A DNA stretch of 64,000 nt from Chloroflexota bacterium (GCA_023485685.1 JAMCZK010000054.1:2440-66439), one strand, 5' to 3'; counted from the first letter of the stretch, positions 1-64,000 are shown. Translations and numbers: made by a program. Notes: generated by a model not told the origin, from the sequence alone.

Positions 1-48
1 GTTGCGGAGTTCAAGTGTTTCGCGCATCGTTTTTTCCAATATGTTTTT

Positions 49-191
49 TTGTCATTTCGAGCCATGGCGTTCTGCGCCCTCTTCTGGCGCAGCCGAGCGA
101 GAAATCCCTTTGGATTCCGGAAACCTGTAGACCGGAATCCTGATTGCAAAGGGATTCCTCTTCGGGCCTTCGGCCCTCATCGGAATGACAA
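49..191. repeat. MITE-like palindromic intergenic element (family with ends ~GTCATTNCGAG / CTCGNAATGAC)
   Basis: Left end TTGTCATTTCGAG (49-61) and right end CATCGGAATGACAA (about 178-191) are imperfect inverted repeats. Same architecture as 6060-6188. The overlapping ORF 49..297 is judged repeat-derived. Confidence 0.6.
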
Positions 192-205
192 GGTTCTAAG
201 TGACC

Positions 206-238
206 TGACAGGTCTCGCGGAAGCCGCGAGACCTGTCA
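206..238. repeat. Perfect 15-bp-stem hairpin immediately 3' of the SBP gene (REP-like, possible terminator or stabiliser)
   Basis: TGACAGGTCTCGCGG (206-220), loop AAG, CCGCGAGACCTGTCA (224-238) are exact reverse complements. No U-run follows on the minus strand. Confidence 0.7.
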
Positions 239-248
239 TTGTCAAGTC

Positions 249-1322
249 TTACTCCGCAGTAGTGGATATTGTGATCGAACCGTCAATAATTCCCTGAACA
301 GTGGAATCACCGAGGGCTTTCACATCCGCTGGCAATGGGTAGTCAGGATTGTATTCGATGACTTCGCCACCATTAGCAAGGTTGATGGCAAAAGACTGAC
401 CGCCGAGAGTCCCGGCATTGATCAGGTCGATCATCTGCTTCAGGATAACCTCCCAATGGTACACCTGGCTGTCTACAATGACGGAGGGTGCCAGGGGAGC
501 TTGGTTGGCATCGCTGGCGAACCAGGGCACACCAGCCTCTTCGGCCTTGCCGATAGCGCCTACCACCATTTGAGAAGTACCACTTAACACATCGGTGCCA
601 GCAGCTATATGCGTCGAGGCAGCTTCTGCTGCCAGAGCTGTGTCGGAGAACGAACCGGTATAGGTAACACTTACCGTAGCGTTAGGATCCGTGGCTGCAA
701 CGCCAGCTGTGAACCCATCGACGTATAGCTTGGCATCACCGGTCTCAATTGGCATAACCAGACCTATGATCTTGCTTGTTGAGATGGTCGCCGCGAGGAC
801 GCCGTTGACGTAACCACCTTCATCGGAAGCCGCTTCATAAGCAAAGATGTTCGGCTGGCCGAAGGTATCCACCGTGGTGCCCCAGGCAAAGCTGACATCC
901 GGGAAATCGGGGGCGATTTCCTGCAAGGAGGAACCGTATTGCGATCCGTGGGCAATCACCAGGTCAAAGCCCTGGGACGCGTAGTCGCGCAACGCGGCGG
1001 CGGCATCGTCTACAACGAACATGTTCTCGGAATATACGAACTCAAAATTGTCCGGGCCGCCCATTTCCTCCTGAATTGCCACCAGCCCATCGTACATGCT
1101 CTGACTAAAGGCATAGTCATTGATCGCGCTGGGCAAAATTACCGCCACGCGGAAAGGTTCCGCGGCGGGTTCTTCGGCTGCGGGTTCCTCGGCGGCCGGT
1201 TCCGGAGTCGCAGCCGGGCCGCAAGCGGCCAGGACTAACAACAACGACAGGACCAGGGCTAAAAACAAACCAAATTTTTTCATCTTCTTCTCCTTGTTGG
1301 ATGAGAGGCTCTTGTTGAACAC
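249..1322 (-). CDS. BMP-family (PnrA/Med-like) ABC transporter substrate-binding lipoprotein
   Basis: 357 aa. Signal peptide with lipobox LLVLAAC-G and a Pro/Glu/Ala linker (AAEEPAAEEPAAEP). BMP-type binding-protein motifs follow (AVILPSAINDYAFSQS, IAHGSQYG). Last gene of a permease-permease-SBP operon. Confidence 0.85.
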   Translation of the reverse strand: MFNKSLSSNKEKKMKKFGLFLALVLSLLLVLAACGPAATPEPAAEEPAAEEPAAEPFRVAVILPSAINDYAFSQSMYDGLVAIQEEMGGPDNFEFVYSENMFVVDDAAAALRDYASQGFDLVIAHGSQYGSSLQEIAPDFPDVSFAWGTTVDTFGQPNIFAYEAASDEGGYVNGVLAATISTSKIIGLVMPIETGDAKLYVDGFTAGVAATDPNATVSVTYTGSFSDTALAAEAASTHIAAGTDVLSGTSQMVVGAIGKAEEAGVPWFASDANQAPLAPSVIVDSQVYHWEVILKQMIDLINAGTLGGQSFAINLANGGEVIEYNPDYPLPADVKALGDSTVQGIIDGSITISTTAE

Positions 1323-1389
1323 ATGCTATCCGAGTTTCTTGCTACCTGGGCACACCTCCTTCACTCATTTGTCGGATCGAATCATTCAT

Positions 1390-2322
1390 CTATGATTCCC
1401 TTTCGAAAGGCCTGGTCAACGCAGCTGGAGCGCGCACACGTTTCACCGTGACGACCAATACCAGGATTGTCAGGACGTAGGGCATCATCACCGCGATCTC
1501 GGAAGGAATCGCGACTCCTTTCACCTGGATCCACAGTTGGAGTGAATTCACCAGGCTAAATAGGAGTGAGCCAGCCATTACACCCCAGGGAGACCAGGCG
1601 CCGAAATAAACCAGCGCCACGGCTATGAAACCCAGCCCACTGGTCATGTTCTGTTGAAAGACGTTGAGCAGAGCAATGGACAGAGATGCACCTGCCATCC
1701 CTGAAAGGGTTCCACCCAAGATGATCGTAAAGTACCGCACGCGCGCCACGCTAACCCCCAGCGAATCGGCCGCGTCCGGGTTTTCTCCTACGGCGCGGAT
1801 CTTCAAGCCTAGAGTAGTTTTATTCAATACGAACCAGGCAATGGGCACCAGCGCGAAAGCAATGTACACCAGCACATTCTGGCTGAAGAAAATTTCCCCG
1901 ATGCCAGGGATGTCGCTGAGCACCGGGATGTGAATCTTTGGGAAACCGTTGACGGTCTCGACTGTGCCCAACATTTTCTGGAACAGCAGGTCGCTGAGAC
2001 CCAAGCCGAATAAATAAAATCCAATGCCACTGATGCCTTGTTGCGCGTGGAGATTCACCGTAACGAAGGCCATCGCAAGCCCCATTAGTGCGCCCACGAT
2101 GAGGGCAACGAGAAGGGCTAGCCACAGATTGCCTGTGGTGATTGCAACGTAGAACGCGGCAAAGGCGCCAAGCAACATCTGCCCTTCCACGCCCAGATTC
2201 AGCACGCCGCTGCGTTGTCCAAAGGTCTCGCCAATGGCTGCAAACAAATACGGTGTTGCTAATCGGATGCCAGAGGCCAGGATGCCGACTAATACAGTCA
2301 GTGAGAACAAGTTCTCTATCAC
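1390..2322 (-). CDS. ABC transporter permease (BMP/simple-sugar type)
   Basis: 310 aa, highly hydrophobic multi-TM protein. 4-bp overlap with the upstream permease gene and same strand as the BMP SBP. Confidence 0.85.
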   Translation of the reverse strand: MIENLFSLTVLVGILASGIRLATPYLFAAIGETFGQRSGVLNLGVEGQMLLGAFAAFYVAITTGNLWLALLVALIVGALMGLAMAFVTVNLHAQQGISGIGFYLFGLGLSDLLFQKMLGTVETVNGFPKIHIPVLSDIPGIGEIFFSQNVLVYIAFALVPIAWFVLNKTTLGLKIRAVGENPDAADSLGVSVARVRYFTIILGGTLSGMAGASLSIALLNVFQQNMTSGLGFIAVALVYFGAWSPWGVMAGSLLFSLVNSLQLWIQVKGVAIPSEIAVMMPYVLTILVLVVTVKRVRAPAALTRPFERES

Positions 2323-3470
2323 GGCTGCGCCTCGGTTGTCCTTAGGTTTTCATCGGTTTCCGACTTCGCCTCGGCTTGAGCGCCCGCAGCCGCCAGCCGC
2401 TGCCTCTGGCGGCGTCGCCGCCAAATCTCGCTGCTGACCACGAAGACGACCACCACTCCATTTAAGACAGTCACCAGTGCAGAAGGCACCTGGACCACGC
2501 GCTGCATGCTGTTGGCGCCTACCAACAGCGCACCGAATAATATGGAAGCAGGGATCGACAGGAGGGGATGCAGTTGCCCGAACAGTGCTGCTACGATGCC
2601 ATTGAAACCTGCGCTGCCGGTGAACCCAGTGGCAGAGCCATCGGTGATCATGCGATAGTTGACACCGAACACCTGGATAGCACCAGCCAAGCCGGCGAAT
2701 GCACCGCTGAGCAACAAGGCAGTGACAATGTATCGACTCACTTTGATGCCCGCGTAACGGGAGGCAAAAACATTTTGACCGACCGCGCGGATGCGGTACC
2801 CAAGGGTGGTGCGCCAAAGAAGAAAGTAAACAACGAAGGCAAGAACTACTGCGATCAGGATGCCTAAGTGCAGGCGGGTCGGTGCCAGGCGCGGCAGCTG
2901 GAAAGCATCCGGCAATCGAGCACTCTCAGGGATCTTCGCGGATCGCTCGGCGAAATCAGGATCGATCATAGGGCCACGCAGTAAGAAGTTCATCAACTGT
3001 ACGGCGATGGCGTTCATCATCACCGTGCTCAGAATCTCATTGACTTTGAAGTAGGCTTTTAAATATCCGGCAATGCCGCCCCACAGCGCGCCGCCTGCAA
3101 AACCAGCCAACAAAGATAAGGTGATTACCAGCCAGCCCGGCCAATTTGTGAACGCAAGGCCAACCCATGTGGCGGCGAGGGCGCCTACAATCATCTGCCC
3201 TTCACCGCCAATATTGATCACATCGCCACGGAATGAGATGCAAATACCCAGGGCGACCAGCAACAAGGGCGTGGCTTTGACCAGAGTCTCAGCAAACGCG
3301 TTGGCGCTGCCAAAGGCCCCATCCCAAAGAGCCCCATAGGCCTGCATGGGATTGGCCTTGAGCAACCACAGCATCACCGCCCCCACCAACAGGGCCGCAA
3401 GCGCCGCGAAGACAGGCAGCAGCGCATCAATGACGCGGGATGCCCATTCAGAGCGGAAGAGTTTGGTCAT
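2319..3470 (-). CDS. ABC transporter permease (BMP/simple-sugar type)
   Basis: 383 aa multi-TM protein. Arg-rich C-terminal tail (EIWRRRRQRQRLAAAG). Translationally coupled to the next permease. Confidence 0.85.
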   Translation of the reverse strand: MTKLFRSEWASRVIDALLPVFAALAALLVGAVMLWLLKANPMQAYGALWDGAFGSANAFAETLVKATPLLLVALGICISFRGDVINIGGEGQMIVGALAATWVGLAFTNWPGWLVITLSLLAGFAGGALWGGIAGYLKAYFKVNEILSTVMMNAIAVQLMNFLLRGPMIDPDFAERSAKIPESARLPDAFQLPRLAPTRLHLGILIAVVLAFVVYFLLWRTTLGYRIRAVGQNVFASRYAGIKVSRYIVTALLLSGAFAGLAGAIQVFGVNYRMITDGSATGFTGSAGFNGIVAALFGQLHPLLSIPASILFGALLVGANSMQRVVQVPSALVTVLNGVVVVFVVSSEIWRRRRQRQRLAAAGAQAEAKSETDENLRTTEAQP

Positions 3471-3646
3471 TGGCGGATGGTCTTCCCTTTCAAGTATAAA
3501 GAAATCCTCGAATTACTTGTCAGACAAATTGTAATGAAAATTGTGGGATGTTTGTCCCTATCAGTCTTGATAGTCGGCTAAGACAATTCAAGACCTGTCT
3601 GGACAGGAAAATATTAATTACAGTCCATAAGGCATCTGTATCGAAG

Positions 3647-3675
3647 AAAGGAAAGAGGCCCCCTACGCCTCTTTC
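3647..3675 (-). terminator. Putative intrinsic terminator of topA
   Basis: AGGAAAGAGGC (3647-3657) pairs with GCCTCTTTCCT (3665-3675), 11-bp stem and 7-nt loop, about 30 nt after the topA stop. On the minus strand it is followed by TTCTTCGAT (only partly U-rich). Confidence 0.45.
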
Positions 3676-3707
3676 CTCTACTAAAAAAAATCACTTGTTG
3701 GAATTTT

Positions 3708-6035
3708 CTATGCCTTTTCCCCCTCCGTCTCATCTTTCATCACCTCTTCCAGCGGGAACATCGTCTCGCAATTCAGGCATTGCGCCGATTGCTTATTGGC
3801 GATCACCAACGTGCCGCCGCAATTTGAGCAGAGCGTGGCGATGGGCTTTTTCCACGAGGTGAACTCGCATTCAGGGTAATTGGCACAGCCGTAGAACACG
3901 CGGCCTTTGCGTGTGCGGCGTTCCACCAGATCACCACCATCCAGAGGGCAGGTCACGCCGATCTTCTGCAGCCACGGCTCGGTGTGCCTACATTCCGGGA
4001 AGCGCTCGCAGCCGATGAACTTGCCATAGCGTCCCCAGCGGATGATGAGCTGCCCCTGGTTGCATGTAGGGCAGATGCGGCCGATGTACTCCGGCTCCGC
4101 CTTGGACTCGGGCATCTCGGCCTTGGCGCGTTCCACCACCTCGGAGAACGGCTCGTAGAACTCACGAATGATCTTGACCCAATCCTCTTCGCCAGAAGCG
4201 ATCTTGTCCAGATCCTCTTCCATCTCGGCGGTGAATTGGTAATCCACCACGCCGGGGAAATGTTCCGTGATCAAATCATTGACCAGCAAGCCGGTCTCTG
4301 TGGGAATCAGACGTCGCTCTTCGCGAATCACGTAGCCGCGAGCTTGCAGTGTGTTCAGCGTCGGCGCGTACGTGGAGGGACGGCCGATGCCGTATTCCTC
4401 CAGCGTTTTCACCAGTGTCGCTTCACTGTAGCGCGGCGGCGGCTGGGTGAAATGCTGCCCGGGGATCAGCTGTACCAACTTCTGCTTCTGTCCCTCGGAA
4501 ACCTCAGGAGGGACTTTCGCGTTCTCTTCCTCCTCTGTGCCAGCAGGGACGGTTTCCTCGTACACAGCGAGGTAACCGGGGAACACAAGATTGGAGCCGG
4601 AGGCGCGCAGTGAGTATTTGTGCAGCGGCGCCTCCCCCATCACGCGCACAGAGATGGTGTCATACACCGCGGGATTCATCTGAGAACCCAGGAAGCGCTG
4701 CCAGACCAGTTGATACAGCCGGTATTGGTCGCGGCTGAGCTGTTCCTTCACCTGGGACGGCGTGCGGCGCGCCGAAGTAGGGCGGATGGCCTCGTGCGCT
4801 TCCTGCGCGCCTTTGGAGCGAGTGTTGTACACCGGCGCTTCATCGGGGAGGTAGCTGGGTCCATGTACTTCTTTGATGTAATCGCGGGCTTCTTGTTGCG
4901 CAATCGGCGAGATGTTTGTGGAGTCGGTGCGCATGTAGGTGATCAGCCCGGTAGTCTCACTCTCGCCCAAGTCGATGCCTTCATATAATTGCTGCGCTAC
5001 GGCCATAGTGCGCTTGGCGGTAAAACCTAATTTGCGAGAGGCCTCCTGTTGCAGTGTGCTGGTGGTGAACGGCGCCGGCGCCTTGCGTCTGCGCTGGCCA
5101 CGCTTGATCTCGGAGATGGTGTACGCCGCCGACTGCATGTCAGCCAGGAGAGGATCAACTTCCTCCTTCTTGCCCAGTTTGGGCTCGGCGCCGTCAACAT
5201 CGAAGAGCTTGGCGATAAATGTGGAGCTGGAGCCTTCAGGCCGCAACTCAGCATGGATGTCCCAATATTCCACGGGGACGAACGCTTCGATCTGGCGTTC
5301 GCGTTCGACGATCAGCCGCAGCGCCACCGATTGTACGCGGCCCGCGGAGAGACGGTTACGCACTTTCGCCCATAGAATGGGACTCATGCTGTAGCCCACC
5401 AGTCTGTCGAGGACGCGACGGGCCTGCTGCGCATCGACCAGGTCCATGTTGATCTCGCGGGGATGATTGAAAGCTTCTTCGATGGCGGGCTTGGTGATCT
5501 CGTGAAAGACAACACGCTTGGCGCGTTCAGGCGCGATCTCGGCCGCCTCGATGAGGTGCCAGGCAATCGCCTCCCCTTCGCGGTCGGGGTCAGTGGCCAG
5601 GAAGATTTCTTCGGCGCGCGCGGCCTCCTTCTTCAGTTCTTTCACCACCGGCCGTTTCTCGTTGGGGATACGGTACTTGGGCTCGAAATTATTCTCCACA
5701 TCGACGGAAAGCTGCGAGCGCAGCAGGTCGCGTACGTGGCCGACAGAAGCTTCCACACGATAACCGTTTCCCAGGTATCTGCCAACGGTGCGCGCCTTAG
5801 CCGGCGACTCGACGATTACCAGCTTGCCGGAACGCTTCGCATCGGCGCGTTCTTGCGGCGTGGGCTTGGGCGGCGACGTCAAGCCTGCGTGCGCCGGTGT
5901 GCTGCCCATGCGAAACAGTGTTGTACCGCACACCGGGCAAGTGCCGCGCGTACCCGGAGCGCCAACCTTGGTGAATTCGGGCGCGGGATTTTGCATTTCT
6001 CGCTTTGTTTTACATTTGACGCAATATGCTTCCAA
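3708..6035 (-). CDS. topA: DNA topoisomerase I with an extra N-terminal zinc ribbon and C-terminal zinc ribbons
   Basis: 775 aa. Toprim motifs KLVIVESPAKARTVGRYLG and DPDREGEAIAWH, active-site region ITYMRTDS. C-terminal CxxC...CxxC repeats (CPTCNQG, CERFPEC, CANYPEC, CSNCGG). Confidence 0.95.
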   Translation of the reverse strand: MEAYCVKCKTKREMQNPAPEFTKVGAPGTRGTCPVCGTTLFRMGSTPAHAGLTSPPKPTPQERADAKRSGKLVIVESPAKARTVGRYLGNGYRVEASVGHVRDLLRSQLSVDVENNFEPKYRIPNEKRPVVKELKKEAARAEEIFLATDPDREGEAIAWHLIEAAEIAPERAKRVVFHEITKPAIEEAFNHPREINMDLVDAQQARRVLDRLVGYSMSPILWAKVRNRLSAGRVQSVALRLIVERERQIEAFVPVEYWDIHAELRPEGSSSTFIAKLFDVDGAEPKLGKKEEVDPLLADMQSAAYTISEIKRGQRRRKAPAPFTTSTLQQEASRKLGFTAKRTMAVAQQLYEGIDLGESETTGLITYMRTDSTNISPIAQQEARDYIKEVHGPSYLPDEAPVYNTRSKGAQEAHEAIRPTSARRTPSQVKEQLSRDQYRLYQLVWQRFLGSQMNPAVYDTISVRVMGEAPLHKYSLRASGSNLVFPGYLAVYEETVPAGTEEEENAKVPPEVSEGQKQKLVQLIPGQHFTQPPPRYSEATLVKTLEEYGIGRPSTYAPTLNTLQARGYVIREERRLIPTETGLLVNDLITEHFPGVVDYQFTAEMEEDLDKIASGEEDWVKIIREFYEPFSEVVERAKAEMPESKAEPEYIGRICPTCNQGQLIIRWGRYGKFIGCERFPECRHTEPWLQKIGVTCPLDGGDLVERRTRKGRVFYGCANYPECEFTSWKKPIATLCSNCGGTLVIANKQSAQCLNCETMFPLEEVMKDETEGEKA

Positions 6036-6059
6036 GATATCTATTCCTTTATCTCTTTT

Positions 6060-6188
6060 TTGTTATTCCGAGCACTTCACTTTGCTCCGTATAAACTCCG
6101 CTAAGAATCCCTCGGACGAAATAACGACTGCTTGTAATGGCCTTAGGGATTCCTCGTCGTGGGGCTACGTCACTCCTCGGAATAACAA
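6060..6188. repeat. MITE-like palindromic element with perfect 13-bp terminal inverted repeats
   Basis: TTGTTATTCCGAG (6060-6072) is the exact reverse complement of CTCGGAATAACAA (6176-6188). Fills the topA / mannose-1-P guanylyltransferase spacer. Confidence 0.75.
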
Positions 6189-6205
6189 TATTTATTAACC
6201 GCGAA

Positions 6206-7297
6206 TTACAGATAACGTTGCAGCCCTTTTTCCTTTAATCGCTCGATCACCTTGCGCAAATCCTGTGAACGTTCCTTGGAACAAATCAAAAGCACATCGC
6301 CGGTATCCACCACCACCAGGTCTTGGATGCCAACGGTAACGATCATCCGATCCTGTCCGTTGCTGTGTACCAGCGAATTACGGCTATCGAAATCCAGATG
6401 TTTTTCATGCCGCACCAAATTGCCGCTGCTGTCTACGCCAAGCACTTCGAACAACGAAGACCACGAGCCTACGTCGTTCCATTCCATGCCCTTGGCCGGG
6501 ATCACGGCCACCTCTTTGGCGTGTTCCATGATACCGTAGTCGATGGTCTGGGCGGCGATGCGCGGCCATTCGTAATTCCGCACCTTCTCGAAATCAGGCT
6601 GGCCCCATGCCTGGCTGATCTTTTCCAGCGCGGCATGCAGCTTCTTCATGTGATGGGCAAACTCAGCCCAGATGCGCTCCACTTTCCAAATGAACATACC
6701 GGAATTCCAGGCGTAGAACCCCGCCTCCAGCATTTTTTGCGCCTCGACAGCATCCGGCTTTTCCTTGAAACGCTGGACTTTGTATGCAGGGTAACCGCCT
6801 GTCTCACCCAGCGATTCGCCCATTTGGATATAACCGTATTGAGTAGCTGCATAAGTGGGGTCGATGCCCAAGGTGACCAAGTGATCCTTGAGCGCAAGTT
6901 CTTTGGCGGCCAGCAGGTGGCTGCGGAATTCGGCCTCGTTACCGATGTAATGGTCGGCGGTAAGCACGGCCATCACGGCGTCGGGCGCCCGCCTGTGCAA
7001 AAAGGCCGCGGCCAATCCAATAGCCGGAGCGGTGCCGCGCGGCTGCGGCTCCAGCAAGAAATTCTCTTCCAGCAGCTCCGGCGCCTGCTTGCACAGCTCG
7101 ATACTGTGCTCCTGATTGGTTACCACCAAAATACGCTCCGGCGGGAACAGAGACTCTAGCCGGTGCACAGCGATTTGGAACAGCGTGTGGTCGTCGATGA
7201 GCTGCAGCATTTGCTTGGGGCGCGATTGGCGCGACAACGGCCACAAGCGTGTGCCGCCGCCCCCAGCCATGATCACTGCGTAATAATTATCAGTCAA
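6206..7297 (-). CDS. Mannose-1-phosphate guanylyltransferase (nucleotidyltransferase only, no PMI/cupin domain)
   Basis: 363 aa. N-terminal AVIMAGGGGTRLWPLSR sugar-nucleotidyltransferase motif, then LEPQPRGTAPAIGLAA and GYIQMGE. Confidence 0.85.
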   Translation of the reverse strand: MTDNYYAVIMAGGGGTRLWPLSRQSRPKQMLQLIDDHTLFQIAVHRLESLFPPERILVVTNQEHSIELCKQAPELLEENFLLEPQPRGTAPAIGLAAAFLHRRAPDAVMAVLTADHYIGNEAEFRSHLLAAKELALKDHLVTLGIDPTYAATQYGYIQMGESLGETGGYPAYKVQRFKEKPDAVEAQKMLEAGFYAWNSGMFIWKVERIWAEFAHHMKKLHAALEKISQAWGQPDFEKVRNYEWPRIAAQTIDYGIMEHAKEVAVIPAKGMEWNDVGSWSSLFEVLGVDSSGNLVRHEKHLDFDSRNSLVHSNGQDRMIVTVGIQDLVVVDTGDVLLICSKERSQDLRKVIERLKEKGLQRYL

Positions 7298-7343
7298 TTG
7301 ATTTCCTTAATTCAGCAAGTGTTTCGGCTAATTTACTCCAGAT

Positions 7344-8579
7344 TTACTTTGCTGGGGATTGCTTTCCCTCGTCGCCGCTGAGCGGCTCGCTCGGGACAGG
7401 CTCTGGACTTTCAGCCCTCCTCGCAAGCTGCGGTTGCGTCGGAAAAGCACCGACGCGCGGCGAGCCTTCCTTGGCAGTGTACTCGGCGCGGGCTTCGCGG
7501 GCGGCCACATAGTTCATGCCACCTACCTGGCGAACCAAGCCTTTGAGTTCCATCAGCGCCAAAGCGGAGGTCACCTGTTCGATAGGCATTTCAGCCAGTA
7601 CACCCAGATCATTGACATGAACCGGTTCCTGGCTTAGCAACGCAAACAATTTGGCTTCTGTGGCATCGCCGGGCAATGTCAAGCGAGCATTCTTCTGCTC
7701 GCCCATCATTTCTAGATTCAACGCATCGAGGAGGTCTTCGTAGTGCACCAATGGATGCGCACCCTTCTGGATAAGCAAATTTGTACCTTTGCTGGCTGGC
7801 GCATAAATACTGCCGGGAATAGCGAAAACCTCGCGGCCTTGCTCGGCGGCGAAGCCGGCGGTGATCAGCGCACCACTTTCGAGACCAGCCTCGACAATCA
7901 CCACCGCCAGCGACAAACCGGAGATGATGCGGTTGCGCGGGGGAAAATTAGCTGCATCGGGCGGCGTGCCGATGCCATAGTCACTAACCAGCGCGCCGTT
8001 GGCAATAATATCTTCACCAAGGCGGCGATTCTCGTTGGGATAAATCCGATCGAGACCATGAGCCAGCACCGCAATCGAGCGGCCCCCGGCATTGATTGCT
8101 GCTTGATGTGCAATAGCGTCCACCCCTTTGGCGAGCCCACTGATGAGGGTGATGCCGTTGCGGCCAAGGAACGCGCCCAATTCATCGGCGACTTGATGAC
8201 CGTAAGAAGTTACGCGCCGGGTACCAACGACGGCGACTGCCCATTCATCCGTGGGCAGCAATTCGCCGCGATAATAGATGACGGGCGGAGCCTGCTCCAG
8301 TTCGCGGAGGCGGCGCGGGTAATCTTCATCGTCCCAGGTCAGAGCCTTGATCTGATGTCTTTCCAGATCAGCGGGAATGGCCTGCGGATTGATTCTCTTT
8401 CGCGCCTCAAGGAAGTTCGCCACAATCGATTCGCCCAATCCTGCTGCGCGCAGACGACTTGGCGATGCGTCCCAGGCCGCCCGTGCACTGCCGAAAGTTT
8501 CCAGTAGGTTTCGGAAACGCACGGCGCCGATCCCTTTGACCATGTTCAAGGCTAACCAATAACTCCGTTCGTCTGACAT
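7344..8579 (-). CDS. dprA: DNA-processing protein DprA/Smf
   Basis: 411 aa. Motifs VAVVGTRRVTSYG, SGLAKGVDAIAHQAA, NRIISGLS. The last ~35 codons (7344-7440) run through an intergenic-repeat-type sequence (PEPVPSEPLSGDEGKQSPAK), so the true C-terminus is uncertain. Confidence 0.9.
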   Translation of the reverse strand: MSDERSYWLALNMVKGIGAVRFRNLLETFGSARAAWDASPSRLRAAGLGESIVANFLEARKRINPQAIPADLERHQIKALTWDDEDYPRRLRELEQAPPVIYYRGELLPTDEWAVAVVGTRRVTSYGHQVADELGAFLGRNGITLISGLAKGVDAIAHQAAINAGGRSIAVLAHGLDRIYPNENRRLGEDIIANGALVSDYGIGTPPDAANFPPRNRIISGLSLAVVIVEAGLESGALITAGFAAEQGREVFAIPGSIYAPASKGTNLLIQKGAHPLVHYEDLLDALNLEMMGEQKNARLTLPGDATEAKLFALLSQEPVHVNDLGVLAEMPIEQVTSALALMELKGLVRQVGGMNYVAAREARAEYTAKEGSPRVGAFPTQPQLARRAESPEPVPSEPLSGDEGKQSPAK

Positions 8580-8713
8580 AGGGGTTCCCCCTAAGAAAAG
8601 CGGGGACAGAATAACATAGCGCTTTGCGCTATGTCAAGGAAAGCTGCATTTGCTTCGCAAACGCGGGAGAATGCTGTTTGGCTTCGCCAACTACGCATTC
8701 TCCAATATTTTCT

Positions 8714-9223
8714 TTAACGTAAACCCGGCAATATGTGTACGACAATCTGTTTGTTCGGCAATTCGACGCGTAAAATCACATCGCTGATAGCGGGCAAGAG
8801 GATGTCCTTTCCCGAATCATCGCGGACCACGTAAATATCGCTTGCACCCGTGTTGAAAATCTTCGAAAGCGTGCCGAGAACCTCGCCATTCTCTTCAACA
8901 ACCTTCAACCCGAGCAACTGATGTTGATAATATTGTCCTGCCGGAAGAGCGGGCGCATCAGTAATTTTTCTGTAGAGCGGCAAATTATGAAGACCTTCAA
9001 CAGATGGCTTATCCGGAAATTCTTCGAGAGACAAGAGCAAGCCTTCGGCGTGTTGCCTGCTCGTGCGAATTGTGACAGGCTGATGCTCGTCCCCCAAATA
9101 GAATCTCGCGCCTTTGACCAGCCGCTCGGGGAAATCTGTTTCCAGCGAGACCAATACCTCGCCCTTCAATCCATGTGGGCGGCGTACGATACCCACAACA
9201 ACAAACACAGGCCCGCTTTCCAA
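8714..9223 (-). CDS. rimM: 16S rRNA processing protein RimM
   Basis: 169 aa. VVGIVRRPHGLKGEVLV N-terminal barrel plus PRC-barrel C-terminus. Sits in the canonical rpsP-KH-rimM order. Confidence 0.9.
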   Translation of the reverse strand: MESGPVFVVVGIVRRPHGLKGEVLVSLETDFPERLVKGARFYLGDEHQPVTIRTSRQHAEGLLLSLEEFPDKPSVEGLHNLPLYRKITDAPALPAGQYYQHQLLGLKVVEENGEVLGTLSKIFNTGASDIYVVRDDSGKDILLPAISDVILRVELPNKQIVVHILPGLR

Positions 9224-9279
9224 TGGCGAGCCTGTTGATTTGTTGCGTCGTTGCGCAGCGTATCGGCGGCGAGGACTGG

Positions 9280-9516
9280 TTATTCGGGCTCCGAGATTTG
9301 CAGGAAGGCGCGCTTGCCATCACGGGCGGCAGCCACCTGCAACAGGACACGGATGGCATTCGCCACCCGACCATTGCGCCCGATTACGCGGCCCATATCC
9401 TCCCGGGCTACTTTCAGCGCGATCTCAGTGCTTTCTCCCTTTTTACGCTGCAAAACCTGAACTTGCGTGGGATCATCCACCAAAGAGCGAGCGATATATT
9501 CGATGAGTTCCTTCAT
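9280..9516 (-). CDS. KH-domain RNA-binding protein (YlqC/UPF0109 type)
   Basis: 78 aa. GRVIGRNGRVANAIRVLL is a KH GxxG-type motif. Conserved position between rpsP and rimM. Confidence 0.85.
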   Translation of the reverse strand: MKELIEYIARSLVDDPTQVQVLQRKKGESTEIALKVAREDMGRVIGRNGRVANAIRVLLQVAAARDGKRAFLQISEPE

Positions 9517-9531
9517 ACAGAGTAGGGAGAT

Positions 9532-17043: not shown

Positions 17044-20000
17044 ATGCTATTAGCCTCCTTCAAGGGGCAAGACCCTCTCAAATCCAAGGATTTAACGAGA
17101 GGCGGTGAGTCGCGGCGCCAGGACGCAAGCGGCGCCGAAGGCAACCACACCGAGGAACTGGCAGCCTTGGCTCTGGCTGGCGCCAGTATTGTGTCCAGCC
17201 TGGAGCTGGGCAAGGTGTTGCAGGTCGTGGCGCAGCAATTCGCCAACCTGCTGGACGTGCAAGTTTGTATCCTGGCGGATTGGCGGCCCAATCCCGGGGG
17301 CATCAAAGCCCACACCACATTCGTCAATCCCAGGGCCCCCAAGTTGCCACGCGGGTACAAGCCAAGCTCGCTGGCCGAAAGTTTGGGGTTGACTCAGGTC
17401 GTTGAGCAGACCCGGCCAGTACAAAAACGCTCAGACGACCCGCTGCTCCCGGAGAAAGAAAAGCGGGCATTCAAGAAGACAGGCATTACCAGCCTGCTAC
17501 TCTTGCCATTGATCGCCCAGAGCAAGACCACGGGTCTGGTGGAATTACAGGACACGCGCGGGCCGCGCGATTTCAGCGAGCGGGAAATCTATTTGGCGCA
17601 GACCTTGTGCCAGCAGGCAGCGATCGCAATTGAAAACGCCAGACTATTCGAAGCTACTAGACGTCAGCTGCAGGAACTCACCCTGCTGCACCAGGTTTCC
17701 ATGGCGGCCACCGAAGCCACCAACGAAGACGAACTGATTGAAAGAGCCACCCAATTGATCCATGAGAACTTTTACACGGACAATTTCGGCATCCTGCTTC
17801 TTGAGAAAGATGGCACGGAGTTACATGAGCATCCGTCTTACAAATCCGGAAAGCTCCAGGGGAGGCTCACCATCCCCCTAGGCCGGGGCGTTACCGGCCA
17901 AGTCGCGTCTTTAGGCGTGTCGCTAAGGGTGGGTGATACGCGCAAAGACGCGAACTATTTAAATTACGATGCAGACTCTTTATCGGAGCTCTGCGTCCCG
18001 CTGAAAATTGGCGGTCGCGTGATCGGCGTGGCGAATGCCGAAAGCAAGAAGCTGAACCATTTCACGGAAAAAGACGAGCGTCTGTTGCTCACACTGGCCG
18101 GGCAGTTGGCCAGCGGCATCGAACGGCTGCGGAATGCCGCTGCCGAGCGCCAGCGGGCCAAGCAGCTTGGGGTCCTCAACAAGCTGGCCGGCGAAATGAG
18201 CGGAGTGCTGGACCGCGAGAAGCTGTTCAAGGTCGTGGTCGAGCGGCTGAACAAAGAAATGAATTACGTTTCGACCGACATTTCGCGCGTGGATGAAGAA
18301 AGCCGCGAGTATGTGGTTGAAGCGGTCAGCGGCACGTTTGCCCCGCTTGTCTCCAAAGAAGGCTACCGGCAGTCCTTCGGCGTCGGCCTGCTGGATATCG
18401 CCGCCAAATCCGGCGAGCCAGTCGTAGCCAATAACGTGCACGAACAACCGAATTACAAATTAGTGGCCGGTCACGAGATGATCAATTCCGAATTGATTAT
18501 CCCCATCAAGATTTACAAACGGGTGGTCGCGCTGCTGAACATTGAAAGCAACGAATTGAACGCCTTCGATAAATATGAAGTGACCGCGTTGACCACTCTT
18601 TGTGATCAGATCTCGATAGCCCTGGAAGGCATCAGCCTGTTTGATTCGACGCGACGCCAATTGCAAGAGCTGACCGTCTTGCACGCAATTACCCACGCGG
18701 CCGTGAATGCGAAGGATGAGGATGACCTGCTTGAGCGCGCCACGGAGATCATCGGCGCCAGCATCTATCCAGATCAATTCGGCTTCCTGATGCTGGATGA
18801 GGATGCGCAATTCCTGACGGTGAACCGCTGCTATCGGGGTGTAAACGGCGAATTGCACGGACGCAAATTCGCTGTCTCGCAGGGCATCGCCGGGCAGGTG
18901 GCCGCTACCGGGAAACCCTGGCGGGTTCCCGACGTGAGCAAAGAGCCTAATTATTTCCTGGTGAATCCGTCCATGCGCTCAGAACTCTGTGTGCCCATCC
19001 TGGGGAATGGGAACCGGGTGCTGGGCGTGATCAACGCCGAGAGCGGTCAACTCGACGCGTTCACGGAAGCGGACATGCGCCTGCTGAATACAATCGCGGG
19101 GCAACTGGGCACTGCCATTGAGAAATTGCGCCTATTTGAATCGGAACAGAAGCAACGTGAGCAGTCAGAGACCCTGCGCGAAGTTGCCGCCATCCTGGGA
19201 AGCGCAACCGATAGCTCGCGGGTGCTCGACTTGATCCTGGATCAACTCAAGCGCGTGGTGCCTTTCGATAGCGCATCCGTCCAGATCCTCAAAGAGGATA
19301 GCCTAAGCATTCGCGCAGTTGCCGGAACCCTTGACCCATCAATCATCGGATACGAATTGCCCATCAAAGACGATAAGCTCGCTCACCCCATGCTTTATGA
19401 GCACCGCACTGTATTGTATGAAGATATCGCCAATCATCCGGATTGGCTGCACGCACCGGGAGTCTCCGGCGTCAAATCCTGGATCGGCGCACCCCTGATT
19501 GTGCGCGGTGAATGCATCGGCGTGCTCACCGTGGATGGGTATGAAGCCCACCAATTCAGTGCGGCCGACGCCCAGTTGGTCTCCTCCTTCGCCATTCATG
19601 CGGGTATTGCATTGGAAAACGCGCGGTTACTCGAAGAAGCCGAGGACGCCTACGTGCAGACAGTTAGCGCGCTGGCCAGCGCCATCGACCTACGCGACAG
19701 CTACACCAGCGGCCACAGCCAGCGACTGGCCGATCTAGCCGTCAGGATTGGACAGCAAATGGGCTGCGAGGACGAAGAACTCGAGGCGATTCGTTGGGGA
19801 GCGCTGCTGCACGACATCGGCAAGATTGGTGTTCCGGATGATATCCTGCGGAAGCCCAGCTCCCTGGAAAGCCACGAAATGGAGATTATGCGTCAGCATC
19901 CGGAAATCGGGGCGAGAATCGTGGAACGGGTGAAGAACCTGACCGCAGTAGCGCCCATCATTCGCGCCCACCAGGAGCGCTTCGATGGGACCGGCTACCC

Positions 20001-20196
20001 AGACGGTCTACGCGCCAACGCCATCCCCAAGATTGCCCGCATAATCAGCGTTGCGGATGCCTACGTGGCGATGACTGATGAGCGCGTCTACCGCAAAGCC
20101 CGCAGCCATGAGGCAGCACTAACCGAAATCCGGCGTTGCGGCGGGACTCAATTTGATCCGGCTGTGGTGGACGCTTTCCTAAAGACATTTAGTTAG
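17044..20196 (+). CDS. Multi-GAF (about 4) HD-GYP protein, probable c-di-GMP phosphodiesterase
   Basis: 1050 aa. Repeated GAF modules are separated by ENARLFE..RRQLQELT(L/V)LH linkers. C-terminal HD-GYP motifs HSQRLADLA, LLHDIGKIGVPD, HQERFDGTGYPDGL. No obvious RBS at 17044, so the start is uncertain. Confidence 0.88.
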   Translation: MLLASFKGQDPLKSKDLTRGGESRRQDASGAEGNHTEELAALALAGASIVSSLELGKVLQVVAQQFANLLDVQVCILADWRPNPGGIKAHTTFVNPRAPKLPRGYKPSSLAESLGLTQVVEQTRPVQKRSDDPLLPEKEKRAFKKTGITSLLLLPLIAQSKTTGLVELQDTRGPRDFSEREIYLAQTLCQQAAIAIENARLFEATRRQLQELTLLHQVSMAATEATNEDELIERATQLIHENFYTDNFGILLLEKDGTELHEHPSYKSGKLQGRLTIPLGRGVTGQVASLGVSLRVGDTRKDANYLNYDADSLSELCVPLKIGGRVIGVANAESKKLNHFTEKDERLLLTLAGQLASGIERLRNAAAERQRAKQLGVLNKLAGEMSGVLDREKLFKVVVERLNKEMNYVSTDISRVDEESREYVVEAVSGTFAPLVSKEGYRQSFGVGLLDIAAKSGEPVVANNVHEQPNYKLVAGHEMINSELIIPIKIYKRVVALLNIESNELNAFDKYEVTALTTLCDQISIALEGISLFDSTRRQLQELTVLHAITHAAVNAKDEDDLLERATEIIGASIYPDQFGFLMLDEDAQFLTVNRCYRGVNGELHGRKFAVSQGIAGQVAATGKPWRVPDVSKEPNYFLVNPSMRSELCVPILGNGNRVLGVINAESGQLDAFTEADMRLLNTIAGQLGTAIEKLRLFESEQKQREQSETLREVAAILGSATDSSRVLDLILDQLKRVVPFDSASVQILKEDSLSIRAVAGTLDPSIIGYELPIKDDKLAHPMLYEHRTVLYEDIANHPDWLHAPGVSGVKSWIGAPLIVRGECIGVLTVDGYEAHQFSAADAQLVSSFAIHAGIALENARLLEEAEDAYVQTVSALASAIDLRDSYTSGHSQRLADLAVRIGQQMGCEDEELEAIRWGALLHDIGKIGVPDDILRKPSSLESHEMEIMRQHPEIGARIVERVKNLTAVAPIIRAHQERFDGTGYPDGLRANAIPKIARIISVADAYVAMTDERVYRKARSHEAALTEIRRCGGTQFDPAVVDAFLKTFS

Positions 20197-20205
20197 TTCC
20201 CCTAT

Positions 20206-21228
20206 TTACACAATCAGCATTGCATCACCAAAGGAGTAAAAGCGATACCCATTGGCCATGGCCTCACGATAGGTCTCCAGGATTAGTTCGCGGCCGGCAA
20301 AGGCGCTGACTAACATCAATAACGTTGAGCGGGGCAAATGGAAGTTGGTTAATAGCGCATCAACCACTCTGAACTCGAATCCAGGCAAGATAAAGAGATC
20401 CGTTCGGCCTTCAAACGGCATGACGGCCTTGCCGCCAACCGCCAGCCGGGCTGCAGTTTCCAATACTCGCACAGAGGTGGTACCCACGGCAATCACCCGC
20501 CCGCCGGAACGTTTTGTCCTGTTCACAACCTCGGCTGCTTCGACAGAGAGCCGGCACCATTCGTTGTGAATTTTGTGTTGGTGCGGGTCTTCCTCATTCA
20601 CCGGAGCAAAGGTATCCAGACCAATATGCAGAGTCAATTCTGTGACCCGTATTCCCTTGTCCTTAAAAAGATGAAATTGTCTTTGTGTGAAATGCAGACC
20701 AGCAGTTGGCGCGGCAGCGGAACCAGATTCCCGAGCATACACGGTCTGATAACGTTCAGGGTCGGCCAGAGGAGTATGAATATAAGGCGGTAAAGGGATG
20801 CGGCCGAAAGACTTCAAACCAGAATCGATCGCGGCGTCAAAAGCGATCATGCGTTGGGGCCCGCCCAAATCTTCGATAATTTCACCGTTTGTACCATTTT
20901 CCAATTTCAGTTTCGTGCCCATATGCAGGCCCTTTCCCCCGACTAAAGTTTTCCATCTATTCCCGCCACCTTTTTCCAGTAGAAGCAATTCGACTTTTCC
21001 CCCGCTCGGGATTTTTTTCGCAAACAAGCGGGCAGGCACCACCCGACTGCGATTGACAACCAGCAGGTCGCCTGTGTTCAGAACATTGGGCAAATCCCCG
21101 AAGAAACGATGTTGCCGAGATCCGGCGCTTCGATCCAGAACCAATAATCTGGAGGCGTCGCGCGGCTCGATCGGCTCCTGCGCGATAAGTTCAGGCGGAA
21201 GATCGTAGTCGAAATCCGAAGTCTTCAA
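20206..21228 (-). CDS. queA: S-adenosylmethionine:tRNA ribosyltransferase-isomerase
   Basis: 340 aa. DFDYDLPPELIAQEPIEPRD N-terminus, TAGLHFT, FYSFGDAMLI C-terminus. Confidence 0.95.
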   Translation of the reverse strand: MKTSDFDYDLPPELIAQEPIEPRDASRLLVLDRSAGSRQHRFFGDLPNVLNTGDLLVVNRSRVVPARLFAKKIPSGGKVELLLLEKGGGNRWKTLVGGKGLHMGTKLKLENGTNGEIIEDLGGPQRMIAFDAAIDSGLKSFGRIPLPPYIHTPLADPERYQTVYARESGSAAAPTAGLHFTQRQFHLFKDKGIRVTELTLHIGLDTFAPVNEEDPHQHKIHNEWCRLSVEAAEVVNRTKRSGGRVIAVGTTSVRVLETAARLAVGGKAVMPFEGRTDLFILPGFEFRVVDALLTNFHLPRSTLLMLVSAFAGRELILETYREAMANGYRFYSFGDAMLIV

Positions 21229-21237
21229 GGATACGTA

Positions 21238-21462
21238 TTAGCGAAAGAAACGACCAAGAAGGTTCAAGACGATCGTCAAGAGCAGAGACAACAAGATGCT
21301 GGTTGCGATCGGAACGAGGCAGGTGATCTGGCCAGAATCAAGGCGCAGGTCGCCTGGCAAGCGACCCAGGGGAAGTCCTAAGCGGGGCAACGGGACGAGC
21401 AATCCACCGACAACAAGAAGGATTAAACCGAGTGCAATAAGGATGCGTCCGAAATCTGGCAT
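21238..21462 (-). CDS. Small membrane protein, DUF2905-like
   Basis: 74 aa, two hydrophobic helices flanking GRLPGDLRLDSG. Sits directly between ruvB and queA, as DUF2905 genes often do. Confidence 0.65.
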   Translation of the reverse strand: MPDFGRILIALGLILLVVGGLLVPLPRLGLPLGRLPGDLRLDSGQITCLVPIATSILLSLLLTIVLNLLGRFFR

Positions 21463-21464
21463 GG

Positions 21465-22493
21465 CTAGAATAATGTAGGCGCCAGGCTTTCCCCAGGATA
21501 TGGCAAGTCTAAATGAGCGCAGGCCTGAGGCGTAGCCACTCGTCCTTGCGAGCGGCGCTCCAGGAAGCCAAGCTGCATGAGGTAGGGTTCCACCACATCC
21601 ATGATAGTGTCCGCTTCCTCGCTCACTGAGGCAGCAATGGTGTTCAAGCCCACTGGACCACCGCCGTATTTCTCGATGATAGCTCGCAGCACGCGGCGGT
21701 CTAACTCATCCAGGCCAAGTTCGTCTACCTCGAGCAGATTCAGCGCTTCATTCGCCATATCCTTGGTGATCACACCAGTACCGCGCACATCGGCATAGTC
21801 CCTCACGCGGCGCAACAAGCGCAAAGCCACACGCGGTGTGCCGCGCGTGCGCCTCGCAATGAGTTCCAGGCTGCCGTTGGCAACCTGCATCCCGAGCTGC
21901 CCGCTGGCGCGCTCGAGGATGGCGAGCATATCGGTATTCCCGTAATAGTCGAGTCGAAACGTGGCTCCGAAGCGGGCCCGCAACGGAGAAGTAAGTAAAG
22001 CCAGGCGAGTTGTGGCTCCAATGACAGTGAGACGCGGCAGCATGAGTCGAATCGCCCGTGCCGAAGGCCCTTTGCCAATGACAATATCCAGGGCGAAATC
22101 CTCCATGGCGGGATATAAGACCTCTTCCACTGCTTTCCCGAGGCGATGGATCTCATCGATGAATAAGACATCCCCTTGATTGAGATTGCTCAGAATGGCG
22201 GCCAGGTCGCCCTGACGCTCGATGGCTGGTCCCGACGTGACTTTGATATTCACCCCCATCTCGTTGGCGAGGATGTGGGCCAGTGTGGTTTTGCCAAGGC
22301 CGGGAGGTCCATAAAACAAAACATGGTCCAGCGGTTCTCCCCGTTGGCGTGCGGCAGCAACCAGGATCGCCAGATTCTGTTTCACTTTCTCCTGGCCGAT
22401 CAGCTCATCCAGCGTGCGCGGGCGCAGAGCTGGCTCGAATTTGTCTTCGGCCCTGGGTAACGGGTCCATGATGCGAGGTTTGGTGGACATCAA
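21465..22493 (-). CDS. ruvB: Holliday junction branch-migration helicase RuvB
   Basis: 342 aa. Walker [12 protein letters not shown], Walker [26 protein letters not shown]. Confidence 0.95.
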
Positions 22494-22595
22494 AGTGATT
22501 ATACATGCCTGCCCGAGTGAGCCGCTTGGGGCGACGAGGGAAGCGATTTTTCGACCCCTGGCTGGACTATAATGCCCAAAATCTCTGGAGAATCT

Positions 22596-23222
22596 ATGGC
22601 CTCAGTTCACGCCTCCACCCATCCGCTGGTCCTCCACAAGTTAACTATCCTGCGTGATAAAAATACCGAGCCGCGCAAGTTCCGCGAGCTGGTGCGCGAG
22701 ATCAGTACTCTGCTGACTTACGAGGCGACCGCGGATTTGATGACGGAACCTAAAGAAGTCGACACGCCGATGGGCAAAGCCAAAGGACGCGCCACCAAAG
22801 AAAACATTGGATTGGTGCCTATCTTACGCGCCGGCCTGGGCATGGTGGATGGGGTTTGGGACCTGCTGCCCGACGCACAGGTTTGGCACATTGGCCTTTA
22901 CCGGGATGAGAAGACGCTGCAGCCCGTGCAGTATTACAACAAGCTGCCCACCTTACCCACAGTTGGCGTGTGTCTGGTCCTGGATCCAATGCTGGCAACT
23001 GGCGGCTCGGCAGTTGCCACGGTGACGATCCTCAAAGACTGGGGCGTGAAGAAGATCAAATACGTCGGTATCATCGGCGCACCGGAAGGCATCCAGCACT
23101 TGAGCCGGGCCCATCCTGATGTGCCCATTTTCCTGGGAGCGATCGACGATCACCTGAACGAAATCGGTCACATCGTTCCCGGCTTGGGGGACGCAGGCGA
23201 CCGCCAGTTCGGCACGGGATAA
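22596..23222 (+). CDS. upp: Uracil phosphoribosyltransferase
   Basis: GGAGA RBS before the ATG at 22596 ([16 protein letters not shown]). Motifs [33 protein letters not shown]. Confidence 0.95.
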
Positions 23223-23307
23223 ATTTTTCTAACAATTCTGTTAGTGGAGGGGCCGATACATTGCTTCTTTGTTAGTGTAAACTCTTTCAGACAGCCTACA
23301 AGATCTT

Positions 23308-24693
23308 ATGGTACCTGTAAAAAAGAGAAGGCGTAAATCCGTTTCATCTAGCTCCGAAACAAAGAACCTTCGTTCTAAACTAGCGCGCCTGGAAAAGAAG
23401 TACACCCGGATCGTAATGGAAAAAAATTTCCTGGAACGCGCCATGGGGGACCTGAATTTCCATAACAATGCCCACGACGGCGTGGTCTATACCGATGCCA
23501 AGGACAATATCATCTACGCGAATCCTTACTTCCTGCAGATGATGGGATTAAAGAACAAAACGGAAGTATTGGACCATCCCTTCCCCGACTATATGTGGAA
23601 CAACGCATCAGAAGCACAGCGCCTTTTCAAAGACATAAAAAACACCGGCTTCGTGCGCGAACGCGAAATGGCTCTCCACAACCGAGAAGGGCAGCCGGTG
23701 TTTGCCATGTGTTCCGGGGTGGTTAGCAAAGACAAGGATGGTTCCATCCTTGGCACGGAAATCATGTTTTGCAACATCACCAGCAAACGCAGTTTCCAGG
23801 CAGAACTGGTGGAGCAACATGCGCTCCTGGACGCCATGCTGCAGAGCACGCCTGACCCGGTTTTGGTGCTTAATCCTGCACTGGATATCAAGCGCAGCAA
23901 TCCGGCTGCGGAAAAATTGTTAGGTGCGAGGGAAGAAAGCGGAAAGCCGAATTTAATTACGCTCCTGTCTGAGACCGACCTGCAAAAGGAAGTTCTGCAA
24001 GGGCTCGAAGCCAATTTCCTCGGTGAAAACAGCTTCAACGCGGAAATCAGGATCAAAGAGGGGCATTTCGATCTGAACGCCGCGCCGCTCAAGTCGGTAC
24101 AGAAGGGCTGGGTGTGCGTGCTGCACGATATTACCGCGCGCAAACACACGCAGGACATGCTGCAGCACCACGCTTTCCACGATGTGCTGACCCAGGTACC
24201 CAACCGGGCCTACTTCATCGATTCCCTGCAACGCGCCAACCTGCGAGGCAAGACGGAACCTGATTACCGGTTTGCCATTCTTTTTATAGACGTGGATGGG
24301 TTGAAGTCATTCAACGACCGTTATGGCCATCACGTGGGCGATGAACTGCTGATTAATTTCGCGCGCAGATTGGAAACGAGCATCCGACCCGGGGACCTGC
24401 TGGCGCGCCTCGGAGGAGACGAATTTGCCATATTACTGGATGGTGTGAAGGATGAAAGTAGCGCGGCGATCATTGCCTCACGTATACAAAAAGCATTGAT
24501 CCAACCTTACGAACTTGGTGACGAAAAGGATGCGCGCACCACAGCCAGCATCGGCATTACGCTCAGCGGTCCATCGTCCGCAAATGTCGACGCGTTGCTG
24601 CGAAACGCGGACAAAGCCATGTACCACGTCAAGGAAAGGGGCGGCAATAGTTTTGAAGTCTTCAGCGAGGAATTATTGGCGAAGATAAATTAA
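23308..24693 (+). CDS. PAS-domain diguanylate cyclase (GGDEF)
   Basis: 461 aa. Two PAS-like segments, then HDVLTQVPNRAYF and RLGGDEFAILL (GGDEF active site). The start may be further downstream. Confidence 0.9.
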   Translation: MVPVKKRRRKSVSSSSETKNLRSKLARLEKKYTRIVMEKNFLERAMGDLNFHNNAHDGVVYTDAKDNIIYANPYFLQMMGLKNKTEVLDHPFPDYMWNNASEAQRLFKDIKNTGFVREREMALHNREGQPVFAMCSGVVSKDKDGSILGTEIMFCNITSKRSFQAELVEQHALLDAMLQSTPDPVLVLNPALDIKRSNPAAEKLLGAREESGKPNLITLLSETDLQKEVLQGLEANFLGENSFNAEIRIKEGHFDLNAAPLKSVQKGWVCVLHDITARKHTQDMLQHHAFHDVLTQVPNRAYFIDSLQRANLRGKTEPDYRFAILFIDVDGLKSFNDRYGHHVGDELLINFARRLETSIRPGDLLARLGGDEFAILLDGVKDESSAAIIASRIQKALIQPYELGDEKDARTTASIGITLSGPSSANVDALLRNADKAMYHVKERGGNSFEVFSEELLAKIN

Positions 24694-24720
24694 TTTTGAC
24701 GAGTACACAAGTACATTAGT

Positions 24721-24776
24721 AAATAAGTACACTGGGCCTTGTTTACTTATTTACTAGTCTACTAGTGTACTTATTT
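24721..24776. terminator. AT-rich 13-bp inverted repeat between convergent genes (possible bidirectional terminator)
   Basis: AAATAAGTACACT (24721-24733) is the exact reverse complement of AGTGTACTTATTT (24764-24776). The right arm overlaps the stop of the SRPBCC gene. AGTACA motifs recur nearby. Confidence 0.4.
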
Positions 24777-25157
24777 GAAGTATTCTTTCATCGGGTCAAA
24801 ATAACTATCCACCCAGCCCTGTCGATAAATTTCTCCATGCGGGGGCAAGTTGGTGTGGCGCAAAATAAGTTTTGTGCCTTGCTTAGCCGGCTTAAAAATC
24901 ACTTCGATTTGTGAATCTTCCTCATCATCGGCAAACTCAGATGTGCGCCATGCCTGGACGATAAGCTTGCCGGGTTCCAATTTTAGATTCCTACCCAGAA
25001 TGTAACCATCCCAGGCTTCGAATTCTTCACCGACTTTGGCGCTGACCCTGGCCTTGGCGCCGGTCATTTTCGAGTGCGCCTTCGAATCCAGCCAGGCATC
25101 GTAGACTTCCTGCGGCGGGCGAGGAATAATGGTCGATACTTCGAATTCAAGCGCCAT
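24771..25157 (-). CDS. SRPBCC/AHSA1 (START-like) domain protein
   Basis: 128 aa. N-terminal pattern EVSTIIPRPPQEVYDAWLDSKAHSKMTG and C-terminus GWVDSYFDPMKEYF are typical of the Aha1/BPI-like SRPBCC family. Confidence 0.75.
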   Translation of the reverse strand: MALEFEVSTIIPRPPQEVYDAWLDSKAHSKMTGAKARVSAKVGEEFEAWDGYILGRNLKLEPGKLIVQAWRTSEFADDEEDSQIEVIFKPAKQGTKLILRHTNLPPHGEIYRQGWVDSYFDPMKEYFK

Positions 25158-25165
25158 CTCAGCTC

Positions 25166-25933
25166 CTAGCGTGCCGGCATCGCCGCCCGTGCAATTTCCA
25201 CGAATTCTTTCGCCTTCAGACTGGCGCCGCCCACCAGAGCCCCATCGATCTCTGGCTGGGCGAAGAAGGGTGCTGCATTGGCGGCGTTCACCGAACCTCC
25301 ATACAGCACACGTAGTCCCTGTGCGATCTCATCGCTGAAGAGGCCGGCGAGGGTTGGCCGCACCACATTGCGCAATAAGGCATTGGTATTCTCAGGAGTC
25401 GCTGCCTTTCCAGTCCCGATGGCCCACACAGGTTCATAGGCAATCACCAGCGCCAAGGCTGAGTTAATCCGTAGGCCTTCAAGGGCTGTGCGCAGTTGGC
25501 TGGAGATGACTTCTGCGGCTCGGCCGGCTTCGTTTTGTTCGAGTGTTTCCCCCACGCAAAGAATAGGGCGCAAACCTGCGGCCAAGGCAGCCGTTGCCTT
25601 CTTGTGAACCTCGAGATCGGTCTCATGAAATAAAGTACGCCGCTCGGAGTGGCCCAGGATGACATATTGGCAGAATTCGGCCACCATGGCTGCAGATAGT
25701 TCGCCGGTGTAAGCGCCTTCTTTCTCCCAATAGAGGTTTTGGGCGCCCAGGCCGATGCCGGTGCCATCCAATACTGCCTGTAAAGGCATCAGGCTGGAAG
25801 CAGGGGGGCAGAGTACCTTTTCCACGCCTTTGATAGCCATCAAAGCAGCTGACATTTCCTCGACCAGGCGCAAAGCCTCGGCCGCGGTTTTGTTCATCTT
25901 CCAGTTACCGGCTACTAGTGGAGTGCGTGCCAT
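25166..25933 (-). CDS. tpiA: Triosephosphate isomerase
   Basis: True start is the ATG at 25933 (MARTPLVAGNWKMNKT), 1 nt after the pgk stop. Motifs ILGHSERR and AYEPVWAIGTG. The longer ORF to 26191 overlaps pgk and is rejected. Confidence 0.95.
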   Translation of the reverse strand: MARTPLVAGNWKMNKTAAEALRLVEEMSAALMAIKGVEKVLCPPASSLMPLQAVLDGTGIGLGAQNLYWEKEGAYTGELSAAMVAEFCQYVILGHSERRTLFHETDLEVHKKATAALAAGLRPILCVGETLEQNEAGRAAEVISSQLRTALEGLRINSALALVIAYEPVWAIGTGKAATPENTNALLRNVVRPTLAGLFSDEIAQGLRVLYGGSVNAANAAPFFAQPEIDGALVGGASLKAKEFVEIARAAMPAR

Positions 25934-25934
25934 G

Positions 25935-27110
25935 TTATTTGTCCTGCAGGGCGGCCAGTCCGGGCAGCAACTTGCCTTCGAGCATCTCCAGCGATGCGCC
26001 GCCGCCCGTGGATATGTGCGTGATCTTGTCCGCCAATCCAGATTGTTGCAGCGCGGAGACTGAGTCACCGCCGCCCACGATGCTATCCGCTTTAGATTCG
26101 GCGACCGCTTTGGCCAGGGCAAAAGTTCCCTTGGCAAACGGCTCCATCTCGAAGACGCCCATGGGGCCATTCCACACCACGGTGCCCGCAACCGCTACCA
26201 GGTCGCTGAAAGCTTTTACGGTTTCCGGGCCAATATCCATCACGCGCCACCCCGCGGGAACGTCGCCCACAGCAATAGTTTTATGTTTAGCAGCGGCTGC
26301 AAACCCATCGGCAATTACGAAATCGGTAGGAAGGTGCAACTTGCCCTTCCCTTCGGTTTGGAGAGATTTCGCGGTATCCACGGCGTCCGCCTCTACCAGC
26401 GAATCGGCCATATCTTTGCCCTGCGCCTTGAAAAAAGTATTCGCCATCCCTCCCCCAATGAGTACGGTGTCCGCCTTGGCCAGCAGGTTGCGGATCACAT
26501 CGATTTTGTCGCTGACTTTAGCACCGCCCAGAATAGCGATAAACGGGTGCCTTGGATCAGCCAGCATTTGGCCAAGATAGCGAATTTCCTTTTCCATCAA
26601 AAAACCAGCCACCGCAGGCAGGTAATGCGCCACGCCTTCAGTCGAAGCGTGAGCGCGGTGCGCGGACCCAAAGGCGTCGTTCACGTAGAAATCTGCCAGC
26701 CTAGCCAGCGCCTTGGACATCTCGGGATCATTCTTCGTCTCGCCAGGATAGAAGCGCGTGTTCTCGAGAAGCAGAATTTCGCCGGGCTTCAAGGCCTTAG
26801 CTGCCGCCTCCGCTTTGGGACCGATACATTCTTCCACGAACTTCACCGGGGCCTTGATCAGCCTCCCCAGATGATCAGCCACCGGTCGAAGGGAGTATTT
26901 GGGATCGGGCTTGTCCTTTGGCCGCCCCAGGTGCGAGCACAGGACAATCGCCGCCCCGCTATCCAGCAAATACTGGATGGTGGGCAGCGCGGCGCGGATG
27001 CGCGTGTCATCCTGCACCACACCGTTTTCGATGGGCACGTTGAAATCCACGCGTACCAATATCCGCTTGCCCTGCAGATCGATGTCGCGAATCGTTTTTT
27101 TATTGAACAT
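25935..27110 (-). CDS. pgk: Phosphoglycerate kinase
   Basis: 391 aa. Motifs [34 protein letters not shown]. Confidence 0.95.
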
Positions 27111-27117
27111 GCGCTTC

Positions 27118-28461
27118 CTAGTTCTCTCTGGCTGTAAGAGGTCCGGTGCGCTCCTGTAATAGGTCGATCAATAGTTGGGCAAGCTTGGCCGATTCGTGGT
27201 GGCCCGGGCGATCTGGGTCGGCTACGCTGGCGCGGTACAACGCATACTTCTCTTCCAATCCCTCTTCGGCAGTGACCCATTTGGAGCCTTCAGGTGGCGA
27301 ACTCTCCTGCAATTGGTTGCTGAGCACGATGTCGAAGAAGTTGGGCCCAACGTGCGCCTCTAGCGCTCGAATGTGGTCGCCACAGCGATAACCATCCGTT
27401 TCCCCGGGTTGAGTCGCCAGGTTGCAGATGAAGATTTTCAGCGCGGGGCTGTTGCGCACGGCGGCCGCCAAATCGGGCACCAACAAATTGGGCAGGATGC
27501 TCGTGTACAGGCTGCCAGGACCCAACACAATCAAATCGGCGTTCAACAAAGCGTTCACTGCATCCGGGTACGCAGGCGGCGCGTTGGGTTCCAGCCATAC
27601 ATGGCGCACTGCGCCCGGCATCCCAGGGATCTGGCTTTCGCCGCGCACTCGCACCTGCGTGTCCGCCATCGGCACCGCCAGGTCGGCCACCAGGCGCACG
27701 TCGTGAAGGGTTGCCGGCAGCACCTGCCCATGCACCGAAAGCACCCGTCCGGATTCGGCGACTGCTTCTTCGAAGCTGCCGGTGATCTCGCTAAGGGCGC
27801 TGATAAATAAGTTTCCGAAGGAATGGCCTTCGAGCCCATTTCCGCTGCCGGAAAAACGATATTGGAATAATTGTGTGATCAGGGTTTCGTCGTTCGACAA
27901 CGCCGCCAGACAATTGCGGATGTCTCCGGGCGGCAGCACGCCCAGATCGCTGCGCAGACGGCCGGATGAACCGCCGTCATCTGCCACGGTAACAATGGCG
28001 GTCAGGTTGTAGGTATGTTCTTTGAGCCCGCGCAATAAGGTTGCCATGCCATGCCCGCCCCCGATGACCACGATGCGCGGGCCGCGACCGCGTTTGCGGT
28101 GGTCGGCCAGTGTGTCAACCACGGGACGGCCCGGACGCAAAAACGGCGAGAGCAGGCTGCGGTTCATACCCAACACGCCATAGATCAAGGTGCCCAGCCC
28201 GAGGCCACCGAAAATTATTGCGCGCAAAGTTCTATCTAAAAACCGAAGGGAAAGCCAGGAAAGTGCAGGCAACCACCAGGTATCGGGTGCCTGACGATAG
28301 ACATCCAACACCAGGATTGCGCCGCCGACGCCAATGAGAAAGGCACCGAAGAGGATAAGCAGGATCCAACGTTTGACCCCCAGGCCGGGCGTGAGCCAAC
28401 GAAGCATGCGCAAAGTCCAGGCATAGGCCTTGCGCATCCAGACAACTATTCGCTCGCCCAT
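27118..28461 (-). CDS. YvcK/CofD-family gluconeogenesis factor with an N-terminal membrane anchor
   Basis: 447 aa. Two N-terminal TM helices, then [18 protein letters not shown] and [14 protein letters not shown], typical of the YvcK/UPF0052 family. First gene of a yvcK-pgk-tpiA string. Confidence 0.85.
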
Positions 28462-28513
28462 ATTTCGAGGATGATAGCAGTGAATATTGTCAGCGTCAAC
28501 GAACGTACTGCTT

Positions 28514-28570
28514 CACCACGGGGACACGGAGACACAGAGCTTTAATCCAATTCTCCGTGTCTCCGTGGTG
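28514..28570. repeat. 18-bp-stem hairpin followed by a T-run, in the yvcK/recJ divergent spacer
   Basis: CACCACGGGGACACGGAG (28514-28531) pairs with CTCCGTGTCTCCGTGGTG (28553-28570), 1 mismatch, followed by GATTTTTTG. It looks like a terminator but lies upstream of recJ, so it is probably a repeat element. Confidence 0.55.
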
Positions 28571-28729
28571 GATTTTTTGCACTTCACTCATCCATGTTTA
28601 TCTGCGTTCATCCGTGGTTTACCAAAGTCGCTGCCTCTAACCGCGTTATCAACCTGTCATCTGTCTACCGTCAACTGTCAACTGTCTACTGTCAACTGCT
28701 TCATCCGCGTTATGATTACCTTACTTATT

Positions 28730-30424
28730 ATGAATATTCTCGAAAAACATTGGCAGATTTCCCCTCACATTACGGCGGAAGCGGACAAAAACCTCGCGGG
28801 GTACCCACCTTTCCTGCGCCAGGTGCTCTTCAATCGTGGCTTTGGCACCTCGGAGGAATCCAACCGTTTTCTAGCTGCCTTACCGGTCGATCCTGTCCAT
28901 TCCGAAAAAATCAAAGGATTGGGCGCGGCCGTCGACCGACTTTCGTATGCCATCGCGCATGGGGAGAGTATTGTGGTTTACGGCGACTACGATGCAGATG
29001 GGGTTACCGCCACCGCGCTGATGTGTGAGTGCCTGGTGGCTTTAGGCGGGCGCGCGCACGCCTACATCCCTGACCGCTTCGAAGAAGGGTATGGCCTCAA
29101 CGTAAGTGCGTTGCGCCAACTGAAGGAAGAAGGCGCTTCGGTAGTCATCAGCGTAGACTGCGGCATTCGCTCGCTAAAGGAAGCCGAAGAAGCGCGCCGC
29201 CTGGGGCTGGACTTGATCATCACTGATCACCACACCCCAGGAACCGAGCTGCCGGATGCAGTCGCCATCATCAATACAAAGCAGGACGGGGACGAGTATC
29301 CCGAAAAACAACTGGCGGGTGTGGGCACCGCATTCAAGCTGGCGCACGCCCTCGAAAAGAAACTCCACCTCGGCGAAGACCAAAGCGCCCGCTTCCTGGA
29401 TCTGGTTGCTCTAGGCACGGTCGCCGATATGGTGCCGCTCCTCGGCGAAAATCGCTGGATGGTGCGCGAAGGTCTGGCCCAGATTCGCCAACCGAAGCGG
29501 CAGGGGTTGTTCTCTTTAATTAGCGTCTCGGGTCTCAAGGCGGCTAACGTGCGCGCAGGCGACATTGGCTTCATGCTGGGGCCGCGGCTGAATGCCGCCG
29601 GCCGCCTAGAAACCGCCAAGCGTGCCTTGCTGCTCCTGATGACGGACGATGTTTTCGAAGCCGGTAAGCTCGCACAAGATCTTGATAACCAGAACCGGAC
29701 TCGCCAGGACCTTACAACTGAGATGACTGCATCGGCAGAGGAGATGGTCACCGCCGCGGGTGATGATGCATTGTTGCTCTTCGCCCTTCACCCGGAATAC
29801 AACCCGGGAGTTGTGGGCTTAGTGGCCTCCCGCCTCACAGAAAAGTTCTATCGACCATCCATTGTTGGGCAACGCGGGGAGCAGACTACGCGGGCTTCCT
29901 GCCGCAGCATTCCAGAATTCCACATCACCCAGGCACTGGAAAGCTGCGCCGATCTATTCGAGAATTTCGGCGGCCACGCCGCCGCGGCTGGCTTCACCGT
30001 GCGCAACGAACGCCTGCCCGAAGTCATGGACCGATTGAACGCCTACGCGCAAGAGAAGCTCAGCGGACTCGCTCTCCGCCCCACTCTGATCGCCGATGCG
30101 GAAATCCCGCTGTCGGAATTGAAGGCTGACCTGCTCAACCAAATCGAACTGATAGAACCTACCGGCTACGGAAACCCCCAGGTCTACCTGGTCAGCCGCG
30201 GCCTGCAGGTGCGCGAGGCGCGCACTGTGGGGCAAGAGGGCCGGCATCTCAAACTGGTCGTAAGCGATGGCTGGATCACCTACGATGCCATCGCTTTTCG
30301 GCAAGGCCATTGGGCACAAGCCATGCCCAAGGCGGTTGATCTGCTTTATCGCTTCGAAGCCAATGAATTCAACGGCCGCAGCCGCTTGCAACTCAATGTG
30401 AGGGATTTGAAGGCGAATGCCTAG
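28730..30424 (+). CDS. recJ: Single-stranded-DNA-specific exonuclease RecJ
   Basis: Start taken at the ATG at 28730 (MNILEKHWQI); 28712 is also possible. DHH motifs VYGDYDADGVTA and IITDHHTP, then DHHA1 GGHAAAAGF. The upstream part of the ORF (from 28487) is repeat-encoded. Confidence 0.9.
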   Translation: MNILEKHWQISPHITAEADKNLAGYPPFLRQVLFNRGFGTSEESNRFLAALPVDPVHSEKIKGLGAAVDRLSYAIAHGESIVVYGDYDADGVTATALMCECLVALGGRAHAYIPDRFEEGYGLNVSALRQLKEEGASVVISVDCGIRSLKEAEEARRLGLDLIITDHHTPGTELPDAVAIINTKQDGDEYPEKQLAGVGTAFKLAHALEKKLHLGEDQSARFLDLVALGTVADMVPLLGENRWMVREGLAQIRQPKRQGLFSLISVSGLKAANVRAGDIGFMLGPRLNAAGRLETAKRALLLLMTDDVFEAGKLAQDLDNQNRTRQDLTTEMTASAEEMVTAAGDDALLLFALHPEYNPGVVGLVASRLTEKFYRPSIVGQRGEQTTRASCRSIPEFHITQALESCADLFENFGGHAAAAGFTVRNERLPEVMDRLNAYAQEKLSGLALRPTLIADAEIPLSELKADLLNQIELIEPTGYGNPQVYLVSRGLQVREARTVGQEGRHLKLVVSDGWITYDAIAFRQGHWAQAMPKAVDLLYRFEANEFNGRSRLQLNVRDLKANA

Positions 30425-31051
30425 CCTGCAAGTTGACGATATAGCCAAAGTTGTGACGTACAGTATCGCCTTGTTAGCAGGGGGCAAATCTTCTCGCATG
30501 AGAAGAGACAAAGGGCTTGTTCCATTTATGGGTAAGCCGCTTTATCAGCACATCCTCGAGCAGGTACACGGGTTGAGTGAAGATATTTTTTGATCACAAA
30601 TCAACCAGATGGTTACACAGAAACAACCTACCCAATTTTCTCGGACAAGATTCCGGGCATCGGCGCTTTGGGTGGCATCTATTCAGCCCTGAGCTATTCC
30701 CAAAATGATCTTTGCCTGATCCTGGCATGCGACATGCCATCCGTAAGCGTGCCCATAATCGAGCAACTAAGAAGCGAAGTCAGTGGTTTCGATGTCGCCA
30801 TTCCCCAACTGGGTCCAGGGATGCTAGAACCTTTTCGCGCAATTTATCGCAAGACCTGTCTACCTTTGGCTGAAAAAGCGATCCAGTCTGGGGAACGCCG
30901 TGCAATTAGTTTTCTTTCTCAAGTCAAAACGAACTTTGTAACCAAAGAGACTTTGATCCAGTTGGATCCGAAATTGGAATCATTTCTGAATATCAATACA
31001 CCTGGCGATCTTGCCGAAATTGAGGCGATTGCCAAACAGCGCGACTGCTAA
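30417..31051 (+). pseudogene. MobA-like molybdenum cofactor guanylyltransferase split by a frameshift in a T6 run
   Basis: The ATG at 30417 opens a 58-codon frame (ALLAGGKSSRMRRDKGLVPFMGKPL, the MobA motif) that ends at TGA 30591-30593. The rest of the domain (ITNQPDGY...IPGIGALGGIYSAL) continues in the +2 frame from 30590. One extra T in the run 30586-30591 would fuse them (EDIF-LITNQ). Confidence 0.7.
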
Positions 31052-31611
31052 GGTTTTTGTGCAATCAATTGCAAGATCTTTCTGGGTTGCACGGCAAAAT
31101 CTCGGCCACGCTTCCAGGTCTCGTTCTTAAAATATATTTTCCAGGCTCCAAATTTATCCTCAAGTCCTCCTGGCAAGAGATAGTGCTGTTTATTGGGAAC
31201 TTCCCCCTCGTTCCACAGAAGTATTTCGCAAAACATGAAACCTCCTGGTTTCAATGCGACATGATAACGTTCTAAAAGAGGGCGGGACAGAAAATAAAAA
31301 TTGAAGATTGCAGAGAAAAAGGCTGTTGGTAACCATCGGTCAACTAAGTCCATAACCGCGCATGCCAGGTCTAAACCTCTTTTTTCGAGTCTTTGCTTCG
31401 CATGAACTAGGGCTAGCAAGGAAATGTCAAGTGCAAAAACGGTGAGCCCGCGCCACATTAAAAACTCGCCGAGTGGCGAAAGTCCAGCCGCCGCTTCTAA
31501 TACAATCCCCTCTTTGGGGAGCAATTCACTATGAGATTCGACGAGTTTGTAGGGTCCGCGTTCATAGCGGTCCATTTCACTCTTATAACGGGCGTTTCCA
31601 ACGCACCGCAT
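31048..31611 (-). CDS. Class I SAM-dependent methyltransferase (substrate unknown)
   Basis: 187 aa. Motif-I-like VLEAAAGLSPLGEFL, acidic loop FALDIS, and FMFCEIL. Its stop overlaps the mobA-like stop by 4 nt (convergent). Confidence 0.65.
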   Translation of the reverse strand: MRCVGNARYKSEMDRYERGPYKLVESHSELLPKEGIVLEAAAGLSPLGEFLMWRGLTVFALDISLLALVHAKQRLEKRGLDLACAVMDLVDRWLPTAFFSAIFNFYFLSRPLLERYHVALKPGGFMFCEILLWNEGEVPNKQHYLLPGGLEDKFGAWKIYFKNETWKRGRDFAVQPRKILQLIAQKP

Positions 31612-31684
31612 CAGGATGCAAAGTGAATGCCTTTTTGTTCAGTTAGGGGATTTGTCTCGGTGCCAGTATGTCCCGCTCGCTCGA

Positions 31685-32182
31685 TCATGCCTGAACCTTA
31701 TCGGTATTGAGGCGGCTTGCCCACGGCCATCGCTCAAGCGCATTGGGCAATAGCGATGTTCTGATCACTGCGCAGGCCAGCGCGTAATTTCTTTTATCTA
31801 GTAGTTCCAGACCTTTTGTTAACCCCCGCTTTTCGATTAACTCCAGCGGCCCAAGTTCGTCCGACACCAGAAGATGGCATTCTTCAATCTTCGACAATAA
31901 AGAATCACCCCATGCAAGGGTTGCGAAATCAAGCTCCCAGGTCCTTCCCGTATGTTTTTCGGGAAGATTCCAAACCCAAGCGACATGAATTGTTTTTACA
32001 GCATGTCCCTCAATCCCGCCAAATGGTGCAGATCGGAGGCTAACATGTCGCGGGCCAGGGCACTGCACATCGGCTTTCCACTTTCTCTCGGCAGATATCC
32101 AAATCATCTCATCCCGCTTACGTGGCGTAATCCAAGAACTTTCAGCCTGGGTCTCATAACCCCTGTAAACTAGAGCGCGCAA
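31685..32182 (-). CDS. Hypothetical protein (C-terminal DELGPLEL motif reminiscent of DUF2478/THEP1-like NTPases, no P-loop)
   Basis: 165 aa, TTG start. No Walker A found in frame or upstream. Function not supportable. Confidence 0.35.
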   Translation of the reverse strand: MRALVYRGYETQAESSWITPRKRDEMIWISAERKWKADVQCPGPRHVSLRSAPFGGIEGHAVKTIHVAWVWNLPEKHTGRTWELDFATLAWGDSLLSKIEECHLLVSDELGPLELIEKRGLTKGLELLDKRNYALACAVIRTSLLPNALERWPWASRLNTDKVQA

Positions 32183-32282
32183 GGCACTCCTGCTATCTGT
32201 TCCCTCACATCCGATGGCAAACGTCTAGTCAAAGCAAGCATACAAAATGATTTCCATCAATTACAAACCTTGCTCGCTTTTT

Positions 32283-32400
32283 TCCCGTAGGGGAGAGTCT
32301 TAGACCCTCCCGCATCTCTTGGCTAGCCTGCTCAAGGCGCCGCCTTGAGCGAAGCGAACGGGGTTAGCTTTGCTAACCGTGAGGGTTGTTTGCTACACCC
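32283..32400. repeat. Cluster of GC-rich hairpins, including a partial copy of the GTCTTAGACCC element
   Basis: CCCGTAGGGGAGAGTCTTAGACCCTCCCGC resembles CCGTAGG(A/G)GCGGGTCTTAGACCCGCCC at 51703-51728 and 52398-52424. Perfect palindromes CTCAAGGCGCCGCCTTGAG and GGTTAGCTTTGCTAACC follow. Confidence 0.6.
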
Positions 32401-32435
32401 CACCTCATCACCAAACAACTTCTTCTTGACAACAA

Positions 32436-33119
32436 TCAATCAATGAATCGATACTTGAGCAGGGCCCAGAACGCCGCTACCGCGTCCACAAAACCGATCT
32501 TCTTGCCATCCGCATAGTCGCGGGGATTGAACGTAATGGGGACCTCAAAAATGCGGGCCTTCTTCTTCAGCAATTTAGCGGTAATTTCGGGCTCGAAATC
32601 GAAACTATTCGAGCGTATTCGAATGTCTGCGAGCACCTCTCGCTTAAACAACTTGTATCCCGTCTCCATGTCGGTGAGGATATTGTTGTACAAAATATTG
32701 GTAAAGAAGGTGAGCATTCGGTTGGCAACTGCATGCCAATACATAGTTGGCCGCCGTGGTCCCCCCAGGAAACGGGAACCGTACACTGCGTCGGCCAAGC
32801 CTTCCTCGATGGGCTTCAGTAATGCGGGGATATCACGAGGATCGTATTCTAGGTCGGCATCCTGGATCAGGATCAAATCCCCTTTGGCGGCTTCGACGCC
32901 CAAACGAACTGCCGCTCCCTTTCCCTGGTTCCTGGGGGAAGTGATGACCGTGACCTTCTTATCGGATGGTATTCCACGAAGCGCAACGGCAGTCCCGTCA
33001 GTAGAACCATCATCCACAACGATGACTTCAGATGCCAGCCCGGTAGCCGAAACACGCTGCAGAATTTCGGCGATGGTATCTTTTTCGTTGTAGACAGGTA
33101 TGACTACGCTTAATTTCAC
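32436..33119 (-). CDS. Family 2 glycosyltransferase (polyprenol-phosphate glycosyltransferase-like)
   Basis: 227 aa. Motifs LSVVIPVYNEKDTI, VVDDGSTDGT, IQDADLEYDP. Confidence 0.9.
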   Translation of the reverse strand: MKLSVVIPVYNEKDTIAEILQRVSATGLASEVIVVDDGSTDGTAVALRGIPSDKKVTVITSPRNQGKGAAVRLGVEAAKGDLILIQDADLEYDPRDIPALLKPIEEGLADAVYGSRFLGGPRRPTMYWHAVANRMLTFFTNILYNNILTDMETGYKLFKREVLADIRIRSNSFDFEPEITAKLLKKKARIFEVPITFNPRDYADGKKIGFVDAVAAFWALLKYRFID

Positions 33120-33214
33120 GAAGGGGATTATATGCCATTCGGTCGTAAAAATCGCCCATGCTATAATCGCTGGCGAACCAAAATCAGGGGAAAATCATTC
33201 CAACGCAAGATGAG

Positions 33215-36130
33215 ATGAGAGTACCTCAAATCGTGGGCTATAACTCAACCACATTCCGCAAATTCAAAACCCGTTTCCGCAGGGGGTTTTACTTCCTTGT
33301 TTTACTTAGCCTAATCGCCAACCCAGTCTATGCCTTTGCCGCCCCCAGCCAACAAGGCGAAAATCCAGAATCAAAAGCCGCTGCCTTATCGGAACAGCTC
33401 AGCCCCGAAGAAAAAGTGGGGCAACTTTTCTTGGTTACCTTTGAAGGCAGCCAGGTAAATGAGGACAGCCAGATTTATGATTTGATCTACAACTTTCACG
33501 TCGGTGGCGTAATACTCCGGCGCGACATGAATAACCTCACGGCAGCCCCCGACACGGCCAGTAACCTGGTAAACCTGATCACCGACCTTCAACGTGTTGA
33601 GGCTAGTTCGTCTCAAGAGAATCGGGCAGATGTGCAGAGTAGGGAAACCTACACTCCCAACTACATTCCACTTTTTGTGGCTATTTCCCAGGAAGGGGAT
33701 GGCTACCCCAACGATCAGTTGTTGGATGTGCTCAGCCCTCAACCCAGCGCCATGACACTCGGTGCCACGTGGCAGCCGGATTTTGCGCGGCAATCTGGTG
33801 AGTTGCTTGGCTCGGAATTGTCTGCCCTAGGGATCAATTTGCTACTGGGCCCTTCATTAGACGTGCTCGAAAGCCCGAGCCCGGAAAGCCAGGGGGACCT
33901 GGGAGTGCGCAGTTTTGGCGGCGATCCCTATTGGGTCGGAGAATTTGGCCAGGCCTTCATCGAAGGGGTGCATTTGGGCGGTGACAACCGGGTGGCTGTA
34001 GTGGCCAAGCATTTACCCGGTCATGGAGGGTCTGACCGCCCAGTAGATGAGGAAGTGCCCACGGTACGCAAATCACTCAACCAACTCACCCAAATCGAGT
34101 TGCCTCCCTTCTTCGCAGTAACTGGGGAGGCGCCGGCTCCCGAGTCGACTGCGGACGCCATGTTGTTGGCCCATATCCGCTATCAGGGATTTCAAGGGAA
34201 CATCCGCGCCACAACGCGTCCGATTAGTTTTGACTCGCAGGCGTTTGAGCAGTTGATGGCTCTCCCGGCGTTCGCCACCTGGCGGGAAGCCGGCGGCCTG
34301 ATTGTTAGCGACAACCTGGGGACTCGCGCCGTGCGCCGCAACTACGACCCCTCGGAGCAGGTATTCAACTCTCCCCTCGTTGCGCGGGACGCATTCCTAG
34401 CCGGAAATGATTTGCTTTACCTCGGCAACTTTACCGCTAACACCGATCCCGACATGTACACCAGCATCGTACGCACACTGCAATTTTTCGCGCAGAAGTA
34501 CAGAGAGGATCAAGCCTTCCAAGAGCGCGTTGACCAATCGGTGCTAAGGATTCTTACACTGAAGTTCAAGCAATACACGAGCTTTGATTTGAACCGTGTA
34601 TTGCCAGCAGGTGATCCAACTCGAAGCATCGGCAATCAAGAGGAGCTCATTTTTGAGATTGGCCGCCAGGCAGCTACATTGTTTAGCCCCAGCCCCGAAG
34701 AGCTAGCCAATGTATTACCGAATCCCCCCGGACAATTCGAGCAAATCGTCTTCATATCGGACAGCTACACTGTACAGCAGTGCAGGGACTGTCCACTTCA
34801 AAGCGCATTGGCAACCAGCGCGCTGGCTGATGCGGTCCTGGATCTATACGGGCCATTGGGAGCCAACCTCACCACCACCGCAAACCTCTCGTCATTTTCA
34901 TTCACACAGCTTGCACAATCGCTCAACGGAAACCTTATTGATGAGGAAGATGCTTTAGTGGCCAACCTGCAACGCGGGGAATGGGTAGTTTTTGCGCTGC
35001 TCAAGGAAGACAGTAACCGGCTGGAATCAACTGCGCTGCGCCGCTTGCTTTCGGAACGCCCGGATTTACTTCAAAATAAAAAGGTTATCGTCTTTGCAAT
35101 GAGCGCGCCGTATTACTTGGACGCAACAGACATTACAAAAATCACCGCTTATTACGGTTTGTACAGCAAGAACCAACAGATGGCTGAAGTAGCCGCCCGC
35201 CTGTTGTATCAAGAGCTTGGTGCTCCGGGCGCCTCGCCGGTTTCCATCGATGGCATTGGCTACGACCTTATCGAAGCAACATCCCCCGATCCGAACCAGA
35301 GCATTCCGATCAACATATTGCGTGTCGTGCCAACAGCCGAAGATACAGCCACCGTGACGGCGACCACCGATGTTCAGGAAACGGCCCAGCCAAGTCCTTT
35401 GCAGACGCTTCAACGTGGCGACTTGTTAAGCCTCCAGGCAGGGCCTATCCTTGACCATAATGGCCGCGAGGTGCCTGATAACACTCCGGTAACGTTTTGG
35501 ATCAATATTGCTATTGAAGGCACCACATTAACTCGCCAGGTTGCCGCCATTACTCTACAAGGGATTGCCCAGACCAACTACTCGATCGAAGCTGAGGGTG
35601 GCCTGGAAATCCTGGCCTCCAGCGGTGAACCGGCAGCCTACTCGCAGACCGTTCATTTCGATGTGGTGGGCATCAATCCTGAGGGCTTAGCCTTGCAAGC
35701 AACCCAAACTGCCCAAGCGTTTTTAGAGGCCACCCCCTTGGCGCCCTCTCCAACTAAGTCGGTGGAAGAAACCATTCCAGAAGAGATCCAAACCGGCTTT
35801 GTTGATTGGTTTCTCACAGTGCTCATCTCGGCAGTCAGTGGCCTGTTCGTTTATCAGGTGGGAGCGAACCTCAATCAGGTACGTTGGGCCGTGCGCTGGG
35901 GCCTTACCGCGATGATCGGCGGCCTGGTGATTGGCACCTATCTGGCGCTTGATTTGCCCGGTACCAAGGCAATCCTGATGTTCTCTGGCGAGTGGGGCGT
36001 GGTGCTATTTGTATTGCTCGGATGCGGTTTGGGTTGGCTGGCAGGCTGGATCTGGAGAGAATACAGCCGACAGCAGAGGATAAAAGGGGATAGGTCAGTG
36101 GCCGATGGTAGCGATAAAACTCAGCAGTAA
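33215..36130 (+). CDS. Glycoside hydrolase family 3 protein (NagZ-like N-terminal domain) with a C-terminal multi-TM anchor
   Basis: 971 aa. Signal/TM segment, KVGQLFLV, KHLPGHGGSDRPVDEEVP (GH3 KH(F/L)PGHG motif). About 4 hydrophobic helices at the C-terminus. Confidence 0.85.
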   Translation: MRVPQIVGYNSTTFRKFKTRFRRGFYFLVLLSLIANPVYAFAAPSQQGENPESKAAALSEQLSPEEKVGQLFLVTFEGSQVNEDSQIYDLIYNFHVGGVILRRDMNNLTAAPDTASNLVNLITDLQRVEASSSQENRADVQSRETYTPNYIPLFVAISQEGDGYPNDQLLDVLSPQPSAMTLGATWQPDFARQSGELLGSELSALGINLLLGPSLDVLESPSPESQGDLGVRSFGGDPYWVGEFGQAFIEGVHLGGDNRVAVVAKHLPGHGGSDRPVDEEVPTVRKSLNQLTQIELPPFFAVTGEAPAPESTADAMLLAHIRYQGFQGNIRATTRPISFDSQAFEQLMALPAFATWREAGGLIVSDNLGTRAVRRNYDPSEQVFNSPLVARDAFLAGNDLLYLGNFTANTDPDMYTSIVRTLQFFAQKYREDQAFQERVDQSVLRILTLKFKQYTSFDLNRVLPAGDPTRSIGNQEELIFEIGRQAATLFSPSPEELANVLPNPPGQFEQIVFISDSYTVQQCRDCPLQSALATSALADAVLDLYGPLGANLTTTANLSSFSFTQLAQSLNGNLIDEEDALVANLQRGEWVVFALLKEDSNRLESTALRRLLSERPDLLQNKKVIVFAMSAPYYLDATDITKITAYYGLYSKNQQMAEVAARLLYQELGAPGASPVSIDGIGYDLIEATSPDPNQSIPINILRVVPTAEDTATVTATTDVQETAQPSPLQTLQRGDLLSLQAGPILDHNGREVPDNTPVTFWINIAIEGTTLTRQVAAITLQGIAQTNYSIEAEGGLEILASSGEPAAYSQTVHFDVVGINPEGLALQATQTAQAFLEATPLAPSPTKSVEETIPEEIQTGFVDWFLTVLISAVSGLFVYQVGANLNQVRWAVRWGLTAMIGGLVIGTYLALDLPGTKAILMFSGEWGVVLFVLLGCGLGWLAGWIWREYSRQQRIKGDRSVADGSDKTQQ

Positions 36131-37084
36131 TAATGCGCCCGCCACCCAAACTAAAGACCGTTCTGTTTGAGAGGAAATTACATCTGCAAAGGTTGGGGTT
36201 GGCAAGCGGCCGTTTACCCGTGCCTTGGGTTCAATCTGTCCCAGCAGGGCTTGCTGGAAGGCTTGAATGCTCTGCGGCCGTTCCTCCGGATGCAGGTTAA
36301 GCGCCCAGTTAACCGCACGCTCTGTACGCGGGCTTAGGTCTGGGTTCAGGGCACGGAGAGCCGGCATCACGCCAGGATTCAGGAACCGCTCGCGTGCTTC
36401 GATGGGCGCGGAGTTGGACAATAGATGGTAGAGCGTGGCGCCGAAAGCGTACACGTCGCTGCGCACATCCGTGTGACCAGTATCACCGCCATATTGCTCC
36501 AGCGGCGTGTAGAGGGCTGTACCACGGCCCTGCACAATCGTGATTGTGTCCTCCTGCGCCGCCAGGATTTTGACCAACCCGAAATCCACGAGCTTCACTA
36601 CACCATTCGGAGTTAGTTTCAAATTACTCGGCTTGATGTCTCGATGCAAAATGGGTGGGTCCTGACCATGCATATAACTGAGCGCGCCGGCAATCTGTCC
36701 GGCCCAGGATAGCACTTCTTGTTCGGGGAGGAACTCGCCTTGCTGGCGAGCCTCCAACATTAGAGAGCGCAAGTCCTCGCCCGGAATGTAATCCATCACG
36801 AGATAATCGCTATGTTCTTCCGAAAAGAAATCAGATACCTTGGGCAGATTCGCATGATCCAGGCGCGCTAGCACAGTCGCCTCGCGCAGGAACTGCGTCC
36901 GGGTTTGTTCCAGGGTTTCGTCGGAGAGGGAAAGATCCAGCCGAACTTCTTTAACCGCACAGAGGCGGCCTTCAAGGCGCAGGTCTTCAGCCAAGTAAAT
37001 ACTGCCCATTCCCCCGCGGCTGATGAATTGCTTTATGCGGTAACGGTCGCGTAAAACCCCGCCAGTTTCTAGCGGCATGGCCAA
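36095..37084 (-). CDS. Hanks-type Ser/Thr protein kinase, tail-anchored
   Basis: 329 aa. Motifs GGMGSIYLAED, AVKEV, HRDIKPSNL, DFGLVK. Single C-terminal TM helix (LVWVAGALLLLSFIATIGH). Its 3' end overlaps the GH3 gene 3' end by 36 nt. Confidence 0.9.
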   Translation of the reverse strand: MAMPLETGGVLRDRYRIKQFISRGGMGSIYLAEDLRLEGRLCAVKEVRLDLSLSDETLEQTRTQFLREATVLARLDHANLPKVSDFFSEEHSDYLVMDYIPGEDLRSLMLEARQQGEFLPEQEVLSWAGQIAGALSYMHGQDPPILHRDIKPSNLKLTPNGVVKLVDFGLVKILAAQEDTITIVQGRGTALYTPLEQYGGDTGHTDVRSDVYAFGATLYHLLSNSAPIEARERFLNPGVMPALRALNPDLSPRTERAVNWALNLHPEERPQSIQAFQQALLGQIEPKARVNGRLPTPTFADVISSQTERSLVWVAGALLLLSFIATIGH

Positions 37085-37269
37085 ACTCTTCTCTCCTAAT
37101 TGCAGTTCAATTGTTGCTCCGCAAGAATTGAACTGGCAATATGCAGCCGCCGATTTCCAACTGAGAAAATCCGGGGGCGTTCGGCTGCATGGTTCAGCAT
37201 AGATGCAAAGAAAAGGTACTGAACAAGCAGAACGCTGAACTTTGGTAGTATTATACCTAGGGAATACGT

Positions 37270-37944
37270 ATGCCAGTTGGTAATGATTTCTATCCGGTGC
37301 TCATCGGGCAAAATGGGCCGTTGAACGGAGAGCGTTGGGTAATTCGCGGGCCGATGGTCATTGGGCGCGGCGAAGATTGCGACATCGTAATACCGGATCG
37401 CAAGATTTCACGGCATCACGCGCGGGTGCAACCGGGCGGCGGGGGGATCATTCTCGAAGATCTAAATAGTAAGAACGGCACTCACTACAACGGCCATCCA
37501 CTCAAGGGATCGGTAGCTTTGTCGGACGGGGATTTGATCCAAATTGCGCTAGCGCAAAAGTTCACTTACTTGAGTTCGGATGCTACCATTCCGTTGGAGT
37601 TTGATGCACCGATTGAAGCGGGGTTGGAAAAGCGACGCCTGAGAATGGACAAACGTTCGCGCCGGGTGTGGGCAAACAGCAAAGAAATCATTCCGCCATT
37701 ATCCGTCGCCCAGTTCACCATGCTTGAATTGTTATACATGCGCGATGGCCTGGTGGTGCCGCGCGAAGAGCTGGTTAAGGTCATCTGGGGAGAAGAAGGG
37801 GCCTATGGGGTCTCCGACCAAGCGCTGGATGCATTAGTGCGTCGCTTGCGTGACCGGCTGGCAGAAGTGGACAAGAGTCACGAATACGTGGTCACAGTGC
37901 GCGGCCACGGCATACGCCTGGATAACCCGCCACTGGAAGCATAA
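37270..37944 (+). CDS. FHA-domain protein fused to a C-terminal OmpR/PhoB-type winged-helix DNA-binding domain
   Basis: 224 aa. FHA motifs GRGEDCDIVIPDRKISRHHARV and NSKNGTHYNG. wHTH motifs PLSVAQFTMLELLYMRDGLVVPREELV, LDALVRRLRDRL, TVRGHGIRL. Divergent from the kinase gene. Confidence 0.85.
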   Translation: MPVGNDFYPVLIGQNGPLNGERWVIRGPMVIGRGEDCDIVIPDRKISRHHARVQPGGGGIILEDLNSKNGTHYNGHPLKGSVALSDGDLIQIALAQKFTYLSSDATIPLEFDAPIEAGLEKRRLRMDKRSRRVWANSKEIIPPLSVAQFTMLELLYMRDGLVVPREELVKVIWGEEGAYGVSDQALDALVRRLRDRLAEVDKSHEYVVTVRGHGIRLDNPPLEA

Positions 37945-37960
37945 ATCCCGCTGAATCCTC

Positions 37961-38076
37961 CGTCATCGCGAGAAGGGCGCTTTTAGCCGCACTTGGCGGC
38001 GTTGCCCAGAGCCTGCCCTGAGCGGAGTGAATGGGAAGCAATCTCCTTCGTCTACGAGGAAACAGGCTCGCGATAA
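37961..38076. repeat. MITE-like palindromic element (GTCATNGCGAG family); boundaries approximate
   Basis: Ends GTCATCGCGAG / CTCGCGATAAT. The internal 28 nt (38006-38033) is the reverse complement, with 1 mismatch, of 48361-48388. Confidence 0.65.
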
Positions 38077-38113
38077 TCGGATATGGTTTTTTGGAGAATC
38101 TTTCTGTTACTTC

Positions 38114-39475
38114 TTAGCCCAAACCTTCGGGCGACTGGATGCCTTTTTCCATGGAGGCGCGCAGCGCAGCTCGGTAAGCTGCCCGTATCTTGTCGACCAA
38201 TTCCTTATCCTTTCCCTCCTGTAATTGCACCATCATCGCCGAAAGGCTCTCCACAAATTCGGGGGTGATCTCCTCTTTGTGGGCTTCGACTACTTGTTTT
38301 CGGGCATCGTCGTTCGGAGCTTCAATCAGTTCGTTCAGCAGTCTAGGGTTGTAGCCGGGTGTAACGATCTGCTGGATTAGTGCCAACAATGCCTGCAGTT
38401 TCTCTGAGCGAGATGTATTCTTCTTTTCTTCAGCATCGGCGAGCGCCTGGTTCAGAGCCTGAAGGAAGAAATCGTCCAATACGTTGGGGTTCTGCTGCAG
38501 TAAGTCCGCCGGGTTTTCGGCCTGCATCAAAGTTTCGAGGTTGCGCTGGGCGGCCGTTAAGCGCGCCTGGAGTTGCTCGTCAATTTGCTTGGTGATCTCA
38601 AGCAAATCCTCGCGCAATTTGCTTAGCTTAGTTTTTTCGTCCCCTTGAGCCTTATCAATACGCTCGCTCAGTGTCTGGAAGAAAACATAATCCAAGCCTG
38701 GACGAGCCATACTGGCCATAGCGTTCAGGCGCACTTCGTGAGAAGCTGCTTCTATCAGAAGTTCCAGCAATTTCTCGCGGTTTAGGTCTTTGCCCGCTGC
38801 TTCCAAAGCGGAGCGAGCGGCCTCGATTTCATCGGCCTGTTCTTTGATTTGCCTGCCTATTTCTGTGTGGGCCAGCAAGGCTTCTTGAATCTTTCCCAGT
38901 CTGGCCACAGCTGTCTCATCGCGGGCGCTCAACCCAGACTCCAGCATCCGGCTGAGTAAGGTAAAGAACTCGCCATCGATATTCGCCGCTTCCTGCTTGA
39001 CTAAATCGGGTAAGCCCGCTTCCGAAGCAACTAGGAGGCGCTGAAGTAGCTCCACGCGTTTCTTTTGAGCATCCAGCATTTCCTTTGTAATACCTTCCCC
39101 TTCCAACACCTTCTCAATCAGGGTTTGAAGGGTGAACATTTGCTGGGGTTTAAACAGGTAACCTTTACGTTGCTCCTGCTTCAGGCTATTGACAATCCGG
39201 TTAATGAGAGGCGCATTTCGGCGCTCTTGTTCCAGGATAGGGACATTCAATTCAGGCGGAAAGTAGGTCAGCAACAGCTCCTTAGCAGGGTCGTGATAAA
39301 TAATAGGAGTAGCGATATTGCCCTGGTAACCGCAACGGGGGCAGCGCAGTACGTTCACGCTACCGCCAAGCAGGCGTTGTTTGGCCTGCGGGTCGGTGCC
39401 GGCATCGAATAATTGTTCGATTTCCATTACCACGGGTTGTTTGCAATTAGGACATTGGACTTGGGTTCGGGGCAT
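38114..39475 (-). CDS. CpXC-domain protein with a long helical C-terminal region
   Basis: 453 aa. N-terminus CPNCKQ...(35 aa)...CPRCGY matches the CpXC zinc-ribbon pattern. The rest is Glu/Leu/Ala-rich and helical. Confidence 0.7.
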   Translation of the reverse strand: MPRTQVQCPNCKQPVVMEIEQLFDAGTDPQAKQRLLGGSVNVLRCPRCGYQGNIATPIIYHDPAKELLLTYFPPELNVPILEQERRNAPLINRIVNSLKQEQRKGYLFKPQQMFTLQTLIEKVLEGEGITKEMLDAQKKRVELLQRLLVASEAGLPDLVKQEAANIDGEFFTLLSRMLESGLSARDETAVARLGKIQEALLAHTEIGRQIKEQADEIEAARSALEAAGKDLNREKLLELLIEAASHEVRLNAMASMARPGLDYVFFQTLSERIDKAQGDEKTKLSKLREDLLEITKQIDEQLQARLTAAQRNLETLMQAENPADLLQQNPNVLDDFFLQALNQALADAEEKKNTSRSEKLQALLALIQQIVTPGYNPRLLNELIEAPNDDARKQVVEAHKEEITPEFVESLSAMMVQLQEGKDKELVDKIRAAYRAALRASMEKGIQSPEGLG

Positions 39476-39498
39476 AAGGCTCTCTTTGTATCACAAGG

Positions 39499-41055
39499 TT
39501 ATTGAGGCCGGGGGAGCGAAAAGCAAATACGCGCCCCCTCTGTGTATTTTTGATCCACCCAAATAGAACCGCCGTGGGCTTCCAGAATAGCACGGGTTAG
39601 GTAAAGGCCAAGGCCGGCGCCTTTAACGCTGCGGGCGGTTTCCCCCGCGCGATAAAAACGGTCAAAGATATGGGGAATGTCACTCGGTGGTATGCCGGGA
39701 CCCTGGTCCTGAACGCAGACCACTACGTGTTCGGGTCGCACCTGGCCCGCTACGCGAACTTCCCCGCCTTTCGGGGAATATTTGACGGCATTCGATATTA
39801 GATTGAGAAGAACCTGATTGATGCGCTGCTCATCTGCCAAGACAACCGGAAAGTCTTTGGGGAAATCGACGACAACTTGGTGTTTTTCTGTCTGAGTTCG
39901 GTAACGCTCGGCGACGCGTTCCGCCAGGCGCGGCAAAGCCAAATCCGTGGCATTGATCGAGAGCGCTCCTGCTTCGAGGCGCGAGGCATCCAGCAAATTC
40001 TCGATGAGTTCAGCTAGATGGTCAGCTTCTTCCTCGATCACAGCAAGACTATCACGCACCGTCTTGCTGTCCCAGCGAACATCCTCACGGCGCAGGGTTC
40101 CTACATAACCCTTGATGAGCGCCACCGGCGTTTTAAGCTCGTGGCTGATCACCGAGACAAAAGTGCTTTGCATTTCCTCTGCCTGACGGAAATGGCTGAC
40201 ATCACGCACGGAAGCGATCACATTGAGAAGTTGCCCCTCTTGATTGAGTAGCGGTGCGTACGTCACACCTACTGGAACCTTGCTTCCATCGGAACGAAGC
40301 AAATCGCCTTCGACATAGAGTGTGGCCGTTGGCGTAAGAGGCCAGCCACCGGCTTCCGCCTGCTCCAAGGTAGGACCATGTGACAATTCACCCCAACGAA
40401 TGATCTCGTTGTGTTTTCGGCCAATGATCCAATCGCTGGCCCTGCCGATTAATCTGGCAAAAGCAGGGTTACAGCGTTCGACAGTTCGGTCGGGTTGCAG
40501 GATGAGGATGCCATCTGCAACCGAATCGAGAATGGCGTCCATGCGGGCAGCCTGGCTGCTGGTTTGGTCGTAGAGCTGCGCGTTGTGAACCGCGATAGCG
40601 GCTTGGTCCGCAAAACTCTGCAAGAGCAACCGATCTTCGGGTGAAAACAAACCGCGATAATTGCGGAAAATGAAAATGACACCCAGGACGCGATTTTGAA
40701 CGATGAGCGGTAAACCTACTCCGGTGAGCAGACCCAAACTTACTTCGCGGGCGATGTGCTGCAAGAGACGATTTACTTCGGGAAGTTCGAAGCGGGCCGC
40801 GTCCTCATAATCTGGGACAGCCGCCAGTACTGGATCGAGATAGCGGATGAGCGCGGCCGGTATACCGTGATAAGCCGCCACATTCCAGCCACCGGGCTCC
40901 CCGCGCAATGCCACCAAGCCAGCCTGGCCGGCCAGCAACTCGGCGGCGTGGCGCAGGATGCGCGCCAATACTTCATCGAGGTGGAGCTCCTGGGTGATGG
41001 CCCGGGCTATCTCGAGGAGATAATCGCGTTGGCGAACTCTGAAATCCGGCAGCAT
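39499..41055 (-). CDS. Cytoplasmic GAF-PAS sensor histidine kinase
   Basis: 518 aa. H-box SHELKTPV, N-box NLISNAVKYS, G-boxes DQGPGI and GAGLGL. No TM segments and no adjacent response regulator. Confidence 0.9.
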   Translation of the reverse strand: MLPDFRVRQRDYLLEIARAITQELHLDEVLARILRHAAELLAGQAGLVALRGEPGGWNVAAYHGIPAALIRYLDPVLAAVPDYEDAARFELPEVNRLLQHIAREVSLGLLTGVGLPLIVQNRVLGVIFIFRNYRGLFSPEDRLLLQSFADQAAIAVHNAQLYDQTSSQAARMDAILDSVADGILILQPDRTVERCNPAFARLIGRASDWIIGRKHNEIIRWGELSHGPTLEQAEAGGWPLTPTATLYVEGDLLRSDGSKVPVGVTYAPLLNQEGQLLNVIASVRDVSHFRQAEEMQSTFVSVISHELKTPVALIKGYVGTLRREDVRWDSKTVRDSLAVIEEEADHLAELIENLLDASRLEAGALSINATDLALPRLAERVAERYRTQTEKHQVVVDFPKDFPVVLADEQRINQVLLNLISNAVKYSPKGGEVRVAGQVRPEHVVVCVQDQGPGIPPSDIPHIFDRFYRAGETARSVKGAGLGLYLTRAILEAHGGSIWVDQKYTEGARICFSLPRPQ

Positions 41056-41090
41056 GACAGGCTACCCCCTATAAATGAATAACTCGACTC

Positions 41091-42431
41091 TCAGTTCGGC
41101 AGACTGGCACCGACAATCTCAACCGCTTTATCGATAACCTCGGCGGGCGTATCCAGCATGCCACGGAAGCGGATCGAGCGGTTACCGGATTTGAGCGCGT
41201 ACACGCCATTTTCTTTCATGCGCTCAATCATATCGTCACGCTTGGCTTTATCAGGCACATCGAAGGCCACCATCATTCCACGACCACGCACGTTGCTGAT
41301 GAAATCTTTGGAGGATTCGGCCAGAGAATGTAAACCCATCAACAAACGTTCGCCCATCTTCGTGGTGTGTTCCAACAACTTTTCTTCATGCATGATCTCC
41401 AGGAAGCGGGCGGATCGCACCATGTCGGTGAGATCGCCCCCCCAGGTTGAGTTGATGCGGCTCTCTTCGGCAAATACGTTGTCGGCGACTTCGTCGATGC
41501 GCGGTCCCACGATAATGCCGCAGACCTGAGCTTTCTTGCCGAAGACGATGATGTCTGGCCTTACCCCCATATGGTCAATCGCCCACATCTTGCCAGTGAT
41601 ACCCATGCCACACTGGATTTCATCGAGGATAAACAAAAATTCGTGTTCATCAGCCAAGCGGCGCAGCTCGGCAAAGAATTCGGGGCGGAAGTGGTTGTCG
41701 CCACCTTCGCCTTGGATGGTCTCGATGATGAGCGCGGCGATGTCGCCGGGATATTGGCGCGCAGCCGTTTCGATTTGGGTAATGGCGATCTCTTCGGCGC
41801 GCTTGACTTCAGCCAAAACCTCATCGGTGACTGGGAAGCGCAGTTTGGGATTGATCACCCGCGGCCAGTCGAACTTCGGGAAGTAAAGGAATTTGCGGGC
41901 GTCCTCCGTGTTGGTCAACGAAAGTGTATATCCCGACCGGCCGTGAAATGAATCGCTGAAATGAATCACCTTGCTGCCCAGACCTTCGATGCGATGCGGC
42001 TGACCTTTAGGCGCCGGCTTGCTTACCCGGGCAAAATTCTTGCGGGCTTTCCAATCAAAGGCAACTTTGAGGCCGTTCTCCACTGCCAGGGCGCCGCCGC
42101 TGATCAGAAAAAGGTGCTTCATATCTGAAGGCATTGCTAACCGAGCAAAGGTTTCGACAAACTCAGCCATATAGGTGGTGTAAAAATCCGAAGAAGAAGG
42201 TTTGGTAATGGCTACGCTGAGCAGTTTTTCAATAAAGGATGAATCATGCATCTTAGGGTGATTATGCCCAATAGGTGCACTGGCAAAGTAAGTGAAAAAA
42301 TCTATATAGTCCCTGCCCGTCAATGCATCGTGCAAGTAGGGTCCGTGGGATTTTTCCAAATCAACAACAATAGGTTCCGCGCCAGGCGGCAGGTATTTGT
42401 TGATCTGGTCATGAACCTGGGATGCTTTCAT
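41091..42431 (-). CDS. Class-III PLP aminotransferase, L-lysine 6-transaminase-like
   Basis: 446 aa. FASAPIGHNHP, LILDEIQCGMGITGKMWA, and the PLP-Lys region VFGKKAQVCG. Length and N-terminus resemble lysine epsilon-aminotransferases. Confidence 0.75.
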   Translation of the reverse strand: MKASQVHDQINKYLPPGAEPIVVDLEKSHGPYLHDALTGRDYIDFFTYFASAPIGHNHPKMHDSSFIEKLLSVAITKPSSSDFYTTYMAEFVETFARLAMPSDMKHLFLISGGALAVENGLKVAFDWKARKNFARVSKPAPKGQPHRIEGLGSKVIHFSDSFHGRSGYTLSLTNTEDARKFLYFPKFDWPRVINPKLRFPVTDEVLAEVKRAEEIAITQIETAARQYPGDIAALIIETIQGEGGDNHFRPEFFAELRRLADEHEFLFILDEIQCGMGITGKMWAIDHMGVRPDIIVFGKKAQVCGIIVGPRIDEVADNVFAEESRINSTWGGDLTDMVRSARFLEIMHEEKLLEHTTKMGERLLMGLHSLAESSKDFISNVRGRGMMVAFDVPDKAKRDDMIERMKENGVYALKSGNRSIRFRGMLDTPAEVIDKAVEIVGASLPN

Positions 42432-42620
42432 TTATTTCTGTCTCCGGGAGCTTCGATAGTGAAGTGCCGACACCCTTATGAAAGGAATAAGGGTTTTGAT
42501 TGTTAGTCGGCGGGCGCATTATAACATCCTGAGTTCTTTAGCCCTGCCCGGCAAATTCTCGAACGGTATAATGAAAATCAGAATGGTTTTCGCTCGAATC
42601 TCAGCCAAATTAATTACCCT

Positions 42621-44987
42621 ATGACAACGGAAATCGCTCTCACCCTGGCCATCCTGGTGATCGCGGTGATCTTGCTGATCTTTGACCGTTTGCGAGCAGA
42701 CCTCATCGCACTGTTGGTGCTGCTCGCATTAGCCCTGAGTCGTCTGGTGTCCCCAAGCGAAGCCTTGTCCGGGTTCAGTAACCCGGCGGTAGTGACGGTG
42801 TGGGCAATGTTCATCCTTGGAGAAGGCTTAGCCCGCACCGGAGTAGCAAATATATTCGGCCGCAGAATTTTGCGCATAAGCGGCAAAGGCGAAGCCGGCT
42901 TCATGGCTGTCATGATGTTTCTGGTGGCCGGCCTATCCTCTTTTATGAATAGCACAGCAATCGTAGTCATGTTTCTTCCGGTCATTAGCTTTGTGGCTAA
43001 GGCCAAAAAACTACAAGCCTCCAAATTGCTCATTCCACTAGCCTTCGGGACTCTGCTGGGCGGCGTTAATACTCTAATCAGCACGCCGCCCAACATCCTG
43101 GTCAGTAATGCCCTGCAGGATTTCCAAGGCCAGCAGTTTCAGTTTTTTGACTTTCTCAAAGCAGGCTTACCGGTAACCCTTGGCGGGATCGCGTTCATGG
43201 TTGTGCTGGGTCGCAGGCTGCTGCCCAACCGCGACCTGACCGGTGAATTGCGCAAAATGCAGCAAGAGACCGGAAAGTTATTTGACCTCGAAGAGCGGCT
43301 TTTCGCGCTGCGATTACCCAAGGATAGCTTGCTGGCTGGAAAGAGATTAGCCGACAGCCGCCTAGGAACTGCGCTAAAGCTGAATGTTCTCAGTATTAGC
43401 CGTGATGGCAAGACTCAATTAGCGCCTGGACCCAACACGCAACTTCATGGCGGAGATCAGCTACTAGTGCTTGGCAGGGCCGATTGGCTGCAAGAACTCG
43501 TGGCAGGGCAAAACCTCATCCTGGAAAAAGGAAATGGGCGAAACCACGAGGAACAGGAACTAAAACTAAATGTAAAGAATCTGGTTTCCTCCCAGATCTC
43601 GCTGCTTGAGCTCACCGTCCATGAAGAATCGCCGCTGATCGGCAAAACACTTTCCCTATGTAACTTCCGCGGGACGTACAAGGCTAACGTGTTGGCGATC
43701 TGGCGAGGGGAAAAACCCATGCGCACTAATCTCCAGGACATTCCTCTGATTGCAGGCGACCGCCTTCTGATTCAGTCTAGCAGGTTGCAATTGAACAGGT
43801 TGCGCGCGTCCAAGGATTTCATGGTTAAAGGCAAAGACGCCGTGAAGATTTACCAATTGGAGGAGCGGTTACTGCTTCTGGCGATTCCCCAGGGATCGCA
43901 CTTAGCTGGCAAAACGTTAGCTCAGAGTGAACTAAGCGATGCATTTGGTTTATCCGTGCTGGGCATACTCCGCAAAGGTAAAACAAAGTTGATGCCCAAG
44001 CCACGGGAACGATTGCAGGAAGGCGACCAATTGGTGGTGGAGGGGAGGATTGAAGACCTGCAATTGCTGAAGGCCATGAAGGAGCTGGAAGTTGAAAGCA
44101 GCCAAATTCCGGCAATTAGCGAATTGGAAACCGAAGAAATCGGCTTAGTGGAAGCCGTGGTGTCGCCACACAGCAAACTGGCCGGTAAGAATCTACGCGA
44201 TATGCAATTTCGCGAAAAGTTTGGTTTGAATATTTTGGCGATTTGGCGTGGAGGCCGGGCCTACCGATCCAACCTGCGCGAGATGCCGCTCCATCATGGG
44301 GACTCGCTCCTTATTTACGGAAATCGCAATCGTATCAAGATGCTCGCCGATGAAGGTGAATTTCTGGTGCTGGCGCAGGAAATCCAGGAAGCGCCAAGGC
44401 GAGATAAGGCCTTATTGGCAATAGTCATTATGGCACTGGTTGTAGCTGGAGTAGGGCTGCGGCTAGTGCCAGTGGAAATCGCGGCTATCGCCGGCGCCGC
44501 TGCCATGGTGCTGGCGCGATGCTTGAACATGGAAGAGGCGCAGAAATCCATCCAATGGCCAGTGATCTTCCTCATCGCCGGCATGCTGCCATTGGGCCTT
44601 GCCTTGCAAAACAGCGGCGCGGCTGCCTTTCTCGGCAATCAGGTCTTTGCGCAAGCAGGCAGCTGGAGCACCATCCAATTATTGGCTGTACTATTCCTGG
44701 TAAGCAACCTATTGGCCCAGATTCTGCCTCCCCCAGTGGTGGCAGTTTTGGTGTCGAGTCTGATCCTCACTAATGCTGCGTCGCTGCCGGCTTCCCCGCA
44801 AGCACTGCTGCTCACGGTGGCGATGGGGTCGGCAATACCCTTCCTGACCCCGATCAGTCATCCGGCTAATTTGCTGGTCATGGGTCCCGGTGGATATCGA
44901 TTCACCGATTACACTAAAGTGGGTTTGCCACTGACCTTACTCATTATGTGCATCTCGATCGTTGCCATTCCATATTTCTGGCCTTAA
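42621..44987 (+). CDS. SLC13/DASS-type permease with four central TrkA-C (RCK_C) domains
   Basis: 788 aa. N- and C-terminal multi-TM halves. The central soluble region has four repeats of the pattern (A/L)GK(R/T/N)L...(F/L)(G/K)L.VL(A/S)I.R.G. Confidence 0.85.
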   Translation: MTTEIALTLAILVIAVILLIFDRLRADLIALLVLLALALSRLVSPSEALSGFSNPAVVTVWAMFILGEGLARTGVANIFGRRILRISGKGEAGFMAVMMFLVAGLSSFMNSTAIVVMFLPVISFVAKAKKLQASKLLIPLAFGTLLGGVNTLISTPPNILVSNALQDFQGQQFQFFDFLKAGLPVTLGGIAFMVVLGRRLLPNRDLTGELRKMQQETGKLFDLEERLFALRLPKDSLLAGKRLADSRLGTALKLNVLSISRDGKTQLAPGPNTQLHGGDQLLVLGRADWLQELVAGQNLILEKGNGRNHEEQELKLNVKNLVSSQISLLELTVHEESPLIGKTLSLCNFRGTYKANVLAIWRGEKPMRTNLQDIPLIAGDRLLIQSSRLQLNRLRASKDFMVKGKDAVKIYQLEERLLLLAIPQGSHLAGKTLAQSELSDAFGLSVLGILRKGKTKLMPKPRERLQEGDQLVVEGRIEDLQLLKAMKELEVESSQIPAISELETEEIGLVEAVVSPHSKLAGKNLRDMQFREKFGLNILAIWRGGRAYRSNLREMPLHHGDSLLIYGNRNRIKMLADEGEFLVLAQEIQEAPRRDKALLAIVIMALVVAGVGLRLVPVEIAAIAGAAAMVLARCLNMEEAQKSIQWPVIFLIAGMLPLGLALQNSGAAAFLGNQVFAQAGSWSTIQLLAVLFLVSNLLAQILPPPVVAVLVSSLILTNAASLPASPQALLLTVAMGSAIPFLTPISHPANLLVMGPGGYRFTDYTKVGLPLTLLIMCISIVAIPYFWP

Positions 44988-44990
44988 TCC

Positions 44991-46130
44991 ATGGCGAGTC
45001 TTTTCCAATTTGTGCTAGAGGGATACAGCGGCCGCGCCCGCGCCGGACTTTTTTCGACTCCTCACGGAGTTTTGGAGACCCCTCTTTTTGCTCCAGTAGG
45101 CACTCAAGCCACAGTCAAAGCGATCACCCCAGCACAACTGGACGAACTCGGCGCAAGCCTGGTTCTGGCAAACACTTATCATCTCTATTTGCGGCCGGGA
45201 GATGAACTGGTGGCTGAGATGGGTGGTCTGCACAAGTTCATGCAATGGACCCAACCGATCCTTACGGATTCAGGCGGCTTCCAAGTTTTCTCGTTAGCCG
45301 CCCGACGCGAGGTGGATGCGGAGGGGGTGAATTTTCGCAGTCACCTGGATGGCTCATCCCATCGCTTCACACCCGAAAAAGTGATGCGCATTCAGGAAAA
45401 CCTGGGGGCAGACATGATCATGGTTCTGGATGAATGCGCCGAGCCGCTTGATCGAGCATACAACGAGCAAGCCCTGCTGCGCACGCATGCCTGGGCCAAA
45501 CTTTGTTTGGAGGCCAAGAAACGCAGTGATCAGGCGCTGTTCGGCATCGTGCAAGGTGGCATCTTCCGCGATTTGCGGGAGCAGTCGGCGGAATTCATCG
45601 CCTCACTCGGCTTCGATGGCCACGCCATCGGCGGGCTATCGGTTGGCGAAAGCAAAGAAGACATGTACGCAATGCTGGATGTGGTGGACGCCATTTTGCC
45701 CGAGGATAAGCCGCGCTATCTGATGGGGGTCGGCACACCCGAGGATCTGGTCGAAGGAATTCGCCGAGGGGTCGATCTATTTGATTGCGTGCTGCCCACA
45801 CGGCTGGGGCGCAACAATGCCGTATTCCTGCGCTCCGGTGAACGACTGAATCTAAAGAACGCGGAATTCGCCAAAGACCAACATCCTATTGATGAAGGTT
45901 GTGCTTGTTACACCTGTCGCTATTTCTCCCGTGCCTACCTGCGCCACCTGATCCAAGCCAAAGAAATGTTGGCGGCTACGTTATTATCCATTCATAATTT
46001 GCACACCTTGGTCCAATTAGCGCAAGACCTGCGTTCGGCAATTCTGAGGAATGAGTTTGAGGCCTTTGTCGGCGAACTCGGTGTAAGACGGTTGCCCAAC
46101 GCGCTCGAGCAGAACGCCCGCATCGAGTAA
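44991..46130 (+). CDS. tgt: Queuine tRNA-ribosyltransferase (tRNA-guanine transglycosylase)
   Basis: 379 aa. Motifs LFAPVGTQATVKA, TDSGGFQV, GGLSVGE, and zinc site CACYTC...H. Confidence 0.95.
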   Translation: MASLFQFVLEGYSGRARAGLFSTPHGVLETPLFAPVGTQATVKAITPAQLDELGASLVLANTYHLYLRPGDELVAEMGGLHKFMQWTQPILTDSGGFQVFSLAARREVDAEGVNFRSHLDGSSHRFTPEKVMRIQENLGADMIMVLDECAEPLDRAYNEQALLRTHAWAKLCLEAKKRSDQALFGIVQGGIFRDLREQSAEFIASLGFDGHAIGGLSVGESKEDMYAMLDVVDAILPEDKPRYLMGVGTPEDLVEGIRRGVDLFDCVLPTRLGRNNAVFLRSGERLNLKNAEFAKDQHPIDEGCACYTCRYFSRAYLRHLIQAKEMLAATLLSIHNLHTLVQLAQDLRSAILRNEFEAFVGELGVRRLPNALEQNARIE

Positions 46131-46178
46131 GATAATTTATCTGGCAAACCTTGCCAAGGCAAGGAAAGCTTGCTTTCC

Positions 46179-46226
46179 GCAGTTGCGAGGAGGCCAGTAG
46201 GCCGACGAAGCAATCTTCCTTCGCAA
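46179..46226. repeat. Short version of the GTCATTGCGAG-family repeat
   Basis: AGTTGCGAGGAG...CGACGAAGCAATCT...CCTTCGCAAGG shares the CGACGAAGCAATCT core with 48234-48253, 49866-49885 and 59526-59540. Confidence 0.5.
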
Positions 46227-46251
46227 GGTTGTTGCAAAATATGATCATCGC

Positions 46252-47055
46252 ATGAATCTCATCCAAGCCATCATCCTGGGCGCCATTCAGGGGCTAACCG
46301 AATTTGTTCCGATTTCGAGCACCGGCCATTTGCTCTTGGCGCGGCAGTTGCTGGGAATGCGGCAAGAAATGCACAGCGCCTTTGTTTTCGACCTGCTGAT
46401 CCAGATGGGAACTTGGGTAGCTGTCGTTCTTTTTTACCGGCATGATTTGATCTCCATCGGTGTAGATATGCTCAAGAGCTTTCGCCGGCAGCCCGCACCG
46501 CAAGCACGCCTGGGGTGGCTTTTGGTTGTGGCGACCATACCTGCGGTCATTGTCGGCTGGCTGGCGAAGGATTCAATGACAGGGTATGTCAGCGGATTAG
46601 GCGCGACCGGTTTATTTTTGCTGGCAAATGCAGGTTTTTTGGTCATCGCCGAATTACTCGGCAGCCGCAAAAGAGAAATCACGGATCTCAACCACGGGGA
46701 GGCGTTATGGATCGGTGTGTTCCAGGCCTCAGCCTTGCTGCCTGCCATCTCGCGTTCAGCGGCCACGCTCTCCGGAGCAATGCTGCGCAACCTCACGCGG
46801 CGGCAAGCGGCGCGCTTCGCCTTCCTGATGGCGGTACCCATCCTGCCCGCCGCGGCCGTGGTGGGGCTATTGGACCTTGGCCGCCTGCCCCAGGCAAATG
46901 ACCTCATCCTTCCACTTATTGTCGGCTTCCTGGCTTCCGCGATCATTGGCTACCTCAGCATTCGTTGGTTGCTGAACTATCTTTCGAATCGCTCCCTTTA
47001 TCCCTTTGCGATTTATTGCGCGGCAGTTGGTATTATCGCCATCGTCCTCAACTAA
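46252..47055 (+). CDS. uppP: Undecaprenyl-diphosphate phosphatase
   Basis: 267 aa. GLTEFVPISSTGHL motif and 8 hydrophobic segments. Confidence 0.95.
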   Translation: MNLIQAIILGAIQGLTEFVPISSTGHLLLARQLLGMRQEMHSAFVFDLLIQMGTWVAVVLFYRHDLISIGVDMLKSFRRQPAPQARLGWLLVVATIPAVIVGWLAKDSMTGYVSGLGATGLFLLANAGFLVIAELLGSRKREITDLNHGEALWIGVFQASALLPAISRSAATLSGAMLRNLTRRQAARFAFLMAVPILPAAAVVGLLDLGRLPQANDLILPLIVGFLASAIIGYLSIRWLLNYLSNRSLYPFAIYCAAVGIIAIVLN

Positions 47056-47059
47056 ACTG

Positions 47060-47782
47060 ATGAAGAACTTACCTTCCACTGGAATAGCAGCGCTTCTTTT
47101 CCTATCGGCCTGCGGATCACAGGCAATCGACACTCCCTCTCTTCACGTGGCAGTCAGCCCCGCTGCACAGCCGGTGAGCGAGGCCGTAGCAGACTGCGCG
47201 CCAATTAATGAGGAAGTAAGACTTTCTATTGAGATGCAATACCCAAATATTGTCGACCTAGACGAATTCGATTTATTCGTAGGTCTAGCCGAACCGGACC
47301 CGGAAGCGGGGTTCGCCGCCCAGTTGGCGTGGGAACAACTCGTGCTCATTGTCAACCTCGAGAACGATGTGGATATTTCGCGCGACATCGCATCCGCACT
47401 ATTCAGCGGCCGCGTGCAGAACTGGTCTGAGCTGGGCGGCGACGATGTCACCGTGTCCTTATGGGCCGGACCTGAAAGCGACGAGGCCCGCCAAGCCTTC
47501 GAAGCCAATATGCTGCGCGGCTCTGTCAGCGGTGAGACCCGCGTGGCAACCAACCCTGAAACCGCGCTCGAGGCGGTTGCCAACGATCCGGGTGCAGCCG
47601 CCATTTTGCCGGCCGCTTGGGCTGACGAAAGGGTCAGGCTAATCGATCTTGGCGTCCAAGTTCCTGTGGTTGCCGTCGCCAGTGAAGAGCCTACGGGACC
47701 CATTCGCGATCTGGTCGCTTGCTTACAAGGCCCAACCGGCCAAGAAAGTCTGTCCAATCGCTACACCCCCTTCCAGCAGTAA
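47060..47782 (+). CDS. PBP-like (PstS-type fold) lipoprotein
   Basis: Start at the ATG at 47060 (MKNLPSTGIAALLFLSAC-G lipobox). LFSGRVQNWSELGG resembles the PstS/PBP-like domain motif. No transporter genes adjacent. Confidence 0.6.
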   Translation: MKNLPSTGIAALLFLSACGSQAIDTPSLHVAVSPAAQPVSEAVADCAPINEEVRLSIEMQYPNIVDLDEFDLFVGLAEPDPEAGFAAQLAWEQLVLIVNLENDVDISRDIASALFSGRVQNWSELGGDDVTVSLWAGPESDEARQAFEANMLRGSVSGETRVATNPETALEAVANDPGAAAILPAAWADERVRLIDLGVQVPVVAVASEEPTGPIRDLVACLQGPTGQESLSNRYTPFQQ

Positions 47783-47792
47783 GGAGCCCAAA

Positions 47793-48113
47793 ATGCAGGC
47801 CTTCCAATTACATGAGCTAGAAAACCTGGCCACCGAGCAGCGCAGCCGGTACCTCGAATTCCTGCGCGTCCCAGCGATGAGTATGGGCCTCTATCGCTTA
47901 TCCGCCGGGTCCCAGGATACTCAGGCTCCCCATAAGCAGGACGAGGTTTATTATGTTCTCGCCGGGAAGGCCAAGCTCAAGGTAAATGGCAATCTGGAAT
48001 TGGCTACCCCGGGTTCCCTCTTATACGTCGAAGCAAATCTCCCACATCAGTTTGTCGACATCGAAGAAGATCTGGAAGCCCTGGTCTTTTTTGCCCCCGC
48101 GGAAGAAAGCTAA
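47793..48113 (+). CDS. Cupin-domain protein
   Basis: AAGGAG RBS before the ATG at 47793. 106 aa. HKQDEVYYVLAGKAKLKVNG...GSLLYVEANLPHQF matches the two cupin motifs. Confidence 0.75.
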   Translation: MQAFQLHELENLATEQRSRYLEFLRVPAMSMGLYRLSAGSQDTQAPHKQDEVYYVLAGKAKLKVNGNLELATPGSLLYVEANLPHQFVDIEEDLEALVFFAPAEES

Positions 48114-48160
48114 TTCTCAAATCCTCCTCATTCAACTAATCTCTTCCTCTCGTCTTTGCG

Positions 48161-48274
48161 AGAGCCTGTCCCGAGCGAGCCTGTTGTTTTACAGGCGACG
48201 AGGGAAGCACGCTCATGCGAAGCAATGAGCAGCGGACGAAGCAATCTCGAATGATGATCCTGTCTTGCAAGATA
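48161..48274. repeat. MITE-like palindromic element (same family); boundaries approximate
   Basis: GTCTTTGCGAG at the left. Internal AGAGCCTGTCCCGAGCGAGCC and GGACGAAGCAATCTCGAATG are shared with other copies. Confidence 0.55.
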
Positions 48275-48336
48275 GGCTTGGCGTAATGAACCGTTGACTT
48301 GTTGATAGACGGCGGATTAGATTCACGATCAAGCCT

Positions 48337-48463
48337 ATTGATTCGAGATTGCCATCCCTCCCATTCGCTCCGCTCAGGGCAGGCTCTGCCGTAGAGCGGC
48401 TCGCTCGGGACAGGCTCTGGCTTTCGCCGCTGTAGCGGCTCAAAAACGCCTCCTCGCAATGAC
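48337..48463. repeat. MITE-like palindromic element (same family)
   Basis: Right end CGCCTCCTCGCAATGAC is identical to the end at 59607-59623. The internal GCTCGCTCGGGACAGGCTCTGG is also present at 7385-7406. Confidence 0.7.
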
Positions 48464-48540
48464 GAAAACATAGAAAAACAAAAGCGCAAAAGAAGCGCTT
48501 TTGTTTTTCGCATTGTCGCCATCTCCCCCCTCACTCTTCC

Positions 48541-49791
48541 TTAGTCTCTGCAGTTCGCTAACTTGCGTTCCAAGCGCGCCAGGCGATGCTCCAATAGCGG
48601 CTGCCAATAGGCGCGTTCATAACCGGGTGTCCTGGCGGCCTCAATTACCTCAATAGCATTGTGTGTGTATCGCAAAGCTGCCGTGTAATCTCGCGCCCGA
48701 TGCTCGTAGTATTTGGCAATTTCCACGTGGGCATAAACCTGGCCCTCGGCTGCCGCCTGTTCCCACAGCTGCAATGCGGCTTCGTAATCACCCCGCCGCC
48801 GAAATAAATAGCCCAGGCTTTCGACCAGCCTGTAATGCACATCTTTGGGGAGATCCATCGACAGGGTGCTCCGAAAGATTTGAATGGCATCTTCGGCAAA
48901 ACCCAGATCGACGTAGAGCCGGCCAATCGCGTAAAGTTCGCTGTGGTGAGCGGCCTCATCCAAGGGTGCCGCAAGCTTGGAGGCAAGGTAATTCAGCAGA
49001 GAGGCCATGCTGAGCACATCCATGCTGTTGTGATAGAAGACGCCGGCCAGCGGGCGGGCGTCCCCCGTGTGCAGGTAATCGATATAGATCTGGGGGATCA
49101 TCCAGCCGGGGATGTCTTCCTGGCTGCGGCGTATGCCCAGGAGTTGGACCTCAAGATCACCCAGCGCCCTGCTCGGCAGAAAGTCTTTCCAAAGGCGGCG
49201 GGCGAGGTGGAGTAAATCGAGGTGCGGCAAGCCACGAAAGGGCTGTTGGGCTCCGTTGGTCAGGTAACGGCTGTGTAAGAGCGGCAGATCGAAGCTTTTC
49301 CCGTTGAAAGTGACCAGCGCGTCCTCAGGTGAAACCAAACGGTTCAGCGCCTCCAGCATGGCGCGTTCCTCGATAGGCTCGCGCAGGAAATATTGCTTCT
49401 GGCGGAAACCCCCGCCTTCGAAGCGGCCCAAGCCGACCAGGAATGCCAGGGTTCCACTGCCCCAAAGACCCGTACTTTCGGTATCCAGGAAGAGAAAACG
49501 CTCGGGAGGGAACAGGGCGACACGGTTGTCGGCGGCCCATATGGCTAATTTGTCTATGGCGGCCGGGAAGCGCAGCGTCTTGGCGCCATGCAACTCGTCG
49601 GCAGGAATAAAGCGCTCGACTAAAAAGGCTTCGCCAAATTCGGTTTGCTGGGCCTCGCCCCCGACCACCGACTCAATGGGAAATTCAACGCGCCGCGGCG
49701 CGGGCTGCAGATTCTTTGCGCCCAACTGCACACCCAGAGCCTTCAATCGATCCGACAAGCTGGTCATAGCGGCATTATATGAAAAATCCAC
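48541..49791 (-). CDS. RNase H-like (YprB/MrfB-type) exonuclease with C-terminal TPR repeats
   Basis: 416 aa. Exonuclease motifs FLFLDTESTGL, LVTFNGKSFDLPLL and YHNSMDVLS, then TPR-like repeats. Lies downstream of a YprA/MrfA-like helicase, as in the Bacillus yprA-yprB (mrfAB) pair. Confidence 0.75.
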   Translation of the reverse strand: MDFSYNAAMTSLSDRLKALGVQLGAKNLQPAPRRVEFPIESVVGGEAQQTEFGEAFLVERFIPADELHGAKTLRFPAAIDKLAIWAADNRVALFPPERFLFLDTESTGLWGSGTLAFLVGLGRFEGGGFRQKQYFLREPIEERAMLEALNRLVSPEDALVTFNGKSFDLPLLHSRYLTNGAQQPFRGLPHLDLLHLARRLWKDFLPSRALGDLEVQLLGIRRSQEDIPGWMIPQIYIDYLHTGDARPLAGVFYHNSMDVLSMASLLNYLASKLAAPLDEAAHHSELYAIGRLYVDLGFAEDAIQIFRSTLSMDLPKDVHYRLVESLGYLFRRRGDYEAALQLWEQAAAEGQVYAHVEIAKYYEHRARDYTAALRYTHNAIEVIEAARTPGYERAYWQPLLEHRLARLERKLANCRD

Positions 49792-49825
49792 TGGTCGAAC
49801 ATGGAAGCATCGCCATCAGCCCACC

Positions 49826-50030
49826 CGTCATTGCGAGGAGCATTGCGACGCGTTGCGGCGCAAGCGGACGAAGCAAACTCGAATCCAAAAGACTGAGTGG
49901 CAGGGCTGGTTGGCGTAAATCCACATAGCGATCACGAATTACGACAATCCTAACTGGCTAAACTTGAGCGTCCTTTGAGATTGCTTCGTCCGCTGCCATG
50001 GCTTAGCCATGGCGTGCTCCTCGCAAGGAC
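49826..50030. repeat. Composite MITE-like repeat filling the helicase/exonuclease spacer
   Basis: Left end GTCATTGCGAGGAG (49826-), right end CTCGCAAGGAC (50020-50030). Internal GGACGAAGCAAACTCGAATC and its inverted partner GAGATTGCTTCGTCCGC. Confidence 0.65.
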
Positions 50031-50046
50031 GAGTGTGTGCGTACTA

Positions 50047-52848
50047 TTAACGCGTTCCAATCAACGCCTCCAACAGAGCCAGTGTTTCGCGTTTGCTACC
50101 TTGCCCCTGCTCCCCACCCGGCCCTACGCAGGAAGGGCAGCCATCCTGGCAGCCGCATTCGTGGACGAGCTCATACGCTGCGCGTATGAGCTCGTCATGG
50201 ATCTCAAAAAGGCGCTGGCTGAAGCCCATGGCATCACCCATCTGGTCGAAGACCAGCACGACAGGCGCCCCCTCTGCCAAATCTGACTTGGGATCAGAAA
50301 AAACGCCCAGATCGCGCGGGTCGCACATCAGATACAGGGGCGCCAGATGCTGCAGCACAAAGGACAATCCCGCCAGCCCGCTGCGAATGCGCACAATGGT
50401 TTCGGCGCGGCGATGGCAATTGCGGCAAAGGGTTACCAGGTTTTCCAGACGATTAGCTTCCTTCGGCGATGCAAATGTGCGGAATGGAATTTTGTGATGC
50501 ACATCGTGCGGTCGAAAAGAGGCATTTTCGTGGCCGTTTTCGGGCAGACCGCAAACCTGGCAGGTGTATTGATCGCGGGCGCGCACCACCTCGCGGATCG
50601 CGTTCCAGTTAGGGCCATATTCATTGGGGTCATTGGTCCACAAGCCGCGCTCGCGCAGGTCGTCCACAGTGGCTTCACTGAGCGATAGCCAATAGCCGAA
50701 GGTGTTAAGTTCCATGGGCGGCAGATCCAGTTCCCCTCCGCCCGGCTTTTCCATTCCGGACCACTGGATCTTTTCGTAACCAATAATTTCCTGAGTGATA
50801 TTCAATTCGCCAAAGTGTTTAGTTCCCCCGCGCACCGGCGCGCTGTTTTTTTCTTCGACCAGCGAAACGGTGCTGCGACTCTTGGGCACCGTGTAGTAAT
50901 CCGCTTCGATAGGTCGCAGGTAAGCGACATGTTCGTCGAGATCCAGCTTGTCGACGAAATAGGTGGCGCCATCGTGAATATAGATGGCATCGGGATGCAC
51001 CAGCCACATGGCGCCGAATGGATCCACCTCACCCACCAGCCGCCAGCCCTCTTCGGTCTGCGCCTGAATCACCACCGAATCAGAACCCACACCGCGCAGA
51101 CTCACCCCGCGGCTGGGTTGCCCCTCCGCCATCCAAAAATATTTATCGCCCGACACGTGCAGTTCATTACTTTCGGCCAAGACATTCAGAAATTCTTCGA
51201 CTCGTTCACCCGGGATAGAGCCGAAATTTTCACCTTTAGTGAATGGTAATTCGAAAGCTGCGCAGCGCAGATGAGACAGCAGGATCAACACATTGTCCGG
51301 GTTGATCAGCGCATGTTCCGGCGTGCGGCCCATCAGATAATCGGGATGGCGCGCCAGGAATTGATCCAGGGGATTCGAAGAAGCGACCAGCAGCGCCACC
51401 GAGGCATCCGCCCCGCGGCCGGAGCGGCCGGCTTGCTGCCAGGTCGCGGCGATCGAGCCGGGATACCCCGCAAGCACGGCGGCGCCCATGCCGCCGATAT
51501 CCACGCCGAGTTCCAGGGCGTTGGTTGCCACCACGGCGCGCAGTTCCCCGGAGCGCAGGCCGGCTTCGATGGCGCGGCGCTCGTTGGTGAGATAGCCGCC
51601 GCGGTAACCGCGGATGGCTGAAGTCCTCACCCCCGGCCCCTCTCCATCTTCAATGGAGAGGGGTGCCTTGACATTAGGTTGGGAATCGCGTGTGTTCGCA
51701 TCCGTAGGAGCGGGTCTTAGACCCGCCCTCGCCGCCGTTTGCGGCGGCGAAAAAGAATTTACGTTTGGTGCCGCCTCGCGCAAAGACTTCAGCATCACCT
51801 CCACCATGCGGCGAGTCCGGCCAAATAAGATAGTCTGCACGTCGTAAGCCAACAGGTCCGAAACCAGCCTCACGGATTCCTGCGCCAGGCTGGCGCGCAG
51901 GCCGAGTTCGGGGTCGACGATGGGCGGGTTGTAGATGACGAAATTGCGCGGGCCGCGCGGCGCGCCGTCGCGGTCGATCACCATCACCGGCTGCTCGACC
52001 AATTTCTCAGCCAACTCCTGCGGGTTGGCAATAGTGGCCGAGGCCATCACGAATTGAGGCCTGGCTCCATAGAATTTCAACAATCGCGAAAGACGCCGCA
52101 GGACATTGGCGACATGCGAGCCGAATACGCCGCGGTAACTGTGCATTTCGTCGATGACCACGTAGCGCAAGTTGCCAAAGAACTCCGCCCACTGGGTGTG
52201 CATGGGCAGGATGCCGTAATGCAGCATATCGGGGTTGGTGATCAGCAACCGAACCCGTTTACGGATGCTGCTGCGGTGAGAGGAGGGCGTGTCGCCGTCG
52301 TAGGTGGCTACAGAGATGGGCCTCACCCCCGGCCCCTCTCCATCTTCTATAGAGAGGGGTGCCTTGACATTAGGTTGGGAACCGCGCGTATCCGCATCCG
52401 TAGGGGCGGGTCTTAGACCCGCCCGCTTCGCCGCAAGCGGCGAAGCATCCGATTCCTTTAAGGCCACGGCTTCAAGCCATGTTTCCAATTCATTCTTTTG
52501 GTCATACGCTAGCGCCTTCGTGGGAAACAGATACAACGCTCGCGCCTGCGGGTCGCACAGCAGCGCATCCAGCACCGGCAGGTTGTAGCACAGGGTCTTG
52601 CCGCTGGCTGTGCCGGTAACCACCGCCACATTCTGCCCCGCCTGCAGCAGGTCCCAGGCTTGCGCCTGGTGGCTGTACAGCTGGCTGTAGCCAAGTTTGG
52701 CGAAGGCGGCGGCAATGGCGGGATGGATATTCGGCGGCAGTGGCCGGAAGGCAGCCGGGCGGGCAGCCTCCTGGTGCCAGTGGGCGATATTGCCGCCTAC
52801 GGTGGGTTCAGCCTTCCAGTGAGCGAGGAGCTTGTTTAGGTTGTCCAA
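50047..52848 (-). CDS. YprA/MrfA-like DEAD/DEAH helicase with a C-terminal DUF1998 zinc domain, an embedded HNH motif and two repeat-derived in-frame insertions
   Basis: 933 aa. Helicase motifs VTGTASGKT, VVIDEMHSYRG, ASATIANP, VATNALELGVDIG, QQAGRSGRG. C-terminal CGCQDGCPSC cluster. HNH-like CQVCG...HHKIP...N...LCRNCHRRAE. Duplicated 42-aa segments. Confidence 0.85.
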   Translation of the reverse strand: MDNLNKLLAHWKAEPTVGGNIAHWHQEAARPAAFRPLPPNIHPAIAAAFAKLGYSQLYSHQAQAWDLLQAGQNVAVVTGTASGKTLCYNLPVLDALLCDPQARALYLFPTKALAYDQKNELETWLEAVALKESDASPLAAKRAGLRPAPTDADTRGSQPNVKAPLSIEDGEGPGVRPISVATYDGDTPSSHRSSIRKRVRLLITNPDMLHYGILPMHTQWAEFFGNLRYVVIDEMHSYRGVFGSHVANVLRRLSRLLKFYGARPQFVMASATIANPQELAEKLVEQPVMVIDRDGAPRGPRNFVIYNPPIVDPELGLRASLAQESVRLVSDLLAYDVQTILFGRTRRMVEVMLKSLREAAPNVNSFSPPQTAARAGLRPAPTDANTRDSQPNVKAPLSIEDGEGPGVRTSAIRGYRGGYLTNERRAIEAGLRSGELRAVVATNALELGVDIGGMGAAVLAGYPGSIAATWQQAGRSGRGADASVALLVASSNPLDQFLARHPDYLMGRTPEHALINPDNVLILLSHLRCAAFELPFTKGENFGSIPGERVEEFLNVLAESNELHVSGDKYFWMAEGQPSRGVSLRGVGSDSVVIQAQTEEGWRLVGEVDPFGAMWLVHPDAIYIHDGATYFVDKLDLDEHVAYLRPIEADYYTVPKSRSTVSLVEEKNSAPVRGGTKHFGELNITQEIIGYEKIQWSGMEKPGGGELDLPPMELNTFGYWLSLSEATVDDLRERGLWTNDPNEYGPNWNAIREVVRARDQYTCQVCGLPENGHENASFRPHDVHHKIPFRTFASPKEANRLENLVTLCRNCHRRAETIVRIRSGLAGLSFVLQHLAPLYLMCDPRDLGVFSDPKSDLAEGAPVVLVFDQMGDAMGFSQRLFEIHDELIRAAYELVHECGCQDGCPSCVGPGGEQGQGSKRETLALLEALIGTR
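51625..51750. repeat. Multi-hairpin repeat of about 126 bp inserted in frame in the helicase gene (copy B)
   Basis: CCTCACCCCCGGCCCCTCTCCATCTTCAATGGAGAGGGGTGCCTTGACATTAGGTTGGGA...CCGTAGGAGCGGGTCTTAGACCCGCCC plus a terminal hairpin. Near-identical to 52321-52446. Encodes ...AGLRPAPTDANTRDSQPNVKAPLSIEDGEGPGVR. Confidence 0.85.
52321..52446. repeat. Multi-hairpin repeat of about 126 bp inserted in frame in the helicase gene (copy A)
   Basis: Same element as 51625-51750, in the same orientation and reading frame. Encodes ...AGLRPAPTDADTRGSQPNVKAPLSIEDGEGPGVR. Confidence 0.85.
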
Positions 52849-52943
52849 GGTGGTGGAATGGCATTATACACAAGCTAGAACTAATTTTCTAACAAGATTC
52901 TGTTGGTTCCGGTGTCATCATCACATGGGGGTACAGAGGGTTT

Positions 52944-53185
52944 ATTACACCGGTGCTTGACAGGTTACGGGAAAGTAGAGCCTGTTTCGCGCTTAAACTG
53001 TGCCAAGGAGCGAGAGAGAGGTTACACCGATCCTTGACAAGTTCGAGCTTCCTGTCAAGTTGTTGTGGTTTTTGTGGGTGGGGGTGTACCAAACAGCTTG
53101 ACAAGCTTCCCCTAAGTGCAACGACCTGTTATGTGTAATGTGCAATTTCAGGGGAGACCACGATTACACGTTGACAAGTTACACA
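52944..53185 (+). repeat. Four iteron-like direct repeats, consensus (G/A)TTACAC-N(0-6)-CTTGACAAGTT
   Basis: TTGACA at 52957, 53034, 53098 and 53171 (spacing 77/64/73 bp). Three are preceded by TTACAC(C); the copy at 53098 has GTGTACC instead. An inverted partial copy CCTGTCAAGTT lies at 53051-53061. Confidence 0.7.
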
Positions 53186-53283
53186 TTGGATATTTAGGCA
53201 GCATGTTAAAGTTCAACCTTTGGGCACCTGCAGAATGCGGGCAACGGAACCCAAAGGATTCAGGAAGCTGATTACCGATTGCG

Positions 53284-53303
53284 ATTAACGCACAGATTTA
53301 AGG
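53284..53303 (+). repeat. Left copy of the direct repeat bracketing the MTase-ATPase-nuclease operon
   Basis: ATTAACGCACAGATTTAAGG. The 12-mer CACAGATTTAAG (53291-53302) recurs exactly at 57824-57835, and the ATTAA prefix is shared with a 2-nt indel. Confidence 0.65.
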
Positions 53304-53439
53304 AAACGGGAAGGGGATGTCAAGGGGTTGGTATGAGCGCTAAAAATATCAAGCTATTCACAATTTTCGACACATCCTATCAGGAACGTGAACTCAGGGC
53401 ATTATAATTAGATAGCAGGAGGGCATATCTCTCTAGCCA

Positions 53440-54411
53440 ATGCGAATTCCCAAATCGGATCACAAGACCCAATTAGGCAAGTTTTTCCAAGGGGATTCAG
53501 TTGAGTTGCTGAACGCTGCCTTGGGCCAGAGTTTAAAAGGCAAGGTTCAGTTGATTCTAACGTCACCTCCTTTCCCATTAAATAATAAAAAAAGCTACGG
53601 CAACTTAAATGGGAACGAATATAAAAAGTGGTTTATTGATTTAGCACCCTTATTTGCCAACCTGTTGACCGAAAATGGGTCGATAGTAATAGAGATGGGC
53701 AATGCTTGGGAGCACCGAAGACCAATTCAGTCGATGTTGCACCTCGAATCGCTCATGGGATTCGTTAAAAAGAAAAAAACGGGGCTTCGATTGATTCAAC
53801 AATTCATTTGCTATAACCCATCGAGGCTTCCTTCTCCCGCTGAGTGGGTAACTATACGCCGAATCCGTCTAACAGATAGCTTTACACATGTCTGGTGGAT
53901 AGCAAAAACCGATTATCCAAAGGCTGACAATAAAAAGGTTACCCGCCCTTATAGCAAAAGCATGAAAAAACTTATCGAAAGAAATAGTTTCAACCATGGT
54001 GAAAGACCATCAGAGCATGTTATTAGCGAAAAGGGGTTTTTATATAGACACAAAGGAAGTATTGCACATAACGTCTTCGAGCTTGAACAGATGGACACGA
54101 CGCGTGAGGTCCGTCTGCCTAACGCTTTCAGCCTTTCGAATACATCATCTAATGATTTCTTCTCAAGAAAATGTAGAGATCGCGGAATCACTCCTCACCC
54201 CGCTCGAATGCCTTCGGGGTTAGTTGCATTTTTTGTCAAATTACTAACCGATCCAAAAGATTATGTGCTTGATCCATTCGCAGGCAGCAATACAACCGGC
54301 TATGTGGCCGAAAATCTAGGTAGACGTTGGCTTTCCATTGAAACCAACCCTGAATATGCAAAACAATCTAGAATTCGACTCTCAGATCCAATATTGAAGA
54401 AAAGGGAATAA
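53440..54411 (+). CDS. Beta-class N4/N6 DNA methyltransferase (SPPF motif IV, suggesting N4-cytosine)
   Basis: 323 aa. Motif IV LILTSPPFPL near the N-terminus, motif I VLDPFAGSNTTGYVAE near the C-terminus (order IV...I indicates beta class, N6_N4_Mtase family). AT-rich codon usage. Confidence 0.9.
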   Translation: MRIPKSDHKTQLGKFFQGDSVELLNAALGQSLKGKVQLILTSPPFPLNNKKSYGNLNGNEYKKWFIDLAPLFANLLTENGSIVIEMGNAWEHRRPIQSMLHLESLMGFVKKKKTGLRLIQQFICYNPSRLPSPAEWVTIRRIRLTDSFTHVWWIAKTDYPKADNKKVTRPYSKSMKKLIERNSFNHGERPSEHVISEKGFLYRHKGSIAHNVFELEQMDTTREVRLPNAFSLSNTSSNDFFSRKCRDRGITPHPARMPSGLVAFFVKLLTDPKDYVLDPFAGSNTTGYVAENLGRRWLSIETNPEYAKQSRIRLSDPILKKRE

Positions 54412-54420
54412 GAAAAAGTT

Positions 54421-56451
54421 ATGACTGACGCCACATTGAGTTTTACTGACGAATTAGCAAAGATTTCCAAGATTGACCTCTTCAAGAGAGGTAAAGATGG
54501 GGCCTTAGCCACTGGAACCTATGTAGGGAGACCTTTCCAATTGGATTACAGTTTAGCCCTGTTATTAGTTGCTGATGCCTGGAAGCAAAAAGTTAAAGGT
54601 ATTCCTCAAGGGTCATTTTTGCTTGCATATTACGAGAATGAACAAAACATCGAAGAAACACTATTGCTAAGAGTTCTTGGACCATGCCCGCTTCCAACCG
54701 ATAAGGATGTTATTAGCTCAATGATCGAATATTACAAAGATAATTTAAAAACAAGTGGGACTGGGAGCCAACTGGACACGTTTACCAGGTACGAGTTTAG
54801 CTTTTCGGGTTTAGAAACCCGCATCCTTGGAACTTTCTACAAAGATGAAAATGGGAAGGTTAACTTCGGTGCAGATGTTGAAAATTTCTATAGTGCACAT
54901 AATTATCAAGTTGTTAAACCCAGCGAGATGGTGCTTGAGTATATAGTTAATTTTAGAGAAGGCGAAGTTACAAGCAAGGTTACCGATATAGAAATAGGAC
55001 GCGTTCGATATAGTTCTTCACGCCGTTTTCAAGCCCAAGAAGAACATGTTCCAGTTTTTGTAAGCCCAAACGATTTTTTGGGCAAAAGAACAGCACTTTT
55101 TGGGATGACTAGAACCGGAAAATCCAATACTGTAAAAAAAATCATCCAGGCTACTGTTGCAATGGGCAAAAAGGCCCCTGGCGACTTAAATGAAAATGTT
55201 GGAAAAGTTGAAGAAAACCTGAACCACTTTACGAAGGATGGTTTTCCAAAATACCCGTCTGGACAAATTGTTTTTGATATCAACGGTGAATACGCAAATG
55301 CAAATTTGCAGGATGAAGGAACAGCAATTTTCGAAATGTTCAAAGACCAGGTTACTAGATACAGCGTAATACAAAAGCCAGGTTTTAAGGTAATGAAGGT
55401 CAATTTTTATAGAGGCATCCTGTCCGGCTTTGAATTAGTCAAGTCTCACCTAATGCAAAGTGGCGGTAACTATATTGAAAGCTTCAGAGCGGTTGATCTA
55501 ACAAGACCAATTGACTTCGATACCAACAAATCGGCCAAAGTACGCTACGAGAGGACGATCGCAGCATATCTTTGCTGTTTGTTCCGTGCAGGATTCAAAG
55601 CGCCGAATGGATACAAAATCAAATTTGAAGGGAACAAGGATCTAAATCAACTAGTAAGGGGTGGAGATGTTGACCCCAGCGAGGGAATTACCTTAGAAGA
55701 CGCAGTAAGTTGGTTTACGACCATTTGGGATAATTACGAGGTTGACGAATACTTTGCGGACTATAAGCGAAAGAAAGGACATGAATGGGCGGATGAAAAT
55801 CTGAAGGCAATCCTGGTATTTCTTACACGCAAACGCCAACCAGGTGGCAACGTAAATGTGGACGGTTATATTAAATTACGGGGCATAATGAATTTGCACA
55901 CAGAAACAGTTGACAAACCTTTTGAGCAAGAAATCATTGATGAATTACGCTTAGGAAAAATTGTAATAGTGGATTTGTCTCAAGGTGATCCAAACATTCA
56001 ATCTTTGTATTCAGAAAGGATTTGTAGACATGTCTTCGCAGATTGCATGGATCGCTTCATCAACACAAAGCCTAACAACTTCTTGCAATTCTATTTTGAA
56101 GAAGCCCACAATCTTTTCCCCAAAAAAGAAGAGAAGGATCTAAGTCAGATTTATAACCGTCTTGCAAAAGAAGGTGCAAAACTAAATATCGGATTAATTT
56201 ACGCGACTCAAGAGGTGAGTTCTATAAGTGCAAATATTTTAAAGAACACACAAAATTGGTTTATAGCACACCTAAATAATGAAGACGAAACACGCGAGAT
56301 AAAGAAATACTGTGACTTTGGTGATTTTACGAGCGCCTTGATAAAGTTTAGCGCAAACAGCGACAAGGGTTTCGTTCGAATGAAAACCTATTCAAACCCT
56401 TTTGTAGTCCCAGTCCAAATTGACCGTTTTCCCAAGAACATTGGTGATTAA
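54421..56451 (+). CDS. HerA/FtsK-superfamily (DUF87-like) ATPase
   Basis: 676 aa. Walker A LFGMTRTGKSNTVKKII, VFDINGEYAN (HerA-type D-x-x-GEY), Walker B region FLQFYFEEAHNLFP, LIYATQEVSSISANILKNTQNWFIAHLNNEDE. N-terminal barrel-like region. Starts 9 nt after the MTase stop. Confidence 0.8.
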   Translation: MTDATLSFTDELAKISKIDLFKRGKDGALATGTYVGRPFQLDYSLALLLVADAWKQKVKGIPQGSFLLAYYENEQNIEETLLLRVLGPCPLPTDKDVISSMIEYYKDNLKTSGTGSQLDTFTRYEFSFSGLETRILGTFYKDENGKVNFGADVENFYSAHNYQVVKPSEMVLEYIVNFREGEVTSKVTDIEIGRVRYSSSRRFQAQEEHVPVFVSPNDFLGKRTALFGMTRTGKSNTVKKIIQATVAMGKKAPGDLNENVGKVEENLNHFTKDGFPKYPSGQIVFDINGEYANANLQDEGTAIFEMFKDQVTRYSVIQKPGFKVMKVNFYRGILSGFELVKSHLMQSGGNYIESFRAVDLTRPIDFDTNKSAKVRYERTIAAYLCCLFRAGFKAPNGYKIKFEGNKDLNQLVRGGDVDPSEGITLEDAVSWFTTIWDNYEVDEYFADYKRKKGHEWADENLKAILVFLTRKRQPGGNVNVDGYIKLRGIMNLHTETVDKPFEQEIIDELRLGKIVIVDLSQGDPNIQSLYSERICRHVFADCMDRFINTKPNNFLQFYFEEAHNLFPKKEEKDLSQIYNRLAKEGAKLNIGLIYATQEVSSISANILKNTQNWFIAHLNNEDETREIKKYCDFGDFTSALIKFSANSDKGFVRMKTYSNPFVVPVQIDRFPKNIGD

Positions 56452-56453
56452 AA

Positions 56454-57791
56454 ATGGCGTATTTAAGCAAAAAAGGTAGGAGGCCAGCAGAGTGGGCAAG
56501 TAAATCAGCACATGGACATATTATTAAAGATACAACAATCCAAGAATTTCTGAAACACTGCAATCTTCCAAAAAGAGCTGAAGACGTTTCACTGGCAAAT
56601 GATCAATTGATTGACGTTCAAGAAATAACTAACAATCCAATTCAACACGTAATTGCTGTAGACAGCGGATACACAGAAGTCCCCGTGCAGGTAGAGTTTC
56701 CTACAGCGACTATCTGCTTCTTCCAATTTGGCGCGTTAATTTTCAGTCTAGAAGACTTAGATAGTCTGGAACAACAACCATTTATTGATCCTGAAGACAT
56801 GGCAAAGCTCAAAAGGATTCAAAGGCTGAAGTTTACGTTGCCAGTTAGAAACGTCGCATTGCAAGGAGAGGCGAACTTAATTAATAGCGTTAGACGCTCA
56901 GTCTATAATTTCTTCATACAGGATATAGATGGAAGCAATCTAATTACAACTTTAAAATGGCTGGTTTTTGAAGAGTACTCCAAACCATCTTTGGTTTGGC
57001 AATTAGCCAACTGTCCAATTTGCTTCACACCAAGAGTTCAGTTACAAAGGCAGATGATTTCTAAAGACTACACTTTTAAATGCAGCCAATGCGGGGGAGA
57101 AATATTTTTGACAGATGTTTTTCGGTTGCATGAAGCAGTTGACAACGAGCTTGGAGCTGGCGGAATCCTTGGTTATGTCGCCACAGCATTTGAGCAGATC
57201 ATCATAGCTCATCTGATACGCCTTATTCTTGAAACAAAGCCGAACCTCCTAAGCCACGTGCTATTCATAAAGGATGGTCCGCTTGCGTTCTTTGGACAAA
57301 CAGCTAATCTCCACAAGCCGATGAGAGCATTGGTATGTTATTTACTAGATAATCAAAATCTATTTATGGCAGGACTGGAAAAAAGCGGAGGGTTTGTAGA
57401 GCATGCGGACGAAGTGTCACGCGTTTTAAACCCTGGGCAAATTATTCTATTGGATAATGAATATATTTATAAATATATTCTGCCGGGAAAAGCCGATAAC
57501 CAAGATGCTTATGGCAGTACCACGTATTACGCAAACAAAGTGATTTTCAAAACTAAAAGCGAGCGAATGTATGTCATTAACGTGCCTACGAGGGTAATGC
57601 TCCAAGCGCCCAAAGAAAACGATTTTCCTAACCTCCAAACAATTCTTGCAAATGTAGAAAAGTTAAAATGTGATATGTATGACGATGCTCTAATACCAGT
57701 TGCGCTGGTGAACAAATTAGTCTCCCTAGCCAACCATCCAAGTTCAAAGATACTACAGAAATTTGCGATTGGATCTATGGCGAACAAATAG
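56454..57791 (+). CDS. NurA-like nuclease-domain protein with an inserted CxxC...CxxC zinc ribbon
   Basis: 445 aa. Starts 2 nt after the ATPase stop. Acidic/catalytic-type motifs HVIAVDSGYTEV, LFIKDGPLAFFGQ and MAGLEKSGGFVEH resemble NurA D / DG / (G)xxKS motifs. Zinc ribbon CPICFTP...CSQCGGE (57012-57092). Confidence 0.6.
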   Translation: MAYLSKKGRRPAEWASKSAHGHIIKDTTIQEFLKHCNLPKRAEDVSLANDQLIDVQEITNNPIQHVIAVDSGYTEVPVQVEFPTATICFFQFGALIFSLEDLDSLEQQPFIDPEDMAKLKRIQRLKFTLPVRNVALQGEANLINSVRRSVYNFFIQDIDGSNLITTLKWLVFEEYSKPSLVWQLANCPICFTPRVQLQRQMISKDYTFKCSQCGGEIFLTDVFRLHEAVDNELGAGGILGYVATAFEQIIIAHLIRLILETKPNLLSHVLFIKDGPLAFFGQTANLHKPMRALVCYLLDNQNLFMAGLEKSGGFVEHADEVSRVLNPGQIILLDNEYIYKYILPGKADNQDAYGSTTYYANKVIFKTKSERMYVINVPTRVMLQAPKENDFPNLQTILANVEKLKCDMYDDALIPVALVNKLVSLANHPSSKILQKFAIGSMANK

Positions 57792-57818
57792 AATAAAAAA
57801 AACTAGTTTCATTTTCCC

Positions 57819-57836
57819 ATTAACACAGATTTAAGC
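57819..57836 (+). repeat. Right copy of the direct repeat bracketing the operon
   Basis: ATTAACACAGATTTAAGC, 28 nt after the NurA-like stop. See 53284-53303. Confidence 0.65.
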
Positions 57837-57896
57837 TCGATCACTTCGAGGGGCTAGTTTTTCCAGTCATGTTCCAGAGAAATTTTGTTAGTTGAG

Positions 57897-57985
57897 TCAC
57901 TTACTGACCACCATCCCCGCGCCTTCAACATCCGTCACCGGAAACTAAACGGGAAGCAGCGCACACTACTCTAGCGTTGACCAGC
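57897..57985 (-). pseudogene. Decayed duplicate of the 3' end of the beta-propeller gene (58406..)
   Basis: The minus-strand reading gives ...W-STLE*CALLPV*FPVTDVEGAGMVVSK*, against the intact gene end ...WHLETSSPRALLPVWSPITDIPGAGMVENK*. They share TCACTTA and the 13-mer CCACCATCCCCGC. There are two in-frame stops. Confidence 0.7.
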
Positions 57986-58022
57986 ACAGAGGAGCCGAGC
58001 GGTGAACCCAAATCAGGCATTG

Positions 58023-58307
58023 CTATTCAGTTTTAATGCCCAATCGCACCACGGGTTTCATCCTCACATAACCCGGGATAGCACTTATTCCATCACCCTC
58101 TATATGAACGTCTTCTCCAAAACGCAGCCATGGGTTGTTTTCGTAGTTTTCTTTGGACTGAAAAAGAATATATCCATTGGAATCAAATAAAGCACCTGGA
58201 AATCGTTCCAAATAGTGATACCACTTCCCTTCGTGATTGTAGAGCGCATGAGCAGCATTGACTTCCCATTCCTTGTTTAGCTGTTCTCCAGTAATTTGAT
58301 TGCCCAT
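58023..58307 (-). CDS. Hypothetical 94-aa protein in the AT-rich island
   Basis: The ORF has AT-rich composition like the island. GGAGGAAAT precedes the ATG on the minus strand. No catalytic motif recognised (GKWYHYLERFPGALFDSNGYILF...GISAIPGYV). Confidence 0.45.
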   Translation of the reverse strand: MGNQITGEQLNKEWEVNAAHALYNHEGKWYHYLERFPGALFDSNGYILFQSKENYENNPWLRFGEDVHIEGDGISAIPGYVRMKPVVRLGIKTE

Positions 58308-58405
58308 ATTTCCTCCATGGATTTATGGCGGATAATAATTTCACTCAAAATTACTTGTATCACAATTTGATTTTCGGCACCATATTCCACTAGCTTTTTG
58401 ATGGA

Positions 58406-59479
58406 TCACTTATTTTCCACCATCCCCGCCCCTGGAATATCTGTGATAGGAGACCAAACAGGTAATAGTGCGCGGGGACTAGAAGTCTCCAAATGCCATT
58501 GGTTTTCGGGATCTGCAACCTCCAGTATGAAGAGTTGGTAATTCCCCGTGCGCTGCGAATGGAACACGATGTACTTCCCATCCGGCGACCAGGTGGGGTT
58601 GCCGTCTTCGGAGGGGCTATCGGTGAGCTGCCGCAGGCCACTGCCATCCGCGCGCATCAGGTAGATATCCCCTTTGCCGCTGCGCCAGGACTCGAAAACG
58701 ATCCATTCTCCGTCGGGGGAAAACACGGGGCGCCAGTCGAGGCCGGGATCCTCCGTGAGCCGGGTCAGGTTGCTGCCGTCCACATCCATCACGTAGATCT
58801 CCGAGTTGCCATCGCGGCGCGTGGTGAAGGCAATGTGTTCGCCATCGGGCGACCAGTTCGGCTCGTAGTCATGGGCTTCCACGTCGGTGAGCTGCAGAAT
58901 ATCTTTGCCCGGCTCTCCGTTGGCCCCCACTTCGGCAATGAAGAGATCGCGGTTTTTATCGTGCTCTTTCATATATACAATGTACTTGCCATCCGGGGAA
59001 AAGGAGGGATAGCAATCGAATCCGGGCTGCGTGGTGAACTGCCATTGCTCAGGGTCAGGATCGACGGTCACCAGATAGACATCGCGCAACACATCCGAAT
59101 TGGGGATGCCATCGAAGGCGATCAGCTTGCCATCCCAAGACCAGACCGGCGCTTCGGCGAAGGTGTTCGCCAGGCCGCCGGTGAGGTTGTATTCGCCTGT
59201 GCCATCCGGCCGGATCAGCCAGACATCGCGTCTCCCGCCGTCGCTGGCGGTGAATGCAATCCAGCCCATATCGGCAAGCTCCAATGCCTTCTCCGAGGTG
59301 ATCGTGGCGACCGCTTCCGTGCGCTCCGGTGTGACCGTCTCGGCGCCCAGGGTCATTTCGGCGGCCACTTCTGTTTCGTCGCCAGTCACGATGGGCGTTC
59401 CGGCGGGAGCCGCACAGGCGGCAAGGATGAGGGGGAGAAGAATAAAAATGCGGAAATTACGCGTGCTTACCACACCCAC
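58406..59479 (-). CDS. TolB-like / PD40 beta-propeller lipoprotein
   Basis: Repeated PD40-type units (SPDG(K/E)(Y/W/H)I(V/A)F...D(I/V)Y(L/V)(M/V)). Lipobox LILAAC-A. The ORF-track start at 59665 lies inside a repeat element, so the start is placed at GTG 59479 (59473 also possible). Confidence 0.8.
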   Translation of the reverse strand: MGVVSTRNFRIFILLPLILAACAAPAGTPIVTGDETEVAAEMTLGAETVTPERTEAVATITSEKALELADMGWIAFTASDGGRRDVWLIRPDGTGEYNLTGGLANTFAEAPVWSWDGKLIAFDGIPNSDVLRDVYLVTVDPDPEQWQFTTQPGFDCYPSFSPDGKYIVYMKEHDKNRDLFIAEVGANGEPGKDILQLTDVEAHDYEPNWSPDGEHIAFTTRRDGNSEIYVMDVDGSNLTRLTEDPGLDWRPVFSPDGEWIVFESWRSGKGDIYLMRADGSGLRQLTDSPSEDGNPTWSPDGKYIVFHSQRTGNYQLFILEVADPENQWHLETSSPRALLPVWSPITDIPGAGMVENK

Positions 59480-59482
59480 ACC

Positions 59483-59623
59483 GTCATTGCGAGCCAGTAA
59501 GCCTGCTGATAGGCGAGGCGTGACGCCGCGAAGCAATCTCCCGCACTGCTTGCGAACAATGTTGGAGGTTGCTTCGTTCGGCTGCGCCGTTAAAAGCGGC
59601 GCAAACCGCCTCCTCGCAATGAC
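59483..59623. repeat. MITE-like palindromic element with 11-bp perfect terminal inverted repeats
   Basis: GTCATTGCGAG (59483-59493) is the exact reverse complement of CTCGCAATGAC (59613-59623). Internal GCGAAGCAATCTC and AAGCGGCGCAAACCGCCTCC are shared with other copies. Confidence 0.8.
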
Positions 59624-59666
59624 GGGGCTAGTTGGCGGCGATGATGGCCTCGATGGGAAGTGCATC

Positions 59667-60920
59667 TCAATCCTCTATGGGTTCTTCTTCAATCACATCC
59701 TTGGCAAGTTTTGCCAACTGGCCGCGGTCCTCGTCTTCAACATGCGCGGATTTCCAATAAATGTCGAGCAGGTCGTAGGCAGAAAGATCGCTGACGCTCC
59801 GGTCTTCGGGGATGCGCACACGGGCTTGCACCTGTGGGCGTTTCACCAAATGGAATTCGAAGGCATCAGCTGCCGCCTCGCGTAAAACAGTCTCGTCGAT
59901 AAAAGCCTCGAAATCGATGGGATAGTCAATAGTCAACCGAAATATCGCGTCCTTCAATTCAGCCTTCGGCGGAATCGCGCTGAGGAGATCGCTCATCACG
60001 CCGATCTCAGACAAGAGAGCTTTTCTTCGGTCGACAAATGGTCGAATGTGGCTAAGTCTGCGCCATTCGAATTGGGTATCACCTTTTTTCAGCTCTGCGC
60101 TAACGAAGAATTTCTCGTCGTGTGCCTCACCAAAATCAACTCGTTCTATAGATCCCGGATACACAACGGGGGGCTGGTTATTTTCATTTAGGTTTTGCGC
60201 CTTGTGAATATGCCCCAGGGCGACGTAATCGAAACGTTTATCTTTTACCAAGGACGGCGACAACACCAGGTCGCTGCCCAACATCACCGCGCGTTCCCCG
60301 CCATAAATGGCTCCCTGTACCGAGGCGTGAGCCATGAGCACGGTGGGAAGATTGGGATCTACCTTGTTCTCCAAAAACCCTTCCACCAAATCGCCAAGCA
60401 ATCCTTCCAGGTGAGAATAGATTTCTTCGGTTTCAGTTGTCTCGATATTTCCAAAAGCCAGCATTTGCGAACGTGCGACCCATGGCAGCGCGATCACTTG
60501 TAAAGGCAAACCCCACAAATCTTTTGAAGCGTAGAAATCGGGTTTATCCAGAACTTTTACATAAGGCACATCCAAAGTGCTGTATTCTTCCAAGGCGTGA
60601 GCGCGGCCCAGGCTGGGCGATAAGTCATGGTTGCCCACTAAAAGCAACGTGGGAATCTTCGCTTTCGAGAGTCGAATAATCCGCCTGCCCCATTCGCGTT
60701 GAAAAGTGGGTGCGGGATTGCGGTCTTTGTACGCATCCCCGGCGAACAGTACCAGGTCTGCCTTTTCACTAATGGCCGTGTCAACAATTTCATCCAGGGA
60801 CTTGAGAAAATCCATGACCCGCACCGGCAACCCGGATTGCGGATCGTGGCGGCCGTAGTTGGCCATATCGATATGCGCGTCGGCGAAGTGGAGGAGTTTT
60901 AAGGGAACCATGAGCATCAA
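59667..60920 (-). CDS. sbcD: SbcD/Mre11-type DNA repair exonuclease
   Basis: 417 aa. Metallophosphoesterase motifs LLHFADAHID, LFAGDAYKD, LLVGNHD, MAHASVQGA, ALGHIHKAQ. Confidence 0.85.
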   Translation of the reverse strand: MMLMVPLKLLHFADAHIDMANYGRHDPQSGLPVRVMDFLKSLDEIVDTAISEKADLVLFAGDAYKDRNPAPTFQREWGRRIIRLSKAKIPTLLLVGNHDLSPSLGRAHALEEYSTLDVPYVKVLDKPDFYASKDLWGLPLQVIALPWVARSQMLAFGNIETTETEEIYSHLEGLLGDLVEGFLENKVDPNLPTVLMAHASVQGAIYGGERAVMLGSDLVLSPSLVKDKRFDYVALGHIHKAQNLNENNQPPVVYPGSIERVDFGEAHDEKFFVSAELKKGDTQFEWRRLSHIRPFVDRRKALLSEIGVMSDLLSAIPPKAELKDAIFRLTIDYPIDFEAFIDETVLREAAADAFEFHLVKRPQVQARVRIPEDRSVSDLSAYDLLDIYWKSAHVEDEDRGQLAKLAKDVIEEEPIED

Positions 60921-61036
60921 CTATGTAATATTACATCGGAGTATGTCTCGATGTCCGGAAGTCCGGAGGTCATGAAGTCAAATAAAGAGCAGCAACCTCA
61001 AGACTTCTTGGCCTCAAGACTTCCCGACCTCAGCAG

Positions 61037-62422
61037 TTACCCGCTGATTCCCAGGGCTTCCAACTGCTGCCAGCCCGCCCAGAAGTTGGGGTTGATGCGC
61101 ACGGATTCTTGCAGGTCGGCGATGGCGTTATCCGTCTCGCCGAGAGCCAGGCGTGCCAGACCGCGCCAATAGAGGCTTTCTTCGAGAGTAGGTTCACTGA
61201 TGGTTTCGTACAAGGTGTAATTTGCCAGGTCGATCACATCCTGATAGCGGCCGCTGTAATAATAGGCCCAATAAGGCCCAGTTTGATACCACATCATGCG
61301 GTATGGGCGTTCGGCAACATCGTTGGGTAAGCCGGCATAAAGTTGGAATGCATAATCGTAGGCGAAAGCGGCATCGACATACTGGAATAAGCGCACGTGG
61401 CTGCTGCCTACATTGAACCAGGCGAAATACTGATCAAAACCGGACAAGGTGGTTGACTCGGTCTGCGCGATTTCCAAGGCACGTTCATTGGCCCACTGTT
61501 CATCGGCAAACGGACCTAATGCCCTAAGCACATCCTCCAGGCGCTCTTCGGGATATATTACTAAAAACAAATAGTTGAAAGACCGCCATTGATTGATGAA
61601 CTCCTCATACGAAGAGGTAAGGTTCTTGCCGGTGCCATCCTCGCCGGTTTTTAAATACACATCCTGGACGATAAATCGTTCTTGCAGGTCGTCATATCCC
61701 GTCACGAACAAATAATGTCCCAGCCAGGAAATCTTGCCGGACGCGTCACGTTCCGTGTACCCTTTTTCGACCACCACGGGAAAACCAGCGGCAATCAGGC
61801 GTTTGACCCGCTCAATGTCGCCTCCTACGCGCACCACCGCTTGCAAGCCGGGGACCTGGCTGTCTACGAAATCTTCCATTTCGTAGGGCATCACGTTCTT
61901 ATCGGGCTTGCCACGCGCCACCCGATCTAAATTAGGATCATTTAGTCCGGGTTTGACATAGTCCTCCACGTCGCTACGAGTGCCTTCCCAACCCCAATAG
62001 GTCAGGGCCATGGCCAGGGTTGCAGGCCCGCATAAATTCCAACCGCCATATTGATCGATGTACTTAAACCCGGTCAGCGAAATGGAAGGCGGAATAGGAT
62101 CTTCAGTCGGAAACGGCGTCGCTGTGATTGCCAGTGGAGTCCGGGTGGCGGCCGGGGTGAGCGCAGCGGCGGTGGCCGAGGCGACGGCGGCCTGGTTTTC
62201 TTCCGGGATGAAAATGGCTTCCTCGGGCGGATTGAAGAAATAGGTGATCTGGGATCTGAGATCGCTGATGCGCCAAGCCAGGCGATCGTGGACAAAAGGA
62301 ATATTGTAAATGAGGAAAGCCAGTGCAATTAAACCAAGCGCGGCGCCCAACCAGCGGCGCCAGCGATTGGAATGGTTGCGATGAGGAGAGAATCGGCGAA
62401 AAAATGGGTTCTCTTTGTGCAC
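61037..62422 (-). CDS. Membrane-anchored C39-like (papain-fold) peptidase-domain protein with C-terminal TPR
   Basis: 461 aa. N-terminal TM helix (WLGAALGLIALAFLIY). WNLCGPATLAMALTYWGW contains the C39-like catalytic Cys context. C-terminal TPR-like LYWRGLARLALGETDNAIADLQESVRINPNF. Confidence 0.65.
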   Translation of the reverse strand: MHKENPFFRRFSPHRNHSNRWRRWLGAALGLIALAFLIYNIPFVHDRLAWRISDLRSQITYFFNPPEEAIFIPEENQAAVASATAAALTPAATRTPLAITATPFPTEDPIPPSISLTGFKYIDQYGGWNLCGPATLAMALTYWGWEGTRSDVEDYVKPGLNDPNLDRVARGKPDKNVMPYEMEDFVDSQVPGLQAVVRVGGDIERVKRLIAAGFPVVVEKGYTERDASGKISWLGHYLFVTGYDDLQERFIVQDVYLKTGEDGTGKNLTSSYEEFINQWRSFNYLFLVIYPEERLEDVLRALGPFADEQWANERALEIAQTESTTLSGFDQYFAWFNVGSSHVRLFQYVDAAFAYDYAFQLYAGLPNDVAERPYRMMWYQTGPYWAYYYSGRYQDVIDLANYTLYETISEPTLEESLYWRGLARLALGETDNAIADLQESVRINPNFWAGWQQLEALGISG

Positions 62423-62519
62423 GTCGCGCGGATTATATCATCCGCGAAATTAAAGTCTCATAAAGACTTCTGGCCCTTATAATCCTTAGAACCAAAAATC
62501 TTAGCCAATCGAGACCCCT

Positions 62520-63950
62520 TTGCCAAATCCTGACGCAGACGAACCCAAAAATTCCCTCCCGGAAACCGGACTTTCCTCCCTTTCAACAAAAATCCAGGCT
62601 GCCGCTAAACGGGCGAATTGGTCGGAACTTAGCCCCGTGCAGGCAGGCGCAATTCCACTTCTACTCGCCGGGCGTGACCTGATGGTTCAAGCTCGCACCG
62701 GAAGCGGCAAGACGGGAGCCTTCCTGCTCCCCATGCTGGAATTATTGGACACATCCCACATGCAAGTGCAGGCTTTGGTGCTGGTACCTACGCGTGAGTT
62801 GGCCGTCCAAGTCACCAAAGACGCAGGCGTCCTGTTTGCCGGCAGCGGGCTGGAGGCCCTGCCCGTATACGGAGGCGTGGGCTACCGTCCACAAATCGAA
62901 GGCTTTAAGCGCGGCGCTCAGGTCGTGGTAGGAACTCCCGGGCGGATCCTAGATCATCTTTTGAAGCGCAACCTTTCGCTCGACACACTCAAGGTCTTAG
63001 TGTTTGATGAAGCCGACCGTATGCTATCGATGGGCTTCTATCCGGATATGCTGGAATTGCAAAGCTATTTACCAAAGCGGATCCACGGCAGTATGTTTTC
63101 GGCCACATTCCCAATTAATGTGCAACGCCTAGCCCAGCGGTTTTTACAGCAGCCCGAATTCCTCAGTCTCAGCCGCGACCACGTACACGTTACAGACGTG
63201 GAGCATATCCTAATGCCTGTACCACGTATGGATAAAGATCGTGCCCTGGTGCGGTTACTTGAAGTAGACAATCCCCCGCAAGCGTTGATTTTTTGCAATA
63301 CAAAATCGCGCGTGAATTACGTAACCGCCGTGCTGCAGCGTTTCGGGTTTAATGTCGCCGAACTAAGTTCGGAGCTTTCGCAAAATTCCCGCGAAGCAGT
63401 GCTTGCCCGCTTGAAAGACGGTTCGTTGCAATTCCTGGTCGCCACCGACGTGGCTGCCCGCGGCATCGATGTTCCGGAGCTTTCCCACGTCATTCTCTAC
63501 GAGCCACCCGAAGATCCGGAACTCTACATCCATCGAGCCGGCCGCACAGGGCGCGCCGGGGCTGGTGGAGTAGCCATCAGTCTGATCACCAGTTTGGAAC
63601 GACGCGATCTCAACAAAATCGCCTCGATCTATCAGATCGAATTTATCGAGCGCGCCGCTCCCAGTGATGAGGATGTTGCCACGATCGTCTCCGAACGGTT
63701 AACCGCTCAGCTTGAAGCGCAATTGCGCAGCCGCGACAAACTGCAAGTAGAGCGGATGCAACGTTTCCTTCCTCTCGCTAGGCAATTCGCGGAAACCGAA
63801 GAGGAGTTGGCGTTACTGGCCATGCTGCTCGATGACAGCTATCATGCGGTTGCACACATAGCCAGCCCGGCGCCTGAGAAGGCCCAGCCATCCCGTGGCA
63901 GGGGCGGCTTGGAGCGCAGATCAAATCGCAGCGGGCGCCGGCGCCGATAA
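62520..63950 (+). CDS. DEAD-box ATP-dependent RNA helicase
   Basis: 476 aa, apparently a TTG start. Motifs ARTGSGKT, PTRELA, VFDEADRML, SAT, HRAGRTGRAG. Basic C-terminal tail. Confidence 0.9.
   Translation: MPNPDADEPKNSLPETGLSSLSTKIQAAAKRANWSELSPVQAGAIPLLLAGRDLMVQARTGSGKTGAFLLPMLELLDTSHMQVQALVLVPTRELAVQVTKDAGVLFAGSGLEALPVYGGVGYRPQIEGFKRGAQVVVGTPGRILDHLLKRNLSLDTLKVLVFDEADRMLSMGFYPDMLELQSYLPKRIHGSMFSATFPINVQRLAQRFLQQPEFLSLSRDHVHVTDVEHILMPVPRMDKDRALVRLLEVDNPPQALIFCNTKSRVNYVTAVLQRFGFNVAELSSELSQNSREAVLARLKDGSLQFLVATDVAARGIDVPELSHVILYEPPEDPELYIHRAGRTGRAGAGGVAISLITSLERRDLNKIASIYQIEFIERAAPSDEDVATIVSERLTAQLEAQLRSRDKLQVERMQRFLPLARQFAETEEELALLAMLLDDSYHAVAHIASPAPEKAQPSRGRGGLERRSNRSGRRRR

Positions 63951-64000: not shown

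Follow-up and report, generated by a model that had tools for sequence, protein, structure and literature searches.

A structured-DNA repeat that colonised two tolerant loops of an MrfA-type helicase is, with a probability of about 0.6, the best explanation as a whole for two near-identical 126-nt segments lying within the mrfA gene of the window, i.e., the whole 64,000-nucleotide stretch of Chloroflexota DNA analyzed here. The element is a composite, non-autonomous structured-DNA repeat that consists of three modules, designated M0, M1, and TM, and a spacer. The inserts are most likely selfish passengers that survive by landing in frame and free of stop codons in loops that tolerate them.

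Host gene of the element

The gene that carries both inserts and its neighbour are as follows.
50047-52848, minus strand: mrfA host gene, an intact ORF for a 933-aa MrfA/YprA-type SF2 helicase
48541-49791, minus strand: MrfB/YprB-like gene downstream of the host gene, an RNase_H_2 exonuclease with TPR by Pfam

The Pfam domains of the 933-aa host protein are DEAD, Helicase_C, WHD_HRQ1, HNH, and the MrfA Zn-binding domain (DUF1998), and alignment to PDB gave B. subtilis YprA/MrfA (PDB 6ZNP, E = 3e-199) as the closest solved structure. The combination of DEAD, Helicase_C, a winged helix, and a C-terminal DUF1998 with an adjacent MrfB-type exonuclease is that of MrfA/YprA. Orthology of the gene with mrfA is supported by the MrfB/YprB-like partner gene downstream, and such a neighbour is also found at orthologous mrfA loci, which were taken from Anaerolineales/Chloroflexota MAGs. 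The helicase had been expected not to be interrupted by the insertions, and it is indeed encoded by a single unbroken ORF in which all the invariant columns and motifs of the family are kept despite both inserts.

Structure of the two copies

51625-51750, minus strand: copy A of the 126-nt element, insertion site 2, aa 367-408
52321-52446, minus strand: copy B of the 126-nt element, insertion site 1, aa 135-176

A repeat search of the window placed the copies in one direct-repeat family (51625-51746 and 52321-52442; 122 nt, 89% identity, spacing 696), and they match at 110 of 126 positions (87%) over the whole element and at 93% across the first 104 nt in BLAST. Since the 696-nt spacing is divisible by 3, both are read in the same frame, which agrees with the original prediction of two near-identical copies on the same strand and in the same frame of the helicase ORF. 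The 126 nt make up 42 codons that are open in the sense frame; copy B is translated to ASPLAAKRAGLRPAPTDADTRGSQPNVKAPLSIEDGEGPGVR (aa 135-176) and copy A to SPPQTAARAGLRPAPTDANTRDSQPNVKAPLSIEDGEGPGVR (aa 367-408). Freedom from stop codons on both strands had also been claimed, and this holds for one frame per strand, namely the sense frame in use and one antisense frame, but not for the other two frames. The three hairpins proposed for each copy were reproduced, with folds far beyond those of shuffled sequences: the RNA folds of the two copies reach -69.6 and -72.8 kcal/mol (z = -5.6 and -4.7, with none of 200 shuffles as good), and the DNA folds have z = -6.3 and -4.7. Chance matches to the pattern CCCCTCTCC...GGAGAGGGG are expected 0 times within the window, and GCGGGTCTTAGACCCGC has 5 matches against 0.18 expected on both strands, at three places that include a third copy with 3 mismatches.

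In the sense of the gene, the order of the modules is M0, M1 (ending CTAC), a spacer of ~40 nt, and TM.
51729-51750, minus strand: M0 terminal GC hairpin of copy A, TCGCCGCCG-CAAA-CGGCGGCGA, which folds
52425-52446, minus strand: M0 terminal GC hairpin of copy B, GCTTCGCCG-CTTG-CGGCGAAGC, which folds
51704-51728, plus strand: M1 REP-type module of copy A, GTAG-GAGCGGGTC-TTA-GACCCGCCC, with 1 stem mismatch
52400-52424, plus strand: M1 REP-type module of copy B, GTAG-GGGCGGGTC-TTA-GACCCGCCC, with a perfect 9-bp stem
32285-32316, plus strand: degenerate solo M1 (CCGTAGGGGAGAGTCTTAGACCCTCCCGC), intergenic, within a cluster of three hairpins
51664-51703, minus strand: spacer of copy A, containing TTCCCAACCTAATGTCAAGG
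52360-52399, minus strand: spacer of copy B, counterpart of that of copy A
51625-51663, minus strand: TM triplex-motif module of copy A, CCCCTCTCC-ATTGAAGAT-GGAGAGGGG-CCG-GGGGTGAGG, with 0 mismatches
52321-52359, minus strand: TM triplex-motif module of copy B, CCCCTCTCT-ATAGAAGAT-GGAGAGGGG-CCG-GGGGTGAGG, with one stem mismatch

M0 is a 9-bp GC hairpin in which 3 base pairs differ between copies A and B by changes on both sides, so that pairing is preserved. In M1, GTAG is followed by a GC palindrome, and the REP-like character suspected earlier was thus found in one of the modules; the combination of GTAG, a 9-bp stem, and a 3-nt loop occurs in the 64 kb solely at 51704-51728 and 52400-52424. 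The intergenic partial third copy that had been noticed also exists, at 32285-32316, and is 78-88% identical over 32 nt. The first palindrome, said to be contained in both copies, is complete in copy A, but that of copy B has one mismatch (CCCCTCTCT/GGAGAGGGG). This palindrome module with CCCCTCTCC had gone unrecognized as what its architecture indicates, a BoxC/PIT-type intrastrand triplex motif: a custom triplex finder gave 9 Watson-Crick pairs and 9 allowed purine-motif triads for TM of copy A and 0 matches in 20 shuffles of the window. By its sequence, TM is a BoxC/PIT-type unit and a candidate for an intrastrand purine-motif DNA triplex. No Rfam family matches the element or its modules.

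Insertion sites and their occupancy in orthologues

Site 1 is in RecA1, between PTKALAYDQ (motif Ia) and TYDGDT, where the alignment to MrfA (6ZNP) breaks at query residues 128-177, corresponding to MrfA 128-131. The second break, at query 360-406, corresponds to MrfA 314-317 (site 2). The second insert had been placed between the two RecA-like halves, but site 2 actually falls within RecA2, preceded by the motif IV helix and followed by RGYRGGY, and the Pfam match of Helicase_C at 415-478 covers profile positions 45-108, which means that this domain is itself split. As judged mainly from the MrfA alignment, both insertion points are fold-compatible and fall between secondary-structure elements. 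The original prediction also regarded the inserts as surface loops; residues 132-175 and 363-409 are indeed modelled by AF2 as coil with pLDDT < 50, although the overall pLDDT of 62.9 makes the model a poor one, in which low confidence for the loops is weak evidence.

B. subtilis MrfA and many Anaerolineales orthologues of ~838 aa have just 4-12 residues at both sites, the inserts are missing from the close orthologues P0005, P0006, P0011, and P0012, and both sites are empty at loci L003 and L127. The alignment of orthologues thus bears out the view that the segments are lineage-specific insertions. The situation had been called unusual, but it is not rare in the clade: about half of the 120 orthologues among the matches listed are longer than the base length of ~838 aa, and the insert-bearing orthologues that were aligned, distant ones included, carry repeat-derived inserts at these same two loops. 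Across these aligned sequences, the two MrfA loops are hot spots of insertion. Eight loci together contain 20 TM/REP-like modules in 21.8 kb of mrfA versus 6 in 153.6 kb of flanks, a ratio affected by ascertainment and by shared ancestry of some of the inserts.

Locus L001, an independent assembly from another sample, has a site-2 insert at the same position that is 96.7% identical to copy A; the site-2 copy is thus kept in two species, whose proteins are ~90% identical over aligned residues. At site 1, M0 and M1 are common to the window, L001, and L124, while the spacers and TMs differ; the site-1 TM of L001 is almost identical to the TM of L126, which is a more divergent helicase. The inserts of L002 are composed of GTAG-hairpin...hairpin-CTAC doublets with the same GGGGCCGGGGGTGAGG tail. 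The peptides encoded at one site are unrelated between lineages.

Level of constraint on the inserts

The differences between copies A and B are distributed over the codon positions as 6/3/7, without third-position bias. Between the window and L001, third-position identity is 95.2% in the element versus 67.7% gene-wide, and the former value lies above those of all 159 control windows, one of which reaches 92.9%. The nucleotides of the element are conserved at all three codon positions, whereas the peptides vary freely among orthologues, and the constraint on the inserts is most likely at the DNA level, not at the protein level. The conservation of synonymous sites could instead reflect a recent recombination tract and not selection.

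One alternative is that the hairpins act in cis in the mrfA mRNA, where they would pause ribosomes, set the half-life, or serve as entry sites for RNase III. The high stability predicted for the RNA folds (z = -4.7 to -5.6), the three compensatory pairs in M0, and the conservation of synonymous sites are what such an RNA function would leave behind, but as DNA the stems have the same stability, and a palindrome folds on both strands alike. In the RNA fold, the conserved third arm of TM (GGGGTGAGG) is left unpaired; the third strand of a triplex has no RNA counterpart, and purine-motif triplexes have been reported not to form in RNA (PMC4666352). Moreover, unrelated genomes carry the modules in every orientation and context, for the most part between genes; no Rfam family covers them, and orthologues manage without the inserts. 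A role in the transcript is therefore unlikely.

Another possibility is that the segments of ~42 aa, rich in Pro, Gly, and Ala, have been exapted as flexible tethers or as loops that contact partners or DNA. The retention of the site-2 copy in the two species with ~90% identical proteins, the recurrence of inserts at both loops in distant orthologues, and the intact ORF would suit such a function. However, many close orthologues without both inserts keep all the invariant motifs, same-site peptides are unrelated across lineages, the differences between copies A and B show no preference for the third position, nucleotides including synonymous sites are conserved between the species, and the segments are modelled as unstructured. 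Exaptation, which had been raised as an option at the outset, is thus unsupported, and we consider it decidedly unlikely.

Dispersal of the modules and origin of the inserts

The element had been taken for one homogeneous repeat, but it is instead a mosaic of separable modules, each of which is distributed differently. The palindrome class of M1 (GGGCGGGTC-TTA-GACCCGCCC) is present in at least 120 stretches of metagenome DNA whose flanks are unrelated, and the palindrome is full in 58 of 123 wild M1 copies, with TM within 200 nt of none of the 123. A Y1_Tnp ORF overlaps or adjoins the palindrome at 8 of 120 metagenome loci, 7 of which have the palindrome within that ORF. In L002, the gene between mrfA and mrfB matches the NCBIfam model "REP-associated tyrosine transposase" at 107.9 bits (cut-off 80), and 44-nt inverted repeats (module M3) lie on either side of it, the core of which recurs at L124, L125, and L126 within the inserts at site 2 of MrfA; neither M3 nor a Y1/RAYT homologue was found in the 64-kb window. 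The 21-mer of TM has exact matches in 119 viral contigs and, among genomes of many phyla, in at least 120 stretches. Elsewhere, the proteins that contain TM in frame include HypF, Lhr, and a PKS linker, and the genes for LeuRS (in two phyla), HsdM, and a Type ISP enzyme contain in-frame TM-DUF559-TM cassettes; the 64-kb window has no DUF559 gene. The spacer had 0 matches in genome contigs, a set whose GTDB representatives do not include the source genome, and 0 in viral contigs, and that of copy A is common only to copy B and site 2 of L001. A search of 1.84 billion representatives with the 42-aa peptide gave 2 weak matches, both of which are spurious ORFs over REP arrays.

A purely local origin, in which a loop segment was duplicated within the gene or the hairpins were generated by template switching without any mobile or dispersed element, would explain why both full copies known from the 64-kb window fall within this single gene and why the composite with its spacer was found nowhere else searched. 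It is nevertheless very unlikely, since M1 and TM each occur at no fewer than 120 unrelated places with unrelated flanks, M1 is also intergenic in the window, other combinations of modules occupy the same sites in orthologues, TM is common to divergent hosts, and the helicase sequence flanking the inserts shows no duplication; a local copying step is retained for the second copy alone. Finally, an artefact, a pseudogene, or a spliced intervening sequence is barely credible: assemblers can be misled by repeats and the window has a 300-nt perfect repeat elsewhere, but the independently assembled L001 shares the site-2 insert, position included, the ORF is uninterrupted with every invariant family column in place, Rfam gave no intron family, and 42 aa are far too short for an intein, whose terminal residues the sequence seems to lack.

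Colonisation of the loops by a structured-DNA repeat might have proceeded as follows. REP-type modules would arrive by single-strand HUH/Y1 (RAYT-type) transposition or, by a second route, through recombination or gene conversion between dispersed copies, and an insertion in mrfA would pass selection only if it keeps the frame, has no stop codon, and falls in a surface loop. The second copy in the source genome was most likely made from the first by ectopic conversion, for which the mosaic of REP and TM modules resident at site 1 would provide homology anchors. The inserted peptide would then be an unconstrained, disordered loop, and the DNA would be what is maintained, as hairpin complementarity and near-identity at synonymous sites suggest, while its structures might destabilise the site and lead to quick turnover of the modules among orthologues.

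Wider implications

REP and BoxC/PIT motifs are textbook intergenic repeats, and in-frame palindromic elements are treated as a Rickettsia curiosity. Here, the REP and BoxC/PIT types are fused inside a conserved DNA-repair helicase, twice in one gene; the Anaerolineales clade turns over modules at the same two loops, and related modules are read through in enzymes of other phyla. A broader and rather doubtful reading is that these modules are members of a population of selfish structured-DNA modules, as yet undescribed and spread across phyla, for which in-frame colonisation of ORFs is routine. In this population, TM would form the ends of small cassettes whose autonomous forms carry a DUF559 PD-(D/E)xK nuclease, the GTAG palindromes would go together with Y1 transposases whose own ORF contains the palindrome, and the MrfA loops would be a preferred site of landing or retention. 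Such a preference might stem from tolerance of internal DNA structures by a repair helicase gene, or from regulation of the gene by them. If the findings on the in-frame modules hold, small structured repeats would be, in general, a neglected cause of inserted loops and of differing protein lengths in bacteria, they would yield spurious "GEGPGVR / AGLKPAPT" peptides in protein databases, and the permissive MrfA loops would offer a natural experiment on the tolerance of non-B DNA within genes. The links of the triplex motif with DUF559 nucleases and of the GTAG palindrome with Y1 transposases are testable.

Comparison with known repeats

Bacterial MITEs at times lie within genes, where in-frame fusions can result (PMC10969869), and the element resembles those such as Correia, ERIC, and Nezha in being a small non-autonomous repeat. 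The suggestion that it is MITE-like, however, did not hold: no inverted pair joins the ends of either copy, which read CCTCACCCCC... and ...GCGGCGGCGA, and no target-site duplication is seen in the flanks GAAGT/.../AAAAAG and ATGGG/.../ATCCG, where the empty sites of L003 and L127 are too diverged for base-level resolution. A classical MITE is thus ruled out by the absence of both TIRs and TSDs. This absence, which REP/RAYT systems share, fits with Y1-type mobility, although it is negative evidence only.

A REP is a short (20-40 nt) GC-rich imperfect palindrome with a conserved GT[AG]G head and is extragenic by definition; REP/RAYT systems have numerous copies dispersed over a genome and a cognate RAYT (Y1 transposase) gene that the repeat typically flanks. 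M1 has the GTAG head and the GC-rich imperfect palindrome; as in REPs and BIMEs, the modules are found alone, paired as inverted doublets (L002), or combined with other motifs into mosaics. The palindrome class is physically linked to Y1_Tnp genes at 8 of the 120 metagenome loci, and the RAYT beside mrfA in L002 is flanked by the different module M3. In contrast with REPs, both full M1 copies are inside the mrfA ORF and translated, and only the degenerate copy is intergenic. The window differs from RAYT systems in having no RAYT, and in the 7 metagenome loci the palindrome is within the Y1 ORF and does not flank it. The M1 copies of the window also lack the second GTAG arm that is present in half of the wild copies.

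BoxC / PIT elements are reportedly also covered by Hoyne et al. 2000. TM shares with the BoxC/PIT/TMECO class a C-rich arm, its G-rich complement, and a third, G-rich arm in mirror order, and it uses the allowed triads of the class only, i.e., G.G-C, A.A-T, and T.A-T; inverted doublets are frequent, and both are tied to locally rearranged DNA. The published TMECO pattern is CCCTCNCCC N3-6 GGGNGAGGG N3 GGGNGAGGG, and TMECO, described in Proteobacteria, lies between genes in every case in E. coli K-12 (Holder et al. 2015, PMC4666352). TM has the 9-nt stems of the class, and its 3-nt second loop CCG is that of TMECO type B, but its stems are CCCCTCTCC/GGAGAGGGG/GGGGTGAGG and not CCCTCNCCC/GGGNGAGGG, its first loop has 9 nt (5 if the stem is extended) versus 3-6 so that only the second loop fits, and it exists in Chloroflexota within an ORF; TM therefore lies outside the published pattern.

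The nearest parallel is with the Rickettsia palindromic elements (RPEs), which, as relayed by a later paper, are palindromic repeats of ~100-150 nt found in frame in unrelated protein genes and translated as an extra peptide at fold-compatible positions, the gene staying active (Ogata et al. 2000 via PMC10969869). Likewise, the 126-nt palindromic element lies in frame in an intact ORF, with its inserts at fold-compatible positions (MrfA 128-131 and 314-317). RPEs form homogeneous families in dozens of genes per genome, whereas the element described here combines REP-type and triplex-type modules as a mosaic and is seen in a single gene within the window, where two loops of the one protein are a hot spot throughout the clade. 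With a Chloroflexota host, sequence homology is not expected, and the relation is one of analogy and not of membership: the element may be viewed as analogous to RPEs, a Chloroflexota counterpart of them.

Two copies of a structured element in one reading frame

The one direct-repeat family that the repeat finder returned between 50000 and 54500 comprises 51625-51746 and 52321-52442 (122 nt, 89% identity, spacing 696 nt). Over the 126-nt limits of the element, 110 of 126 positions match between copy A and copy B, with 93% identity over the first 104 nt. The spacing is divisible by three, and both copies lie within a single 933-aa ORF encoding an MrfA/YprA-type helicase, where they share a frame and give the peptide ...AGLRPAPTDA(D/N)TR(G/D)SQPNVKAPLSIEDGEGPGVR... 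The original prediction of two same-frame copies that leave the helicase uninterrupted is borne out by this ORF, in which every invariant column of the family is retained in the protein alignment. Predicted tryptic peptides of the inserts include APLSIEDGEGPGVR and AGLRPAPTDADTR.

Features of the mrfA region and modules of the element (gene sense)
50047-52848, minus strand: mrfA ORF
51625-51750, minus strand: copy A, at site 2
52321-52446, minus strand: copy B, at site 1
M0, first module: 9-bp GC hairpin
M1, after M0: GGGCGGGTC-TAA-GACCCGCCC-CTAC
Spacer, between M1 and TM: ~40 nt
TM, last module: CCCCTCTCC-loop-GGAGAGGGG-CCG-GGGGTGAGG

Each copy contains three hairpins, and their predicted strength, both as RNA (-69.6 and -72.8 kcal/mol, z = -5.6 and -4.7) and as DNA (z = -6.3 and -4.7), agrees with what had been supposed; both palindromes of the element are above chance expectation within the 64-kb window, where neither was expected. 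Three base pairs of M0 differ between the copies, all of them fully compensated, and the stems of M1 and TM are invariant. A function as mRNA structure would be compatible with the RNA folds and with the compensated pairs, yet the copies also fold strongly as DNA, and we regard such a function as a minor possibility.

A partial third copy had also been reported and was found at 32285-32316, within an intergenic hairpin cluster. The claim that the element is stop-free on both strands holds for one frame of each strand, but the remaining frames contain stops. Two further direct repeats occur in the window. One of 300 nt (16093-16392 and 16683-16982, 100% identity, spacing 590 nt) sits in the gap between the large regulator-like ORFs 12569-15802 and 17044-20196 and may reflect either recent duplication or misassembly, and one of 75 nt (57888-57962 and 58397-58471, 71% identity, spacing 509 nt) lies at the edge of a low-GC island.

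Insertion sites in the helicase

The mrfA ORF carries the Pfam domains DEAD, Helicase_C, WHD_HRQ1, HNH and MrfA Zn-binding, and its closest solved relative is Bacillus subtilis YprA/MrfA (6ZNP, E = 3e-199). Downstream of it, the ORF 48541..49791 (RNase_H_2 and TPR in Pfam) is MrfB-like. Directly upstream is the low-GC island (53000-58000, 38-44% GC versus ~58% on either side). With genes for an N6/N4 DNA methylase at 53440-54411 and for a HerA/DUF87-type ATPase at 54421-56451, it resembles an acquired island of the restriction or defence type.

The alignment with B. subtilis MrfA falls into four blocks, with breaks at query residues 128-177 (MrfA 128-131), 360-406 (MrfA 314-317) and 735-823, the last being the HNH domain. 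Because the alignment breaks there, site 1 is placed in DEAD/RecA1, after PTKALAYDQ and before TYDGDT, and site 2 in Helicase_C/RecA2. The second insertion had been placed between the two RecA-like halves; it instead divides RecA2, since the Pfam match at 415-478 spans profile positions 45-108 only. The names of the helicase motifs at the two sites are our reading of SF2 helicases in general. The HNH endonuclease domain (window 50380-50646, minus strand; aa 735-823) separates the MrfA core from the Zn-binding domain, at a position that holds only 4 residues in B. subtilis MrfA, and is present in all the Anaerolineales orthologues listed.

Homologues of the helicase come from metagenome-assembled genomes of Anaerolineales and other Chloroflexota, with a base length of ~838 aa. 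Neither insert is present in eight of them in the protein alignment (P0005, P0006, P0011, P0012, P0015, P0020, P0024 and P0040), and both sites are short and empty in the orthologous loci L003 and L127 compared at the DNA level. An AlphaFold2 model, built from a 23-sequence alignment and, being of mediocre quality (pLDDT 62.9, pTM 0.43), used for the loop regions only, renders residues 132-175 and 363-409 as coil (pLDDT < 50) with modelled helices and strands on either side; the coil agrees with the suggested surface loops, although the model is poor overall. From the alignment breaks, the insert-free orthologues and the modelled loops, the segments are lineage-specific loop insertions, as had been proposed, in an otherwise intact helicase. 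Differences between copies A and B fall on codon positions 1:2:3 in a ratio of 6:3:7 and therefore give no sign of protein-level constraint on the peptide, so that exaptation as a protein loop, for which the intact ORF would speak, seems improbable.

A mosaic that varies among orthologues

A close orthologous locus from an independent assembly (L001), whose helicase is ~90% identical to that of the window over aligned residues, carries at site 2 the same element (96.7% identity). Its site 1 holds a different mosaic, in which the same palindrome (GGCGGTTCTTAGACCCGCCCCTAC), accompanied by a GC hairpin resembling M0, is followed by a different spacer and a different triplex-type unit (CCCCTGCCCCTT..AAGGGGAAGGGG-ACA-GGGGAAGGGG), the latter being nearly identical to that at site 1 of L126 though the L126 helicase is more divergent. 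At site 1 of L124 the palindrome is followed by a short spacer and then by a third variant of TM, and both sites of L002 have GTAG-hairpin ... hairpin-CTAC doublets followed by GGGGCCGGGGGTGAGG. L125 and P0008 have an additional module near the N-terminus, at a third site. A ~60-nt two-hairpin module (TTGCGTyGG..CCGACGCGTyGGAGAACGG..CCGTTCTCC; L125:~5140-5220, site 0) is inserted in frame in P0004/P0008 at a third position of MrfA, following AKLGY, and also contributes to the site-1 insert in P0007 (L126 site 1). Even distant orthologues (56-59% identity) have repeat-like peptides at both loops, such as tandem GEGRRGEV units. The element is a mosaic rather than a single unit. Of its earlier description as REP/MITE-like, the REP part stands for M1 (GTAG and a 9-bp GC stem), but a MITE is ruled out by the absence of both TIRs and TSD.

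The composite appears private to this lineage. As a widespread unit it is ruled out, since none of 123 wild M1 copies among the matches listed has TM within 200 nt, and an exhaustive HMMER search of 1.84 billion representatives with the 42-aa insert peptide gave only two weak matches, both spurious ORFs over REP arrays. A 20-mer of the spacer had no match in the genome collection (one genome per GTDB species) or in viral contigs; a profile search with the insert peptides retrieved nothing and was uninformative, its word index having missed candidates such as P0001, which scores E = 1.8e-20 locally. The database entries P0121 (657 aa) and P0122 (470 aa) are evidently spurious translations of long REP-like arrays (...VLLVRARAGLKPAPTSASSGRG... 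repeated), and show that REP-like repeats contaminate protein databases. No Rfam family matched the region at permissive E-values or 20 loci at gathering scores, the single Fibro-purF match being noise (19 bits, gathering score 60).

M1 and Y1 transposases

M1 is a REP-type palindrome, with GTAG ahead of a 9-bp GC stem on the plus strand, and only two such sites occur in the 64 kb. At least 120 stretches with TCTWAGACCCGCYCCTACGG were found in JGI metagenome contigs, in unrelated flanks, and among the matches listed the perfect palindrome GTAGGGGCGGGTCT(A/T)AGACCCGCCCCTAC is present as a full unit in 58 of 123 cases; viral contigs (IMG/VR) gave no match to M1. A Y1 transposase-like ORF (Pfam Y1_Tnp) overlaps or adjoins the palindrome in 8 of 120 metagenome loci among the matches listed. 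In seven of the eight (RAYT-like ORFs of L131, L142, L149, L159, L168, L169 and L178) the palindrome lies within the ORF, directly after the HUH motif, and is translated as ...HVHGLISLRDSVGAGLRPAPTT..., so that the transposase gene has its putative substrate hairpin in frame. Between mrfA and mrfB of L002, a 231-aa gene (12744-13436) passes the NCBIfam model "REP-associated tyrosine transposase" (107.9 bits, cut-off 80) and is bordered by 44-nt inverted repeats, 82% complementary (arms 12793-12836 and 13394-13437). Their core, CCGGCTAAAGCCTCGAsTCCAAAA, recurs at site 2 of MrfA in the inserts of L124, L125 and L126; neither this core nor a Y1 homologue was found in the 64-kb window.

TM as a predicted triplex motif

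In genomes sampled at one per GTDB species, at least 120 stretches contain GGAGAGGGGCCGGGGGTGAGG, in unrelated flanks, the matches listed coming from Bacteroidota, Planctomycetota, Chloroflexota, Acidobacteriota, several proteobacterial classes, Armatimonadota, Spirochaetota and others. Among these matches the complementary CCCCTCTCC arm is nearly always upstream and inverted TM doublets are frequent. The exact TM 21-mer occurs in 119 IMG/VR stretches (L248-L366), with 4-5 copies on some viral contigs (e.g., L311 and L316), and viral contigs are a possible vehicle for the spread of TM across phyla. A purely local origin, with which the private composite would agree, is quite improbable beside such dispersed matches to M1 and TM.

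The pattern of the BoxC/PIT/TMECO elements is CCCTCNCCC N3-6 GGGNGAGGG N3 GGGNGAGGG, with CCG as the second loop in type B; these elements form purine-motif triplexes in vitro, are intergenic without exception in Escherichia coli K-12 and mark loci with unusual rearrangement (Holder et al. 2015, PMC4666352). In the window, a triplex finder written for the BoxC/PIT architecture detected two 9-triad motifs and no more, both of them in mrfA; 20 shuffles of the window gave no motif. TM does not match the published TMECO pattern; because its stem sequence and first loop differ, it is classed, as judged from sequence, as a putative BoxC/PIT-type intrastrand triplex motif, of the same kind as TMECO but not TMECO.

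As a "spanning open frame" test of the coding context of TM over-calls in GC-rich DNA, only cases with Pfam domains on both sides were kept, in which TM is read through in multi-domain proteins from other phyla, namely a PKS linker (L030), HypF (L059) and, in an antisense frame, an Lhr helicase from Metapseudomonas (L058). In 6 of ~120 genome loci among the matches listed, TM has a DUF559 nuclease ORF within ~100 nt. TM-DUF559-TM cassettes, in which the DUF559 domain (PD-(D/E)xK, Vsr-like) is bordered by inverted TM units, are in frame at two different positions within LeuRS (L010, Bacteroidota, 6620-7100; L055, Gammaproteobacteria, 1700-2230), and similar cassettes lie within an HsdM methylase (L111) and a Type ISP restriction enzyme (L024). 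The linkage is weak near viral TM loci (1/119). These cassettes suggest DUF559 as a mobilising partner of TM, a lead only, with none seen in the window; a literature search of limited scope found no description of a link between DUF559 and TM repeats.

An apparent insertion hot spot and the history of the two copies

For the window and seven orthologous loci combined, TM or REP-like modules number 20 in 21.8 kb of mrfA versus 6 in 153.6 kb of flanks, a ~20-fold difference in density that is inflated by ascertainment and shared ancestry. Several independent insertion events in mrfA are evident, and MrfA appears to be a clade-wide insertion hot spot for REP and triplex-motif modules. Third-position identity between the window and L001 is 95.2% in the site-2 element versus 67.7% for the gene, and exceeds that of all 159 control windows (maximum 92.9%). 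Since L001 has the same element at site 2, and M0, M1 and another TM are already present at site 1 of L001 and L124, we infer as the simplest history that an older mosaic existed at each site and that site 1 of the window was overwritten from site 2 by ectopic conversion, which may have been anchored in M1 and TM. Such a conversion would explain the shared orientation and frame of the copies.

Discussion

The explanation best supported for the inserts as a whole, at a probability of roughly 0.6, is that they are selfish structured-DNA modules, which would arrive through RAYT-type single-strand transposition or recombination with other copies. Only insertions that are in frame, stop-free and in tolerant loops would survive, to be translated through as disordered loops, and their sequence might be kept by the DNA structures, which may also destabilise the insertion site, or by concerted evolution with master copies. 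An artefact, a pseudogene or a spliced segment is barely credible for an intact ORF whose site-2 element recurs in an independent assembly. Readings as an intein or intron are ruled out by size, missing motifs and zero Rfam matches.

The core of the original prediction is right, and the better description is a mosaic of REP and triplex-motif units in a clade-wide insertion hot spot. A limited literature search found no description of such inserts in Chloroflexota, which does not prove novelty. By anatomy the element is BIME-like, being a mosaic of REP and BoxC/PIT units; unlike the extragenic REP family and the intergenic BoxC/PIT family, however, its window copies lie inside the mrfA ORF, and it differs from MITEs in its termini and target site. 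In effect, it resembles the Rickettsia palindromic elements, which are likewise fused in frame into ORFs (PMC10969869).
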